This document shows positions 1 to 64,000 of a stretch of DNA of 64,000 nucleotides, in pieces. The stretch spans positions 186,001 through 250,000 of the forward strand of contig CDRNVI010000019.1 in NCBI GenBank assembly GCA_977017575.1. The letters run 5' to 3'. Under the pieces are notes generated by a model, which saw nothing but the letters and a program-made list of their open reading frames with translations, was not told the DNA's origin and searched no databases. Within the stretch, counting starts at the first letter, position 1. Every line of letters begins with the position of its first letter. Both the position numbers and the translations under genes were made by a program. The stretch comes from Paramoeba atlantica (Eukaryota > Protista > Discosea).

Positions 1-834
1 CACAGATTTGTCGTAGCCCCGCTGTACTAGGACGTCAAATTTTGTCTCGGTGGTGTAAAAAGATAAAAAATGACACCCAGGGTCCAAATAGACAATTTGT
101 AAGTCATCATGAGGGCGTGCCCGCTTGTACTGGTCCACGGCAAAAAGACCGTGTTCATCCTTCCAGGCAAGAATCACATTTTCTCCGGCGAACCCAAAGT
201 AGTCGCCCAACGCCGGAGCGTCACTCTCTTGCTCAATAGTCACCACCTCAAAACTGTTAGTGTCACGCAGGGAGAACAAATTCTTAATTGTCTGCTGCGC
301 CAGCATGTTCGTTCGACTCCCATGGGCGAGTGCTATGCCACTGGGAAGCATCACAAAGTCACCCGAGGCGCAACGACAGCTTTCCACGTCTTGCATGTAG
401 GTTGTGGTAGAGGTGTTCGCCCCGCTGGCGCGAATATACCGCAGGGTCTCCTGAAATTCCGGAATGCGATGTTCCAGCCCCAAGGTGGGCATAGAAACAA
501 ACGAGGCTCCGATGGACACCATGCTGTCCGCGGTACGAATGGCGTCAATGTGCGGAAGCTCTGCCATGACGTGTAGTTCATCCACAAGGGTACTGCTGGA
601 TAAAATACGATAAAACCCACGAAACTGGCTCATGAGCATGTCACGATTCACTACAATGCCGTTTGGACCCGTGGTCGGGACGGTGTGATACGCGGGGGGT
701 CGTACGTAGGCATGGACGACAGTTCTCTTCGGGCTGCTGAACAGAACTCCCCTGCTCGGTAGGGAAGCCAGATTTCTAGGATGTACAGAGAGAGATCGCA
801 GAAACGACACGCTTCGGAACGCAGTAAAGGGCAT
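1..834 (-). CDS. Pentein/amidinotransferase (DDAH-like) fold protein, 3'-partial, probably mitochondrial
   Basis: Not in the ORF track because it runs off the window edge. Manual translation from ATG at 834 is stop-free to position 1 (MPFTAFRSVSFLRSLSVH...ASGDFVMLPSGIALAHGSRTNMLAQQTIKNLF...LGDYFGFAGENVIL...). GDFVM..IALAHGSRTN resembles the DDAH GGDVL..FVGLSKRTN motif; the N-terminus is Arg/Ser-rich like a presequence. Confidence 0.55.
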   Translation of the reverse strand, partial: MPFTAFRSVSFLRSLSVHPRNLASLPSRGVLFSSPKRTVVHAYVRPPAYHTVPTTGPNGIVVNRDMLMSQFRGFYRILSSSTLVDELHVMAELPHIDAIRTADSMVSIGASFVSMPTLGLEHRIPEFQETLRYIRASGANTSTTTYMQDVESCRCASGDFVMLPSGIALAHGSRTNMLAQQTIKNLFSLRDTNSFEVVTIEQESDAPALGDYFGFAGENVILAWKDEHGLFAVDQYKRARPHDDLQIVYLDPGCHFLSFYTTETKFDVLVQRGYDKSV

Positions 835-1158
835 ATTCTGTTTCTATACAGTTAAACTCTCTTCTAATTTACAATGAATAAGCTATTTCGCAGGTAACTC
901 AGGCTGAAATAAGTTACTTCTACTGAAGCATGTTCGTTTTCTACTATATTTGTACATAACAAACATTCAATAGGGCACATGACGCTTGAGCTTCCCCCCT
1001 ACTGTAGTGTACATGCCCACGTGTCTAAAAATTCCCTTCTCACATACCGTTATGGACATTTTTTTAAGTTAAAAACGGATTCTTACCAAAACAAATAGGT
1101 TCTTACCCTCATTTTTTGGGTTCCACACCCCGTAGGACAATCAGCAAGCTTGCAATTA

Positions 1159-2214
1159 CTAAGTCCGTGCGTCATTCCTTGCCGTGTCGGTGGAAGTTCT
1201 TTCTTCATGGGACAGTGATACAATCGTTTCCTGGTGATGCGATGAATTCGCTTCATCTAGTTTCGAATTATAAGCTTGTATTTTGTTCAATAGAATCTTT
1301 TTAGCTTGTTCCCAGACGTCACGCTGGTATTTTCGGTGGTCCAACGCAAGTTCGTCTTGCAGCGGCTCATAAAATTCGTATGCTTTCTTCAACTCCGTAA
1401 CAAAATGAGATTCCAAAGCGGCCAATTTCTTCTGGACTAATTCATCTAACTCACTCTCATCGTATGTATCCTCCACCGCAGTGAGTACAGGAGTATCCAG
1501 TACGGGATCACCTTCAGGGAGGTGTCTCAACTTTTTCGCTGGTATAGGCAGAATCCAACCACTATCCGTAGATACCCGAGCTTCTACCAAGCTTCCATCC
1601 TCTTGCTTTATTTTAATCAGACGGAGTGAACACAACGAGTTGGTTTTTTCATCTACGTGCTTCACACAAGTAACGTCGATCGGCCATGGATTGTGTAAAA
1701 TCTGCTTGGGCCGATCCTCCTGCGCGGGTATTTCTTCCTCCTGTACGTTCACTCCCTCCACAATAATTTGATTTTTGTACGCTAGAACGTTTCGTATGCG
1801 ACCCCGCTGGCCACGGTGAATGCCGGTGACTACTTCAACCAAATCTCCAGGATACCACACCCACGGTGATATCTGGTATCCGGGTGTCATCCACACGTAA
1901 TTTTTCTTTAGTTCACTGAGCTGTCTTTTGTTCAGGTCTCGCTTCTCCCATTGGGAATGATACGTGTGATCTTGATAAAAATCCAGTTCTGAGGGATGTC
2001 GCATGTCTTCCGCTTCTTGAATGTTTTCTCGATCGGTAAGATCATGTCTGCTGTCGCAATAGTGGCCACGAAATTTGTTGGATAATTTAATATTTCTTAA
2101 GCGATTGGGTCCAAGATTGTATCGTTTTCCTTTCGGGACTTTGGGATAGTACCATGGGTTTCGAAATTTGTATCGCGCAACCTGTACTCTATGCGTTAAG
2201 GTACACTTCAGCAT
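1159..2214 (-). CDS. MRPL24: Mitochondrial ribosomal protein uL24m (KOW motif)
   Basis: YPGDLVEVVTGIHRGQRGRIRNVLAYKNQIIVEGVN is the L24 KOW motif, followed by PIDVTCVKHVD; long basic N-terminal extension. Confidence 0.85.
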   Translation of the reverse strand: MLKCTLTHRVQVARYKFRNPWYYPKVPKGKRYNLGPNRLRNIKLSNKFRGHYCDSRHDLTDRENIQEAEDMRHPSELDFYQDHTYHSQWEKRDLNKRQLSELKKNYVWMTPGYQISPWVWYPGDLVEVVTGIHRGQRGRIRNVLAYKNQIIVEGVNVQEEEIPAQEDRPKQILHNPWPIDVTCVKHVDEKTNSLCSLRLIKIKQEDGSLVEARVSTDSGWILPIPAKKLRHLPEGDPVLDTPVLTAVEDTYDESELDELVQKKLAALESHFVTELKKAYEFYEPLQDELALDHRKYQRDVWEQAKKILLNKIQAYNSKLDEANSSHHQETIVSLSHEERTSTDTARNDART

Positions 2215-2606
2215 ATTGAGGAAAAAGAAGCGAAGCTGTATCTAAGATGTAGTAAGTGCTGTTGGATTCACTATCCAAAAGGAGTGACTAATCGAGTAGC
2301 TACTGAGATTAACTAGTACGTATAAAAACAAAATACGACAATATTGCTAAGTACCACAAAGTGCATTTCCAGAGCTTAGGAGGATCGAAGCATTGATCTA
2401 ACAGTAAGTGATCAAGCGAAGGTCTATTCGGCAGTAACCAAGGTGATTCTTATTCTTCTGGAATAGAATCATCTAATACAATCTCATTCTGTTATTCGAT
2501 ATTTTATATAGTCCATTTCGTCAGTCCCGATTATAACATTACGACTTCGTCTATTCCTACCCATTTCTACCAAACAACACCCAATCAAATTGGGTAACAT
2601 ACCAAA

Positions 2607-4070
2607 CTAAACAAAGTATACACTCGAGAGTGCCTCTCCCAGGCCCACAGCCATGATTAAGGGGGGTGGGTTGTCTTCGTCATAAAATTGTTGGTGGATA
2701 TTCTGCACCACATCTCGAATCTCTTTTTCCTCAGGTGCTCTCGGTCGGTAAAATAGTGACAAGGTTCTGCGGTTAAGATCAAGTTTATCACCCTTAGCAG
2801 GTTTAGCCACTTTAACGTCATCATACCACTGCGTGATGGCTCTCTCCTCCACATCCATAAGCAGCTGCAACTTCACCCCATCCTCCGTAAGCTGGTGCAA
2901 CAGGTCACTTCCCCTCTCCGGCACATCCCCCACCATTTTAAGATTCCGTCCAAAAGCCTTTCCTTTCGCAAGTTTAAACTTCACCAACTCCGCACACGCC
3001 ACCGCATCCTCCGCGGCGTCATGTCCCCTCACCATATCATTCTGAATCGTCCGGTGCAACAACGTCGCCACCAACATTTTCAACGAATGTACCTTTCGTC
3101 TCCCCCCCTCTCTCCCCCCCCCCTCTGGCTCCGCCGGAAACAGCTCGGTGAGCTCCACCACATTCCGATGCACCACCCGCAGCGCCTCCAGGTCGCACCC
3201 CACGTTATGCCCCACCACCGTGGTGTCGCGAAACACCAGCGTGCGCAGCAGCGCCTCCTGGACCTCCCCCCGGCGCGTGCGCACCCCCGCCAGGGACTCC
3301 CGCGTGAGTCCGGTGAATTTGGTCAGGTAGTTCGTCACGGGGAACGGCGGGAGCACGAGCCTGTCGTAGACGACCTCGTGGGAGAAGACATCCACGAGCG
3401 TGACCCGGGCCAGCTCCGGGCCCTCGGTGGTCTGGACGGTGTCGCAGGTGATCGCGAGTGCGCTGTGGAGCTTGCGCGGGATCGTGGGGGGGCGACTGCA
3501 GGTGGTGCGGTAGGAGGGGTCGGGGACGGTGAGACGGAGGCCGAGGGGGGAGAGCTGGGAGGGGGGGAGGGTGAGATCGCTGAGGGAACAGGTGAAACGG
3601 GTGTCGCGGCGTCGTTTTTTGGTGGAGTAGATCTCTTCCGGGATGTTGCCTTTGATGCGCTTGACCTCGGTGAAGAATTCCTCGCAGAAGAGGTGGACTT
3701 TGGATTCGCGTACGTGGTTGGTGAGTTTTAGACGGAAGTGATGGGAGGGGCAAATTCTGTCCTCGTAGGACATGCCCTCTTCGAGGAGCATCACGACGAC
3801 TTGGGTTGGTTTTCCACAGGGAAATGTCATCCATGTCGGAGACGTGCGTGACTCCGAGAGCAGGGACTTAAACGTCACTTGACGTAGCATTTCGGTACTC
3901 AATACAACGGTAGGGGACAGCTTTAAGGCAAAGACATGGGACAAAGAGGCGCTGCACTCGCACTTAATCTCCTCTTCGTCAGATTCGTCATTTGTAAGGC
4001 CATAGGCCATGTGATGCATATACGCTGTCATGCTGCGTCTGATTCTGAAAAGAAATTTTGTTATATTCAA
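2607..4070 (-). CDS. REX1/REXO1-like DEDDh RNA exonuclease family protein with a degenerate ExoI motif
   Basis: GPELARVTLVD, PVTNYLTKFTG, VVGHNVGCDLEAL and GHDAAEDAVAC are REX1-family blocks; ExoI reads AITCDTV instead of the usual ALDCEMV. Confidence 0.85.
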   Translation of the reverse strand: MNITKFLFRIRRSMTAYMHHMAYGLTNDESDEEEIKCECSASLSHVFALKLSPTVVLSTEMLRQVTFKSLLSESRTSPTWMTFPCGKPTQVVVMLLEEGMSYEDRICPSHHFRLKLTNHVRESKVHLFCEEFFTEVKRIKGNIPEEIYSTKKRRRDTRFTCSLSDLTLPPSQLSPLGLRLTVPDPSYRTTCSRPPTIPRKLHSALAITCDTVQTTEGPELARVTLVDVFSHEVVYDRLVLPPFPVTNYLTKFTGLTRESLAGVRTRRGEVQEALLRTLVFRDTTVVGHNVGCDLEALRVVHRNVVELTELFPAEPEGGGREGGRRKVHSLKMLVATLLHRTIQNDMVRGHDAAEDAVACAELVKFKLAKGKAFGRNLKMVGDVPERGSDLLHQLTEDGVKLQLLMDVEERAITQWYDDVKVAKPAKGDKLDLNRRTLSLFYRPRAPEEKEIRDVVQNIHQQFYDEDNPPPLIMAVGLGEALSSVYFV

Positions 4071-4357
4071 ATTTGTTTCTCTTCGTTAAAATTATCTGAA
4101 TTAGATGTTAACTTAACATCGTTTAAATTAAAAGCAATAAGCCTATTTTGAGTGCATATTTTTTCGAAGCATCACGAATCGACATGCAAGGTCTCTTTTC
4201 TTTGTACAATGTACGTAAAACTAACGGTTGTTCGTAATCTGAAAAGTAATCTCAAACGTGAACTATGGAGAGAGTTTCATGTTTTTGTATGTTTTGTGAG
4301 TGACGTTCGCAAGGAAAACTAGATTTTTCGCTTCACCAATCCGATGTGCAACTAGCA

Positions 4358-5929
4358 TTAGAGGACATATTGCTCCTCCTCCAACACGCCATCCTTAAAC
4401 ATCTTGCGCAACTGGACGGCCAGCTGACGACTGTGCTCGACTCCGAAGTATTCCAAGAATCCCAGAAGCTGCCGTCCCATGTCCAGCGTCACGCGTTTCG
4501 ATACACGAGGATCGGACATTATTTGTCCTGCGGCTGCAAATACTGTCTGAATTACATTCTGAGGAAGGTACAGGCGAAGTACAATAATGCAATCAAGAAG
4601 GCTTAAAATCGGACCCAAATGGCGGAAAATACACTCGTTTAGTCGAGACGCAATTTTCTCAGCAAGCTGCCTCAACTTTTGTTTCTCAAGCTCTGTTTGT
4701 GCTGAAGTAATTGAGAGTTTCCGATACATGGAACGCGCAGCCTGTAACGACGTAACAACCATGATTACATCCATGCGCTCACTCGTAGCAATTTTTTCTA
4801 GCAAACGTTCACACACCTCAGGAGTCAACACTCGCCATTTACGAAAAATCATACAAAGCGTAGCGCTCTCTTTAGCGTTGTATTCATGGACGTTCATCAT
4901 AGCCCTGGTCGCTAAGTCAAAGATCGGTTTAGGAAAAATATCATGTACCGTGTAACATTGAATGATACGCAATATCTGAGGCAATTCTAACTCATTTACA
5001 AGCTCACCGATGCGGCGCGACATGGCTTTCAAAAGAAGCCTTCGCAAATCAAGCGTTTCTTTCTGTGCATGTTCGAACGAACGAAAGAGCTTCGTTGACA
5101 TGGAACGTATCATTCCCTTCTCCAGCTGAGTGTAAATCCCTCGTTCCAGCGCATACTCCAGCGCAGTCCACAGAGGTTTATGGTAATAGTCTGCGACGCA
5201 AACAAAAGTGCTAATGTAAATAACGTCATCCTGAGCAAGTAGCCCATAGTTCATCCGCCGCACGTATTCGACACATAAAATTTTCATAATTTGTGAGTAC
5301 AATGTAAGGGCTAACCAGTTATATTGCTTGAATTGCACACAATAGTATAACGAGCGACGCAATTCTCCGATTGAAGCTGTCTCAACAAATCCGGGACGCA
5401 ACATCAGCTGCAACATGCTCTCCATGCCTTTGATACTCGACGAACGTAATTCACTCACAAAGCCTTCCATCGCTTCCTTTGAAAGCATTTGTATTTGTCC
5501 CATCTCCGGAGAGGCCCCAATAGCGGCACTCTTTCGTGCCAATTTTTTTTTGGCCTTCTTGTCTCCGTCTAACGCCTCAATTTGCACTCGCAGCTCTTCG
5601 TAGCGCATGGCGCTCTCTGAAAGCGTGTTGCAGAGGCCGGACAGTTCAGTGGTTGTCTCCGGAGTTGCACCCGGAAGTCGGACACCCGGAATGGATGTCA
5701 CCGCGTCCTCATTCTCGATCACCGTGCGGCGCTGCATGATATAAGGCGGTGCATTGAATAGTGACGTGACGCGAGACGTTGATCCGAAGGACTGCAGCAT
5801 ACCTGCACAAAGCCGTGTAGGGGTCCCAATCTTACCATAACACCTCACCAGCAGTCGACACATTAAATAAAAGGAATGAGTACAAGTAAAGAAGCAGTTA
5901 CACAAGTTCGTACAAATAAACCAAATCAC
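4358..5929 (-). CDS. Hypothetical alpha-helical repeat protein, possibly a mitochondrial RNA-binding protein
   Basis: 523-aa ORF on the coding strand with amphipathic helical character; the internal MCRLLVRCYGK looks like a presequence, so the true start is probably downstream. Confidence 0.65.
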   Translation of the reverse strand: MIWFICTNLCNCFFTCTHSFYLMCRLLVRCYGKIGTPTRLCAGMLQSFGSTSRVTSLFNAPPYIMQRRTVIENEDAVTSIPGVRLPGATPETTTELSGLCNTLSESAMRYEELRVQIEALDGDKKAKKKLARKSAAIGASPEMGQIQMLSKEAMEGFVSELRSSSIKGMESMLQLMLRPGFVETASIGELRRSLYYCVQFKQYNWLALTLYSQIMKILCVEYVRRMNYGLLAQDDVIYISTFVCVADYYHKPLWTALEYALERGIYTQLEKGMIRSMSTKLFRSFEHAQKETLDLRRLLLKAMSRRIGELVNELELPQILRIIQCYTVHDIFPKPIFDLATRAMMNVHEYNAKESATLCMIFRKWRVLTPEVCERLLEKIATSERMDVIMVVTSLQAARSMYRKLSITSAQTELEKQKLRQLAEKIASRLNECIFRHLGPILSLLDCIIVLRLYLPQNVIQTVFAAAGQIMSDPRVSKRVTLDMGRQLLGFLEYFGVEHSRQLAVQLRKMFKDGVLEEEQYVL

Positions 5930-6067
5930 ATGAGAAGAAAACGGATTCTATAACTTTAGGGAAACATGTAAAAGAGGTCAAAGACATTATCGCTATAAAG
6001 TGCACACTAATCTGGGCAAGAATCTCCGCTCCAAACTGGATGCATGCACTAAAAAGCCAGTGAAACT

Positions 6068-7762
6068 TTATGAAGGAACGTCGTACAGATGATCAAAATT
6101 GAAAGCAAAATCATCATCTGCCATGATATCGTCGTTTGCCTCATCGACCGGGCCTTGGAAAGGGTTTCGAAAGGACAGTCCGAATACACCCTTTCTATAC
6201 TGACTCATAGCTTTTCGGGCGTCCTCATTGATTTCGGCGGGCAAATCATTTCCCTGCTCTTGCTCGAGAGATGACACCTGAGGTGATACCTGAGACTTAA
6301 AAAGGCCCTCCCCGGGTAAGCTGCCCATTGGTAAGAAACCCATCCCGAGTCGCATTGCAGGTAAGGGTGAGTGAGGTGCATTGGGACCGAAACCTTCGGT
6401 CTCGATGGGCATTGTCGCGCTCACATGCGACGGAGACAATGAGCACATCGACTTCCCTGCGGAATCGGTCAGGTGTTCTGTACAAGGAACCATCGATCCC
6501 CTACCGCACAACAAATGACCTTTACCCGTAAGCGGTGTACTTAGTTTCGCGTGCTTGAGCGGAGGACTCACCTGAGAGACCGCAGGGCTGGGTCGATCAT
6601 AGACTGGCCCTTCAGGCGATTCCGGTGGAATATGCTGTGTGGCAGACACGTGACTTCTTCCCGACCTCTCAACCGCCTCCCCCGGCTCCGTTTGACTTCT
6701 CCCCACATTTCTTCTCACGCCTACCTCCTCCGTTGCCACGCCCCCCCTTCCCGCCTTCTCCCCTTGCGCTCCTGCTTGCGACCCCACATACACCGACGGC
6801 ACCCCACTACCCTGCACCCCCCCCTCCTCCCCCTCCCGCCTCATCTCCACCTCATCATACGACGCCACAAGACTCGCAATCCGACACACCGGGACCCCCA
6901 CGGGTCCAATTGCACTCTCCAACGACACCGGACTCGACCCCGGACCACACGCCAGGCTCATACGCCCCCCGAACGCGGTCACTAGGTCACAGAACGGACG
7001 CAGCCCGCGGGCCTCAAACACCTTGGTAAACGGACGTGGCCCCCTGTTATGGCTCTCACGGCTATCCCTACTACGACTATCCGTACTCCCCGGCTCCTCT
7101 CCCCCCAGACGGTACCCCTCGAGGCAGCGAATATCCAACGAGACAAAGCTGTTGGCCCCCGCTGCTGCGGGTTGGGCACTCACAGAGCCCCGCCCTACGG
7201 CAGCGCTCGCCCTGAAGTGGACCCGGGCGTGCAGCGGGGTGAAGCTCAGCCGGGTCGCCCCGGGGGGCAACACATGGAGCAGATCGCTGAGCTGCCGGCC
7301 CCGGCAGGTGAGCTGGCAGTCCGCGTGCTTGGGGTCAATGGGGCGCTCCGGGGTACAGCGCTGGGTGGAGAGCGTGTAGGCCCGGGTAAGGGCTTTGGTA
7401 CAGTGGATGCGGAGCTCAAGGGTACTGCTGGGGGAGAAACGGAAGGTGGCCTCGGTGAGGGGGGCGACGGGGGTGGGGCGTAGGGCGATGAGGAGAGGAC
7501 GGGTGGTGGTGCGGAAGGCAAGGGGAGGCCCGGGGCGGGGAAGGGCACGGTTGTCGTCGGAGAGAGGTTGATACTGGAGGAAGAGACCGTTGGTGGAGGG
7601 GAGGGTGACGGCGAGGTGGACACATTTGGTAGAGGAGGTAAACAGGAGAGACGCGGCGTGGGGTTCGAACTCGAAAACGGTCTCGTCGGAGATTCGTGAA
7701 CCGGCGCTAAGGATTTTCCAGAAGACCCGGGCGGAGGAGGCGTTGAGAATAAAGTCTGCCAT
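6068..7762 (-). CDS. RAD9: Rad9-like 9-1-1 checkpoint clamp subunit with a long disordered C-terminal tail
   Basis: RVFWKILSAGSRISDETVFEF...SSTKCVHLAVTL...LFLQY resembles the Rad9 N-terminus ([20 protein letters not shown]...NSSRSAYACF...FFQQY); Ser/Pro-rich tail. Confidence 0.65.
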   Translation of the reverse strand: MADFILNASSARVFWKILSAGSRISDETVFEFEPHAASLLFTSSTKCVHLAVTLPSTNGLFLQYQPLSDDNRALPRPGPPLAFRTTTRPLLIALRPTPVAPLTEATFRFSPSSTLELRIHCTKALTRAYTLSTQRCTPERPIDPKHADCQLTCRGRQLSDLLHVLPPGATRLSFTPLHARVHFRASAAVGRGSVSAQPAAAGANSFVSLDIRCLEGYRLGGEEPGSTDSRSRDSRESHNRGPRPFTKVFEARGLRPFCDLVTAFGGRMSLACGPGSSPVSLESAIGPVGVPVCRIASLVASYDEVEMRREGEEGGVQGSGVPSVYVGSQAGAQGEKAGRGGVATEEVGVRRNVGRSQTEPGEAVERSGRSHVSATQHIPPESPEGPVYDRPSPAVSQVSPPLKHAKLSTPLTGKGHLLCGRGSMVPCTEHLTDSAGKSMCSLSPSHVSATMPIETEGFGPNAPHSPLPAMRLGMGFLPMGSLPGEGLFKSQVSPQVSSLEQEQGNDLPAEINEDARKAMSQYRKGVFGLSFRNPFQGPVDEANDDIMADDDFAFNFDHLYDVPS

Positions 7763-7961
7763 TTAACAAGCCGTGTGACAATGCGTATTAAAGCCCCATT
7801 TGGATGCCTCCACTGGTGTTGGACGATTCCGTAGCTCGGTGGCTTATAATGCCATTGCGTAAGAACATTTCAAAAAAAAAAATCATCGCACGTCAATTTC
7901 TAGGATAAGACACTGCATACTATTTCTGTACTTATCACATTACAATTACCAAGACATTCTA

Positions 7962-9319
7962 AACCCCTGGCCATTATAACCCCTGGCCACCAATAAGGCA
8001 CCCCCCCGTATTTTTTGCATGAGGGGGTATGATAGGGTTATCATACCATGTTTTCGTTCAAAATTTTGAGATCTGTACGTTCCCGCTGTTTTTAGCTCAT
8101 GAAAAAGAAAAAAATATTTTACCACTTTAACATTAGGGTCGATTTATGAAAAAATCATTCCGCAGGCCTCCGAAAGGTGGCCTCAGCCCCCTGGGGAAGG
8201 AACTCATGCTTTTAAGGTTTCAAGATGGCATCCCAAAGAAACGAATAGCATGTGAATTGAATGTAAGCGTGAAATACATTCGAAAATACCTCCGTGATCA
8301 CCCCAAAATTGAGACGAAAAAAAGCCTAAAGAAATCCCCACAGAAAAAAAAAAAGTCTCGTAAAAAAAGGATTGAAACCATTATTTCTAAGAAAGATGCG
8401 GCAGGGGTGCCAAAGTACAGTTCAAAGCGTATTTCTGTTGTTTTGTGCAGAAAGGGTGTTACTGCAAGCCCTCGAACTGTTCGTCGAGATTTGAGGCAAG
8501 CAGGGCATCAATATAGGCCACGCCCAATTTCACAAGGGCTCACCGCTGTACAAAAAGAAAAACGCGTACAGTTTTCTTTGAATTACAAAGAGGACATATC
8601 GAAATTGATATTCTCAGATGAGAAGGCGTTTGATACAAACGATAATCGAATGAAAATGTGGGTAAAAAAAGGAGAGACCCCTGCAAAGAGACTAAAGGTG
8701 CGCTGGGCGCCTAAGTGTCAGGTGTGGGGTGCTATAGGAATTAACTGGAGATGCTTAAAAATTTTATCCAGCAGGACCTCTATTACCCACGAAACATACA
8801 TAGACACACTAAAACATGTTTATTTCCCCCGCAAAAGAATATTTCAACAAGATGGTGCCACCGCTCATACGGCCAAGGCCACCATAAATTACCTGAACAA
8901 ACGAAAAATTAATCTACTAAAAAATTGGCCCCCAAATTCTCCCGATCTTTCTCCCATTGAAAACATATGGTCAATGGTACAACAAGACGTAAATGAAAAG
9001 CTACCATCTACAGTTTCCGAACTGCAAAGGTGTATTCTAAACACATGGAGTTCTTTACCGACTGAGATGATAAATGATACCATCTTAAGTTTCGATCGTA
9101 GACTGAAGGCCTGCGTCGAACTAGGTGGCGAAAAGGTAAAAACGTGGTAAATAGTTTCCACTTTATAAATAGCTATAGGACTAGTGACCAAGTGTGGGAG
9201 GACATAAATCCCGAACTGAGATCTGCAAAATGCCATTGAAATTAGCTCAAACAAACAAAGCATCAAATTTTTAGAGGGGGGTGCCTTATTTTGGCCAGGG
9301 GTTATAATGGCCAGGGGTT
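7962..9319 (+). mobile_element. Tc1/mariner-IS630 superfamily DNA transposon, full length (1358 bp)
   Basis: TIRs at 7962-8006 and 9276-9319 (AACCCCTGGCCATTATAACCCCTGGCC[ACC/AA]AATAAGGCACCCCCC); TA on both flanks (7960-61, 9320-21); one transposase ORF inside. Confidence 0.95.
8146..9150 (+). CDS. DD35E transposase (DDE_3), intact
   Basis: Two HTH-like segments, a basic NLS (KKSPQKKKKSRKKR), LIFSDE, FQQDGATAH and WPPNSPDLSPIENIW; 35 residues between the second D and E. Confidence 0.95.
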   Translation: MKKSFRRPPKGGLSPLGKELMLLRFQDGIPKKRIACELNVSVKYIRKYLRDHPKIETKKSLKKSPQKKKKSRKKRIETIISKKDAAGVPKYSSKRISVVLCRKGVTASPRTVRRDLRQAGHQYRPRPISQGLTAVQKEKRVQFSLNYKEDISKLIFSDEKAFDTNDNRMKMWVKKGETPAKRLKVRWAPKCQVWGAIGINWRCLKILSSRTSITHETYIDTLKHVYFPRKRIFQQDGATAHTAKATINYLNKRKINLLKNWPPNSPDLSPIENIWSMVQQDVNEKLPSTVSELQRCILNTWSSLPTEMINDTILSFDRRLKACVELGGEKVKTW

Positions 9320-9473
9320 TATAATGCTTCTGTACTTGTCACAATACAGTATTATGATAAGCACATACAGTAGAAAAAACATGATTCCTTGTGCCAGTGT
9401 TGCCTATTAGCTGGATCACACAACTTGGCGAAAATCAGTGCGGTCGCCGGTATTTACGTGCTTAGCTACGTAG

Positions 9474-10082
9474 TTACCTATCGGGATTCTCTATCTCTAT
9501 TAAGGATGGTTCTGTTTGTATTGTTAAACCTTCGGAATCGGCACAAAGTCCGCGCACGATACGATCGAGTCGTCTTTCTTGAGTATGTTTTTCAAAATCG
9601 ACGTTTTCTATCTCGAAAGCTTTGTTGGGTATTTCTATTTGTTTTTTCGATACACCGTTATCGAGATTTTGTTCCAATGTATATGCGAATTCGTATTCAT
9701 TGTCGGAAGATGAACTGTTTTGAGACCCGCCATTTGATGAACTATCTGACACATTGTCGTCCATTTCCAGAATGCCTAATATTAGATTCATTTCTACTGT
9801 AGCAGAGGATATCTCTTCCGGTATTTCTGTTTCAGTGTTTCTACGTTTTTCATGTGAATTCTTAACCTGCGGACTAAAACGAGAAAAATTCTTCTCCCCG
9901 TCTTCCGAACGAGTCCGTTTATTGCACTGGATGATGTCCGGATCTATGCAGGAACTTGTTTCGAATGACTTAGTTTCATCAAGCAGGACTTGAGCCTTTT
10001 CACGAAGAGATCGTAACCCCAACGCCCCGTCTGAGTAGTTTGAACTTCTAGAGGCGCGTGCGTCCCATTCCTTTGTTGACAT
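9474..10082 (-). CDS. Hypothetical protein (acidic/Ser-rich)
   Basis: 202-aa ATG ORF on the coding strand filling an otherwise empty interval; no motif recognised. Confidence 0.45.
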   Translation of the reverse strand: MSTKEWDARASRSSNYSDGALGLRSLREKAQVLLDETKSFETSSCIDPDIIQCNKRTRSEDGEKNFSRFSPQVKNSHEKRRNTETEIPEEISSATVEMNLILGILEMDDNVSDSSSNGGSQNSSSSDNEYEFAYTLEQNLDNGVSKKQIEIPNKAFEIENVDFEKHTQERRLDRIVRGLCADSEGLTIQTEPSLIEIENPDR

Positions 10083-10332
10083 GCTAAGGATAAAACAGTG
10101 ATTGTATCTGAAATATGGTATGTTAATAGAGAGCGCATCTATCTAAAATATAGTCTACAAGTATTTTCAACGCACCGTTTATCCAAGTACAGTTACTTTC
10201 CAAGCAAACCTTCTTTCAAGTACAGTTATTAAAACATTCCCCCTTCTGAGGATTTCACCCTACCAATCATGAATATCACGATATCAGTGAGTAGGAAAAA
10301 AGCGAAACGAAGCACACTCATGTTTTTGACTG

Positions 10333-10935
10333 TCAAGAGTGCTCTCTACGCTTTTTCACGTAATCAAGTACAAGAGAAATATCCCGCAATCCAAACAATC
10401 CGCCAATTATAGTGTTTTCGAACACGTACTGATTGTTGATCAATTCACCTTCTTTTTCATGTTCTGCAACACTCAGTTCTTCCTTCGTGACTCGAATGGC
10501 GTTAGCTATGGCTTTAGGCCCCACGAGAAGATTAAGGTGCCTAGAGATTTGAGAAAATTCAGTAGGAGATTCCAACTTTAGTGCCGTTCGATCGCAATGT
10601 CGAAACATGCTACGAAGGACCTCACCCAAAAAAGCGAAACGTTCAAAACTGGGTTCAGAATAACATTGGTTCCAAAAGGGTAGAGCTTCATGCATTTCAA
10701 CATCAGTTAAAACATTTCTGAGATATGGATGCAACATCTGGACTATATACTGTGCACGTCGATCAAGACCCACTTTAGAATTTGGTGTGGTTCTTAAAGT
10801 AGAACTAGGATGCAACAAGTCTTGTATGGACCCCAAATTATCAAGCAATTGCAAGAAGGTTCTCCCACGGTAGCTCATCGCGAAGCTGTTGGTAATATGA
10901 AAAAGTGCATTGAGATCAGAAGTCTTCCATTTCAA
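10333..10935 (-). CDS. Degenerate RNase III-like domain protein (KREPB- or mL44-like)
   Basis: SFERFAFLGEVL resembles the RNase III signature ERLEFLGD with D>E; VFENTIIGGLFG resembles ADVFEALIGA. The listed start is TTG; the first ATG is at MSYRGRTF. Confidence 0.5.
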   Translation of the reverse strand: MKWKTSDLNALFHITNSFAMSYRGRTFLQLLDNLGSIQDLLHPSSTLRTTPNSKVGLDRRAQYIVQMLHPYLRNVLTDVEMHEALPFWNQCYSEPSFERFAFLGEVLRSMFRHCDRTALKLESPTEFSQISRHLNLLVGPKAIANAIRVTKEELSVAEHEKEGELINNQYVFENTIIGGLFGLRDISLVLDYVKKRREHS

Positions 10936-11050
10936 ATAAAATTACAACAAAAAAAATATATAATTTGAATGAGGAGGGTCATACTGATGAGATACATCGT
11001 AGGAGCATCGCATAAATACTACACTATTAAAAGCTAACTCATCATTTCAA

Positions 11051-11626
11051 TTAGATTTTCCTACTCGAAATGCCAATTTTCCATGAATGAGGAGTCAGTG
11101 GAAAAATGCCTCTCTGAATCCCTCTAGACTTAAGTTTGCGATCCGCAGTAACAATAAATAAAGGGTGCCTGTTCTCTTTTTTTAAATGCAGAGCACAAGA
11201 AAGTATCCTATCATCTCCTTCTTCTTTGCTCATACCAGTTGATGCAATAGCTCGTGATTCAAAACTAAAATCCAATAAAAACCAATCGAGCTCCGAGAGA
11301 TTTTGCATTGCACTTTTCCATAATATTGGCTCGGGGCGTAATGAAGCATAAGCCTCTATTAGAGTGGTAGTAGGGAAAAATAGCTTTGTTGTTCTATTAC
11401 TGGATGAAATAAAGCAACTCTTGATGTCGTAGCTAAGAGAGGAAGTATCTGCAACATAAATAGACCCGCTTGACAGAAACCCCGGTTCGTCAACGCGGCT
11501 AATACAGCTTTCCGGCATATTAAGCTCTAATTTTTCGAGCAGCTGTGCCCGACGAGTAAGTACAGATAGCTTCATGGAGCGGTTCCAGAATATTTGTAGT
11601 TCCGAAAGCAGCTTTTTCGAAAGCAT
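11051..11626 (-). CDS. PIN-domain protein (SWT1/PIN_4-like C-terminal motifs)
   Basis: GDDRILSCAL...LFIVTADRKLKSRG..RGI is the typical PIN C-terminal motif pair; the first PIN Asp (DTN strand) is not evident. Confidence 0.55.
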   Translation of the reverse strand: MLSKKLLSELQIFWNRSMKLSVLTRRAQLLEKLELNMPESCISRVDEPGFLSSGSIYVADTSSLSYDIKSCFISSSNRTTKLFFPTTTLIEAYASLRPEPILWKSAMQNLSELDWFLLDFSFESRAIASTGMSKEEGDDRILSCALHLKKENRHPLFIVTADRKLKSRGIQRGIFPLTPHSWKIGISSRKI

Positions 11627-12213
11627 GTACTAAAGCAGATGTAGTAAACCTTTAGAAAGAAAGGTCAACAAGTTGTTTCTAATAATCCGCTTCAAAGTTT
11701 TGTAAAGAATTATTGAACAAAGAGTTCTCCTACTAAAAGACATGTAAAACTGCAAAAGACATGTAAAGTTAAGGTAGAAAGCGTTGTTTGTAGAAGCGTT
11801 GATTCTTTAGTGGCAACAATACATGCATGGATAATTAAATAGTTATAGAATAACTCCACTATTTACCGCAATGTTAAAATATTAAAGCACATTACATAAT
11901 GTGTATACTGCGCTCAGAAAATATAAAAAAACATTCAATCTAACGACAATCATATCTTCGAAAAATAAGAATAGCGCTCTTCGCGAAATAGACACCTGTA
12001 GTTGTGGAAGAAAACATCAATTACAACAATAATATCTAAAGGAATAAATGTATACTTAATTTATCTTTTGGAAGTACGAAAAAACATTCTTCACAATTGC
12101 ATATTGAAGAATCACACAAGCATTTGCTTCAATAGCTTGTGCGATGACCGGTTGTTCAAAGCGCCTCGCTATTCTTACAAAAGAATTGTTCTTATTATTC
12201 TTACAAAAACATG

Positions 12214-14409
12214 CTACAGCCGTTCTAAAACCTGGATACCTAAAAGATCAAGTGTGGTCCTAAGAACCAATCCACACACTTTAGTGAGAAGCAGCGCATC
12301 TGGGTTACCCACTATTTGCACTTTACCGTAGAAATCAGTAAACTTACATACAAGAAAATAGGCGAAGTCAGTAAGACGGGAGGGCATTAATTCTTCCATG
12401 CCACGCTGCAAGTGCGCTTGAAAGCGGCACAAATGAAGAGCAAGGACTCGAGCCGTGGGATGAGAAAGCCTAAACCCAGTTTTTGGCATCTGAGTACCTT
12501 TTCCGGCTTTCCGCATCACGCCCTTTATCCGTACATAAGAGTACAATAAGTAAAGTGCTGTGTTCCCTTCTAATTCACACATTTTGTCAAAACTAAATGC
12601 ATAGTTGCTCTTTCTGTTCTGTTTGAGGTCACAATACTTAATGGCAGAGATTCCTAACACTTCAGAATTGTGTTTAATTTGATCTTCAGAAAAGCCATGA
12701 GGGTTCGTATCCTCTCTTCGCTTTGTAATGTCGTAGCATCGGCCCACGGCTTCATCCATGAGGTCGTTCAAGCGGACGGTATCACTGCTCCGTGTGCGGA
12801 AGCGCTTTCCATCGAGCCCTGTGACTAATCCAAAACCGAGATGTGCCACAATGCATGACTTTGTCCACCCCATTTGGTCAGCCGCGGAGTTGATCAAATC
12901 GAAGTGCCCTGATTGGCCAACGTCTGTTATAACAATTACGCGATCCGCTTTTAAGACTTGGGACCGGTACCATATTGCGGCCATATCTGTTGTATCGTAC
13001 GTGTAACCACCGTCACGCTTTGCTACAATAAGAGGATAGGAAAACTGTGGTGCGTGCAAGACGTCGTCCTTCAAAACACCCTTATTTACAAAAAGCTGCA
13101 GGAGCGCGTTGTTCGTATCCTTGCCAGTGCCAAGAAAAGGGTGGCAAAGTTTAGCGAGCTTCTCACCGTCCACCTGCCAATCAATCTTTTCAATAGTTTT
13201 TCGTTCCTTTCCACCAAGACATATGGTTCCATCGGTCTCTATAATTCCGTGTTCCCTCATTATAGAGTGTAAACCATCTTCTTGGGCAAAATTCGCAAAA
13301 GAATATACAAACGAACGAATCAATTCGCTCTTTGTGGCTTCATCAATCGGAACCTTGGTCGTCGGCATTATGACCTTGGCACCATCTGACAGCTCTGTGA
13401 CCATCCCCGCATCTTGACACATTTGAAGTACTTGAGGAATCTTATCTCGGTAGAAGCTCTCTCCAAATTCCTTGAGTTCAATATTAAGACGATGATAAAC
13501 TTTTTCAAACTCCACGCGACTTGCGTCGCATAGAATATGCCAGGCAGCCACCGCTTCATTGTCACCTCGTTGTAAGGAAACGACCTCTGCATAAGCACGG
13601 GATCGAAACTCAGTGTCTGCGTCAAATTCCACTTTGGATTGCTTATAAAACGCTCCAAGATCTTGTATGGGTGGGGGATTTGTCAAACAATCAGGGTATT
13701 GCCTCTTGAGATATGCAATCAACATACCAAATTGCGTACCCCAATCACCAACATGATTGACCCGGTGAACATTGTGTCCACAAAACTCATACATGCGGCA
13801 TATGCAATCCCCAATGATGGTGGACCGAAGGTGTCCGACATGCATATCTTTCGCAATGTTGGGGCTACTGAAATCAACGACAACCGTTTCTTGCTTTGAC
13901 GTGGAGGTCTCAAGACCTTTCCGATTCAGTCGCATCATCGCATTGCAAAGATACTCAAGTGAAATATTGAAGTAAATAAAACCTCTTTCGTCAGTTGTCA
14001 CCCCTTCAAGAAACTCATTGTCCGGCAAGTGACCCACAATAGATTTCGCTACGGACTTTGCGGGCATTCCTAGTCGTTTCGCCAAAGTCATTGCATTGTT
14101 ACATTGGTAATCGCTAACCTTACTAGGAGCGAGCAGCACTTTTGGTAAATCTTCTCTCAAACTTGGAAAGGCGTTCGCAAAGGCTGATTCAAGAGTAGAG
14201 CATATCTTTTCTTCAACATGCTGATACCCATCCCGAGTCTTGCACTGCGCTGATTTCCTACCACAGCATGCTTGGAAGAAAGTAGCCAGAGTGTGCGTCA
14301 GACTCTGGAAGACTTTGCCGGACATTGATAGTTTAAGGAAAAATATAGGGGGGATCTTACGAACTATGAAAAACAACCGATAAGACAATTCAGCCAACGA
14401 TTGCGTCAT
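12214..14409 (-). CDS. RARS: Arginyl-tRNA synthetase
   Basis: DYQCNNAM, VVVDFSSPNIAKDMHVGHLRSTIIGD (HIGH), NHVGDWGTQFGMLI, GKRFRTRS (KMSKS-like) and GNTALYLLYSYVRI. Confidence 0.97.
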   Translation of the reverse strand: MTQSLAELSYRLFFIVRKIPPIFFLKLSMSGKVFQSLTHTLATFFQACCGRKSAQCKTRDGYQHVEEKICSTLESAFANAFPSLREDLPKVLLAPSKVSDYQCNNAMTLAKRLGMPAKSVAKSIVGHLPDNEFLEGVTTDERGFIYFNISLEYLCNAMMRLNRKGLETSTSKQETVVVDFSSPNIAKDMHVGHLRSTIIGDCICRMYEFCGHNVHRVNHVGDWGTQFGMLIAYLKRQYPDCLTNPPPIQDLGAFYKQSKVEFDADTEFRSRAYAEVVSLQRGDNEAVAAWHILCDASRVEFEKVYHRLNIELKEFGESFYRDKIPQVLQMCQDAGMVTELSDGAKVIMPTTKVPIDEATKSELIRSFVYSFANFAQEDGLHSIMREHGIIETDGTICLGGKERKTIEKIDWQVDGEKLAKLCHPFLGTGKDTNNALLQLFVNKGVLKDDVLHAPQFSYPLIVAKRDGGYTYDTTDMAAIWYRSQVLKADRVIVITDVGQSGHFDLINSAADQMGWTKSCIVAHLGFGLVTGLDGKRFRTRSSDTVRLNDLMDEAVGRCYDITKRREDTNPHGFSEDQIKHNSEVLGISAIKYCDLKQNRKSNYAFSFDKMCELEGNTALYLLYSYVRIKGVMRKAGKGTQMPKTGFRLSHPTARVLALHLCRFQAHLQRGMEELMPSRLTDFAYFLVCKFTDFYGKVQIVGNPDALLLTKVCGLVLRTTLDLLGIQVLERL

Positions 14410-14546
14410 ATTTTCATGCCCAACTATTCAACAAATACAAAGTTGTATGATATTCACCAAAAAATGTTTAATACCCGGATACGAGCTCCGTTACGACTTA
14501 GCCTATTCGTTAGTAAAAATATTGCATGTTAGTAATGCTTGTATGT

Positions 14547-14909
14547 CTACCAATGGTCCCTGTAGCCAAGTCTATAATTCCATCTATTAGTTTTACGGTA
14601 TTTTGCACGCACAGCCTGTATCTTCCGACTGGCATCCATAAAGTCACGCGGTGCCTTCATCTTCTCGCGCTGAAATCTCCACTTACGTTTAAAATAATAC
14701 CAATGAGCAAAACTTCGGCGTGAACAGGGGAACAAGGAGGACGCAGCCTTCCCATAATGGATCGAATGGACGAGCGAAGGCACCAAGCTACTGGAGTTGA
14801 AGCTTGCCTTCGAAAAATGACGCAGATAACATTTTAACATTATAATTATTGGGTCATAACAGGAGCTTTTTGTATGATAACCAATGTTATTGAAGAATAT
14901 TAGATACAA
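14547..14909 (-). CDS. Small basic hypothetical protein, likely mitochondrial
   Basis: Arg/Lys/aromatic-rich C-terminus (HWYYFKRKWRFQREK...RWNYRLGYRDHW); plausible start at MLKCYLRHFSK. Confidence 0.5.
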   Translation of the reverse strand: MYLIFFNNIGYHTKSSCYDPIIIMLKCYLRHFSKASFNSSSLVPSLVHSIHYGKAASSLFPCSRRSFAHWYYFKRKWRFQREKMKAPRDFMDASRKIQAVRAKYRKTNRWNYRLGYRDHW

Positions 14910-15128
14910 TCTATTTCACGCACGCTATGTGTATTATGATGCTTATACTAGATGGAGGTTTATGAGTATCCACAAAGTCTATTCAAATTTTCATTAAAAC
15001 GCTGTCAATGCTTTCTATCATACATACATGCATGTCACGCAATATCATACATCGAACCACCAGAGGTCTTTTGCGAACACCTCTACAAACCATGCCGTCT
15101 TCTTCTCCACAGAAAGTATTTACATAGT

Positions 15129-15614
15129 TTATGAAGTCTGCGTCCCTTGTAACGCCATCTTATCAATAATTTTTACACATTTTTCCAGACTGTGGGCGTA
15201 CGCCTCTCGACACTGCAGTAAGACTACACTGGTAGGTCGACGCGAACCAGCAGCAAACCCCAGATCCCTTCGGCTGGGAACCCAAACGTAAGACAGTCCG
15301 GCTTGTTCCGCAAGCACGGGAATATGCGACACTACGTCGTACGGGGAGGTATCTGCGCCGAGTAGCACGATCGATCCAGGAGGGATGGATGCGGCTCCAG
15401 GCTTCTTGTTTGTTGCAGTAGTCAGTCGAATTAGTTTTGTTACCTCTTTGATACCTTTGGGCACACCCCGCTTTTTGTTACGCTGGCGCGCTTCCTCCTG
15501 CACAGCCTCATGACATTTATGGACAAGGGAGTACAACTTTGCAGTGAGCTTCGGGTGAGTGTCGGAAAAAGGATAGGAAATCGGGCAACGATACTGTTCT
15601 AACGTTTCTGTCAT
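15129..15614 (-). CDS. NHP2: H/ACA snoRNP subunit NHP2 (L7Ae family)
   Basis: CPISYP, KGIKEVTKLIR and IVLLGADTSPYDVVSHIPVLAEQAGLSYVWVPSRRDLGFAAGSRRPTSVVLL. Confidence 0.88.
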   Translation of the reverse strand: MTETLEQYRCPISYPFSDTHPKLTAKLYSLVHKCHEAVQEEARQRNKKRGVPKGIKEVTKLIRLTTATNKKPGAASIPPGSIVLLGADTSPYDVVSHIPVLAEQAGLSYVWVPSRRDLGFAAGSRRPTSVVLLQCREAYAHSLEKCVKIIDKMALQGTQTS

Positions 15615-15775
15615 GTATATTTAGAGCGAATGAAAGAAAAGGACGATTTGGGAATCTTGTTTTATAGAAAATGTTTCAGTAACACGGAAACTATTGTATA
15701 GCCGAAAACACAGTAATACAAATATAGTATGTGTATTTCATGCAGACATTCTCATCGGAGTTATCCTGTCCTTCC

Positions 15776-17365
15776 TTACTCACCCGAAGACGACCAAAGT
15801 GGGGGCAAAATTTCTATTCGGTGTTCCAACCATGATAACGCCACCTCACGGTACGACAGCTCATGAAACGACGGGTGCGGAATACGAGCCCCGTGAGGAG
15901 CCGTTCTAAATTTTGTTCCGTCGGGCTTGTCCCTTGTACTGGATGGCGCAGCTGAATTCTCATCCTCATGCGACACACACGATGACGAAAAAACTTGTCC
16001 AGAGGGCTCCTCGACTGTATCGGGACGAAACACAACGGGAACAAACCCACGAGATTTGGGGACTCCCTCATACGTCTTGGAAGTATTCCCATAGGGATTC
16101 CCAGGTAAATCCAGACCTTCTTTGGGCGGCCTCTCAGGAATTCGCCTCGAATTCTGCAAGGAGGGAAGACAGCGGGCAATGTACGGCTGCGGGCCTACCA
16201 AAGAGGCCAATGGTATCTCCCCCCGCAGCTTTTGTCGCAGTGCCACAATCCGTTCCGTGGTGGGACCTAGATAAGACAGCAGCACTAGAGCCACGAGAAG
16301 ATTGCGACAGTGAGTGGCGAGGGAGGCGAGATGTTGGTGGTCCTCTGTGGGGGGAGCGGGCATGACAGAACTGCTCACATTCACTTGACACCCCCAGAGG
16401 AAAATCTCCAGCTCCCCCACCATGGCCTCCACGACGTCGCTTTTTCCTTTGCTCATCACTTTATGGGCGTCCGCGACCAGTAGGTCCAGTCGCGCAAAGT
16501 CGTACGTGAACTCGAGATGGGGATTTCCGTAGAGAACCCCAATCAAGGGCCCGAGCGAGTTAAACGCGGAGATGCCTTCTGTTTGTGTATCGAACGCATT
16601 CGAGACCATATCCCACAACACCGTTGGAATCACCAGATCCCCCACCCACTCCGCCTGGTCAAACTCAAACGACCTTCCGGTGCTGTAATCCACACTGTGA
16701 CGCAACACCCCCTGGTCCTTCAACAGCCCCGCGATCTTTCGGAACCGCCCACACAGCTCCTGCAAATTCACCGCCACCCCCGCCGGCAGCGTCCCCCCGG
16801 GCCCCCGCACCAGCACCGCGTACACCCACTCCTCCAGCAGCGAGTACGCCGAGCGCCCCCCGTGGTACTCCATCACCAGACAGAACAGGTTCTCGCTGAG
16901 GCGGTGCTTCCCCCACACCGCGTGGAGCGCAAAGTCCTCGACGTGGCGCAGCGGCTCCCCGCACAGGCGGCACTGGGCGCCGTCGAAGAGGGCCTCCGCG
17001 GTGAGCCGCGGGCGGTGCTTGAAGTAGAGCGCGCTGATGGAGCAGGGCGCGGGTCGGGCCCTGCCGGCCTCCTCGCGGAGCAGCGTGAAGCTCTCGCGGG
17101 AGGCCTCCGCGGTGTGGGAGAGGCCGGAGAGGAGGGAGGCGGTGGCGCGGGGGGGAGCGGACCGGGCGTGGGCGAGGGAGGCGGCGAGGGCGTGGGGGGA
17201 GGCGGTGGGGGGAAAGGAGGGGGGGCCGGTGCCGAAGGGGGCGAGGGTTTGTCGGAAAAGGGTGGTGGAGGAAGGCCGCGTGGGGGGTGGGGGGTGGAGG
17301 AGACGGGAGATGTAAAAAGGTCGAGCGCATGTCGACGAATAGGGGCCATGGGATAGGTGTTTCAT
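15776..17365 (-). CDS. KREN: KREN-type RNA-editing endonuclease (U1-like Zn finger + RNase III)
   Basis: CRLC-x12-H-x5-H zinc finger, then AEWVGD (= LEFLGD signature) and KGKSDVVEAMVGEL (= ADVVEALIG). All four acidic RNase III residues are present; presequence-like N-terminus. The paralogue (KREN1/2/3) cannot be assigned. Confidence 0.75.
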   Translation of the reverse strand: MKHLSHGPYSSTCARPFYISRLLHPPPPTRPSSTTLFRQTLAPFGTGPPSFPPTASPHALAASLAHARSAPPRATASLLSGLSHTAEASRESFTLLREEAGRARPAPCSISALYFKHRPRLTAEALFDGAQCRLCGEPLRHVEDFALHAVWGKHRLSENLFCLVMEYHGGRSAYSLLEEWVYAVLVRGPGGTLPAGVAVNLQELCGRFRKIAGLLKDQGVLRHSVDYSTGRSFEFDQAEWVGDLVIPTVLWDMVSNAFDTQTEGISAFNSLGPLIGVLYGNPHLEFTYDFARLDLLVADAHKVMSKGKSDVVEAMVGELEIFLWGCQVNVSSSVMPAPPTEDHQHLASLATHCRNLLVALVLLSYLGPTTERIVALRQKLRGEIPLASLVGPQPYIARCLPSLQNSRRIPERPPKEGLDLPGNPYGNTSKTYEGVPKSRGFVPVVFRPDTVEEPSGQVFSSSCVSHEDENSAAPSSTRDKPDGTKFRTAPHGARIPHPSFHELSYREVALSWLEHRIEILPPLWSSSGE

Positions 17366-17618
17366 TTTGTATGGTAAAGTTAAGCCATGGGAGGGTTGTG
17401 GAATTCATCAAGAGGAGTGTTCGATGCTTTGCCCATCATGACACGATGACCTTAGAGGTCGAATATCCGGTTTAGCATATGATTTTCAAGGAGTTGTTCG
17501 GAAAAATGCTCCCATCATGTGCGCCTGAACGAAGCAGGTAGATATCCTAGATGAAAGTCCTAATTGTTGTACAATGAATGGTGTGCGAGTTCTAAAGTAG
17601 TTCTAAAGTCTTTAGCGC

Positions 17619-17680
17619 TACCTCTTTAAAAAAGAGGTATAATAAAAACTAAAATAATAGGTACCTCTTTTAAAGAGGTA
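17619..17680. repeat. Two TA-bounded mini-palindromes TACCTCTTT(N)AAAGAGGTA
   Basis: 17619-17639 tacctctttaaaaaagaggta and 17662-17680 tacctcttttaaagaggta. Confidence 0.85.
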
Positions 17681-17817
17681 TTATCCCCCTCATCACTTAC
17701 AGCAGTACTGTTATGTTACAATAGCATACATGTGAGTACATGTGTTAAACAATCCGCTTAATTGACAACTTAGTAAATCTGCAGCAGCGTAGAGCATCAG
17801 TAAGAGTAGCAAACAAT

Positions 17818-19101
17818 TCAATTTTTCTTTTCCATTGGCGTAGACAATAACGAGTAATAGTCTTCGGTTAAATCCAAAACCCTTTGCTTGGTTCTATGTT
17901 TCAACGCAGAATGATGTGCTTCCCCTAAGGTTCCAGAATTCAGACTCGATATCACGTTTATGGAAGTCGCATGAGAGGCTGGTAAAAGTCGCTCATCATG
18001 GAACCATGCGGTGTGAGTTCGTTTTTTCGTTGTATCGTAGTGCACACGATGTGAGGGATGTTGTCTCGTACGCTTTCGGTCGACGGCTTCGGCAGCAGCG
18101 TCGTTCGGATACTGACATACCAAGGCGGCTCCGTTCCCAAACCCAGGCAAGGCTATTTCCTTATCTGTCACTTTTAACCGTTGTGAAGAGAATCGATTAT
18201 CATCATACAAATTCGTGTTTATGGTTCCTTTCAACTGTAGCCAAATGGCGCTTCCATTTTTTTGATTTTTAGCGCCTTCAACAAAATAATATACATGACG
18301 GAAACGGCTCTGGCATTGTAACCAAAATTCTCGTGCTTCTGGACTGTCCCACAAAGAGCAGCATACAACTGTGGAAGGCATCCAGTATTTCCTACTCACA
18401 TTGAAACAGCTGCGCGTTGCGCGAACCGCTTCAAAACTTGCATGTGATGGAAACGAGTTGTGGAAGAACATTTCGCGCATATCGCATATCACGTTGCTAA
18501 TACCTCTATTCGGATGACACACATTGCCATGTAAATAAGCTGTTTCAACATCTGAACTGCGAGTCGGTTGGTAAGGGAGAATGGGAATTCCAGCCTCTTG
18601 CAGGAGTGAAGCAAATTTGATATCGGACTTCTCTTCCGTAACATCCATTTGCAGGAATTCGCATAGTGAGGGAAGATCCGCGGAACTCATAGATTTGCGA
18701 TCAACACAGATTATGACAGGGAGAACCTCAGTAGCGTGATTCCAACTATCTTTATCATGCTTGTTGCGCATCGAGCTTCTTGATTGGTACTTTGTGGATT
18801 GAATTTGAGACACTATGCGCTGCGTCAACACTCCAGGACGCGCACCAAATTCTACTATTGCATGAACGGGCTTCCTGGGCATGTCCGGTTCAGGCGAATC
18901 CATGAGACTTGATGCTCCTTTCAGTCCGGTTTGCGTGGGATAGCGACGTTGCTGACGCCTTGTTTCTTTGGTGTGCGACCTTTTGGAGAATAGGTATGGA
19001 AATAGGATTTCGTGCGGCGAAAGTATTGAGTACTTGGAAACTAATTCCTCTATATTAAAAAATGGGACTTCGCTCATTCGGATAGGAGGTCGTATTCGCA
19101 T
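17818..19101 (-). CDS. FtsJ/RrmJ (MRM2)-like methyltransferase-fold protein, divergent
   Basis: AIVEFGARPGVLTQRI resembles VLDLGAAPGGWSQ; IICVDRK, FLQMDVT and NVICDM follow in the expected order. Confidence 0.6.
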   Translation of the reverse strand: MRIRPPIRMSEVPFFNIEELVSKYSILSPHEILFPYLFSKRSHTKETRRQQRRYPTQTGLKGASSLMDSPEPDMPRKPVHAIVEFGARPGVLTQRIVSQIQSTKYQSRSSMRNKHDKDSWNHATEVLPVIICVDRKSMSSADLPSLCEFLQMDVTEEKSDIKFASLLQEAGIPILPYQPTRSSDVETAYLHGNVCHPNRGISNVICDMREMFFHNSFPSHASFEAVRATRSCFNVSRKYWMPSTVVCCSLWDSPEAREFWLQCQSRFRHVYYFVEGAKNQKNGSAIWLQLKGTINTNLYDDNRFSSQRLKVTDKEIALPGFGNGAALVCQYPNDAAAEAVDRKRTRQHPSHRVHYDTTKKRTHTAWFHDERLLPASHATSINVISSLNSGTLGEAHHSALKHRTKQRVLDLTEDYYSLLSTPMEKKN

Positions 19102-19589
19102 GTTGCTATTACAACGAATAAAAAGTCATGTGAAAAGAAGTCTTAGACTACGTACACTGTAGTACTGCCACCCTATTTTTGCCATAGTGTGCTCATTTAA
19201 GGATATAAAATTGATCCAATAGTCTATTTGACGAATAGAACTAAGTGAAGTGGTAGAAGTGATGCATTCCCTTAAGACTACATACCTAACGCGTTGCTTC
19301 TGGCAATGCATTCCCCATAAACAGTTATTTGCAGCTCTCGGTAGTCCTGCGTACAAGTATACAAGTAGTTGTTGAGTATAGGTATAACATTCGTCAATTC
19401 TTGGTACTATCAATTCATACAGTTAAACCTTTGTAATGACACGATATAATACAATACGCATACATGCGTGCATAATGCATTACTGTTACTGTATTAAAAT
19501 TGCTACGTTATAATAAAATACATATTAACGGTAAGTGTACACCTACGCAAGAGCGTACACTTTGGACACGCTTCTCAAAACCAGAAAGA

Positions 19590-20813
19590 TCACACTTTTT
19601 TTACAATCTGAACCACGTCTTCATCTTCTAGCTTGTGATCTTTACCGACTTTCTGAGGGTTGTGCCTCACGCTTCGGCCCCATACCCATGCGTATCGAAA
19701 GTTTTGCATCATTTGTTTGTGAATTTTCTGACAAAAGGTCTCCAAAGTTGGTTGGGGACTCGCTTTCAGGACTACAGGTGCTGCATAATCCGGAATATTG
19801 CCCTTCGGTTTTGGATACACGCGGCATAGATGAAGGTGCTCCCAAATGCAGTCCATAAGCCCATCCAGGTTCCACTCATGATGGGCACTGATTGGGCAGT
19901 TGTGCGGCATACGGGCGATAATATCCAACTCCTCGATTGTAATCGAGTCAATCTTATTCATGACATAGATGGCAGGAACATACACTATGCGGCTTCCCCT
20001 CATGGTGGCGTCACTGGAGGAGACGTTATGCGCACCGCTCTCTAACACATCCACGAGTTGATCTACCGTGTAATCGCCCCGAATAACAACATCCACGGAG
20101 GCTAACTTGTACTCCGCCAGGACTGATTTAATCGCCTCTTCTGTGAGATACGTCAGCGAACAGGTCGAAGTGACGGTGATTCCTCCACGATCCTTTTTTC
20201 GCACCGTGATGTCCGGACGAGACTGATTCAGCCGAATGCCAAATCCCTCGAGCTCACGCTCAATAATCAGTTTGTGCTGCAGTGGCTTTGCGACGTCAAG
20301 CACAATCAGAAGCAAAGAACAGGTGCGGGCAGTAGCAATGACCTGACGCCCACGACCCTTCCCATCCTTCGCGCCTTCAATAATCCCCGGAAGGTCAAGC
20401 ATTTGTATTTTCGCTCCATTGTGAGTGACAATTCCAGGCACGCAGGTTAGTGTGGTAAACTCATACGCCGCAACCTCGCTAAAAGAGGACGTTAATTTGT
20501 TGAGTAGCGTGCTTTTGCCTACACTGGGAAATCCCACAAATCCGACCCGAGCGTCGCCCGTTTTCGACACGTCAAATCCGGGCATCTTACCCCCACCACT
20601 GGACTTGGCGTCTTGTGCCATCAGGTCCCGCTTCAAAGAGGCGAGTCTTGCTTTTAACTGCCCAATGTGGCCCATAGTAGCCTTGTTCTTCTGTGTGCGG
20701 GCCATCTCCGCTTCAATATCCGCAATCTTCTGCAAAACGCTCATGAGAAGAAACGAAGCTTGAAATATTAAGATTGATCTTTCCATAAAACATATAGTTG
20801 AATATTCCAACAA
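19590..20813 (-). CDS. DRG1: Developmentally regulated GTP-binding protein (DRG1-like)
   Basis: [53 protein letters not shown] and a C-terminal TGS domain; the likely start is MSVLQKI. Confidence 0.96.
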
Positions 20814-20904
20814 TCAAAGTGTGTTGCATGTAAATGAAAGAAACAAAAATTAAGTAAATAAAACATTATTTTGATGGAATTAGACAAAGACCCATCGACG
20901 CATC

Positions 20905-21618
20905 TTAACACGTAGCGCCGCCAATATTGTTCTTGTACTTCATATGCGCACTTTGTATGACGCAGGCGTCGCACAATCGAATTGGACGAACAGAAATTGG
21001 ATAAATAACATGTCGTTCTTTGCTAGCTGTAAGACCTTCGCCTACGTAAAGTTGACCAAGACATCCCCTACACGATGCACAATGCAAGACGTTTTGAGGT
21101 CTTATAACGGATGAAGGCTGAAAAGTTCCGACGCTGATCCTGGATGAAGCGCTCTCAACGCATCCTTGATAACAACTAGAAAAATTTAACCAAGATTTTT
21201 CTTTTAGGCGAATCCGAGAGGATATATCGTAAACAGGGAGAAAGCAACCTGAACATGCAAAGTACACAATAGAAGATTGAACGCACTTATCGCATCTTTT
21301 AGATGACGACGTGTGTATGGAAGAACTATGACCGCATATAGTTTCTGATTCTGTAGAGCGCCTAGAAGAAATCAAGTTCCATTTTTTGCGAGTACTTCTC
21401 ATTTTTCTGATACCTACTTTGTCAACAACCTGTGGTACAGGGGTGCAGTTTTCAGTTTTATCCGAGATGTTAAAATGAGAAGCAGGAATTTGGAACGGTG
21501 CCTGTGATCTACCTTGCCGCAGGACTTCATATTGAGCAGGGAACAACAGTTGTTCCCATTGCAACTCCGACTTGGTACATATTGGAATCGGTGCTCCAAT
21601 CACTTTTCTGAATGACAT
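20905..21618 (-). CDS. MsrB/SelR-fold protein, probably catalytically inactive
   Basis: QWEQLLFPAQYEVLRQGRSQAPF, FACSGCFLPVY, SWLNF and HCASCRGCLGQLY follow the MsrB order; the catalytic RYCINS motif reads RHVIYP. Confidence 0.7.
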   Translation of the reverse strand: MSFRKVIGAPIPICTKSELQWEQLLFPAQYEVLRQGRSQAPFQIPASHFNISDKTENCTPVPQVVDKVGIRKMRSTRKKWNLISSRRSTESETICGHSSSIHTSSSKRCDKCVQSSIVYFACSGCFLPVYDISSRIRLKEKSWLNFSSCYQGCVESASSRISVGTFQPSSVIRPQNVLHCASCRGCLGQLYVGEGLTASKERHVIYPISVRPIRLCDACVIQSAHMKYKNNIGGATC

Positions 21619-22135
21619 TTGTAACCTGATTTAGTGCATGAGTAGGCGCGTAAAAACGTTCAGAACTGCTTACATACGGTACTTTAGGGGATTCATGTAC
21701 GTGATGCGTGGCAGAAAATTCTTATCAAACTGTTTCAAAACATACGCGTGGCATCAAAAGTCCAAAATAAACTTTGTCAGCAGTAAATTCTACAAAGTAC
21801 ATTTACATTGTATAAAAAACTGCACGTCCAGGGTGCCAGGAGGTGCCACTCATAGTCAAGGAACAGGATTTTGGTATGTCGGTTACATTATCAACAAACT
21901 ATATTTTCCATATACGACGCATTCTTGACATAGTTTAGGTAGTAATACTAGCTATACTAAGTAGACTAGACGTGACGTGCTACAAAAATGTGTATGTTCT
22001 TTAATGAAAAAAATATGCTGGCGAAGATATGGAAACGTGCACGGAAACAAGCCCAGAGAAATATTAAAGCACACAAGTGGCCTGGCTGTGTTCATCACAC
22101 ATCAAGTGATGAGATCATCATAACTAGTAGACATA

Positions 22136-22457
22136 CCGTATACCCCCAGTAAGATACCCCCCCCCCCCCCCAGTAAGAAAGATTTGGCCCTTTCTTGGGC
22201 TGACCCCCAGTAAAAGAGATTTGGCTCGGGAGCCCCACAGGAGGCGTATAGGGGGTAGGGGGTGGGTGTCTGCACGTTGGGGGACTCGGGGGTAACCCAA
22301 AGAAGCGTTTTAACACGTTTTCACAAGAAAAAATAGAAAAAATAGTCAAAAAAGTTGGGAGAAAAGAGGAAACTAGAGAAAAAAGCATACCCCCCCCAGT
22401 AAGAGAGATTTGGCCATTTCGACCCAAAACCCATTCTCTTACTGGGGGGGTATACGG
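22136..22457. mobile_element. MITE family A, copy 1 (322 bp, TA TSD)
   Basis: TA|CCGTATACCCCCAGTAAGA ... TCTTACTGGGGGGGTATACGG|TA; internal CCCCCAGTAA..GATTTGG repeats; no credible ORF. Confidence 0.9.
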
Positions 22458-22487
22458 TAGTACCTTCGATCCACCCCCTCCAGCAAC

Positions 22488-22622
22488 AGACCCCCCAGTA
22501 ACAAGGATTTCGCTCGGCAAGGTGGTTGGAGTGGGTGTTTAGACGAGTGGGAAAAACGCGGCGGGGTGAGGGTAGTTGGACGGGACCGGAAGGTGTAGCT
22601 GCGGAGTTGGCTGGACGGAAAA
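22488..22622. mobile_element. MITE family A, truncated copy adjacent to copy 1
   Basis: GACCCCCCAGTAACAAGGATTT..GCTCGG..GGTGGTTGGAG..GTGTTT..GGTGAG.GTAGTTG..GGCTGGAC is colinear with the interior of the 38018-38301 copy; no right TIR. Confidence 0.75.
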
Positions 22623-22870
22623 TCAGAGATTCTTTCCCGGAGAGCCACACACTCCTGCCGTGCCAATAAACCGGAATTGATGCTTTGAATGACTGCAACT
22701 GTGGGTCAAGAAAAACGTAACTTATAGAAACTAGATCGAAAGTCAAACTCTTATCAACACCCACCTCTTTTTTCTTCAGATCAATCATTGAACCATTCCC
22801 GAGGCGCGCAGTAGCTGCCTTCTTGTTCACCTTTTCGATATGGAGGAAGGAAATCTCTGGCGGAATAATA

Positions 22871-24253
22871 TTATCTGGCGTTCTGCATCTCATGAAATGT
22901 TAATATTTTATCGAACCTTCCAGGGCGCAGTAAGGCACTATCTAGATGCTGTAGATCCCGATTTGTGAGACCAATTACCCACATTCCCTTTGTAGCACCC
23001 AGATTTTCGCCGAAGCCGTCCATTTCACATAAAAGCTGCGACAGGAGCCTTTCACGAACTGACGTAGATGATTTTTCTTCAGTTTCACTGCTTCGTTTTT
23101 GCCCAAGAAGATCGATCTCATCAAAAACAAGAACGCAAGGGACTCTCGTAGATGCAACCCGGAAAGCTGTTCGAATGTTTCTTTCCGAGTCACCAAAATA
23201 TGGGGAAAATACAAGAGGACTTGATACAAGCAAGAAATTGACATGTGGAAATCTTGATTGCAACTGGTATATCATCCGTGTTTTGCCGCATCCTGATGGG
23301 CCATGAAGTAAAATAGCAGAGGATGAACATTTCACATGTAAGGGAGAGCTCATATGCAATGCATCTGACTTCCGCACTTCTTCATCCCGTTTCAAGTTAA
23401 ATTCATAGTTTTGCACACCTTGCTGAATTATAAAGCAGATTTTGCTTAATATTTTTTCGTAATCCAAACTGAAACTCGATGTAATGTTTGACCCTTCCTT
23501 AAAACCAGAAGTGTCCATTTGGCGCAGGTAGATAGGAAGCGACGTAATGGTCTCATGCGTATTATTCATTTTTTGGTTATTGGCGCGCTCTTCAGTTGTC
23601 GATGAATCAGATCCTTCAAAGTTAGCGGCTCTTGCGGTGATGGAGGTTCTGCAAAACACAACTGGATAAACAAAATTGATCAAGTCGACAACAAAAGAAA
23701 ATTCAGTGCTCGTGACCAAGAGGATTCTCTTCGCATCTTGTTTATGAACTTGTAGAAACTCTTCGAGGTAGCGGCGCACAGCGACGTACTGGGCAGGGAG
23801 CAGTAATCTGTCGCGTCCCGAGTCACCAACTTCCTCCATGTTGTCAAAAACAAGAATCTTCCATGTCTCGCCACGCCTTTGAGTATTAGTTTTATCTATA
23901 CCCACCAATATTCTACTTTCAACACTAAAAGATGTCCTACACTGGTTTGCGTCTGGGGACGACTCTTGCCATGCCGTAAACGGACCAACACTTAGTAGCT
24001 TTGGCCAGCTTGTCCAATGAAATTCAATGTCACATGAATTCGGATCTCCTACTCGTGATTCGGACAGCAGTTTTTGTTGAAGATGATAGACAAAAGTTGT
24101 TTTTCCACTTTTTCTGGGTCCTAACAGCGAAATACATCTGGAGTTAAAGACACATGAGCGGCAGTTTAATTTGTTGTCTAACCGATCATCCAGCGTCAGT
24201 TTGCGTAAGTACGGCAAAAGTTCCTCGCAGGGAGCTGCATATGAGGACCCCAT
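22871..24253 (-). CDS. AAA+ ATPase (degenerate N-terminal NTPase + canonical AAA domain)
   Basis: GPRKSGKTT/ILVFDNME, then GPSGCGKT, LVFDEID, LLSQLLCEMDGF and IGLTNR..LDSALLRPGRFD. Confidence 0.8.
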   Translation of the reverse strand: MGSSYAAPCEELLPYLRKLTLDDRLDNKLNCRSCVFNSRCISLLGPRKSGKTTFVYHLQQKLLSESRVGDPNSCDIEFHWTSWPKLLSVGPFTAWQESSPDANQCRTSFSVESRILVGIDKTNTQRRGETWKILVFDNMEEVGDSGRDRLLLPAQYVAVRRYLEEFLQVHKQDAKRILLVTSTEFSFVVDLINFVYPVVFCRTSITARAANFEGSDSSTTEERANNQKMNNTHETITSLPIYLRQMDTSGFKEGSNITSSFSLDYEKILSKICFIIQQGVQNYEFNLKRDEEVRKSDALHMSSPLHVKCSSSAILLHGPSGCGKTRMIYQLQSRFPHVNFLLVSSPLVFSPYFGDSERNIRTAFRVASTRVPCVLVFDEIDLLGQKRSSETEEKSSTSVRERLLSQLLCEMDGFGENLGATKGMWVIGLTNRDLQHLDSALLRPGRFDKILTFHEMQNAR

Positions 24254-24744
24254 TACGAATAATGCAACATTAATCGTGCCGAAAAAATATCATAGGATCT
24301 TTAATTCTAAATAGTCACTTTCTCTACACAACGTAATGCTAGAAGAGTAGACGGATGTCTTAATACAAGTTGAAAATGCGCGACGAGATCCACAATTAGT
24401 AGTTGGGTATGTTGCCTTCAAAAAGAAAATAGTTAGTTCAAAAAGAAAGTAGTACCCACGTGGAATGTCCAACCAGGCCGCCAAGTACTGGTTGGACTAG
24501 TCGCATGTTTAATATTTCTGTCCGCAATTTATAGACGGAAGATTTCGTAAAGTTAGAGGGGAAGAACAAGGCAAGCAAAAAGAAAAGAACAAGTACCCGA
24601 ATGAATATTTTATTATTCTCACCTTGCGGTATGCAAGGTCCCATTCATTCGTGTTGATACTATCAACTTGATAGTTCGAAGAACTGTCAGTAGTACTGGT
24701 TCCTTAAACGAATGCAAAATATACAAGTGTGATAAAAACTGTAC

Positions 24745-25221
24745 CTATTCATCGTACAACGAGTATAAGAGCAAAGAAAGCTTATCGAAATTGGATGTTC
24801 TGCGTCGATGACCTGTTCGTATAAATTTTAGCGCACTGCTAATTTCACATTCAAAATCTCCACAAAGTGATCTGGCCTGATTCGACGGTAAAACACCCGC
24901 TCCATCTGATGCAATTTGATATGCAGACGTGTACATGGCCGCCGCACTCCTCTTCGTACCACTTCCCAGCATATTATCTTCTTTTTCAGGAATGCCTGTT
25001 GTAGACCTGAAAGCCAGTGTGGAATCAAGATGAACAAGATCGCGAACCCGTTGTTTCATAATGTGTGTATCATTCGTTTTATCCCCTTGATACAATTCTT
25101 TAGGCCAAATTTGCGTTTCTGCAACGTCGATTACTGTGCTCTTCTTGCAAACCATTGGAACAAATAATAATATTTTTCTTTCTTTCTTTTGTATTACATT
25201 GTTGTAATTCAACCCCACCAC
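24745..25221 (-). CDS. Hypothetical protein
   Basis: 158-aa ORF on the coding strand; no motif. Confidence 0.3.
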   Translation of the reverse strand: MVGLNYNNVIQKKERKILLFVPMVCKKSTVIDVAETQIWPKELYQGDKTNDTHIMKQRVRDLVHLDSTLAFRSTTGIPEKEDNMLGSGTKRSAAAMYTSAYQIASDGAGVLPSNQARSLCGDFECEISSALKFIRTGHRRRTSNFDKLSLLLYSLYDE

Positions 25222-25327
25222 AATTCACTAATTCACTAGAACCGCTCCAATTAATTTAATTAATTTGGGTTACTATTTATTTGCTAGAAAATAAGAAAAG
25301 GCAATGATCTCAAGTTACGATAAAGTA

Positions 25328-25669
25328 TTAAATTTGAGGCCGGAATAATAATCTCCTACGGAGTCTTCCTAAATCATCCAACATAAATGACTGAAGTTGA
25401 ACGGACGTAGTTTTGAGAGACCTCTGTGGCTCCTTTGTTTTTAGTGATGAAGTGTCATGTGCAAGGATAGGACAGGTTTCTTTTTGGTTCTCAATAAGCG
25501 CGTCTGTGTTTTGCTGCACGTATGAATCCCTTGAAATTGCAACCTCATCAATAGTTTGTGCGGAAAGTTTTACCAAAGTAAAATACGCTACAGAGGACAG
25601 AATTCCTGATGCGCACAGATTCCGAATATAGTTACCTGAAAACTTCATTAATAACGTACAGAAGTACAA
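25328..25669 (-). CDS. Hypothetical protein
   Basis: 113-aa ORF on the coding strand; no motif. Confidence 0.3.
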   Translation of the reverse strand: MYFCTLLMKFSGNYIRNLCASGILSSVAYFTLVKLSAQTIDEVAISRDSYVQQNTDALIENQKETCPILAHDTSSLKTKEPQRSLKTTSVQLQSFMLDDLGRLRRRLLFRPQI

Positions 25670-26331
25670 CCAAGAACACTGCTGCTAACCAATTAACGAA
25701 ATAATTGTGAGAAATAAAAATTTAGAATGTCTATTCAAAATACGGTGGTTCCCGAACAAAAGATCTTAAAATGAAAATTCCACACCCCTAATTTATATTC
25801 TGGATACTTCATTTAAACTGATATATGGTGATTATTTGAAACACTTCACATGATTGACATTATGCAATTTTAATTTTGTGATTAGTAAGTATTAAGTATT
25901 AAGACAGGTCGACGTTCGGTCTATACTGCTCGATCTATGTCTACAGCATAAGATAATTCATACATGTACAACTCGTTGTATGTACAACCTGAGGCTCTGA
26001 AGAATCTAAAAAATACGAGAAAAGGACAAAAAAGAGCTGTCTTCATGCACTACCTTTACTGTGCCTTTATTTATTTCTATTCTATTGTATTACGTGTATG
26101 AAAAGTGCTAAATGTGAAATACCGAACTTCTATCTAGCTAAAAGATGTAGGAATCTAATACGGGAATATACGTATTGAATGTTACAACTTTGCAACGTAT
26201 TGTATCTAATCATTGAAATTAAGAAACTATTCGTAAAAAATAAACGGGTAAATGATATCTGTAGAAAATAACATAAAAATCTAGAAAATAAACTCTTTCA
26301 AGCTCTGCTCCAGTACCGTGTTAAGTTCGAT

Positions 26332-26658
26332 TCAGTTGCAATTAGATGCCTTTCGCTTCAGTGCCACCTCACTTTCTACAAAAACGTGATCCTGCCGCAA
26401 CATTTTATGCGAGATTCGAAGTCGCGTAGGTGGAGCAGGTGATCCTTGTATGGTTCCTCCCCGAACTGAACTGCACCGAGCAACCATTGACAAAGGACGA
26501 ATTCCGGCCGATGGTTTGTGTTCCGAACTCCAACGCCAGGTTGGTGTGTACAGTTCAGAGCGCAATATTGTGCCACGGAGAGGTAGTATTGTTTTCGAGG
26601 GAGCTGGCAACATCGAGGGACCACGGTGAACAGCTGCGAGATGTACACGTGAGAGCAT
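26332..26658 (-). CDS. Hypothetical small protein
   Basis: 108-aa ATG ORF in a GC-richer patch between AT-rich spacers; presequence-like start MLSRVHLAAV. Confidence 0.25.
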   Translation of the reverse strand: MLSRVHLAAVHRGPSMLPAPSKTILPLRGTILRSELYTPTWRWSSEHKPSAGIRPLSMVARCSSVRGGTIQGSPAPPTRLRISHKMLRQDHVFVESEVALKRKASNCN

Positions 26659-26901
26659 GTAAAGAGAGATGAAAGTTCTGTTTTAAAAAGTCTGATGAAG
26701 TTTTGTTTTGAAAGTTCTGTTTTAAAAAAAATCTGTTTTAGATAAATAGTGAAAGTTCATAAACGTAAATTTAAGAGATTCATAAATGTCTTTATACATG
26801 TTTGTACTGTACGTAAATGTACAAGAAATATCAACCAATTTCGTAAGTCCCAATCATACCATCATACCTCTCCATCATACCTCTCGAGGTAGAGGCAAAA
26901 T

Positions 26902-28506
26902 TCATCTTCTGCTGTCAAAATCGAACGAATTGCCCGGATATTCACGCAATTCTTCGTAATACTTCCCAGATAGAAGCATGTTTTCTATATCCTTTTCCGG
27001 AGCCTGCCGAACGCTCGAACGAGCTCCCAAATCATATTCAAGTTTACGTTTATCTGTATTTCGAGTTGATTTTTCGATTACCCATAGTCCGGTTCCGGAA
27101 GGGAATTGAGGACAATACATGTAAGGATGCTGATTTTCAAGATCAGAAAGAATTTGCTTCTGCCATTGGCGTCGGGTATTCACGATACAGCGTCCCCACG
27201 GGCGTAGTAGATACGGAACTGCGTCTAAAAAGGTTTTAAACTCCTGCCTCTCACGATTTACAGTCTCTTGGAGGGCCATGATCACTTTCTGCAAGAGATT
27301 TGGACGAAACGGCAGTTTTTCTCGTGCTCCGTTGTCCTCAAACTCAGTTTCATGAATTTCGCCGAAGAAATTCTCTAAAAGAGAGGAAACACGGAGTAGT
27401 CCATTCCACGGCCGACTCCGAATAATAGTATTCGCAACAGAATTAGACTTACTGTACGACACGCCCACGTCATCATGGAACAAGCTCATGAGTTCCTCGT
27501 ACGTAGATAAATTCAACAAGTCTGTTATGGAATCATATCCGTTTACCACGGCTTTATCACCACGTACGGTAAAAGCCTTGGCATACCGAAATGTACAGGG
27601 TCCATCACAGCCGGTGGTAAGATCAAGCCCTCTGTCCTCATCCACGAACTGAGCTTCGCACGGACCTGTCATATCGACAATGATGGCATCAAAGAACCGT
27701 TCGGGAAACAACCCTCGTACCCCACTCATGGGGTGCGCAAGAAACGTAAAGTGCTCAACCCCAAAGATCCTGCGTAGCTCTGTACCAAAGGGCACCTCCA
27801 GGGACTTGTCAATATCCATGGCACACACACGTCCGAACGGGGCAGTGTGTTGGAGTATCGCCGCACTCATGTCGCCCATTCCAAATGTCGCATCCAACAC
27901 ACTGAACTGTACGGGAGGGCGAGATCGGGTTGTCGCGACTGTGTTTACAACTTGTGTAAGCGCACTCTGCAGGGTTGGAATTTGCAACCTGCTTTCCGAA
28001 CGTCGTTGTAGAGCGGTTTTCTGTTCCTGCCGCACACTGCTTCGATTAGAACCATTCTCATTGGGAAACAAAATTTCATTGAAAAGAGTCCTTTTCTTTG
28101 CGACTTGCGACTCAACAATGGGTGGCGAGATAGCGTTGTTAGATCTTGTTAGGGAGACTAAAGGGCTCGATGTCGAAAAGTTCTTTGCGAAGCGCTTCCG
28201 CTTGGTGCGTGTGCTTTTTAAGGCCTCGCTACGGTTACTAGGTGAATAGACACTCGGAGGGGGGCTACTTTGGAGTCGTAAGTCATGCAAGTATTTATAT
28301 CTCGGCGTCTCTAAAAGAGCCTGAACGACTTTGTCACGAACGCTTCCCTTTACGGCAGATTGCCGTTTTATGACGATCGACATGCTAACATAATTATACA
28401 GAAAAGATTGACAAATAACAGGCCCTTGAATATTGAGTATGGTTGTTCTATTTTCATCGCACACAAACAGTACATTCGTCCATCCAAAAAATATTTTAGG
28501 CACCAC
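26902..28506 (-). CDS. RsmH/MraW (METTL15)-like methyltransferase, likely mitoribosomal SSU assembly factor
   Basis: VLDATFGMGDMS, VCAMDID, FDAIIVDM..CEAQFVDEDRG, VIMALQETVNRE and LLRPWGRCIVNT match the RsmH block order. Confidence 0.8.
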   Translation of the reverse strand: MVPKIFFGWTNVLFVCDENRTTILNIQGPVICQSFLYNYVSMSIVIKRQSAVKGSVRDKVVQALLETPRYKYLHDLRLQSSPPPSVYSPSNRSEALKSTRTKRKRFAKNFSTSSPLVSLTRSNNAISPPIVESQVAKKRTLFNEILFPNENGSNRSSVRQEQKTALQRRSESRLQIPTLQSALTQVVNTVATTRSRPPVQFSVLDATFGMGDMSAAILQHTAPFGRVCAMDIDKSLEVPFGTELRRIFGVEHFTFLAHPMSGVRGLFPERFFDAIIVDMTGPCEAQFVDEDRGLDLTTGCDGPCTFRYAKAFTVRGDKAVVNGYDSITDLLNLSTYEELMSLFHDDVGVSYSKSNSVANTIIRSRPWNGLLRVSSLLENFFGEIHETEFEDNGAREKLPFRPNLLQKVIMALQETVNRERQEFKTFLDAVPYLLRPWGRCIVNTRRQWQKQILSDLENQHPYMYCPQFPSGTGLWVIEKSTRNTDKRKLEYDLGARSSVRQAPEKDIENMLLSGKYYEELREYPGNSFDFDSRR

Positions 28507-28570
28507 GATGCTACTACAGGAATGTAAACAAATAATTTACAGCAAATAATGTATGATAAGCGAATAAGTT

Positions 28571-30052
28571 TTAAAGCGTGATTATCGTGTATATTAAAAT
28601 CAGCAAAATAACTGCAGGAACGGATATTTGCTGGTTCCACAGACGAACGCATAGGCGACCGACTTTCTTATTCATAAGCTGTTGAAACACGTGCACCCTA
28701 AATGCATAGAATGTGTCAGAAATAGATTGGGTCCACGAACGACTGTACCTTCTGGAATTCCTGGTTGGCCGGAAACATACTGCTGGAGGGGATGGTGGCA
28801 GTCGTCTGGAAGGCACACTTTGTATTTGAATCTTTTCTAGCTCCGATTTTGCGGATCTAGTGTTCTGGCTAGCAAAATTTCTGGAAATTTTTTCCTTCAT
28901 AGAGTTCACCAGTGGCGAACGCAGTATGTCAGCACAAGACGGCCTCAATCGAGGATCAAACGAAAGAAGTGAACGCAATAACTCCACCATTTCAGCGGGG
29001 CGAGATTGTACATCCAAATCAAAACTAATGCACTGGTTCCTGTCATCCACTTGAGGAAGCTTGCCATGTGCCATAAGGTAGTGTAGTATCATACCCAATG
29101 ACCACATATCAGATGCCCGTGAAGAAGAGTAAGAATATTTTCTTAATTGTGGATCCAGTACAAATAATTCGGGTGCCATGTACTCAGCTGTACCGGTACC
29201 TCCTGTTCGAGAGCTGGATTCCGATATTTCGATGTCGCAACTAGTGCCAAAGTCACCTACCATAAGACGCGGGAGACTGTTAATATCATCCTGCGCCGCA
29301 AGTAACAAATTTTGAGGCTTCAAATCGCGATGAAGAATATTGTGACTGTGAAGGTGATGAACCCCTGAAACCGCACAGAGGAAAAAATACCAAACAAAAG
29401 AATTTGAAAGTGCAGAGCCGGAACGCTCTACGAATATATCCAAAGATCCTTCGGAGGCATATTCCATTAGAATAAAAAGACAAGGAACGACGGGCCCAAA
29501 ATCTGATACTTTGGCTTCATCTATCCAGCTGTGATTGTATTGTACAACATTGGGATGACGTGCAACGTCCTCCAATATTCGAACCTCTTTCAACACTTTC
29601 GTAAGATATTTTTCATCTTTCCCTACAGGAATCTTTTTTACTGCAAACAAACCAAGCGTGACACCTCCTACAACGTGTAAACATGCATGAACAGATGCGA
29701 AGGAACCTCTTGAAATCCTGCGGAGCTCCACGAAATTTGATGCATAGTAACCTGAACTTTTAGTACTCGGAAATATTTCTTCACCATCATCTTCACATAT
29801 ATTTTTCTGTGAAAGACGGCGAAAATAGGTCGCATGCGGGTATGAGGAGCCATTTCTTGTGGGGAGGTATGAACGCGTTTCCATTTTACTCTCCGATTCA
29901 GCTTGTGGTTGTGTAAAGGGCTGACGACACAGCGGACAGCAACGGGCACTAACGGATGGCAACCAAAGCGAAGAAGGTAAATGGTGAAGCACGGGTGATT
30001 GAAATTTTACTGTGGGGGATGGCAACAAGCTTTTTTTCATGTCGTTCTCCAT
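28571..30052 (-). CDS. IKS1: IKS1-family Ser/Thr protein kinase with a C-terminal hydrophobic anchor
   Basis: CPLCRQPF N-terminus, SGYYASNFVELRRISRGSFASV, LGLFAVKKIPVG, HPNVVQYNHSWID, PCLFILMEY, HRDLKPQNLL, DFG and GTAEYMAPE. Confidence 0.85.
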   Translation of the reverse strand: MENDMKKSLLPSPTVKFQSPVLHHLPSSLWLPSVSARCCPLCRQPFTQPQAESESKMETRSYLPTRNGSSYPHATYFRRLSQKNICEDDGEEIFPSTKSSGYYASNFVELRRISRGSFASVHACLHVVGGVTLGLFAVKKIPVGKDEKYLTKVLKEVRILEDVARHPNVVQYNHSWIDEAKVSDFGPVVPCLFILMEYASEGSLDIFVERSGSALSNSFVWYFFLCAVSGVHHLHSHNILHRDLKPQNLLLAAQDDINSLPRLMVGDFGTSCDIEISESSSRTGGTGTAEYMAPELFVLDPQLRKYSYSSSRASDMWSLGMILHYLMAHGKLPQVDDRNQCISFDLDVQSRPAEMVELLRSLLSFDPRLRPSCADILRSPLVNSMKEKISRNFASQNTRSAKSELEKIQIQSVPSRRLPPSPPAVCFRPTRNSRRYSRSWTQSISDTFYAFRVHVFQQLMNKKVGRLCVRLWNQQISVPAVILLILIYTIITL

Positions 30053-30282
30053 TTTGTTTCATTTGGGGAAACACTTTCTCAAGTGAGAAACGACCAGAGC
30101 ATGCAAATAAATTTAATACGGATCGCGCATAAAACGAAAACGTTTATAATAAACGTCGAATCACGTTCTTTTTTGAAGAGTGAAAGCAGAAGAAATCTTA
30201 TTACACAACTACTTTTTACTTAGGTAAAACTCACTTCTACTCAGGTAACGAAAAATAAGGAGCAAACCTACAAAAACAACCC

Positions 30283-31401
30283 CTAGTTTATCTCTTCGGG
30301 CATACATGTATGTGTTTCTGTTTCGGTGCCATCTTCCAAGGCTGAATCAACATAATTAACCAAAGCTGCTTTTCTCACTGAATTGACATAATGCATAGCC
30401 CGAATGGGATGGCCTACTATCTCCCGCATAGAATGATGTTCCTCGGGAAATAAAATTAGCTCGCACAGTCGCCGTATCGTGAAAGGTGGATGCGGAAGCT
30501 CCACTAAATGGTCAATTATGTACTTATGGTCCTCCTTAAATGAAGTCATTTGTGCCCTGTCAGGAGCGAGGAAAGGTCGCAAAGCGCTCGCACTTCTAGT
30601 TGGAACCGAGCGACCATCAATAACTGAGGCTCCGTTGTGTACTACGCCGGTGGTGTCACTTCCTCCGTTTGATGTTTCATGTCTAGTTTCCTCGTCGTCG
30701 TTCCCAGGCGCTCGACGCGGGCGAGGAGAATACATATCCAATCCTTCGCTCATCGTCGTCACATCCACTCCAATTGGATCTCCTACCTTTGGTAAATCAA
30801 CGCTGGGGGGAGGAACTAGATGATCGTTTGGTGCAGACTCTTGGCAGCTTAAATCCGCATCTAAATCACACTCCGCTCCACTCCACGTATTGTTGTGTAC
30901 CTTTGCAAGAGAATAGTGAAGTGCGTCTACGATAGCAGGTCTGAGCAACGTCCAGGAAATTCCCAAGTCTCCCTTTGCGGCGATGTTTCTCAGTACACGG
31001 TAAGGTAAATCTCCCTTTTCGTCCGCGGGTAAATTTGCGTTTTCTTCCTTCGAAGTTGGATTGCTTGATTTTTTCTTTGAGCATTTCACAGATTTTTTCT
31101 TTTTTTTCGGGGAGTCGATTTCAGGAGTTTTACTCTCGGCATTTTTTTTTGACTTCAGCAACGTCTCTGCTGCAGTTTCTGCACATGATTCCACTGTATT
31201 CATGTGTACTGCGTTCTTTGACGTTTCTGCTATGTTCTCATTCATAGGATTTTCCCACCGGCGATGCGAAATATACTCCTCAAGTTGGCGTATCATAGAT
31301 TCGATTTCCGTTTTTCGATTATCGGACTCGCAAAAAGGAGCATCGGTGCCCATTCCAACCGCGACATTTTCATTCATTACAAGAATAATCAGTACCACCA
31401 A
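30283..31401 (-). CDS. PPP4R2: Protein phosphatase 4 regulatory subunit 2-like
   Basis: PPFTIRRLCELILFPEEHH resembles the PP4R2 hallmark PPFTIQRLCELL..P; upstream helical block LRNIAAKGD..ISWTLLRP. Confidence 0.7.
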   Translation of the reverse strand: MVVLIILVMNENVAVGMGTDAPFCESDNRKTEIESMIRQLEEYISHRRWENPMNENIAETSKNAVHMNTVESCAETAAETLLKSKKNAESKTPEIDSPKKKKKSVKCSKKKSSNPTSKEENANLPADEKGDLPYRVLRNIAAKGDLGISWTLLRPAIVDALHYSLAKVHNNTWSGAECDLDADLSCQESAPNDHLVPPPSVDLPKVGDPIGVDVTTMSEGLDMYSPRPRRAPGNDDEETRHETSNGGSDTTGVVHNGASVIDGRSVPTRSASALRPFLAPDRAQMTSFKEDHKYIIDHLVELPHPPFTIRRLCELILFPEEHHSMREIVGHPIRAMHYVNSVRKAALVNYVDSALEDGTETETHTCMPEEIN

Positions 31402-32091
31402 AAGAAATTTCGCCTATGAGCTTAAAGTTTTCTATTGAATGCAAACAACTTTCTACAGAACGCTTATGAGTGTCAAATGTTTAACGTTTTCATTATAACA
31501 TTTAGTCTTATGTAAAGGATACACGAGATGAACTTATTACATGAGTGATTAACGTCTAGAGCATGTTCCAGTCTCCTTAACGAGTCCCATGCAAAGAAAT
31601 TTTGGGCTAACAATACGCGCATTTTTCATTTATGTGTGCAGTATGTACAATTTCTCACAGATTCCTGTATGTTGAAAGAGTTGCCAGAATGACCTTTACC
31701 AAAGGTGAATCTGACAATGCGATCGTAATGTTTATGGTACGAGGATGAGAATGTGCATTGACAGTACGAATAAAATACCAATACACTACCAGATTTCAAC
31801 ATTGTACCAGATACTATATAACGGGATACAGCTATACATGTACTCGTAGTACTATTTCACACGACGTAGGCTATAATACCGCTAGGAATACGTTTGTGCC
31901 TCCCTTCAGGAAAACGAAACACACCTCTTAGAAAGTATTGCCATAAACCACATTTCAATGTCCTCTCTGCCGAAAGCATACCACCCCTCATGACAAGGTT
32001 ACGCTCTTTTAGAGAGGTCGGAATGACTCCGATAAGTACATACAATTAGCCTGCGGACCTACATTCTACCGACACATAACCACTATTTTTA

Positions 32092-32916
32092 TTAATTCTG
32101 GCGATACTTTGTGTGCCGCTGCCTTCCGGTATATGCATGATTCAACTCCCCGCACATTGCGCAAAGTCGTAAAAGCATGATGCAAATATTATCACCACCT
32201 TTCATTAAATCCTCTTTTGACAGGAAATCCGATTTCGACTGATCCAATGAATAAAGAGAAACATCATATTTCGTGGACAATTTTTCTTTTTCCCGATTTC
32301 TAGGCGCTGCAAACTGAGCAGATGTAACACGTATGTCTTGAAAACCTTCGATCAAAGATACGCTAGCCTCCAGTTCTTCACATGGTTTTGGATATTCAAA
32401 ATTTATACTTCGCAAAATAGGACACACACAAAATAATTCCCAGAGGCGACGAATATCCCGAATAACTAGTTTTCCTACAGGATTTCCCAAACCCGATAGC
32501 TGCATCGCGACTTGTGTGTGAAGGCATTTTACGGCATAGCAATGAGAAACGCCACCGTTACCAAATTTCCCTTTCATGGTCCTATGCCACGTAATTGCCT
32601 CCTCCTCCGTCATACATTGGGTGACAGATTCTAAGTAGGCTGCATGACTGTTCAAGTACGCTTGTTGGAAAGATGTTTGGTTAGGGTAGCTCATACTACA
32701 AAGCAGCATTTCGTGATAAAAACCAATACCACCTCCTCTCTCTAAGTGACCTATCACACGATTGATATGTGGGCACATAAGCCATATTGTAGTGGCGCCG
32801 ACGGGTTTCAAATTTTTGTTGCCCTTTACTTTTCCGGAGTGCAGAAAAAATTGAACTCCTATATGACCCTCGGGAGGAGACGCGCCGCACGCAATTGAGT
32901 TTTCTGGTAAAGGCAT
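32092..32916 (-). CDS. DUF501 family protein
   Basis: TTIWLMCPH..RVIGHLERGG, GNGGV and VKCLHTQVAMQLSGLGNPVG match DUF501 motifs. Confidence 0.8.
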   Translation of the reverse strand: MPLPENSIACGASPPEGHIGVQFFLHSGKVKGNKNLKPVGATTIWLMCPHINRVIGHLERGGGIGFYHEMLLCSMSYPNQTSFQQAYLNSHAAYLESVTQCMTEEEAITWHRTMKGKFGNGGVSHCYAVKCLHTQVAMQLSGLGNPVGKLVIRDIRRLWELFCVCPILRSINFEYPKPCEELEASVSLIEGFQDIRVTSAQFAAPRNREKEKLSTKYDVSLYSLDQSKSDFLSKEDLMKGGDNICIMLLRLCAMCGELNHAYTGRQRHTKYRQN

Positions 32917-33572
32917 CGAGCGAACACGATAGTCTAACGAACGGCTAAAAATGTAAGCATTGGCATTGTATGCCCTCGAGTGTAAGAAATCATGAACTGA
33001 AAGGCATATTTTTTTCGTCTTACCTTACGGAACAGGTAAATAAAGTATTCTGTCTTTAAATATTTACAGTGTACTATAACAGACATACGACGAGGTGTAC
33101 CTGGGGGATCGAAAATGTGGAAAGAAAACCTACAGAGTACCCGAACGCAAACCGATATCATCGGTTTCATCTGCCGCATGCAACGGCATTTGATTTGCAA
33201 TGGCGTCCAGGATTTATCCATCGCAGATGGTGGAGACAAACCCGATCTTTACGTAGCCGGAGTGGCGTGCTACAACCGTTTGCTTCATTGGAGAAAACCA
33301 ATGGAAACCGCGTCCAGCGGTCCTCAACGGAGGCCAGCGTGACGCATGACCTCTTCGGTCAGCACCGAAAAGGGGCAGCATGCTCACACGAGGGAGAAGT
33401 TCAACTTGAATCGGCCTTCGAATTTCACGCGTATTTACTGGTGAGAAATATCAGAACTGTAAAAGCAACTTCGTCGGTGACCTGCTTATGTGGCACGTGC
33501 GAAACCCCGGGCTAGCGTCTACCGTTTAATCCTCCCCGGAAACGGAGCAAGGAGACGTACAGCATTTGTACA

Positions 33573-33980
33573 TTACTGTTTTTTTGTTGAAGGATTGGAA
33601 GTTCTTTTTGAAGTAACATACAGTGTTCTCCCATCAGAAAGAGTTGTACCAGTCAGTTTTTGTGCCTGTTCAGCGAATCCAACCGTGCTAAATTCAATAA
33701 AACCAGATCCCTTAGGTGTGCCATCCGATTGAAGCAATCTGCGAAATTTCGTAATCTCATCGGACAGAGGACCAAAACAAGATTTTATGTGCTCCGAAGC
33801 ACAATTCGATGTAAATCCAGCGAAGAATACGCTTTGATTATTTATGAATTCAAGCTTGGGTTCCACTACCATGGCCTTGTGCCCAGTGGACTGGATGTGG
33901 CGTAACGTAAGCTCTTCTTCAAGCAAGTGTATTTCTTGTTTGAGACGTTCTATTTCTTGTCGAAGCGTTGAACTGTCCAC
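33573..33980 (-). CDS. PABPN1/PABP2-like coiled-coil + RRM protein
   Basis: EIERLKQEIHLLEEE coiled coil, SVFFAGF (RNP2), PKGSGFIEF (RNP1) and GRTLYVTSKRTSNP (cf. GRQIKVIPKRTNRP). Confidence 0.65.
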   Translation of the reverse strand: MDSSTLRQEIERLKQEIHLLEEELTLRHIQSTGHKAMVVEPKLEFINNQSVFFAGFTSNCASEHIKSCFGPLSDEITKFRRLLQSDGTPKGSGFIEFSTVGFAEQAQKLTGTTLSDGRTLYVTSKRTSNPSTKKQ

Positions 33981-34809
33981 TAAATCATTTATACTCGTTG
34001 TAGACTGTAGCGAAACGTATAAGACATGAAAATTATTATGCGAATGCTCGTACTACCGTTTCTCCGATTATAATAATTAGCAGATATTTTTGCGCGGAAA
34101 TTATTCCGTTATTGTATTCTTTTCCGTTAATGGTTATTCCAATGTGTTTTACCAAGGTTTTACTTGCCATTAAAAAACACAAATATGATACTTAGAGAAA
34201 TCAAATTAGTATTCTTACAAAGTTTTTTTTGGCCATTTTTTTTACAAGTAGTAGTTTTTTAGTAAGGTTACAAGTAATTTTTTTTTACAAGGTTAGTATT
34301 TCCCTATTACGCACTATTTAGTCTGCACGCAATTTAGATTAAAAACTACTTCTTTACGTCCTGTTATGTTTTTCACATTTTTAGTCCCACCTCATGGTTC
34401 TCCGAGGCAGAAACAGATTACGGGCAGGCATGGGACACATACATTCCCAAACCCTCTCATCACTACTGACCCTCTCCCATCTTCACCACACCTCCTTTCC
34501 CCCCCACACCGCAGTAACCACTAGTCCGCTCTCCCTCCCCTGTGCACCACAGTAACCCCACTTTCTCTTTCTCCTCCACAATAACCATCAACGACTTCAT
34601 TGATGCTCTTCAATCATCATGCTTTATTGTATCCATGTCATGTCCGCAGCAATCTGGGTAGAGGTTACAAAGTGTTTCTATTTTGGCTGCGCCCAGCGAC
34701 GCATACCCCCTAGTAATTTGTCATCCGCCCTACGCCCCTAGTTATTTGTCACTGTTCTTCAAAAAATGCAAAGATTTCTGTTATAATAATTATTGACTGC
34801 CCCTATGGA

Positions 34810-35046
34810 TTAAACGCGATTAAATATTCTGATGCTCCACCTGATAAAAAATATCTTGTGTTTTTCCTTGGTTTCTTCGAAAAAATCATATTTTCGATGC
34901 CATGGTCGTCTATTTGACGACAGATGTTCTTGAGCTGGTACCCACCCGGTCGCTGAATCATAAAAGCTACCGTAATTAAGCTTTAAGGTATCTACGGAAA
35001 ATGATTCTAACTGTACCACGGCAATCCCTTGGGTTCGCATCAGCAT
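34810..35046 (-). CDS. Hypothetical small protein
   Basis: 78-aa ATG ORF directly downstream of the rhodanese gene; no motif. Confidence 0.25.
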   Translation of the reverse strand: MLMRTQGIAVVQLESFSVDTLKLNYGSFYDSATGWVPAQEHLSSNRRPWHRKYDFFEETKEKHKIFFIRWSIRIFNRV

Positions 35047-35073
35047 ACTTTTTGTCAGGGTATCATGGCGAAA

Positions 35074-35688
35074 TCATGGTGCTTGCGTGGAAACTAACGT
35101 TGGATACATCTGATAAAACATTTGAAAGCCACCTGAAAGCACTGATACGCTCGCAGTATCTTTTTCTGGAATGTTGATTTCCCTCATTACATCTACACAA
35201 AGGGCAGCTGCTGCGGGACCACGCTGTTGACTGAACATACAGTGAAAAACAAGGGTACATTTGGAAATATTGGCCTCGTCGCGTAGAGTTTGCTTCTCAA
35301 AAAGACGTCTACGATCAGAAAACAATGTGTGGAGGAATTCCTGCATTTTTAAGCGGCATAATGATTTTGAAGGCAGATGCAAACTCTGCGGTATGTATCC
35401 CTCTTCCCGGTCCTCATCGCGCACATCTACAACAATTACTTCTTTCCGAAAAAGAGCCCCGCCCTTTATCACAGTGGCAAGCTCAGCGCTAGTTATTTTT
35501 CGTACGGACATGTTCATAAGAAATATTGGGTTTTGTAAACAACAATTTTGTTGTACTACTTCTGGCATATTACATGCAGTATGAATATACAGTACTACAG
35601 TACGAATTTCAAAACGCAACCTACCATATCCCGTGACGGAAACGTTCTGAGAAAATAGAGAACTGAAGAAGCGAAAAAGCGGAAACAA
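35074..35688 (-). CDS. Rhodanese/Cdc25-like phosphatase (ACR2-type arsenate reductase)
   Basis: VIVVDVRDED..EGYIPQSLHLPS, LVFHCMFSQQRGP (HCX5R) and VLSGGF. The listed start is TTG; the real ATG is probably MPEVV or MNMSV. Confidence 0.85.
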   Translation of the reverse strand: MFPLFRFFSSLFSQNVSVTGYGRLRFEIRTVVLYIHTACNMPEVVQQNCCLQNPIFLMNMSVRKITSAELATVIKGGALFRKEVIVVDVRDEDREEGYIPQSLHLPSKSLCRLKMQEFLHTLFSDRRRLFEKQTLRDEANISKCTLVFHCMFSQQRGPAAAALCVDVMREINIPEKDTASVSVLSGGFQMFYQMYPTLVSTQAP

Positions 35689-35803
35689 ATATTATTCTCT
35701 TATTAAGCTTTTCTCCACTATTGTTCACCCTGGTTTGTTTGAAACAAATATTATTCTCTTATTAAGCTTTTCTCCACTATTGTTCACCCTGGTTTGTTTG
35801 AAA
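35682..35803. repeat. Perfect 59-bp tandem duplication
   Basis: gaaacaaatattattctcttattaagcttttctccactattgttcaccctggtttgttt at 35682 and at 35741. Confidence 0.95.
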
Positions 35804-36309
35804 AGTAGATTTTCAAAATCGACATGAATTTTTCTTAATTTATTTATCTTATTTTTCGAATAATGTAGTTCATGACACAAGCACATACATTAGGAAAATA
35901 GATATTTCAGGTTACATTATCATTTCAGGTTCACTCAAACCCCTTTTCAAACATCTCCCTCTGTTACCCGCTTCACTGGTCTGGACTGGTGACCCGCAAA
36001 CGTGACGTTGAGGGGGCTTTCATTAAAACGGTATCGATGCTTCAAACTTCGACCCCATCTCTCTTGTATTTAATGGCTATGCACGGCGATTTTCGGCAAA
36101 GGGCACAACCCGTCGAAATACTTATCCTTATAAAATTAATTAAGAAAAGACGCAGTACAGTGTAGTCTACTCGCAATTAATTTCTGATGTCTGTGCTTTT
36201 GCAGTAGGCAAAGACAGTTGTATTGGCCTTCCAAACATGAAAATGTTTTGCCCCAAAATTGTCAGCCATACTATCGTCGGCTATACCAACCATTGTGTAT
36301 GAGTAATAC

Positions 36310-36693
36310 TCAAAAAGGATATGGTGGCAACGGACGTTGTCTCAGAATTCCACTTATTCGTTGTTGACACCATATTTTATGTTCTTCCTCTTTCTTCAAA
36401 TAATCTTGCCTGAACAGCTTTGCTTCACGAAGAGAAAGCGTTCTAACAGCTCGATTGTAAGCTTTTATACCTTCAAGATCGGGCGATATATATTCTCTAA
36501 TGAAAGTTGCCATTTGCAGGCCGATTCTATGCAAAGATTGGATGTCCTGCCGCGGTGTATCCTTGTGGTATTTGTATAATTCTAGCTTGATTTTATGTCG
36601 AGCCCAGAATAATTGTGCACGATCCTGAGGATAAGCATCACGAATAGCTTGACACAACTTACGGTAAAGATGCTGTGAAGAATTCCAAGACAT
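36310..36693 (-). CDS. LYR-motif-like small mitochondrial protein
   Basis: HLYRKLCQAIRDAYP..RAQLFWARHKIKLELYKY resembles the Complex1_LYR pattern. Confidence 0.5.
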   Translation of the reverse strand: MSWNSSQHLYRKLCQAIRDAYPQDRAQLFWARHKIKLELYKYHKDTPRQDIQSLHRIGLQMATFIREYISPDLEGIKAYNRAVRTLSLREAKLFRQDYLKKEEEHKIWCQQRISGILRQRPLPPYPF

Positions 36694-36981
36694 GGAATGC
36701 CAAACTGAGTAGAAGGAAAGCGAGAAATTAAAACGTAAATAAAGTTATAAAGTTCATCGCGGACACACCGAATTGTTGGAAACTACTGTACATTACATCG
36801 CACTACAAGTCGTGAGCGATACAATCGAGTCCGTTTTCCTGTTTGTGTTAGAAACCAAGGATTCGAACTCTATTCGGCCTCAAATCATCGATTGACACGA
36901 TATGCGCTTAAATGTGAGTTTGATGCCCTTGAAGAGCGCAGGGATCACGATACATTAGAAATTTGAGCTATAAGATTTTGT

Positions 36982-37368
36982 CTACTTGGAGACTATTGTA
37001 TTGTTCGGGCTCTCTGGAGCCAAACATCCATAGTTCTCTGTTACAGACAGTCCTGTTGTACTAGATAAAGTAATAAGACGATCACTGATGTGCAAAAGTT
37101 GGAGATTTCGCGATCTTCCTTTATTTTCCTTGTCACTATTCATAATGGCTGTTGCTGTTGTCCTATTAGACCGGGAACATCGACTCTCAATATTATTCTC
37201 ACAATTTGGTAATGTAACAAAGTCTTTTCCTAATCTACTGCCCAACACAGCACAAGCATGCAAGAAACTTTCCTCTTCGTGATATATGCGACGCTCAATT
37301 TCAATTAATTGACATCCCACACGTTCTCTCGGGGCGTGCTCCAAAAATTCCATGATACTAAATCGCAC
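36982..37368 (-). CDS. Hypothetical protein
   Basis: 128-aa ORF on the coding strand; no motif. Confidence 0.35.
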   Translation of the reverse strand: MRFSIMEFLEHAPRERVGCQLIEIERRIYHEEESFLHACAVLGSRLGKDFVTLPNCENNIESRCSRSNRTTATAIMNSDKENKGRSRNLQLLHISDRLITLSSTTGLSVTENYGCLAPESPNNTIVSK

Positions 37369-38017
37369 TATACATGTATGTATGTAGTAAGCATGAACCG
37401 GATAAAGTCATTACTGTTCAAAAAGGAAGAACTTAACGAGACGCACAAAACTTGTACTGGCACTGAAAGCCTATTACAGTGTATGTAACGTACATGTTTC
37501 TTATCATGTCCCACGCGAACTAGTGCCTCAGCTTTCTTAAGGAACCTCTGACTTCCGCGTTACATCCAAGCCAAAATTTTATCGCTAAAACTGGTACATT
37601 TTTTTTTGTTTTTTAATTAAAAGTTGTCAATTTTTGGCAAGAACCATTTTTCTATTTTATTTTTGTCAATTTCACATGAAGTCTGATGTTGGCAACCACC
37701 TTTTAGAGAAGAGTGCCATGGATTTCGCACAAACTCAAATTTCATCAATTTTTTGACCATCCTTGACAATCATCGAGTGAGATTTCGGTTTCGACTACTG
37801 TGTATTCTAAGGTAACCGGGTGACACTCAGTGCGATTATAGAAGTATAAAGAGAACCCGCGGTAAACCTCGTAGCTACGAACAGGCAAGCTGGACGACAC
37901 AAAACGTCGTAAGGCTCTGTTGCCTTTTTAGATGATGAATCAATGGGACCTATAAGGATAATTTTATGTGAACTACTTAGCGAAAATCTTGACAAAATCG
38001 ATATCGTAGAAGACGCA

Positions 38018-38301
38018 TCGTAGACCCCCCCAGTAACAAGGATTTGACCCTTTTTCGGCGGTCCCCCAGTAACAAGGCTCGGGAGGGTGGTTGGAGGGAG
38101 GTGTTTGGGCGGGTGGGGGTTGCTGGGCGGGTGAGAGTAGTTGCGCGGGAGCGAATGGCGTAGTTGCGGGGGTGGCTGGACAAAAAAGCAACGCATTCAT
38201 GAACAAAAAGGGTCTTTTCCCACCCAAAAGGCATACCCCCCAATAACAAGGATTTGGTCATTTCGGCCCAAAATCGATTCTATTACTGGGGGGGTCTACG
38301 G
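38018..38301. mobile_element. MITE family A, copy 2 (284 bp)
   Basis: CA|TCGTAGACCCCCCCAGTAA ... TTACTGGGGGGGTCTACGG|TA (18/19 TIR match, left TSD decayed to CA); the right ~75 bp is homologous to copy 1. Confidence 0.88.
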
Positions 38302-38441
38302 TATTAGAAATTGGTAGCATACTGAAAGGGGAAAGGGGACTATGTGGTGTGCGACGAGCAGCACTCATCGCATCTACCGAACAAGTTTCATTTCTCCCAT
38401 AAAAACAAAATTTGGACTGATATTTCCAATGCGAAGGTATC

Positions 38442-41258
38442 TTACGACATGAAGACATCCACGTCTGACTTGGCAGTTGGCTCTGTGCCCCGAAGAAAAG
38501 CGTGTTCTAAAAGTTGCTCTACTGTCGCCCTCTTTTCTGAATCTCTTTCAAAGCACTTTAAAAGAAAATCTGCAAGCAAAGGGTCTAATTCTGTTGGTAA
38601 GTTTGGTGGTAAGCCGGATGTTTCAGTAATTTGCTGCATTGCTTGATACAGTGTTGCTGCCTGTCTCCATGGTGGTCGACCTCCATTGAGCATTTCCACA
38701 ATTGTACACCCGAAGGACCATACGTCTGAATTGTACGTCCACTTGACTCCATGAAATGCCTCGGGCGCCATCCAAAGAGGGGTTCCCGTAATCGTCGCAG
38801 TTTCGGAACCAGTGACCAATTTTTTGGCCGTTCCAAAATCAGCAACTTTCAGAACGCCTGTTTTGGAAATCAGTACATTGTCTCCTTTGAGATCACGATG
38901 TACAATCTGATGATTATGAAGGTGCTTTAACGCACTCAATATCTGGGTAGCGTAGCTTTGTAACGTTACTTTACTGAGGCCCCCACTTGGAAGTTTTCGG
39001 CACATTTGGCTAAGGCTTCCTCCTTCAGCGTACTCCATCGCAATGGTAATGTCACGTGTGTTGCGATTCAGCTGACAACCGTAATACTTGATCAAATTCC
39101 TATGTTCGGGAAGTTCCCTCATTAGGTTAACTTCTCTCACAATACTCTGTGCTTCCTTGAGAGAAAGTCGGTCACGATGCTTCCCTTTTAGAGGAATGAC
39201 TTTCAATGCGACAACGGTTCCTGTATCTTCTCTAAACGCTTTGAATACTTTACCGTGAGCCCCACGTCCGATGAGATGCCCGCGGGTAAACTTCAATGTT
39301 GGGCTACTATCTGCGGATTTCGCGGCGATATCCATAAAAATATAATCCGTTGCTGAACGGGAAGTATTGTCAGAGAATGGTGAAGGACTTGGTGCTGATG
39401 ACGGACTTCCTTGTGGTGACTCTGTGTCAAGATCTGACGAAAACGAGAATGATTCCTGTTGAGTTGGTGTTGAAGGACTTGAGAGTGCTCCGTTGTTCAC
39501 AGTATATGCGCTTTCTTCCTCCGGCGCTGGTAGCAGAGATTGCAATGCTGGAGGTTTTTCGGATCTTACGGAACCCATTGAAGAAATAATGTCTTCTGAA
39601 GATGTAGTGAATGCCTCACACTGGCTTGATTTTTTCTTACGATAAAGCAATATACTCATTAATGCAGCGTTCAGAAGAAAACAGACGCTTATCCATACAA
39701 GAAAAATACGTTTGTAATGATGCCTGTGAAGGAAAGGGGCCAATTGTCTTGCCGTCGGAGGTAATTCTATGCTAAAAATAAGGACCGATTCCGAAGGCTG
39801 TAGTTCCGTACTGCTATGAGCAAATAATTTGTTGCGACCCTTTTTGCTTACAGTCACCGTTGGCTGCTCAAAGACATCTGAAGATTCCTTTGAAACGCAG
39901 TGTTTACCCCCCACAACAGCAATAGTATATTCATTCAGTCGGGCATTCGGTAGATTTCCAGAGTATACCGCGTGCATGGAAGAGCCCGCAAGCTGAAAAT
40001 TATTACTCTCCAGTGATCCAAGTAAAAGATTCAAGTTCACAACTCGCCAACCACAGCTACGACAACTGAGGTCCAAAACCTCTGCAAAAGGAACTATATT
40101 GCCGTCTTCGCCGAACCCACCAAAAACAAACAAGTAATTTTTGCCCTTTGTTCCGTCACCAACTACTATAACAGAATGGTGACTCCTTGCGTAATGAAGC
40201 GGAGCGTATGGCTTCCATCCTAATTGCTCCTTAAAAAACCAAACTTTGTTCGTAACTGCACCGTTTGATATGAGTTGACCCCCAATCACAAACAAGATCC
40301 GTAAGGCATACAATGCGATTCGATGTCCACGTAAGCTCTCTGGCAAAAGAGCAACGACCTTTTTCTGATAAAATATTGGCCAATGAACAGTATCGTACTC
40401 AACAATTTCCCTGGAACAGTTCACACTATCCAATACTTCCCCTGAGAAACCTTGTCTTGGTGATAACACTGCAGGTTCAATAATTTTGCTATGCTTGCGA
40501 ATCCGTGAAGAATCTTTACTTGTACTTATATCCTGCTGCCTTGAGTGTCCGACAGAATGTTGAGCATTTATTTCTTTGCGTACATTATGTATCCTCACGC
40601 CGCCTCCGACCCAGATATAATCCCCAAGTTGAACAATCGTACTTTCACTCACTGGTGGAACGTTCGTTCCCCACGGCTCTCCATGCTCAGGAGGGGCATA
40701 CCAATGAGGTTCTAACCACTGCTCAGTGGCCAAATCGAACACATCCGTATGTTCTGGAATATGGCCTCGTGGACCCACGCCACCTAACAATATGGCTACG
40801 TGATTGTGTATAACTGCACCAGAAGCATTCACTCTAGGAGTATGATACAACCCGGTATGATCCCCTGGGAGAGAAAACCACTTACGTTTCTCCATATCAT
40901 ATTTGAAATTTCTGGTGGCCCAAGTGCCATTCGAATACGTACCCCCGAAAACATAAAGACCAGATGCATACAGAAGAGTTACTGAGCCCAATCGTGGACC
41001 GTCAGGAAGAGTTTCGGTATGCGGCTTTCCGACAAGTGCGATTGAGATGTTCAATTCGGTTAAAGAACACGAAATATTTTTTCTGACCATAGAGTCCGCT
41101 GAGTAAACTCTATGCATATTTTCTTGGCGGAAAAACGGATCCAAGTAGGTACGACCCAAAGTCAAACCCAATAAGACGCTCCCCACGAGAGGCAGTAATA
41201 TTGTTTGAAGACAATACTGACGTTCTGACAGAGTGCTGCATACTCTATTAACCGACAT
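38442..41258 (-). CDS. Receptor-like kinase 1: N-terminal hydrophobic signal + kelch repeats + TM + STE11/MAP3K domain
   Basis: ILLPLVGSVLLGLTLG; kelch GG motifs (LYVFGG, AILLGG, IWVGGG, LFVIGG, YLFVFGG, IAVVGG); TM IFLVWISVCFLLNAALMSILLY followed by RKKK; IGRGAHGKV, VALK, HRDLKGDNVL, DFG and GTPLWMAPE. Confidence 0.9.
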   Translation of the reverse strand: MSVNRVCSTLSERQYCLQTILLPLVGSVLLGLTLGRTYLDPFFRQENMHRVYSADSMVRKNISCSLTELNISIALVGKPHTETLPDGPRLGSVTLLYASGLYVFGGTYSNGTWATRNFKYDMEKRKWFSLPGDHTGLYHTPRVNASGAVIHNHVAILLGGVGPRGHIPEHTDVFDLATEQWLEPHWYAPPEHGEPWGTNVPPVSESTIVQLGDYIWVGGGVRIHNVRKEINAQHSVGHSRQQDISTSKDSSRIRKHSKIIEPAVLSPRQGFSGEVLDSVNCSREIVEYDTVHWPIFYQKKVVALLPESLRGHRIALYALRILFVIGGQLISNGAVTNKVWFFKEQLGWKPYAPLHYARSHHSVIVVGDGTKGKNYLFVFGGFGEDGNIVPFAEVLDLSCRSCGWRVVNLNLLLGSLESNNFQLAGSSMHAVYSGNLPNARLNEYTIAVVGGKHCVSKESSDVFEQPTVTVSKKGRNKLFAHSSTELQPSESVLIFSIELPPTARQLAPFLHRHHYKRIFLVWISVCFLLNAALMSILLYRKKKSSQCEAFTTSSEDIISSMGSVRSEKPPALQSLLPAPEEESAYTVNNGALSSPSTPTQQESFSFSSDLDTESPQGSPSSAPSPSPFSDNTSRSATDYIFMDIAAKSADSSPTLKFTRGHLIGRGAHGKVFKAFREDTGTVVALKVIPLKGKHRDRLSLKEAQSIVREVNLMRELPEHRNLIKYYGCQLNRNTRDITIAMEYAEGGSLSQMCRKLPSGGLSKVTLQSYATQILSALKHLHNHQIVHRDLKGDNVLISKTGVLKVADFGTAKKLVTGSETATITGTPLWMAPEAFHGVKWTYNSDVWSFGCTIVEMLNGGRPPWRQAATLYQAMQQITETSGLPPNLPTELDPLLADFLLKCFERDSEKRATVEQLLEHAFLRGTEPTAKSDVDVFMS

Positions 41259-41600
41259 TTATGTACATAGAGACTAAAATTGAAGAGATTTCTTTAATCG
41301 TGGACAGCAAAAGTCACGAATAAAAGCTTGTCGCAAAGGGCTTTTTACATGCAGGGGGTGCACGAAAATATTGAGGATAAAATTCGTAAATGTTGGCCAA
41401 TTTTGGAAGGTAGCATCGCATTCGAGAGCTCTCATAGAGTTACATGTGATATTATTACCTATCGCGCATTCTTGGGATTGTTTCCTAATTTTTTCCAATT
41501 GTTGAACCTGAATTCTGGTTGCCACAAAGTGCCATACACCCCTGTTCCACTTTTTTGCCCGCAATTGATTGAGCACACCAGATGAGCTTTTCGAATTTTC

Positions 41601-41709
41601 TTTTTTAGGCTCTTCGTTATACGCGGTGGTCGCTTTCAACTTAGAAGTCACTCATGCTGCGCGCTTCGCGTTGAAAACTACCACCGCGTATGACGAAGAG
41701 CCTAAAAAA
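41601..41709. repeat. 40-bp-arm inverted repeat (37/40) with a 29-nt spacer
   Basis: 41601-41640 versus 41670-41709 (GTTGAAA.C.ACCACCGCGTAT.ACGAAGAGCCTAAAAAA); spacer + right arm recur, diverged, at 42421-42500. Confidence 0.9.
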
Positions 41710-43135
41710 AAAATTGGCTTCGAAAGCAGGAGAAACCGGAAGGATTGGAGCCAAAATTAGCCAATTTTAGGGTAGAAATAGGGTTATTTTTGCGTACTTT
41801 TGTTCTCAGAGCACTAAATTCGACTTTTTTTAAATCACTCGTACGCATGAATGTAAGGCTACAGAACGTAATCGGTATAGAATTCGAGTCCAACGACACC
41901 ATTCTTCCGGGACAAAAACCGGGACAAAAATACCCCTTCGGGACCGAAAAATACTTTTTGGCATTTTTTAGTCAAATTTGGGCCATTTTGGTAGGCGCAC
42001 CACGGCTCATAGAAGGGGTATCTCGTGAAACCAACTGCGGAGAAAGCTAGTATATGCCGAACTCTCAAAATACAATAGGGGAAACAGTTTTAAAAAAGTA
42101 TTTTTTTTGCCATTTTTTTCGCCAAGTTGAATTTTTTTTGCAAAAGAATTTGGGTAACCGGCACTATAAATGTAGGTTAAAATCCATTTTTTTCTGATGA
42201 TTTTTTTCCGCTCGAAAAAACTTTTACATGACTTTTTAAAACGTTTCCACTCATACTCATGTCGTTCCAACTTATATTTCAATGCTTGGAATACTCAATG
42301 GACCGCCCAGGATATACTACATTGGCCTACTACATTGGTCTACTTGGTACTGGTGACCTGTAAAAAGGATAAGGTGCGCTCCCAGACGCTCCCAGACACT
42401 CCCATCCAGTTTGAACCCTCTTAGAAGCCACCACGGCTACCCCCTTCGCGTTGAGAACTGCTTCCGCGTTTAACGCAGAGACTAAAAAGGAAAAAATTGC
42501 GAAACGATCCAGAATAATCCAACTTTTGGTACAAATACTCGATTCTCCCCATATTTCGTATTCTCCCCATATTTCGGACGTTTTTTGGGGTCTTACCATT
42601 AGAGGTAGGGGGCACATCTGATCGAAAAAACGTGTGGTCTGGTAAGTAAGCTAAAAAAATAAATAAGAAAAGAGATCAACGAAAGATCAAAAACTTTTTC
42701 CTGAGTCCTTTTGGGCATGATTGTTCAAACAAATTTTACTTGTTTTCAACCTACATTTATAGTGCCGGTGAACCAAAAATTTTTCCGAAAAAATCCGAAC
42801 TTGTCGGACCCGTCCTGCGCATACGTGGGGGGGTCACCCCCGGGTAGGGGGGTGGAAAATACGTACCAAGACCCTGGCTACCCGTTCTGCGCTTTTGTTT
42901 CGAAAAATAATTTTTTCAAAAAAAAATTCGTGCGGTATGCCCCCCATGGACCCCCCAAGGGTCCGATTTTTTTTTTGAAATTTTTTGGACCACCGGAGCC
43001 CCTTTTATATATTTTTCTTCTATTATATTACTGTGTTCCTCTTATATTTTCACTGTTTTTGTTCACTTTTTTTTCAATAATCGAGGGTAAAGCGGTAGTT
43101 ATACAACCACCGCAATTTTTTCAGCAAAGTACGTA

Positions 43136-43492
43136 CTGTCCCCCCCGTACGTAAGAGTCCGCCGATTTTAGGCAATTGGACTCCTAAGTGGAGGGGTCAC
43201 AATTTTTCGGACTCTTAAGTGGGAGGGGGCCGCATTTTTTCCTAAAATTTCAATATGGCCGGTTCCGTTTTTTTTTCCTCTATTTTTTCTATTTTTGTAC
43301 CATCAAGTACAAATCGCTTGGAAATATTAAAAACGCAATGGGCAGACAAAAAACAAAATCAAAGAAAATAGAAAAAAATCAAAGAAAAAAAAATCTGGCG
43401 GCGCTTCGCGCCGCAGGCAGCCCGAGGTTCCGTCAAAAAGGACTCTTAAGTAGGGGGAGTACCCCGCGGACTCTTAAGTAGGGGGGGGGCAG
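43136..43492. mobile_element. MITE family B (357 bp, TA TSD)
   Basis: TA|CTGTCCCCCCCGTACGTAAGAGTCCG ... CGGACTCTTAAGTAGGGGGGGGGCAG|TA (23/26 TIR match); further GGACTC[TC]TAAGT copies at ~43178, ~43209 and ~43440. Confidence 0.88.
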
Positions 43493-43690
43493 TAAAAGAT
43501 TCGCGAGATCGTGTAAAAAATGAGTTTTTCACCCCTTGTTTCAGCTGTGGTAGCTAAGCAAAAAAGGTTCGTTTTTTCCACGTTTTTCAGTAACAAATTG
43601 TGTTTTTTTGTGTTTTTTTAGGTTATTTTACCAGAATTTATGTATACTTCTATCTACCATTTCTCTTTTGAAATGTCCTGATTACTGTTA

Positions 43691-43754
43691 CCCCCCCTTA
43701 CTTAGCCCCCACTTTTTGGCCCAAAACCCATACTTTGTGGTGAAGTAAGGGGGG
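43691..43754. repeat. Hairpin unit C1 (CCCCCCTTACTT ... TGTGGTGAAGTAAGGGGGG)
   Basis: 12-bp arm match; the right 19-mer is identical to that of unit C2. Confidence 0.8.
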
Positions 43755-44632
43755 TGAATAAGCGACTCAAGGTTCGATCAATTTATAGTTCTCTCGGAAA
43801 TCCTCAAATTATTGAAGTACACTATGCTATCGACATTGAGCATAATTCCCTTTTCTCGAGTGTTGTAATACGTCGCGTTGCACATTCTACATTTTTTATA
43901 TTTTATGTTTCTTTTAGATTGTCTACGATGTCCCATGCGTTTTTAACATTCCCCCCATGAAAATTTCTTACATCGTAAAATTTTGAATGATGTCGCAGAA
44001 CATAACGCATTGAACCAATTTAAATTTTAGAACTACAAGACGCTGTGGCGCAACTTTATGATCAAAGCGATGATGAAACTGACTTGGAAGAAAACCATTC
44101 TGAATTAGAAATGGTTCAACGAATCTAAAACATTTCGGATTTGACAGTATTAAATAAATATATATACTGTATGTCATTATACGATCGGATTGCTCCGATC
44201 GGTCACTGGCAAGCCAGACTCTTCACAGCTAGATTTGGAAGATTCGAGGCCGACGTCCTCTACCTGTTTTCGTTAGTACAAGACGGCATCAACGTGCTGC
44301 TACTAACCCGTTGTGTCGACGAATCGTACGGTGAACCCATGATAATCTTCAAAAGTCATCATTCCTGCAGCTACGTAGCCTTCCTGTAGCCGTTAACGTT
44401 CCCCCCGGAACGTTAAACCGGACTGTGGTTTAAAATCCCGGTATGACGGCGTCGTCACCAAGAAAGTTGCACCACAAACCTTTGTGCATCGATCTTTGTG
44501 TGCCATCTGTGTCCCCCCTTGAAGACCACTGGGCGTGGCTCTGCCTCGCCTTACAACGATGCAACGGTCGGTTGCAGTGCACCCCTCCGGCTGTGTAAAG
44601 AGGTGGTAAGTTGCCTGGAGAAAAATCTGACA

Positions 44633-44685
44633 CCCCCCTTACTTCACCACACGTCCAGTGACTAACTGTGGTGAAGTAAGGGGGG
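44633..44685. repeat. Hairpin unit C2: perfect 19-bp inverted repeat with a 15-nt loop
   Basis: CCCCCCTTACTTCACCACA-cgtccagtgactaac-TGTGGTGAAGTAAGGGGGG. Confidence 0.95.
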
Positions 44686-44818
44686 AGGCGAAGTAAGTAA
44701 GGTTCAAATTTACTTCAGTCTAACCGTTCACGCATACCCAACGCTTGGCAGTGTCCTCGTGACACCCAAACGCCTTGGCGTCTGCAGGAAAAGAATCCGT
44801 TTCCTTAATCATAGTCTA

Positions 44819-44882
44819 ACTAGTATTTTAGTACGTACTAAAATACTAGTAATCGACTAGTACGTAATATAGTACGTACTAT
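44819..44882. repeat. Perfect 32-bp palindrome plus a related 14-bp palindrome
   Basis: ACTAGTATTTTAGTAC|GTACTAAAATACTAGT (44819-44850) and ATAGTAC|GTACTAT (44869-44882). Confidence 0.95.
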
Positions 44883-45457
44883 GAGATACTACTTTTTTGG
44901 AATGGAAGGATTTTTTTTCTCAGGTATTGCGGCACTCCTATTTGACAAAACAAATCGTTACTTTTGATCGAAACAGACGAGACAACCTATTTTGCATGGG
45001 CATAGTACAGTATAGAGGACTTTTGCGAGTATTTTCACGGTCGACGCTCGGAGCTCTGCTTTTAGAGAGGGATGGGGATAACTTAAAGAGGAAAAACTGC
45101 TGCTTGAGAACTGCTGATGAGGTATTATAACTGCTGATGATGAGGAACCATCGGAAAAATAATTAAGTTAATTATTTTTTACCAAAAGTATCCTACGAGA
45201 GGATCTCAGTTGCCCATGAGGTGCATAAATTAATCTAATTCGTTTCTGCACCTTTCGTTGTCAGAAAAAGCCCTCTTCTGGGGCATAGTGCTGAAGTAAT
45301 GTCGAGCTAAATTCAGTCACTAAATTCACAAAAATAATCAGTTTTTTCTAAAACCCACAAATGTTTGCGTGTTAAAAAATCAAGTTCTTTTTCGAATTTT
45401 TGATACTTCCCTCAAAAGGGGCTGTGGGTACTGTTTTTTCCCAAAAAATATTTTTCT

Positions 45458-46580
45458 TGTCATTTCCAGTGCACCACTTTTCTTAAAAACTGTATTCTCA
45501 TATCCAATGCACCATCAATTATTTAAAGAAGTATTATTTTATAATATCCTTCGGATCTACACTACAAATCCGCCATTATTCAAGACTTAGTCTTTACGAT
45601 CGTAATCGTATTCATGCACTCTTCGCATCTGGCGAGAGTCGGCGAAGCATAGCTCGCATAATTGGCAAAAGTCACAGCACTGTTTGTCGCGAGTTGGCGC
45701 GTAATGCAAGAAGGGGTCAGTGCTATGAGGGGATGAGGGCACATACGCCTCTTGTGTAAAAGGGTAAAGCCTCACAAGATACAAGGCCTTTTGCAAGAGG
45801 AAGTCAGCTCTCGACTTCAAAAGAAGCACAGCCCGAAACAGATTGCAAATACGATCCGGAGCTGTCGTACCGCCTCGACTTCTACCATATATCGCCACAT
45901 TCGTCGCAACGCGTCCTTGGGCGGCAAGTTGTACACCCATTTGCGGATCCGGCGAAAGAGGCCATACCGTCGTCGCGCTAGACCTGATCGCAGCGCGATT
46001 CCCAACCGAACGCCACTTGAAAATCGACCAGAAGTAGTCAATAAGCGTCGGCGCTACGGCGATTGGGAAGCAGACTTCGTCGACGGCCGAGGACATACCG
46101 GATATATTCTTACCCTGTGCGAGCGTAAGAGTCGCATCCTTGTTCTTCTCAAGTTGGAATCTAAGAACGCGAAGGAGGTAAGCAAACAAATTGTAGACGG
46201 GTTAAAGAACACAGGGTTCGGACGATCACATACGACAACGGAACAGAATTCTGACACCATGAAGAAGTAAACAAAGAATTAAAATGCAAGTCTTTCTTTT
46301 GCGCTCCGTACTATTCGTGGGAGAAAGGGTCTGTGGAACATGCAAACGATTTGATCCGTCAATTCCATCAGAAAACCGAATTTTTTGAGTATTTGAACCA
46401 AAGTGAATTAAACAAAACAGCATTAGAATTGAGCACTCGTCCTCGGAAATTATTAAAATATCGTTCTCCAATGGATTTTGTGAATGAACTCCTCTACATA
46501 TGTGCATAAGGCCATAGTTCGTAAATCTTTCATGGACTAGTGGTCCAGTTTTTAAAAAAGTGTAGCACTTCTACAGATCA
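45458..46580 (+). mobile_element. IS30-family insertion sequence remnant
   Basis: Imperfect IR cores at 45468-45492 (AGTGCACCACTTTTCTTAAAAACTG) and 46546-46569 (CAGTTTTTAAAAAAGTGTAGCACT) bracket an IS30 transposase. The outer TG...CA ends at 45458/46580 are tentative and no TSD was found. Confidence 0.8.
45568..46509 (+). pseudogene. IS30 transposase pseudogene
   Basis: Frame 1 HTH: HYSRLSLYDRNRIHALFASGESRRSIARIIGKSHSTVCRELARN. Shift of +1 (45737-45756) gives ...HSPKQIA...STIYRHI...RPEVVNKRRRYGDWEADFV. Shift back (~46205-46216) gives RTITYDNGTEF*H...FCAPYYSWEKGSVEHAN..IRQF...RPRKLLKYRSP. DD33E spacing; in-frame TGA at 46252; the start codon reads ATC. Confidence 0.92.
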
Positions 46581-49500
46581 TACACTGTGCAATCTAAGGT
46601 TGCGCTGTACTCCTGTACATCGCTTAGACTAGAGGAGGTAGGAGTGTGCACAATATGATTGCTGCTGTGTGTTATACTGTCTTGACTGTTTGTGTGAATT
46701 TTCGAAGCACTTCCACTGCCTCGCTCAAACTTTTTGTGACGTGTATGCTCTACAATTGAAGGTAGATTTGTTGACCTCTGTGGACTCCCAGATTCGGGGC
46801 GTATTTGAGTTACTGTCAAATCTTGAAAAATGTTATATTTTTCAAGATGAGATGATTCTATCCTTTCTGACTTCGTTATGAAGGGATCCATTAAGAGATC
46901 ATCGACGTCTGGGCGTCGCTCCGGATCACGTTCGAAACATTTCAAGAGGAAGTTATTCAAAATTGGGGGTAGTGATTTCGAACTAATCGTGGGCGGCAAT
47001 CCAGTGCTCTGCGTTACCATTGTAATAAAGTTTGAGAGCGAGTCCGTCGAAGGCCATGGTGCCTCGCCGCTGTTCAACATTTCTACCACTGTGCATCCAA
47101 CAGACCATACATCGACTTTCGCACTAAGATAATCGTTCTTGTTAACGTCTTTTACATAATCTTGTTGCGTAGATTTTGTTGTGAAGTCATTAGTCGGAGT
47201 CAATCCCGCGTTCTCAACGACAGCTTTAAATTCGGTCTGGTGAGAATATTCCACCATAGATGGATTTTTAGCCTTCAACTCGGAACAAGGCAATAGGTCT
47301 TTACCCTTCCACTGCACAAGGAGCTCGGGAGCAGTCCAAGGCAACGTACCGAAAGCATGCTTTGCAAAAGGATTCGTTGTGTGCTTTTCGTTATATGAAC
47401 ATAGCTGATTGTCCACGGTATGTGTTGCGAAAATCCTGGCATGGCCAAAATCGGCTAGTTTCAGGGTTCCTCTCGAGCTTAATAGTATATTATCCGCCTT
47501 GACATCGCAGTGTGACACCTGGTGCGCATGAAGGTGGGAAAGTCCCATCAACAGTTGCGTGGTAAATTTCTGTATGACACTAATGTCTAACTGTTGACGT
47601 CGGCATAGAGCGCCAAGTGTACCGCCTTCTGCGAATTCCATAACAATGTGTATCTCTGCTTTTTCGGGAAATATATTACAACCGTAGTATTGTACAATGT
47701 TTGGATGAGGTGGAAGCGATTTCATTAATTTTGTTTCTCTAGCAATTATTGCGATGTCTTCTTGCTGCATTGAATCGTATATAGGCAAGACTTTCACCGC
47801 CAAAAGCCCTCCACCGCGTTGGACTGCGGCATAAACAATCCCATATGACCCTTGTCCAATTTCAGATGTCAATTTATACTGTAAAGTTGCTCGGTCAGAC
47901 GTTGGGGTAAGAGGTGAATTTAGATCACCCACGTGTTTTTCAAGCTGTTCTGTGAGCGATGCACTCGTATGACATGCAAACGTATCGCTATCGGCTTCGG
48001 GCCACGAGGGGCCGAAATTTGGCTCCAAATCATGCCCCTCAAAGTTTAAATGAAGTAATGGACGACGTACCTCCTCTTTTTTAACCTTTTCGGGTCCATT
48101 CTTTGTCATATAATGTATACGCAGACTTCTATAGATTTCCAGGAAAACAAGACATAGCAATATGCAAATTATGAGACTTGTCCAAAAACGTGCACTTTCG
48201 ACCAATGCGATCAAACGAAAGCTTTTCGATAGCCCTTGTGAGCTTATGTGCGTGATATTCGCCCGAAAAATAAGCAACTCTGATATGTACTCCGCCGGGC
48301 GGTATCCTCCACTGTATGCAAAATCAAATCTGCTATAGTTCCCAAAGTCTGTGACGAATGGTACCGTAACTGACGACCATGCTGCCATAAACAATCTTTG
48401 GAGTCGATTCCTTGTCTCATACACAGGAAATAACTTCGCATTGTGCCTGTTTTTTCGCAAGCAGACAAGATCTATAAATCTCTGAGCTGACATTCTCTGC
48501 CATTGAGAAGTTGGTACGCGTAGGTCAAATGTCTCGATTCCTTCCGCTAGTTTGGGCCGCTCTATTTTCGCATCTTGAATGCCTCCTGCGACGAGAAGAA
48601 ATTCAATTATTGTTCTCGGAGTTCCTAGTTTTACTGCTGTGAAGTAAGCTCGTGGTGAATGCATTGAATGCAAAGATACCCAATGCAGCAATGATTTATC
48701 GGCTGACAGAGTAGACGTACTTGTTTGCAATGTCCTCCTCTGAACCTGAGCTCCGCGACCCACTCCCCCAATCGACAACAACGAGCAATTTGATCCACGA
48801 AGTAGTTGATGACCCGTAATTGGCAGTATGCTTCTTCTTCCGGCTGTTGTCCCGAAAACTCTTTCTTCAGAAAATGTGTCCAAATTAAACGAAAAGTACT
48901 TTTCGTCCACTATATTTCGATTATGATCTCCTCCTATTATGTACAACACCGACGAATTTCCTTTCTCGCTGCATTCCGGTGGAAGGATCACAGTCCCAGG
49001 AAAGCTTGGTGCCTTGAATGTACTGCCTCCTAGACTTCGCATTTTCCAGGAAACCGCAGCTAACCAGCGTAAACTTGGAATATGAAATACATCCACCACA
49101 TGAACAGCAGGCTCTGAACCATCTCTAGGATCGTACGAATGTCCACCTATTATAATAATAATATCGTCTTCGTATTTCTTTCCCAAGCTTCTAACAACGT
49201 TATTTCGAGAAGAATTGGTTGAATCTACTTTACGCTTGAGTTCGGCTCTGCCATACACTCGGGGGGTGTAATATTGGCTTTCTTTCCTTAGAACTGTCCA
49301 TTTCTTTGACGTTGTATTATATTGCAACGATCGTGAGGAAGGTGCCTTGCTGCCTTGAGATCCTTCTCTTCCACCGAAAATAAACACGGAATCTCTATAA
49401 TAAACGCTGGAATGTCCGTACCGTGGTCTAGGTAACGTAGTATATTCGAGAACTCCAATATCCAGTACAGAGCGTTCGGTAAAAAAAGTATTAGCGCACG

Positions 49501-49711
49501 TTTTATTATTCAATATTTGATTCAGATGGATGCAACGTTTGTTGTCATACGCTATGTGATTTTCTTCAGTATTTAAGAAATTTTTGGTCGTGATATTCGT
49601 TGGCATGGTCTCGTTCGAAAACAGAAGCGTGCGTAATCCTTGATTGAAGGGGTGAAAAAAGGAACAATATAGCAAGACAATTACGGCGCGAAAATGCACG
49701 AAGAATGTCAT
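46571..49711 (-). CDS. Receptor-like kinase 2: signal peptide + kelch repeats + TM + non-RD STE11/MAP3K-like domain
   Basis: MTFFVHFRAVIVLLYCSFF; PRPRYGHSSVYYRDSVFIFGG, IIIIGG, LYIIGG, LLSIGG, PRAYFTAV..LLVAGG; TM FWTSLIICILLCLVFLEIY; IGQGSYGIV, LAVK, HCDVKADNIL, DFG and GTLPWTAPE. Confidence 0.9.
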   Translation of the reverse strand: MTFFVHFRAVIVLLYCSFFHPFNQGLRTLLFSNETMPTNITTKNFLNTEENHIAYDNKRCIHLNQILNNKTCANTFFTERSVLDIGVLEYTTLPRPRYGHSSVYYRDSVFIFGGREGSQGSKAPSSRSLQYNTTSKKWTVLRKESQYYTPRVYGRAELKRKVDSTNSSRNNVVRSLGKKYEDDIIIIIGGHSYDPRDGSEPAVHVVDVFHIPSLRWLAAVSWKMRSLGGSTFKAPSFPGTVILPPECSEKGNSSVLYIIGGDHNRNIVDEKYFSFNLDTFSEERVFGTTAGRRSILPITGHQLLRGSNCSLLSIGGVGRGAQVQRRTLQTSTSTLSADKSLLHWVSLHSMHSPRAYFTAVKLGTPRTIIEFLLVAGGIQDAKIERPKLAEGIETFDLRVPTSQWQRMSAQRFIDLVCLRKNRHNAKLFPVYETRNRLQRLFMAAWSSVTVPFVTDFGNYSRFDFAYSGGYRPAEYISELLIFRANITHISSQGLSKSFRLIALVESARFWTSLIICILLCLVFLEIYRSLRIHYMTKNGPEKVKKEEVRRPLLHLNFEGHDLEPNFGPSWPEADSDTFACHTSASLTEQLEKHVGDLNSPLTPTSDRATLQYKLTSEIGQGSYGIVYAAVQRGGGLLAVKVLPIYDSMQQEDIAIIARETKLMKSLPPHPNIVQYYGCNIFPEKAEIHIVMEFAEGGTLGALCRRQQLDISVIQKFTTQLLMGLSHLHAHQVSHCDVKADNILLSSRGTLKLADFGHARIFATHTVDNQLCSYNEKHTTNPFAKHAFGTLPWTAPELLVQWKGKDLLPCSELKAKNPSMVEYSHQTEFKAVVENAGLTPTNDFTTKSTQQDYVKDVNKNDYLSAKVDVWSVGCTVVEMLNSGEAPWPSTDSLSNFITMVTQSTGLPPTISSKSLPPILNNFLLKCFERDPERRPDVDDLLMDPFITKSERIESSHLEKYNIFQDLTVTQIRPESGSPQRSTNLPSIVEHTRHKKFERGSGSASKIHTNSQDSITHSSNHIVHTPTSSSLSDVQEYSATLDCTVYDL

Positions 49712-50039
49712 AAGCTAGATATTCATTCACCAATGTTTCGTTAAAATTCAGGCGTTTGTTTGGGATAGCTGCTTCGAATCTTAACCCCTCTTAGAAAACG
49801 ATATCTAAAGAATGCACACGAATTCAATTAATAAGCAGTGCTGGCCACTCTTCAAATAGCCTCCGAACTGTGTAGCGGAATGTATCATGAACTAAGTTCT
49901 AATTCGAAAGGTGTTTTTTACTCCGAGTTTTTACCTATTAGGAAGAATTTTATACGATCCTTATCACGACAGATAAAAAGAACCTAATAAACTAGCTGAA
50001 GTTACATTAATTAATCAGTTTTCATGTACTGGTAAATTT

Positions 50040-50167
50040 GTTGCTCTTCGGGCTGACCTGCGTCAGTAAATGAGTAACCCAAATTGGTCACCCAAAAAAA
50101 GATTTCCTCAGTGAGAGAGATTTGATCCTTTAGCCTCAACCCGATTCTCTTACTGGGTGGTCTACGG
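50040..50167. mobile_element. MITE family A, right-end remnant
   Basis: ...GGGCTGACC..CAGTAAA..., CAGTGAGAGAGATTTG..CCCGATTCTCTTACTGGGTGGTCTACGG|TA; the left boundary is approximate. Confidence 0.7.
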
Positions 50168-50203
50168 TAATATGCCATATTGAGTAGAGACAAGACAAGG
50201 CTT

Positions 50204-50818
50204 CTAGCTTTCAAATGGCATCCCACATTTTTTCCTCAAGCTTGTAGCTTCGTTTTCCAAACGCTTCTTCTCCATTTCTAAGCGTGACATTCCAGATTCT
50301 AGTCTTATGATACGATTGTTCCTGTCCTGAACACTACATGTTTCAAGCGATATCAGCTGTCGATTTTTTTCTTCTTTGCTCCGCTCTAATTCTATGAGTG
50401 CTGTCCTTTCAAAATTGATTTGACTAATCCTATTTTCAATTCGCTCGGAATCTCGCACTGCATTTTCCACTTGTTTCGAGATTTCTTTGGCACGTATGCG
50501 CAAAAGGTCGTTTTGCCTGAGCAATTCCGCATGAAAATGCATAAATTTTAAGCAAAAGCTGTGAGAGAATTCTCCCATCTGTCCAAGTTCCTGCGCAGAA
50601 AGTCTGTAAGTGTCTTGCAGGAGTTTAGTAAAGGAGAGGACTAAAGGGTCAAGCGTTTCATCGAAAGTAGTTAAGGTGCTTTGCATCAATCGCAAATAGT
50701 TAATGTACAATGCATTTAATGTGTGATTCGTCAGTGTAAATATACAATAATGTATAATTAGTGAAGTTATAGTCATGGACGCCACTCTTTTTTCAAAGTC
50801 AATATAAATAGAGAACAA
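50204..50818 (-). CDS. Coiled-coil hypothetical protein
   Basis: Long heptad-like E/K/R/L-rich C-terminal half; the likely start is internal (MQSTLTT). Confidence 0.55.
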   Translation of the reverse strand: MFSIYIDFEKRVASMTITSLIIHYCIFTLTNHTLNALYINYLRLMQSTLTTFDETLDPLVLSFTKLLQDTYRLSAQELGQMGEFSHSFCLKFMHFHAELLRQNDLLRIRAKEISKQVENAVRDSERIENRISQINFERTALIELERSKEEKNRQLISLETCSVQDRNNRIIRLESGMSRLEMEKKRLENEATSLRKKCGMPFES

Positions 50819-51241
50819 TGACTACACCGTCAAACTATGAGTTTGAATGTATGGAAAATAATAAGCATGAGAATTGCACATGAGAATTCTTTGATACAAG
50901 CATTAGTCCTGGGTACACCAAGATTGCACTAAGTGTGTAGGAAGATTTGCTCATCCGTCAATTTATTGAATGCCCATATGACAACTTCAGCATAACAATG
51001 AATACGTACGTGATCAGAAGACAGCATACGTCGATGAGCATATCTCTTAAAAAATCTGAACTGCGATTCAATTACAAGCGTCCCTTCAAAGCGCACGACT
51101 TCTGCCCATTAAGCACAATAAATCATGTTTACCACATTACCTTGCGAGAGAATCTGTTCTCCGTTTACGCGAGGCACATTCTACACAAATACACTTGTAA
51201 CAATATGATATGTCGTTAGAAGAGTGGAGTTGCTCATATTT

Positions 51242-52672
51242 CTATGCCTTCAATACGCGGTCGTAAAATTCGCCTTTCAGTTTGTTATCTATTTTGTTCA
51301 ACATTTCTTTTGGAAACGTGCGAAGCAAAGACCAGCATAAATCTAAACTCACAAAGATATCTCTCGTTTCATCGTATTCCTGGCGGAGAAACATGTTTTC
51401 GTATTTTTCAAGGAACTGAAGATGGAGGAGATCCTCTGTGCTCAGCGCCTCTTCGCCAACTACAGCTTTCATAGCAAGAATATCCCTTGCGATGGCATAA
51501 GCCGCATACATTTGATTTGACACAGCACCGTGGTCTTTTCGTGTCACACCGTCCCCGATTGCGTGTTTCATCAAGCGTGACAAAGATGGCAGAATATTTA
51601 TGGGGGGATATATCTGACGGTTGTGCAGCTGACGATCGATATAAATCTGCCCTTCCGTGATATATCCCGTAAGATCGGGAATCGGATGCGTAATATCGTC
51701 ATTGGGCATAGTTACAATTGGAATCTGCGTAATCGAGCCTGGTTTCCCCGCTACCCGTCCCGCTCGCTCGTAGAGACTAGCGAGGTCGGTGTACATATAC
51801 CCCGGATAACCACGTCGCCCTGGGACCTCTTCTCGCGCTGCGCTAATTTCCCGTAATGCATCGGCGTACGAGCTCATATCAGTAAGAATCACCAGCACGT
51901 GCTTGCCACAGTCGTAGGCCAGGTACTCTGCACACGTTAAAGCGAGGCGTGGGGTGATAATACGCTCAATGGTGGGGTCATTGGCCAAGTTAAGAAATAC
52001 AACTGTGCGTTCCATTGCACCGTTCTCTTCGAATTCGCGCCGAAAAAATCGTGCGGCCTCTGCCGTGACACCCATGGCGGCGAATACGATACAGAAACTC
52101 GAACTGTTGTCAGCAGCTCCTCCCCTCCTTACCAACCCGGCCTGTCGTACGATCTGTGCGGCCAGTTCGTTATGAGGCAATCCAGCACCACTAAACAGGG
52201 GAATCTTCTGTCCACGAGAAACGGATGTCATGACGTCAATGGAGCTGATACCAGTTTGAATCATTTCTTCGGGATACACACGCGCACTTGGGTTAATGGG
52301 CATCCCTGTAATATCCCGATAAAACTCGGGGAGAACAGGGGGTCCGTCATCGATAGGAATTCCTGAGCCATTGAAGATACGACCCAACATATCTTCAGTG
52401 ACCCCGAACTCCATAATTTTCCCGGTAAACTCGCATGTACTGTCTCGTGCATCAATACCTGCCGTTCCCTCAAATACTTGCACAACCGCTTTGCTGCCGT
52501 CAACCTCAAGTACTTGTCCACGACGAGTTGAACCATCGGCGAGACGTAAATTCACGATCTCAGCATAGCACGGGCTTCGTACCTTTTCGAGAATAACTAA
52601 GGGCCCATTCACGGCGTTTATAGTCCTGTACTCCAGCCGAGGCTCTGGAGTCTCCGCCTTCGTGGATGTCAT
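51242..52672 (-). CDS. VMA2: V-type H+-ATPase subunit B
   Basis: [54 protein letters not shown] and [14 protein letters not shown]. Confidence 0.98.
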
Positions 52673-52872
52673 GCGCAGAAACGATAATCAAAAAATAAAA
52701 ATTTAAACGTGTGGAAATAGTTGCTAGTACTAAGACGAGATGATACTTGGGAAGAGAATTTGGATACGGAAAACTGAGCCCACAGAACTTGCATTATGAA
52801 CTCATACAAATATAGAAGTATAGAACATTACGTACAGATATTGAATGGATGCAGGTTCGTAACCTATGGGAG

Positions 52873-54165
52873 CTACACTCCCGTTGTGGCGCTTGCTTTT
52901 GATATTGTCGATATACATTGTGTAATCAGCTCAGCACATTGCGCACCGTATTTCGGACTTTTTTCTACTCTTGAAAGCTCCTTTAACGCATCATTATACT
53001 TACCGAACTGAATAAGAAGTCTCGCAGCGCATAATGTAGAGGCATACGACTCATCATGATCACCACCGTGTAGAAGAGTCGTCATTTTTCTGTGACGAAA
53101 AGCGAAGTGCAATGCTTTTTCACATTCATTCCTTTTTTCGTAATGGGCCCGAAGCAGTGCAAGTGTTATGCGCACATTCTCATCACCTTTCTCTAAACGA
53201 TTCTCTAGGAAATTTACAGCTTCCTTCATGAAACGAAGGGCGGCGTCCTCACGCCCGCAGCGCAGCAAGGCCAAACCTAACAAGTTCTTAGCATTTGCTG
53301 TAATCACATCTTCGTGACCCATAATGCGAATACCCTCACGAACAGCCTGTTGTAAGACAGAAACAGCTTTCTCACTGTTGTCCAATTCAAGCAGGGTCGC
53401 GCCCCACAATTGCAAATTCTTTATTCTCAGACACGTCCATCCATGTTCATCAAGATCCAGGCTCTCTGGGTCTTTGGCCGCTGCTTTTAGCTCCATTTGT
53501 ATTTCATTTTCATTCAGATCTTTGTAAGATTCACATACAGAAGCAATAATGGGCTCGGCTTTGTCATGCTCTCCTAGCATGGAGTAGGCTTCAGCTAGCC
53601 ACGAGGCAACTTGGTCCGCGTACACTGGGTGACTTTTAGGGACTTTCTCTAGTACAAGTCGAGTGCGGGTGTAATCCCCGTTAAGAGCAAAAATGGTCCC
53701 TAAATTCGCTAAGCCAACGGGATCCGTAGCAAACATAGGGTATCTCTTCAACATTCTTATAGCAATCCTCATCGCCTCATTTCCTTTGCGTTGCTTACAA
53801 CTCAAAACCATTTCCAATAGTAGTTGTCGTTGCATCGAAGGATCTGCTCCTGCACATGTTCGTGCAGCTTCTAGCGCGCGTTCGGCCTCGCTCAGCCAGT
53901 AGCCTTTAAGACGATACTGAGCCTCGTCTAACCATTGAAGTTGCGAGTACTCAGATGAAATTATGCCAGTGCGTGGGGGAGATATTCGTTGAAGGTGATC
54001 CGTACTCGACCAATCCGGTTGCAGCATGTATGGTACTTCATCCGGTGTCTGCGAGCACTCACAGCGTCGATGTGTATTGAGTAGAGCATTGCTAGACAAC
54101 GTCGCCGTCAAACGATTTCGCATAACACGGGAAACGCGCGAAGGCAGAAGAGCCAATTTATTCAT
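52873..54165 (-). CDS. TPR-repeat protein
   Basis: Repeated helices such as GLANLGTIFALNGDY, WLAEAYSMLGEHDKA and AKNLLGLALLRCGREDAA. Confidence 0.7.
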   Translation of the reverse strand: MNKLALLPSRVSRVMRNRLTATLSSNALLNTHRRCECSQTPDEVPYMLQPDWSSTDHLQRISPPRTGIISSEYSQLQWLDEAQYRLKGYWLSEAERALEAARTCAGADPSMQRQLLLEMVLSCKQRKGNEAMRIAIRMLKRYPMFATDPVGLANLGTIFALNGDYTRTRLVLEKVPKSHPVYADQVASWLAEAYSMLGEHDKAEPIIASVCESYKDLNENEIQMELKAAAKDPESLDLDEHGWTCLRIKNLQLWGATLLELDNSEKAVSVLQQAVREGIRIMGHEDVITANAKNLLGLALLRCGREDAALRFMKEAVNFLENRLEKGDENVRITLALLRAHYEKRNECEKALHFAFRHRKMTTLLHGGDHDESYASTLCAARLLIQFGKYNDALKELSRVEKSPKYGAQCAELITQCISTISKASATTGV

Positions 54166-54457
54166 AGCGTATAGAAGTTATGTGAACTATGTTATTAGGT
54201 TACTATAGCTTATGGATTTTTTTTAGGATTTGCAGGAGCGTCTTTTTAGGTGGAATGTACGTGCTGACTGTTTAATCTCCTTTCAGTAATTATTCGGATA
54301 CTTTCAATAATGACACACATGATATTCCTAAGAACTAAATATCATCGGTTAGTAACTTAACTTATCTTGTGAGCGTTCAAGAGTCTATGACTACTAGAAG
54401 AGTCTCATGAACGAATTTATTTTGTTCTGATAAGAACGATGATGGATGAGCCCAAAG

Positions 54458-55390
54458 TCAAAAAGATCTAACCGGGGTTTTCGCCAATGCTGATGGTCTT
54501 TCTACAATTTTAGGGTTACCACTGGATACAGCTCGCTCGTTAGATGGTGTGTGTAAATATCTTTTTGAGAATGCGTTGAAGACGCATTGTACACATTCAG
54601 AAGACAACCATAGCGTGGCCTGTATTATAGATATTAGTACGACAAAAAGTTCTTTAACTACTTCACAGAATGGTGATAAAAAGGTGCGACTGTGCGGAAC
54701 CCAAGTTCTGTTACGCTCGCTTGAAGCGTTCCTTTCTTCAATGTGCCTTGTTTTGTATGCAAAGTCGGGAGTTGATGATTCATACGATGTGCGTTCTCTA
54801 TTTTTTTCAACAAATATCATGTCCGCGCAAGGAACAATATTTACAAACTTTACACTGCCTTTAAGCGGTATGTACCCAGTAGCATCAATGGCACTAGCTG
54901 CGTGAAAATGAGTAGGAAAACGAATATGCATAACATTCGACATGCTAGTGTGCAAAATGACCTCTTGAATTCTTCCGTATTCCGCCAGATGCGTAAGTAC
55001 CATTGATGCGTCGTCCTGTTCTACACCAAAGACAGTGACCCACGAGGAGGCCTTCGCCAATTCTGGCGGAGTTTGTGAAGACAAAAATCCACTTCGTTCC
55101 TCTACTAATTCAACGTCCCTTGGTCTGAGTGTCGTAGCATCATCGACACGAAACTGGCTTGTATGATAGTCATCATGGGGTTTGAGCTCCACGCCCCATC
55201 GTCGATGAGCCGTTCGCATAACGGATGCGGCGGGAGTCGATTGCTGCGTAACGGTTCGCAAAGGTTCGGCCGATGTTTCTTGTGTTTGCGAAATAGTTTC
55301 AGAGAAAAATTTGTTGCTGGACTTCCACTCGTTTCCCGCAGTGTAGTCGAACACTCCCATTTTTGTTAGGAAAAGGTCTAAAAAAGTCAA
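54458..55390 (-). CDS. Nup35/Nup53-type RRM nucleoporin with a hydrophobic segment (Nup65-like)
   Basis: SSWVTVFGV....SMVLTHLAEYGRI....SNVMHIRF....AASAI is the MPPN/Nup35 RRM; LFVVLISIIQATLWL is a putative TM. Confidence 0.75.
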   Translation of the reverse strand: MTFLDLFLTKMGVFDYTAGNEWKSSNKFFSETISQTQETSAEPLRTVTQQSTPAASVMRTAHRRWGVELKPHDDYHTSQFRVDDATTLRPRDVELVEERSGFLSSQTPPELAKASSWVTVFGVEQDDASMVLTHLAEYGRIQEVILHTSMSNVMHIRFPTHFHAASAIDATGYIPLKGSVKFVNIVPCADMIFVEKNRERTSYESSTPDFAYKTRHIEERNASSERNRTWVPHSRTFLSPFCEVVKELFVVLISIIQATLWLSSECVQCVFNAFSKRYLHTPSNERAVSSGNPKIVERPSALAKTPVRSF

Positions 55391-55751
55391 AGCATACTAC
55401 ATCTAAGTTTATGTAAAAGTTTCGGTCTTTGGGTTAATATTAATGCGAACTGCCTTTGTACATGGCAATCAACTTTTAACTTTTTTTTATAATACATTAG
55501 TAGTTCATTCTACATGGCAACAACATTTGCGATAATTTTCAATTAAACATTTCGTTTATGTAGTTTATGATTCGGGCTATTTCAGAAAGGGGACACGACA
55601 TTCCCTTTCTTGTAGAGTATTAAAGAAAAAGCTACTAAACGTTCAAAACAAACTTGCATTGCAGTAGAATATTGCGGGATGCTGCGTAATATCGAGGCGT
55701 TTCTACTCACGTTTGACCTCATTGTAGTGCATTCGACATTCCTCTATACAC

Positions 55752-56612
55752 TTAGGCCACTGGTTGCACTGCCTCTTCCACAACGAGACATCGAACATCT
55801 TCCCTTAGGACTGTTGTTGTTCCTGGGGTAAATTCTATGTGTCGTGCTGGCTCGTACAACTTCTTGTTAAAGTCCTTCACATTTCGCAACGTCACAACGG
55901 TACCATCGACACGTAACACACAAAGGTCGATACAACTTCCCGATCCCAAATCATTGAATATCCCTGCCGCCACGGCATCGCCCACTAACGCTTTACATTT
56001 CTCTTCATCCATACCATCCTCATAACGGTTTTCCAACACAGCCATCGCCGCCAGACATCCGGAGCCCATACTCACGAACGGCAGTCGATCCGTGCTCCCA
56101 TGCGGGGCTACCGTCCCTAAGTAAGGCCCCCGAACATCACACCCACCCAGCACCAGGGCCGCGCTCACATGTCCCTGGTACCGATACAAGTGGTTCTTTA
56201 GCCGATTCAGGCACGACAACACGCGACTTTGTCGTCCGCTCGACAAGCGCTGCAGCGTGAGCTTCGCAGCGACCAGCGCGGTGACCTTCTCCGTGTCCGC
56301 GGCAGTGCCTGCGCCACAGCACATAATGTTAGGGGCAATAAAGTGAATCTTCTCACAGTTCTTGTCAGCAACCAGCGGGCCGTTCGTGGCCCGGGTGTCG
56401 GCGCCGAGTACCACACCACCGGAGTAGACTGCCCCGACGATGGTGGTTCCGGTTTTAGTAAATTTGGTGGCTAGGGAGGACGGGGAGATACCGGATCCCA
56501 GGGCTTCCTTTTTTAACAGTCGAGTGTTACGTCGGGCGTTCTCGAAATTAAACGCATCCCACGTGGAGCGAGGTGTACGAGAAGACTTTTCCGCTGCGCT
56601 GTCGTGCAACAT
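55752..56612 (-). CDS. PSMB7: 20S proteasome subunit beta 2
   Basis: KTGTTIVG..GVVLGADTRATNGPLVADKNCEKIH, CCGAGTAADT and SMGSG. Confidence 0.96.
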   Translation of the reverse strand: MLHDSAAEKSSRTPRSTWDAFNFENARRNTRLLKKEALGSGISPSSLATKFTKTGTTIVGAVYSGGVVLGADTRATNGPLVADKNCEKIHFIAPNIMCCGAGTAADTEKVTALVAAKLTLQRLSSGRQSRVLSCLNRLKNHLYRYQGHVSAALVLGGCDVRGPYLGTVAPHGSTDRLPFVSMGSGCLAAMAVLENRYEDGMDEEKCKALVGDAVAAGIFNDLGSGSCIDLCVLRVDGTVVTLRNVKDFNKKLYEPARHIEFTPGTTTVLREDVRCLVVEEAVQPVA

Positions 56613-56743
56613 TGAAGTATAAGAAATAAAAAGAAAAGGAATCTATCTAAAAAGGGTCGCATGAAGCTCAGGTATTTGAATGTTGATTGCTTCGAAAAAT
56701 TTATTTCCATTGCCCCCACCCCTCTATAAACAAGGAATATACA

Positions 56744-57298
56744 CTATTTAAGAAACATATACCGAGGGAGTTTACCGGGTACATGGACTAGCACCTGTCC
56801 TTTTCTTGCCGCAACATACGCCTTGATGCGCATTGGAACAATACTCTCGTCTCGGCCGTCCCTTATTTCGAGTGACGCAACTGGAGAACTGATTCTGTTT
56901 GGAAACACAATTGGGAAGTGATCGCCTTCTGCGTAAACTTCAAGTGTCCAGGTACCACAGGAAAGTTCGCGATCCTTCAAATGGCTTCCGGCGACGTGGA
57001 CAGATTCCCTCTGCCGTCTTGAGCTATAAAATTCGTACAATTGCACTTTGTGCTGCTTTAGGCCCAAAGCGGTATATTGAGCGGTCAGCAACACATCACC
57101 TGAAACAACGTAGGGGGGAATCGAGTTCGTCTTCGAGTTCTGATGGGTACTCGTATTAGAAAGTTTGTTGTAAAGGTATTGAGCATGTTGTGTAGTTGGT
57201 TTGTGGAGCGTGTTTAGCTTGTTTGCGTTAGAAACAAAAGAGTTCCAGTGATTTCCGTAGTTTACGTGAACAACTCCTGTAAGACGGAGACTCCTCAT
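56744..57298 (-). CDS. Hypothetical protein, probably mitochondrial
   Basis: 184-aa ATG ORF with a presequence-like start (MRSLRLTG); no motif recognised. Confidence 0.6.
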   Translation of the reverse strand: MRSLRLTGVVHVNYGNHWNSFVSNANKLNTLHKPTTQHAQYLYNKLSNTSTHQNSKTNSIPPYVVSGDVLLTAQYTALGLKQHKVQLYEFYSSRRQRESVHVAGSHLKDRELSCGTWTLEVYAEGDHFPIVFPNRISSPVASLEIRDGRDESIVPMRIKAYVAARKGQVLVHVPGKLPRYMFLK

Positions 57299-57539
57299 AG
57301 ACGTTACGACTCCAATACGTCAGTTTTGAAGTGAAGTTTACATGTGTTATAACAAAGAAATACCCAAGGAGCAATCAACCAATTTACATGAAAATGTAAA
57401 TCGCCTAATATGCTTGAACAAAAGCTTAGTCTGGTATTAGGGTAATCTAGTTTTTTCTCAATTCTTCCCATTTTTAGTCTATCATGATACTCGCAGAATA
57501 AAATTTGTGTACTACGATCAGAATGATGCACGTTCCGTT

Positions 57540-58457
57540 TCAAACTAGTCTAACAATCTCTTGGTCAGTTTCTGGACAATACACTTCGCATGCCAGATGA
57601 CCAGACATGTTCTTGATGGTCGGACCCTGATTCCCCGACTTAGTCATTTCTTGCTCTAATTTTGCCCGAAAGACATCCTTAAGGTAACCTCGCTCACTGG
57701 TGCCATGCTCCACAAGAACAACCGTAGTGCCTTGCTGTTGCATTGTCAACATGTTGTGATGAGACATCTCGCCCGTAATCACGCATGTTGCTTTTCCGGC
57801 AACAGCTTGTAGTACGGAATATCCACTTCCGGCACATATTCCGATTATTCTCACAGAAGACTCTAAACTATGCTTGGGGGCAAGACATAGGCGAATGTTT
57901 TGGATTCCAAAGTGACGTTTAACAGCGAGTATTACAGCATGCAAAGAATTTTTTTTTTTCGAAAGTTTATTGGTGTAGCCAGTATGTTCTTGGGGTAACG
58001 TTAAAAGCATGCCTTGGCTAGGTTCGACCACTATGGGTTCGTACACTGGCTTGCTTGACGACTCCGGGAGGGCAGCAGCAATGCCATGTGCGATCCACTC
58101 ATTAATTCCTCCTGGTGCATTATCCAACGCGGTGTGTGGGGAGTAGATTGCAATGCCTTCTCGAGCGGCTCGTAATAAGGCTTCTTGCTTGGGGTCAACA
58201 GTCCGAATGCTTCGAAGCGGTGCGAAGATAACTGGGTGGTAGCACACCAGAAAGTGTGTTTGTCGTCGCACACACTCCTCTACCACTTCACTGGTGAGAT
58301 CTAGCACTATCGCGATTCGGTAGGGACGCGAAGAGGGAATGGATGTGCTGTCCAGTAGTAGTCCTACATTGTCCCACGTGGTATCGGCATAACGAAGTGG
58401 GGCAATCGTCTCCACGGCACGTACAACACTTTGAATAAACGGATATGTGAGGTTCAT
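57540..58457 (-). CDS. NIF3: NIF3-like protein (GTP cyclohydrolase I type 2 homologue)
   Basis: APLRYADTTWDNVGLL, DLTSEVVEE, YHPVIF, YSPHTALD, GGINEW, ICAGSG, TGEMSHH and EHGTSER. Confidence 0.92.
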   Translation of the reverse strand: MNLTYPFIQSVVRAVETIAPLRYADTTWDNVGLLLDSTSIPSSRPYRIAIVLDLTSEVVEECVRRQTHFLVCYHPVIFAPLRSIRTVDPKQEALLRAAREGIAIYSPHTALDNAPGGINEWIAHGIAAALPESSSKPVYEPIVVEPSQGMLLTLPQEHTGYTNKLSKKKNSLHAVILAVKRHFGIQNIRLCLAPKHSLESSVRIIGICAGSGYSVLQAVAGKATCVITGEMSHHNMLTMQQQGTTVVLVEHGTSERGYLKDVFRAKLEQEMTKSGNQGPTIKNMSGHLACEVYCPETDQEIVRLV

Positions 58458-58757
58458 TGGTTATGCAGAACTAACAAAACAGCGTTATGCAAATGATTGA
58501 TATTCGAAATGGCAATTTTCAAAATTGAATTTTCTTAAAATAGTAATGAACAATGCTTAAAATACATGTGTACGCTCGCTGGCACCCGAGGTCGTATCGA
58601 ACTCCGCGTTGTCGATTTCCCTCTCTTTTACTTTCTAAGCAATAACCCTCTCTCTAATAGGCCCATTTTAATAAATCTTCTAATAATCCCATTTTCTTCC
58701 TTTGTGCTAAATGCCCATAATATCAAAAGGATTTTATAGAGTGTGATTAAGAAAATT

Positions 58758-60686
58758 TTACCAAGGGATTTCCTTGTAATCCTTCCAAAATTTTCCATTC
58801 TCTGTGCTTTCTGTATAAACAAGATCCAGACATCTCGCGGCTGCGTCAATTTCATCCAGCGGACATAACATATTTTCTCGAAGCCGATGCGCCCTTTTCT
58901 GTATAGGCGATTCATCAGTAATCCAACCTGTATCTATGCTATTCATATAAATATTGTCGTGGGCGTAATCTGCAGCCGATGTTCTGGTCATCATATTTAA
59001 GGCGGCTTTAGCCATATTCGTATGAGGATGAGTTGTGAGCTTATGGCGATAAAACATGCCCTCCATAGCAGACACATTCACAATGTAGCGTTTTCCCTTT
59101 CCCCGTAAAAGTGATGGTTTTAACTTGGAGTTGATGATAAATGGAGCCAAGGCGTTAATTGCCATCACTTCCGCTGCCTCAGAACCCTTTACTTGATTTA
59201 ATTTCAGGGTCCAAGAATTTTCCTTTCGTACGTCAGTATATTCTTGAAATGCATCATACTGATCAAATTTAGGCTGATTCTCATCAGAGTTTGATGCTCG
59301 AGTTATACAAGTGGAAGTTCCGCTACCGCCGGATACCAGAACCTCTGTGTCCGTTGTTGCATGCTGCTGAAGCAATGGCCATGAATCCTTTATTTCTCGC
59401 GTGCAGTCCTCAAGTCGTGCAATAGAATCTGAGGAATTCTCTTGGTAAAAACGATACCATTCTAAAACTCCCTTTCCTTGAAGTCGTCCATAAATAGTAT
59501 CAAATATTTGATGCTCTTGGCTACGAAGACCTTGTGAATACTGAGCTGGTCGCTGTATAGTTTGTGCAGCGTTGTTCATAATCAAATAAATTTCTGGAAA
59601 TCGGTCTGTGATAAAAGAACAGAACTGTGTTACCATCCATAAATCTCGCATGTCAAGACAGAATAAATGCAGTCGGTCTTTCCATTCACTGTAGTCAGGC
59701 TCACTGGAAAATCTTATGTAGCTATCTGCCACGAAACGCGTTGTGCCTATGACTTCCGCCCCGTTCCGCAACAAGGAAAGAACAATTGCGTATCCTATCT
59801 TGATTCGACATCCTGTGACGAGACAAACTTTTTGACTCATGTCCCTCTGTTGAACTCTTTTTGCATAGTTGAATTCGGCACATGAGGGGCACAGACTATA
59901 GTAGAAATGGTGTAAGGTAGTATAGCGCTGCTTGCATATATGACACTTCTGCCAGCGATTCATTTCCCAGCTGCCATCTACTTCATCTCCAGCGTCCCCT
60001 TTCGGATTGTGTTCTTCGTTTTGAGTAGTTTCCAAATCATCCATTGGTTTACGCACATCCGGGGCAAGACTCGCTGCGCTTTCTAAAAGTTTAGTGTGAT
60101 CTCCGACTTCCTCGAGCACAAGAGGATTTGCTGTCGAAAGCAGTTCTCTAAGAGCTTTATCCCTTTCTTGTTTCATTCCTGCGCGTTGAATACGTTGCCT
60201 GTCTTCTGCAAGCATTTGTCGCGCTTTTGCCTTTCGTTCCTGCTTCGTAAGTTTTGTCCATATAGAAAAATGTTTTCGCGAGCTTACTGTATCTCTGCTG
60301 ATCATGGTATAGAGCCGTGTTTGGGCCAAATATTGATCTCCTACGTACAATTCAGGATGCTCAGAAAGTATCCGCACTACTTTGCTCGTAATTTCAAGTT
60401 CAGAAAAAGTAAAACCCCATCTTTTTTCCCTTTCTTCCATCGTCATGGTTGATTGCTCTTGAAGCGTTGAGTCATCAAGCACCACAGGGCCACCATTTTG
60501 AATTCGCTTTTCCTTCAAGGTCTGTTTCGCATCGTAATTCGCACACAGCTCATTCAGATCTTCTTCAGAAATGCTAGGAAGTTCGTTCATTTCACATGTG
60601 GAGCCTTTACTTCGAAAATATGATAAAGAAGAGAAGACAACACCACTGGCAATGGGCGATAGACGTGCTTTAAAGTAATTTCCCAA
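58758..60686 (-). CDS. Short-chain dehydrogenase/reductase with an N-terminal extension and CxxC...CxxC motif
   Basis: CHICKQRYTTLHHFYYSLCPSC, LVTGCRIKIG, NNAAQT, NVSAMEG, HPHTNMAKAALNM and DTGWITDE. Confidence 0.88.
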   Translation of the reverse strand: MGNYFKARLSPIASGVVFSSLSYFRSKGSTCEMNELPSISEEDLNELCANYDAKQTLKEKRIQNGGPVVLDDSTLQEQSTMTMEEREKRWGFTFSELEITSKVVRILSEHPELYVGDQYLAQTRLYTMISRDTVSSRKHFSIWTKLTKQERKAKARQMLAEDRQRIQRAGMKQERDKALRELLSTANPLVLEEVGDHTKLLESAASLAPDVRKPMDDLETTQNEEHNPKGDAGDEVDGSWEMNRWQKCHICKQRYTTLHHFYYSLCPSCAEFNYAKRVQQRDMSQKVCLVTGCRIKIGYAIVLSLLRNGAEVIGTTRFVADSYIRFSSEPDYSEWKDRLHLFCLDMRDLWMVTQFCSFITDRFPEIYLIMNNAAQTIQRPAQYSQGLRSQEHQIFDTIYGRLQGKGVLEWYRFYQENSSDSIARLEDCTREIKDSWPLLQQHATTDTEVLVSGGSGTSTCITRASNSDENQPKFDQYDAFQEYTDVRKENSWTLKLNQVKGSEAAEVMAINALAPFIINSKLKPSLLRGKGKRYIVNVSAMEGMFYRHKLTTHPHTNMAKAALNMMTRTSAADYAHDNIYMNSIDTGWITDESPIQKRAHRLRENMLCPLDEIDAAARCLDLVYTESTENGKFWKDYKEIPW

Positions 60687-60879
60687 GCGATACAGCCAAA
60701 CGTGAAAAATTGCCAGTGTTTCCTAAATAAACCCCCCACCCCCAATAGGATAGGGGGTACAAGCAAGGTCGTACGGTGGTGTGCGAAACAAAAATACATA
60801 CGTGTAAATTTATGATGCCTACATAATATCTTGTTGGTAGGCACCCAAAAATAGAATAGCAAACCCACACGAATGCAAA

Positions 60880-62136
60880 CTATTCTTTAGGATAGTAAAC
60901 GTCCCAAAGCGTAAGCCCATGCGCTGGTGCCGGTTCTGGGCGAATTCGGTTTTGTTCTCTACCTGGTTGAAAACCTTTGCTAAGAAAGTACTCGATTTCA
61001 GTCAAACTCCAAGCTCCGTTCCCCACCATCACCAAAGCGGCAACCATGTTTCTTAGTTGGCTCCTTAGAAATGACTTCCCGCTGATCCATATCAGAACCT
61101 CGTCTCCTTGTTTTGTCACTCTTATTTTTTCTACTGCTTTTACAGTATAAACTGTACCATGTCGGCGCAAACATCTCGTCACACGGTGATCCGCAAATCC
61201 ACCAAAATCATGTTCGCCTTCCATCAGCAGGGCGGCTTTTTGCATTAGGGGAACGTCCAGCGCGCGGTCGACGTGCCACTGCATATTACCGTCGTCGAGG
61301 AGTGGGTAGGCTATACGATTCAGAATGCGATACACGTATGTCCGCCTTAACACACTCCTGGCAGCGTGAAATCCTTCTTCGGCAGGAGAGAAGGATAAAA
61401 TCGCAATCTCGTCCTCCCGTTTCTTTAACCATGCTCGGCATCTTTGTAGGAAATTTCGAGGCGCAGGAAGGATGTGGTCAGCTGGAATATCGACATGACA
61501 GGTAAGCGAACGGCAGTGAATGCCCTGTTCCGGCACCACTGAAGCCATTACGTCCACAGGCCCCAAGTCGCATGCAATACTAACTGTGTCCTCCACCGCT
61601 TCTTGGACCGTAGGAAGGGATGACTTAAGTTGTCGCCGTAGCCACCCATAGTATTTCGTACCTTTGTACTGAATCTCGAGCTTGTGTCGCGCATACCCCT
61701 CGGCAGGCTGTTGAGTTCCGGGGATAACAGGAACAATCTCTGGTGTGCTGCGAAGCAGAGGAAATACGTGAAAGGCGTCATCCACCACTAAGTCAGTAGC
61801 AGATATTGATGTTTCGGACGGCTGTGTAGGATGTTCTTCCTCTTTAAGGAGCTCTGATTCTTTTTGAGTATCCGCGATACATGGAGCAGTATTTCTTGAC
61901 GGCTTGTTAAAGAGTTTTTCAAGTCGAGTAGAGTTCTCTTCGTCTAGGTCATTCTTTGTTGCAATTTTGCCACCTTTCGACCCCTTAGTGCTGTATCTGC
62001 GGCAGAATTTGTTGTTGAAAGAGGTATTAAAAACTCTGCCACTCCCCGTTCTCATAAAGTACCTCAAGCTGTCGGAGAATACATTGTACATGCAGGTAAT
62101 GCAGATAGCAATAAGAATGCTTACCCAATAAAGCAA
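60880..62136 (-). CDS. TruA-family pseudouridine synthase-like protein lacking the canonical catalytic motif
   Basis: KLEIQYKGTKYYGW, TVQEAVE, FHAARSVLRRTYVY, EGEHDFGGF, SFLRSQLRNMV and PAPAHGLTL; AGRTDAGVH reads ASVVPEQGIH. Confidence 0.88.
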   Translation of the reverse strand: MLYWVSILIAICITCMYNVFSDSLRYFMRTGSGRVFNTSFNNKFCRRYSTKGSKGGKIATKNDLDEENSTRLEKLFNKPSRNTAPCIADTQKESELLKEEEHPTQPSETSISATDLVVDDAFHVFPLLRSTPEIVPVIPGTQQPAEGYARHKLEIQYKGTKYYGWLRRQLKSSLPTVQEAVEDTVSIACDLGPVDVMASVVPEQGIHCRSLTCHVDIPADHILPAPRNFLQRCRAWLKKREDEIAILSFSPAEEGFHAARSVLRRTYVYRILNRIAYPLLDDGNMQWHVDRALDVPLMQKAALLMEGEHDFGGFADHRVTRCLRRHGTVYTVKAVEKIRVTKQGDEVLIWISGKSFLRSQLRNMVAALVMVGNGAWSLTEIEYFLSKGFQPGREQNRIRPEPAPAHGLTLWDVYYPKE

Positions 62137-62696
62137 TAAGAATCCTTGCCTTACCAGACTAAAATTCTCTTCCCTTGTTATGATTTGTCTACAAAGTACG
62201 TAAAACTATTTCATATATCATGTAAATCTTTTATATTTATACGCTTCACGAATAATCTTCGCTAAAAGAATTGGCTTCCTCGTATACGCTTACCCTATGA
62301 GCGCATCCAAGAGAATAAATATAAATACACAAAGACATAATTTACATATTTAAATCATAAATTAAGAGTGTCGCCTATGATAGTCGATACAAGATACCCA
62401 TCACTCTAATCGCGTTCCACACTTTCTGTCAGTTTAACAGACACTTAATTTATAAATGCACATGTGTTTGGCCAACGAAAAGTCGGGTCTAAACGTGCAA
62501 GGCACAATGTATAGAAAGAAAACGTCAGTTACATAACTTCAGTATAGTCGAAAATCAAGCAAAACGTACACGCATCCGCACGGTACGTCTTGTGTGACGC
62601 AGGGAGAAGGAAAAATGTTTTTACACGACAAAAACGCTAACGTGTATTTGGCGTCCATTTAAATCATTTATACATCCTACAAATCATTTGTGCATC

Positions 62697-63452
62697 CTAC
62701 GCATCTGGAGCCTGTGAGCAAAAAAAGCTCTTTATGATATCGAGGACCTCATCTGCACATCGAGATTGAGACGCATCTTTTGGGTCACGTCGTGCCGCAA
62801 AGAAGCCGTGGTGCATCGTGTCAAACCGCTTCCAAATATTTTTCGATGAAAAGGGTTTTTTGGATAATATATCTTGAATATCTTTCATGGACGGCTCGTC
62901 CTTCGAGGTCAGCACACACAAAGGGGCGTTGCAAGTACGCGCATCGGTGACATCCAAAAATGACGGGTGCACGGCGGCGCATCCATGAAGAAAGCCGTCT
63001 CGCTGAGCACCCATCATTACTTTCGCTCCCCAACACATACCCAAGCCATACACAGTGCTTGCTCGTACACTATGCCTCTCACAATAATCCACCGCAGCAA
63101 TGTACTTCGGCTTTGCATGCTCATACTTTCCGTTTTCCTCTATCCAATTCAAAAGAGGTTTAAAGTCTTCCAAAGGCCACGGTTCCATTGGCCAAGACTT
63201 TCCTTCAAAAAAATCAGGAACAACAACAGTGTAATTTGTGCATTGAGACAACCTGTCACATATTTGCAGCGTACAAGGATGATAGCCGAATATGTCGTAT
63301 GTAACAACTATGGCCGCACTGCGCCCTTCTCCCGTCACATACATTTTTACCTCGTTGAATGTGATGAATTCACCAGCTAGTGCGTGGTCAGATTTCGAAA
63401 CTGGAATCGGGCTAACATTCGTAGGACAACATGGGTTTCCAGTGCCTGTCAT
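62697..63452 (-). CDS. Dienelactone hydrolase family protein
   Basis: YDIFG, VVPDFFEG, GMCWG nucleophile elbow, HPS, KDE and MHHGF (C-D-H triad). Confidence 0.92.
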   Translation of the reverse strand: MTGTGNPCCPTNVSPIPVSKSDHALAGEFITFNEVKMYVTGEGRSAAIVVTYDIFGYHPCTLQICDRLSQCTNYTVVVPDFFEGKSWPMEPWPLEDFKPLLNWIEENGKYEHAKPKYIAAVDYCERHSVRASTVYGLGMCWGAKVMMGAQRDGFLHGCAAVHPSFLDVTDARTCNAPLCVLTSKDEPSMKDIQDILSKKPFSSKNIWKRFDTMHHGFFAARRDPKDASQSRCADEVLDIIKSFFCSQAPDA

Positions 63453-63753
63453 TTTGCAAATATTGGTAAGTCTGCAGGAGATAATAATTACATGTATTAA
63501 AAATATATTTTGTGCGGCAGAATAAGCCTAGTCCAAGTTAATCATATAGTCCATCATATACGTATATTCCAAGTATAGTCCACGTATAGATTCGCACAGT
63601 ACAAGTCTGACAAGATCCGATACCCTAGAACGCAAGGCATTCATGACGTAGGAAAACAGCGTAAACAGTTCGTGCTTCGTAGCAATTATTTCATATCAAT
63701 TAATCACAATACGAATGTTGTGAACCAACAATATCCATGAATGGCCCATGCGC

Positions 63754-64000
63754 CTAACGCTGTTTATTATCATAGCCATCTCCAGTGACGACATTCCCAA
63801 CCTCAATCGGCTGAGTAACAATAACTCTGCCACCGTCGACAGCTGCGTTTGGAGAATGATTTCTATCCATAAGTGATCTACGGGGAAACACACATAAGCC
63901 TTTCACAATGCGCATTTCATTAGAGGCGATTAGAGTGTACAGCCCCATGAAATCTTCCAAAAAGAATGTTGGTTGTCGGAGAGCCGCCGAGAGCTGGAGG
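63754..64000 (-). CDS. 5'-partial ORF with a possible SET-domain C-terminal motif
   Basis: The frame is open from the window edge: ...GLCVFPRRSLMDRNHSPNAAVDGGRVIVTQPIEVGNVVTGDGY, resembling the SET pattern GLFP.ASLLNHSC.PN....L.V.A.RPI..GEEVT..Y. Confidence 0.4.
   Translation of the reverse strand, partial: LQLSAALRQPTFFLEDFMGLYTLIASNEMRIVKGLCVFPRRSLMDRNHSPNAAVDGGRVIVTQPIEVGNVVTGDGYDNKQR

Follow-up and report, generated by a model that had tools for sequence, protein, structure and literature searches.

How kinetoplastids perceive their environment is still an open question, and these organisms are considered to have few receptor kinases. Two neighbouring genes in the DNA of an early-branching kinetoplastid bear on this question, as each appears to join a putative binding domain directly to a kinase across one membrane. 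We asked what these two proteins are, which side of the membrane their domains would face, and whether kinases of this kind have already been described.

Two intact genes with a common layout

The genes, K1 and K2, lie within a 64,000-nucleotide stretch of contig CDRNVI010000019.1 (assembly GCA_977017575.1; hereafter the window), and their features are collected in Table 1. A preliminary description, made from the letters of the window, had credited both proteins with a hydrophobic N terminus, about six kelch repeats, one transmembrane (TM) segment followed by basic residues, and an STE11-like kinase. This layout was confirmed in K1 and K2 alike; both ORFs lie exactly at the coordinates given, on the minus strand, and the distance put at 5.3 kb was computed as 5312 bp.

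Table 1. Positions of K1, K2 and their domains in the window.
Feature	Residues	Position	Strand	Remarks
K1		38442..41258	(-)	Complete ORF, 938 aa; kelch-TM-STE11-like kinase
K1 N-terminal hydrophobic segment	16-34	41157..41213	(-)	Kyte-Doolittle 19-mer mean 1.98; R5 and R13 ahead; signal peptide or signal anchor
K1 kelch-repeat region	85-485	39804..41006	(-)	Six blades; PF24681, PF24981 and Kelch_4 over cut-off; 6 blade-profile matches
K1 TM helix	~518-540	39639..39707	(-)	Hydropathy 2.37; KKK stop-transfer cluster after
K1 juxtamembrane linker	541-657	39288..39638	(-)	Ser/Pro/Thr-rich, low complexity; poorly conserved in family alignment
K1 kinase domain	658-922	38493..39287	(-)	Pkinase E = 8.8e-63; every catalytic motif intact
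K2		46571..49711	(-)	Complete ORF, 1046 aa; divergent K1 paralogue, architecture as K1
K2 N-terminal hydrophobic leader	1-19	49655..49711	(-)	Hydropathy 1.81; R8 in n-region; signal-peptide-like
K2 kelch-repeat region	94-504	48200..49432	(-)	Six blades; Kelch_3, Kelch_6, Kelch_4 and Kelch_1 over cut-off for blade 1; 6 blade-profile matches
K2 TM helix	~507-529	48125..48193	(-)	Hydropathy 2.35; basic RSLRIH...K after
K2 kinase domain	612-945	46877..47878	(-)	Pkinase E = 1.5e-49 in two stretches; non-RD (HCD)

In-frame stops stand immediately 5' of each ATG, and therefore neither ORF can be longer. An identical copy of K1 lies on haplotig C43, the public protein collection lists K1 under P0001, and the K2 ORF is intact on both haplotigs. 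The public gene call for K2 (P0243, 770 aa) starts at an internal methionine and is thus without the leader and blades 1 to 3; this truncation hid the architecture, and the gene model is corrected here. The 938 and 1046 open codons are far above chance expectation in DNA of 43% GC. A pseudogene or chance ORF was ruled out for either gene, both being intact on both haplotigs and kept in other species.

Ectodomain, membrane segment and topology

Leaders were assigned in K1, K2 and their homologues by hydropathy alone, and by this measure every family member begins with a hydrophobic leader. The 19-residue h-region of K1 may instead serve as a signal anchor that is not cleaved; with either kind of leader, the kelch domain would face the exoplasmic side. 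In the region that follows, the Pfam models over their gathering cut-offs (in brackets after the bits) were PF24681 at 63.5 (50), PF24981 at 54.1 (50) and Kelch_4 at 40.7 (21.6) for K1, and Kelch_3 at 30.9 (22), Kelch_6 at 30.4 (25.3), Kelch_4 at 30.3 (21.6) and Kelch_1 at 22.2 (20.1) for K2. The blades, each a hydrophobic run followed by GG, are located at residues 105, 159, 218, 326, 380 and 450 of K1 and at 113, 189, 260, 315, 376 and 468 of K2. A family-derived blade profile found six blade-length repeats each in K1, K2 and the homologue P0098, the number usual for a closing propeller; the GG motif served as the seed for the profile, which makes this count partly circular. Blade 3 of K1 is weak (-3.4 bits) and is followed by an insert of ~85 residues, and the Perkinsela-type homologues keep four clear blades. 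Across the family alignment, the GG and Trp columns are invariant.

A PDB sequence search with the ectodomains gave weak kelch matches only, the K2 repeats matching the kelch domain of LZTR1 at E = 1e-7, and P0098 matched the NanM family PF24996. AlphaFold2, run with a six-sequence family alignment, returned an all-beta model of low confidence both for the K1 ectodomain (mean pLDDT 41.7, pTM 0.40) and for full-length P0098 (ectodomain pLDDT 20-68). Structure prediction, which had been proposed as a check, thus gave no trustworthy model of a closed propeller.

Every family member has one central TM segment, and its position is conserved. In K1 and K2 alike, the linker that joins this segment to the kinase is disordered and rich in Ser and Pro. 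In P0094, P0239 and P0098, five to seven Lys and Arg residues follow this segment versus one ahead of it, a clear positive-inside bias on the kinase side; the flanking charges of K1 (+3/+3) and K2 (+2/+3) are nearly balanced. N-x-S/T sequons number nine before the TM segment of K2 and none after it, and pooled over the family they amount to 22 observed versus 14.3 expected before the segment and 5 observed versus 12.9 expected after it. Eukaryotic kelch domains are mostly cytosolic protein-interaction modules. For K1 and K2, the outer or lumenal placement of the kelch domain proposed earlier is backed by the conserved TM segment, the charges of the homologues and the sequon enrichment ahead of the membrane; the kelch domain is predicted to be non-cytosolic and the kinase cytosolic.

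Kinase class and family history

The ePK core (G-loop, VAIK Lys, alpha-C Glu, HRD..K..N, DFG and APE) is complete in both proteins, with GRGAHG at 664, VALK at 683, HRDLKGDN at 787, DFG at 807 and APE at 831 in K1, and GQGSYG at 619, LAVK at 637, HCDVKADN at 734, DFG at 754 and APE at 794 in K2. The K2 activation segment is ~16 residues longer, and an insert of ~59 aa separates its APE from subdomain IX. Among PDB entries, K1 matched MAP3K2 best (167.9 bits), followed by MAP3K5 (147.9) and by MST and PAK (~146); K2 gave the same order, with MAP3K2 first and MAP3K5 second, ahead of MST and PAK. K1 also carries the STE-type motif GTPxWMAPE. As these top relatives indicate, the earlier STE11-like assignment holds: by sequence, both kinases are closest to the STE11/MAP3K type, and to MAP3K2 and then MAP3K5 (ASK1) within it, the margin over STE20 being narrow (~20 bits for K1), especially for K2 (4-12 bits). 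Human MAP3K2 (MEKK2) and MAP3K5, the closest solved kinase domains, have their catalytic machinery in common with K1 and K2; however, they are soluble, are controlled through cytosolic domains such as PB1 and thioredoxin-binding ones, and have neither a membrane span nor an ectodomain.

When 1.84 billion representatives were searched in full with HMMER, three further clusters with both halves of the protein came up, all from Prokinetoplastina, and in P0102, P0094/P0239 and P0098 the ectodomain and kinase matches were colinear. Outside K1 and K2, the family comprises proteins of Perkinsela, of two further assemblies and of Apiculatamorpha spiralis. KNH00558.1 of Perkinsela sp. CCAP 1560/4 and EP00759_P041767 of A. 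spiralis are true members, colinear over kelch, TM segment and kinase, and bear only generic annotation (the former 'protein kinase'). In the kinase, identity reaches 51% to the Perkinsela-type P0094 and is 44-45% for the remaining members; the blade motifs do not vary. The Perkinsela and A. spiralis homologues included no K2-type paralogue among those recovered. The architecture search that had been suggested for this pair thus returned a small family combining kelch, TM segment and STE11-like kinase, confined among the 1.84 billion representatives to prokinetoplastids. Word-index protein searches, whether run with the whole of K1, with its ectodomain or with the family profile, gave only generic kinases or kelch proteins; they missed K2 and known members, and therefore their blanks carry no weight.

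K1 and K2 are 29% identical overall, 35-44% in the kinase and ~25% in the ectodomain (pairwise E = 4e-5), which bears out the strong divergence remarked on earlier; at these identities they are old paralogues. The Perkinsela proteins are more closely related to K1 than K2 is. In the kinase tree, likewise a check proposed beforehand, the family clade was supported at 95/91 and the grouping of K1 with the Perkinsela-type proteins at 97/96. A sister relationship of K1 and K2, with K2 as a recent tandem duplicate, was rejected by the AU test (p-AU 0.017). The "tandem pair" first described consists of neighbours on the same strand. The family nests among membrane-anchored STE11-like kinases of diplonemids and metagenomes, in which a TM segment lies just upstream of the kinase and the outer domains are of ricin-B lectin or periplasmic-binding type. 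By alignment and tree, K1, K2 and their Perkinsela and Apiculatamorpha homologues are one small prokinetoplastid family within this euglenozoan clade.

For the two gene-free stretches of ~5 kb at the locus, a duplicated spacer and long unique UTRs were also considered. Both ideas were rejected: about half of the K1-K2 spacer consists of dispersed mobile-element copies, and unique sequence makes up most of the stretch 3' of K1.

Proposed working, compartment and described relatives

On balance, K1 and K2 are probably membrane Ser/Thr kinases of a single-pass, type I-like kind, in which an exoplasmic kelch propeller serves as the sensor that drives a cytosolic MAP3K-like kinase. The leader would carry the kelch domain across the ER membrane to face the lumen or the cell exterior, leaving the kinase in the cytosol, and the repeats would fold into a single six-bladed propeller that binds a ligand, glycan or protein. 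Binding would alter the oligomeric state and lead to trans-autophosphorylation of K1, an RD kinase, which, once activated, would phosphorylate a MAP2K (STE7). K2, which is non-RD and has long inserts, would probably be constitutive or act as a modulating partner of K1.

As to where such proteins would reside, we rate the ER or endomembranes and the cell surface or flagellar pocket as about equally likely, because the trypanosomatid precedents are ER or endomembrane proteins. Trypanosoma brucei Tb927.5.3150 consists of a signal peptide, kelch, TM and a C-terminal kinase and has a conserved counterpart in T. cruzi (Parsons 2005, PMC1266030; Jensen 2021, PMC8519429). It is located in the ER, where it co-localised with BiP, with some posterior Golgi/endocytic signal, and five of seven tagged T. 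brucei TM kinases were found in the ER (Jensen 2021, PMC8519429). Its Leishmania orthologue, LmxM.08.0530, is listed as 'Endomembrane'. With the precedents so placed, the environment- or host-sensing surface receptor of the preliminary description survives as one option only. There is a nearly even chance that K1 and K2 are instead resident ER or endomembrane kinases, whose lumenal kelch domains would monitor glycans, folding or cargo in the manner of IRE1/PERK rather than environmental or host cues. Pointing this way are Tb927.5.3150 itself, the sole localised kinetoplastid kelch-TM kinase, the other ER and endomembrane assignments, and the inclusion of sugar-binding enzymes among kelch propellers, with P0098 matching the NanM family. 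However, for the T. brucei localisations the proteins carried C-terminal tags and were expressed ectopically from a strong promoter (Jensen 2021, PMC8519429), Tb927.5.3150 differs from K1 and K2 in kinase class and is likened to them by description, and the sequon enrichment is compatible with either compartment.

It is unlikely that K1 and K2 are highly diverged orthologues of Tb927.5.3150 and TcCLB.503955.100 and hence an already described family. The two sets do have a kinetoplastid origin and an identical domain order in common, and the trypanosomatid kinase could be a fast-evolving derivative. Nevertheless, the kinase of Tb927.5.3150 is classed as 'Unique' or 'Orphan', not STE; the protein is also larger (~178 kDa, versus 105-117 kDa for K1 and K2), is predicted to have two TM segments where K1 and K2 have one, and carries only two annotated kelch motifs, and its L. 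major orthologue is without any kelch. Furthermore, no trypanosomatid protein fell in or beside the K1/K2 family among the best 150 matches of 1.84 billion representatives, whereas the Phytomonas orthologue of this genome's MORN-STE kinase (STE11), a positive control, appeared within the same best 150. The statement that the architecture had not been characterised was right in part: the kelch-TM-kinase layout has been published for Tb927.5.3150, and what is new, as judged from the sequences compared, is a prokinetoplastid-only family of kelch, TM segment and STE11-like kinase, for which we found no describing paper.

Other trypanosomatid TM kinases, including MEKK1 (Tb927.2.2720), RDK1 (Tb927.11.14070) and Tb927.10.1910, resemble K1 and K2 in their C-terminal STE11-type kinase, membrane anchor and sensor-like N-terminal regions, and have roles in differentiation and quorum-sensing pathways. 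Unlike K1 and K2, most of them cross the membrane two or more times and bear cyclase-like, PAS or bacterial-sensor-like domains; they contain no kelch, and within the best matches none of them fell together with K1 or K2.

A cytosolic kelch domain, with N-terminal stretches that are not targeting signals, a central segment serving as tether or hairpin, and repeats recruiting cytosolic partners to a membrane-bound MAP3K, would suit the usual habitat of eukaryotic kelch domains and the nearly balanced charges of K1 and K2, but is very unlikely in view of the leader in all members, the positive-inside bias in three homologues, the sequons enriched before and depleted after the membrane, and the extracellular-type modules of sister kinases at the same position.

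On the reading of K1 and K2 as single-pass kinases with an exoplasmic sensor, early-branching kinetoplastids would keep proteins that couple a propeller-type binding domain directly with a MAP3K-like kinase, and, if K1 and K2 reach the cell surface, they would feed a MAPK cascade of this lineage in a single step. The diplonemid and metagenomic relatives are membrane-anchored and carry other binding domains; therefore, ectodomain shuffling on one kinase scaffold is suggested, as in plant receptor-like kinases. We offer only tentatively, as a doubtful but possible history, that K1 and K2 represent the kelch branch of an old euglenozoan radiation of receptor MAP3Ks with interchangeable outer domains, linking an extracellular ligand in one step to the MAPK cascade, a system that diplonemids and prokinetoplastids would have retained and that trypanosomatids would for the most part have lost or rebuilt.

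Clusters combining kelch and kinase also occur in ciliates and sponges (ESM Atlas). Plant receptor-like kinases follow the same logic as K1 and K2, with a variable exoplasmic binding domain, one TM segment and a cytosolic kinase, and these clusters may do so too. The kinases of both, however, belong to other groups (IRAK/Pelle-type or TK/TKL), so that the likeness is one of domain combination only and presumably arose independently.

Gene models and domain architecture of K1 and K2

The two neighbouring ORFs of the preliminary description, K1 and K2, were both found intact at exactly the positions reported there, with in-frame stops immediately upstream of the ATG in each. The genes of the window form a single long minus-strand run of ~43% GC, resembling a polycistronic unit of kinetoplastids. 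In this run, the gene next to K2 on its upstream side encodes V-ATPase subunit B, and K1 has a DUF501 gene on its downstream side. In the assembly of 45.7 Mb and 248 contigs, every match was doubled, on C19 and on C43, two haplotigs of the same genome that each carry K1 and K2 intact, and no further paralogue of either ectodomain was found.

Positions of the features of the K1 and K2 region (nucleotides of the window, or residues where marked aa)
Feature	Position	Strand	Remark
K1 ORF	38442-41258	minus	938 aa
K2 ORF	46571-49711	minus	1046 aa
K1 N-terminal hydrophobic segment	aa 16-34
K2 N-terminal hydrophobic segment	aa 1-19
K1 central hydrophobic segment	aa ~518-540		basic residues next
K2 central hydrophobic segment	aa ~507-529		basic residues next
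Further protein kinase gene	28571-30052		493 aa, Pkinase E = 2e-41
Gap at K1 3' end	32917-38441		5525 bp
Dispersed repeat in K1 3' gap	38021-38306		~285 bp
Gap at K2 3' end (K1-K2 spacer)	41259-46570		5312 bp
Repeat elements of the spacer	~42138-42783, 43683-44697, 45434-46490

The architecture that had been proposed for both proteins proved real, with Pfam kelch and Pkinase matches, hydrophobic segments and GG repeats in agreement. Pfam detected a C-terminal Pkinase domain in K1 (E = 9e-63) and K2 (E = 1.5e-49) and kelch families over the gathering cut-offs in both N-terminal halves, and both proteins contain an N-terminal and a central segment of strong hydrophobicity. Six motifs of a hydrophobic run followed by GG, at kelch spacing, occur in each N-terminal half. 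Similarly, a blade profile built from the K1/K2 family itself counted six blade-length repeats in each of K1, K2 and the Apiculatamorpha homologue P0098; blade 3 of K1 is weak, with ~85 extra residues inserted after it.

The kinase domains of K1 and K2 are securely assigned to the STE group by sequence, and STE11 is the favoured class, with a margin of ~20 bits in K1 and a smaller one in K2. In a comparison with all PDB chains, both domains matched MAP3K2 best and MAP3K5/ASK1 next, with STE20 kinases third, which agrees with the STE11-like kinase first described. The K1 kinase retains all catalytic motifs; in K2, HCD replaces HRD, which makes it a non-RD kinase, its activation segment is ~16 residues longer, and ~59 residues are inserted between APE and subdomain IX.

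In the public annotation, K2 is represented by P0243 (770 aa), a model that begins at an internal Met and so lacks the hydrophobic leader and kelch blades 1-3, which conceals the receptor-like architecture. The further kinase gene listed in the table belongs to the same gene run, 8 kb farther downstream, and its product had no Pfam kelch match.

Topology and fold of the ectodomain

Every family member has a hydrophobic leader at the N-terminus and a single central TM. In three homologues, 5-7 K+R residues follow the TM versus 1 before it, and the positive-inside rule clearly predicts a cytosolic kinase in those three; the charges flanking the TM of K1 and K2 are nearly balanced. N-x-S/T sequons pooled over the family numbered 22 before the TM (14.3 expected from shuffles) and 5 after it (12.9 expected); K2 has 9 before and 0 after. 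The kelch domain is thus probably exoplasmic in this design, and in K1 it would be so with the 19-residue leader either cleaved off or retained as a signal anchor.

AlphaFold2 with the family alignment gave an all-beta K1 ectodomain of low confidence (mean pLDDT 41.7). In full-length P0098, the ectodomain was likewise all-beta at low confidence (pLDDT 20-68) and the kinase domain reached 80-95. The confidence of these ectodomain models is too low for propeller closure to be read from them. The PDB sequence matches of the ectodomains were weak, every one of them kelch, and the ESM Atlas look-alikes of the ectodomain were single kelch propellers with scores below 0.9, which serve as leads only.

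Relatives and precedents of the family

With K1 as query, relatives were sought by full HMMER among 1.84 billion representatives, and family members were picked from the 150 best matches by local phmmer with both ectodomains; word-index protein searches missed K2 and known family members and were uninformative. Among these 150 matches, three clusters were colinear with both the kelch and the kinase halves: P0102 (Perkinsela sp. CCAP 1560/4 KNH00558.1, annotated 'protein kinase'), P0094/P0239 (from ENA assemblies) and P0098 (an Apiculatamorpha spiralis transcript). Each of these clusters has Pfam matches to both kelch and Pkinase, and in the family alignment the blade GG and Trp columns are invariant, the TM position is kept and kinase signatures are shared by the members.

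In a carefully built tree of 28 kinase domains, with which a quick 71-sequence tree agreed, the K1/K2 family formed one clade (95/91), with the Perkinsela-type proteins as sisters of K1 (97/96). Constraining K1 and K2 as sisters cost 9.7 log-likelihood units (p-AU 0.017, in a test framed after the tree was seen). Together, these results rule out K2 as a recent tandem copy of K1 and indicate that K2, whose branch is long, is an old paralogue.

The sister clade of the family comprises metagenomic kinases (98/95), one of which combines a TM with a domain of the periplasmic-binding-protein type. The next clade out (99/96) holds diplonemid kinases (Namystynia, Artemidia, Lacrimia, Diplonema and Rhynchopus), in most of which a TM directly precedes the kinase or an anchor lies at the N-terminus; in two, the TM is preceded by a ricin-B lectin domain. 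The K1/K2 family is part of a broader group of euglenozoan STE11-like kinases that are anchored in the membrane and differ in their outer domains. In P0128, P0201 and P0229 (from metagenome and Namystynia karyoxenos), members of the clades beside K1/K2, an outer domain of periplasmic-binding-protein or ricin-B lectin type precedes a TM and the kinase comes last, and this variety points to shuffling of ectodomains on a single STE11-like scaffold of Euglenozoa.

Apart from K1 and K2, the closest kinase encoded by this genome is an STE kinase with MORN repeats (L003:1501-3726, contig C29), a conserved kinetoplastid type (Parsons et al. 2005, PMC1266030). Its clear Phytomonas orthologue (P0160) was among the top matches, a positive control for the power of this search to detect conserved STE11 orthologues of trypanosomatids. 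No trypanosomatid STE11 orthologue fell within the K1/K2 family among the 150 best matches from the 1.84 billion representatives. As far as seen, the family is small and confined to prokinetoplastids.

The preliminary description had not recognised the architecture as characterised, and this held only in part. TriTryp kinomes contain one kelch-bearing kinase, in the 'unique' group (Parsons et al. 2005, PMC1266030), and T. brucei Tb927.5.3150 is a 178-kDa protein with a signal peptide, kelch, TM domains (442-464 and 607-629) and a C-terminal kinase, conserved in T. cruzi, where kelch is present too, and in L. major, where kelch is absent, and located in bloodstream forms to the ER with some posterior signal (Jensen et al. 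2021, PMC8519429). It was classed 'Orphan', and its RNAi caused no fitness loss (Jones et al. 2014). LmxM.08.0530 was assigned to 'Other/unique' and to endomembrane, and stands in a table of genes for which no deletion was obtained (Baker et al. 2021). Kelch plus Pkinase clusters are also present in ciliates and sponges in the ESM Atlas. No paper on the prokinetoplastid kelch-STE11 family, or on a receptor-like STE11 radiation in diplonemids, was found. Judging the relation to Tb927.5.3150 from its published description, the kelch-TM-kinase layout itself is known from T. brucei, and the new part is the unnamed prokinetoplastid family that joins kelch, one TM and an STE11-like kinase. The interpretation first offered is thus supported in part, with K1 and K2 as candidate surface receptors only and the T. 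brucei precedent an ER protein.

Spacers and mobile elements

The two largest gene-free gaps of the window adjoin the 3' ends of the two kinase genes, against a median of ~400 bp. About half of the K1-K2 spacer consists of dispersed repeats, and ~345 bp of it is absent from haplotig C43. Its elements include one of ~640 bp with terminal inverted repeats (> 15 copies, 91-98% identity), one of ~1 kb (83-85%) and an IS30-transposase-like one of ~1.07 kb (93-94%); the at least 10 copies of the last rule out a lone fossil and make it a multi-copy element of this genome. The gap at the 3' end of K1 is mostly unique sequence, possibly a regulatory region or a long 3' UTR. It contains, ~135 bp past the stop codon, a SINE- or MITE-like dispersed repeat with > 40 copies genome-wide at 80-88% identity.
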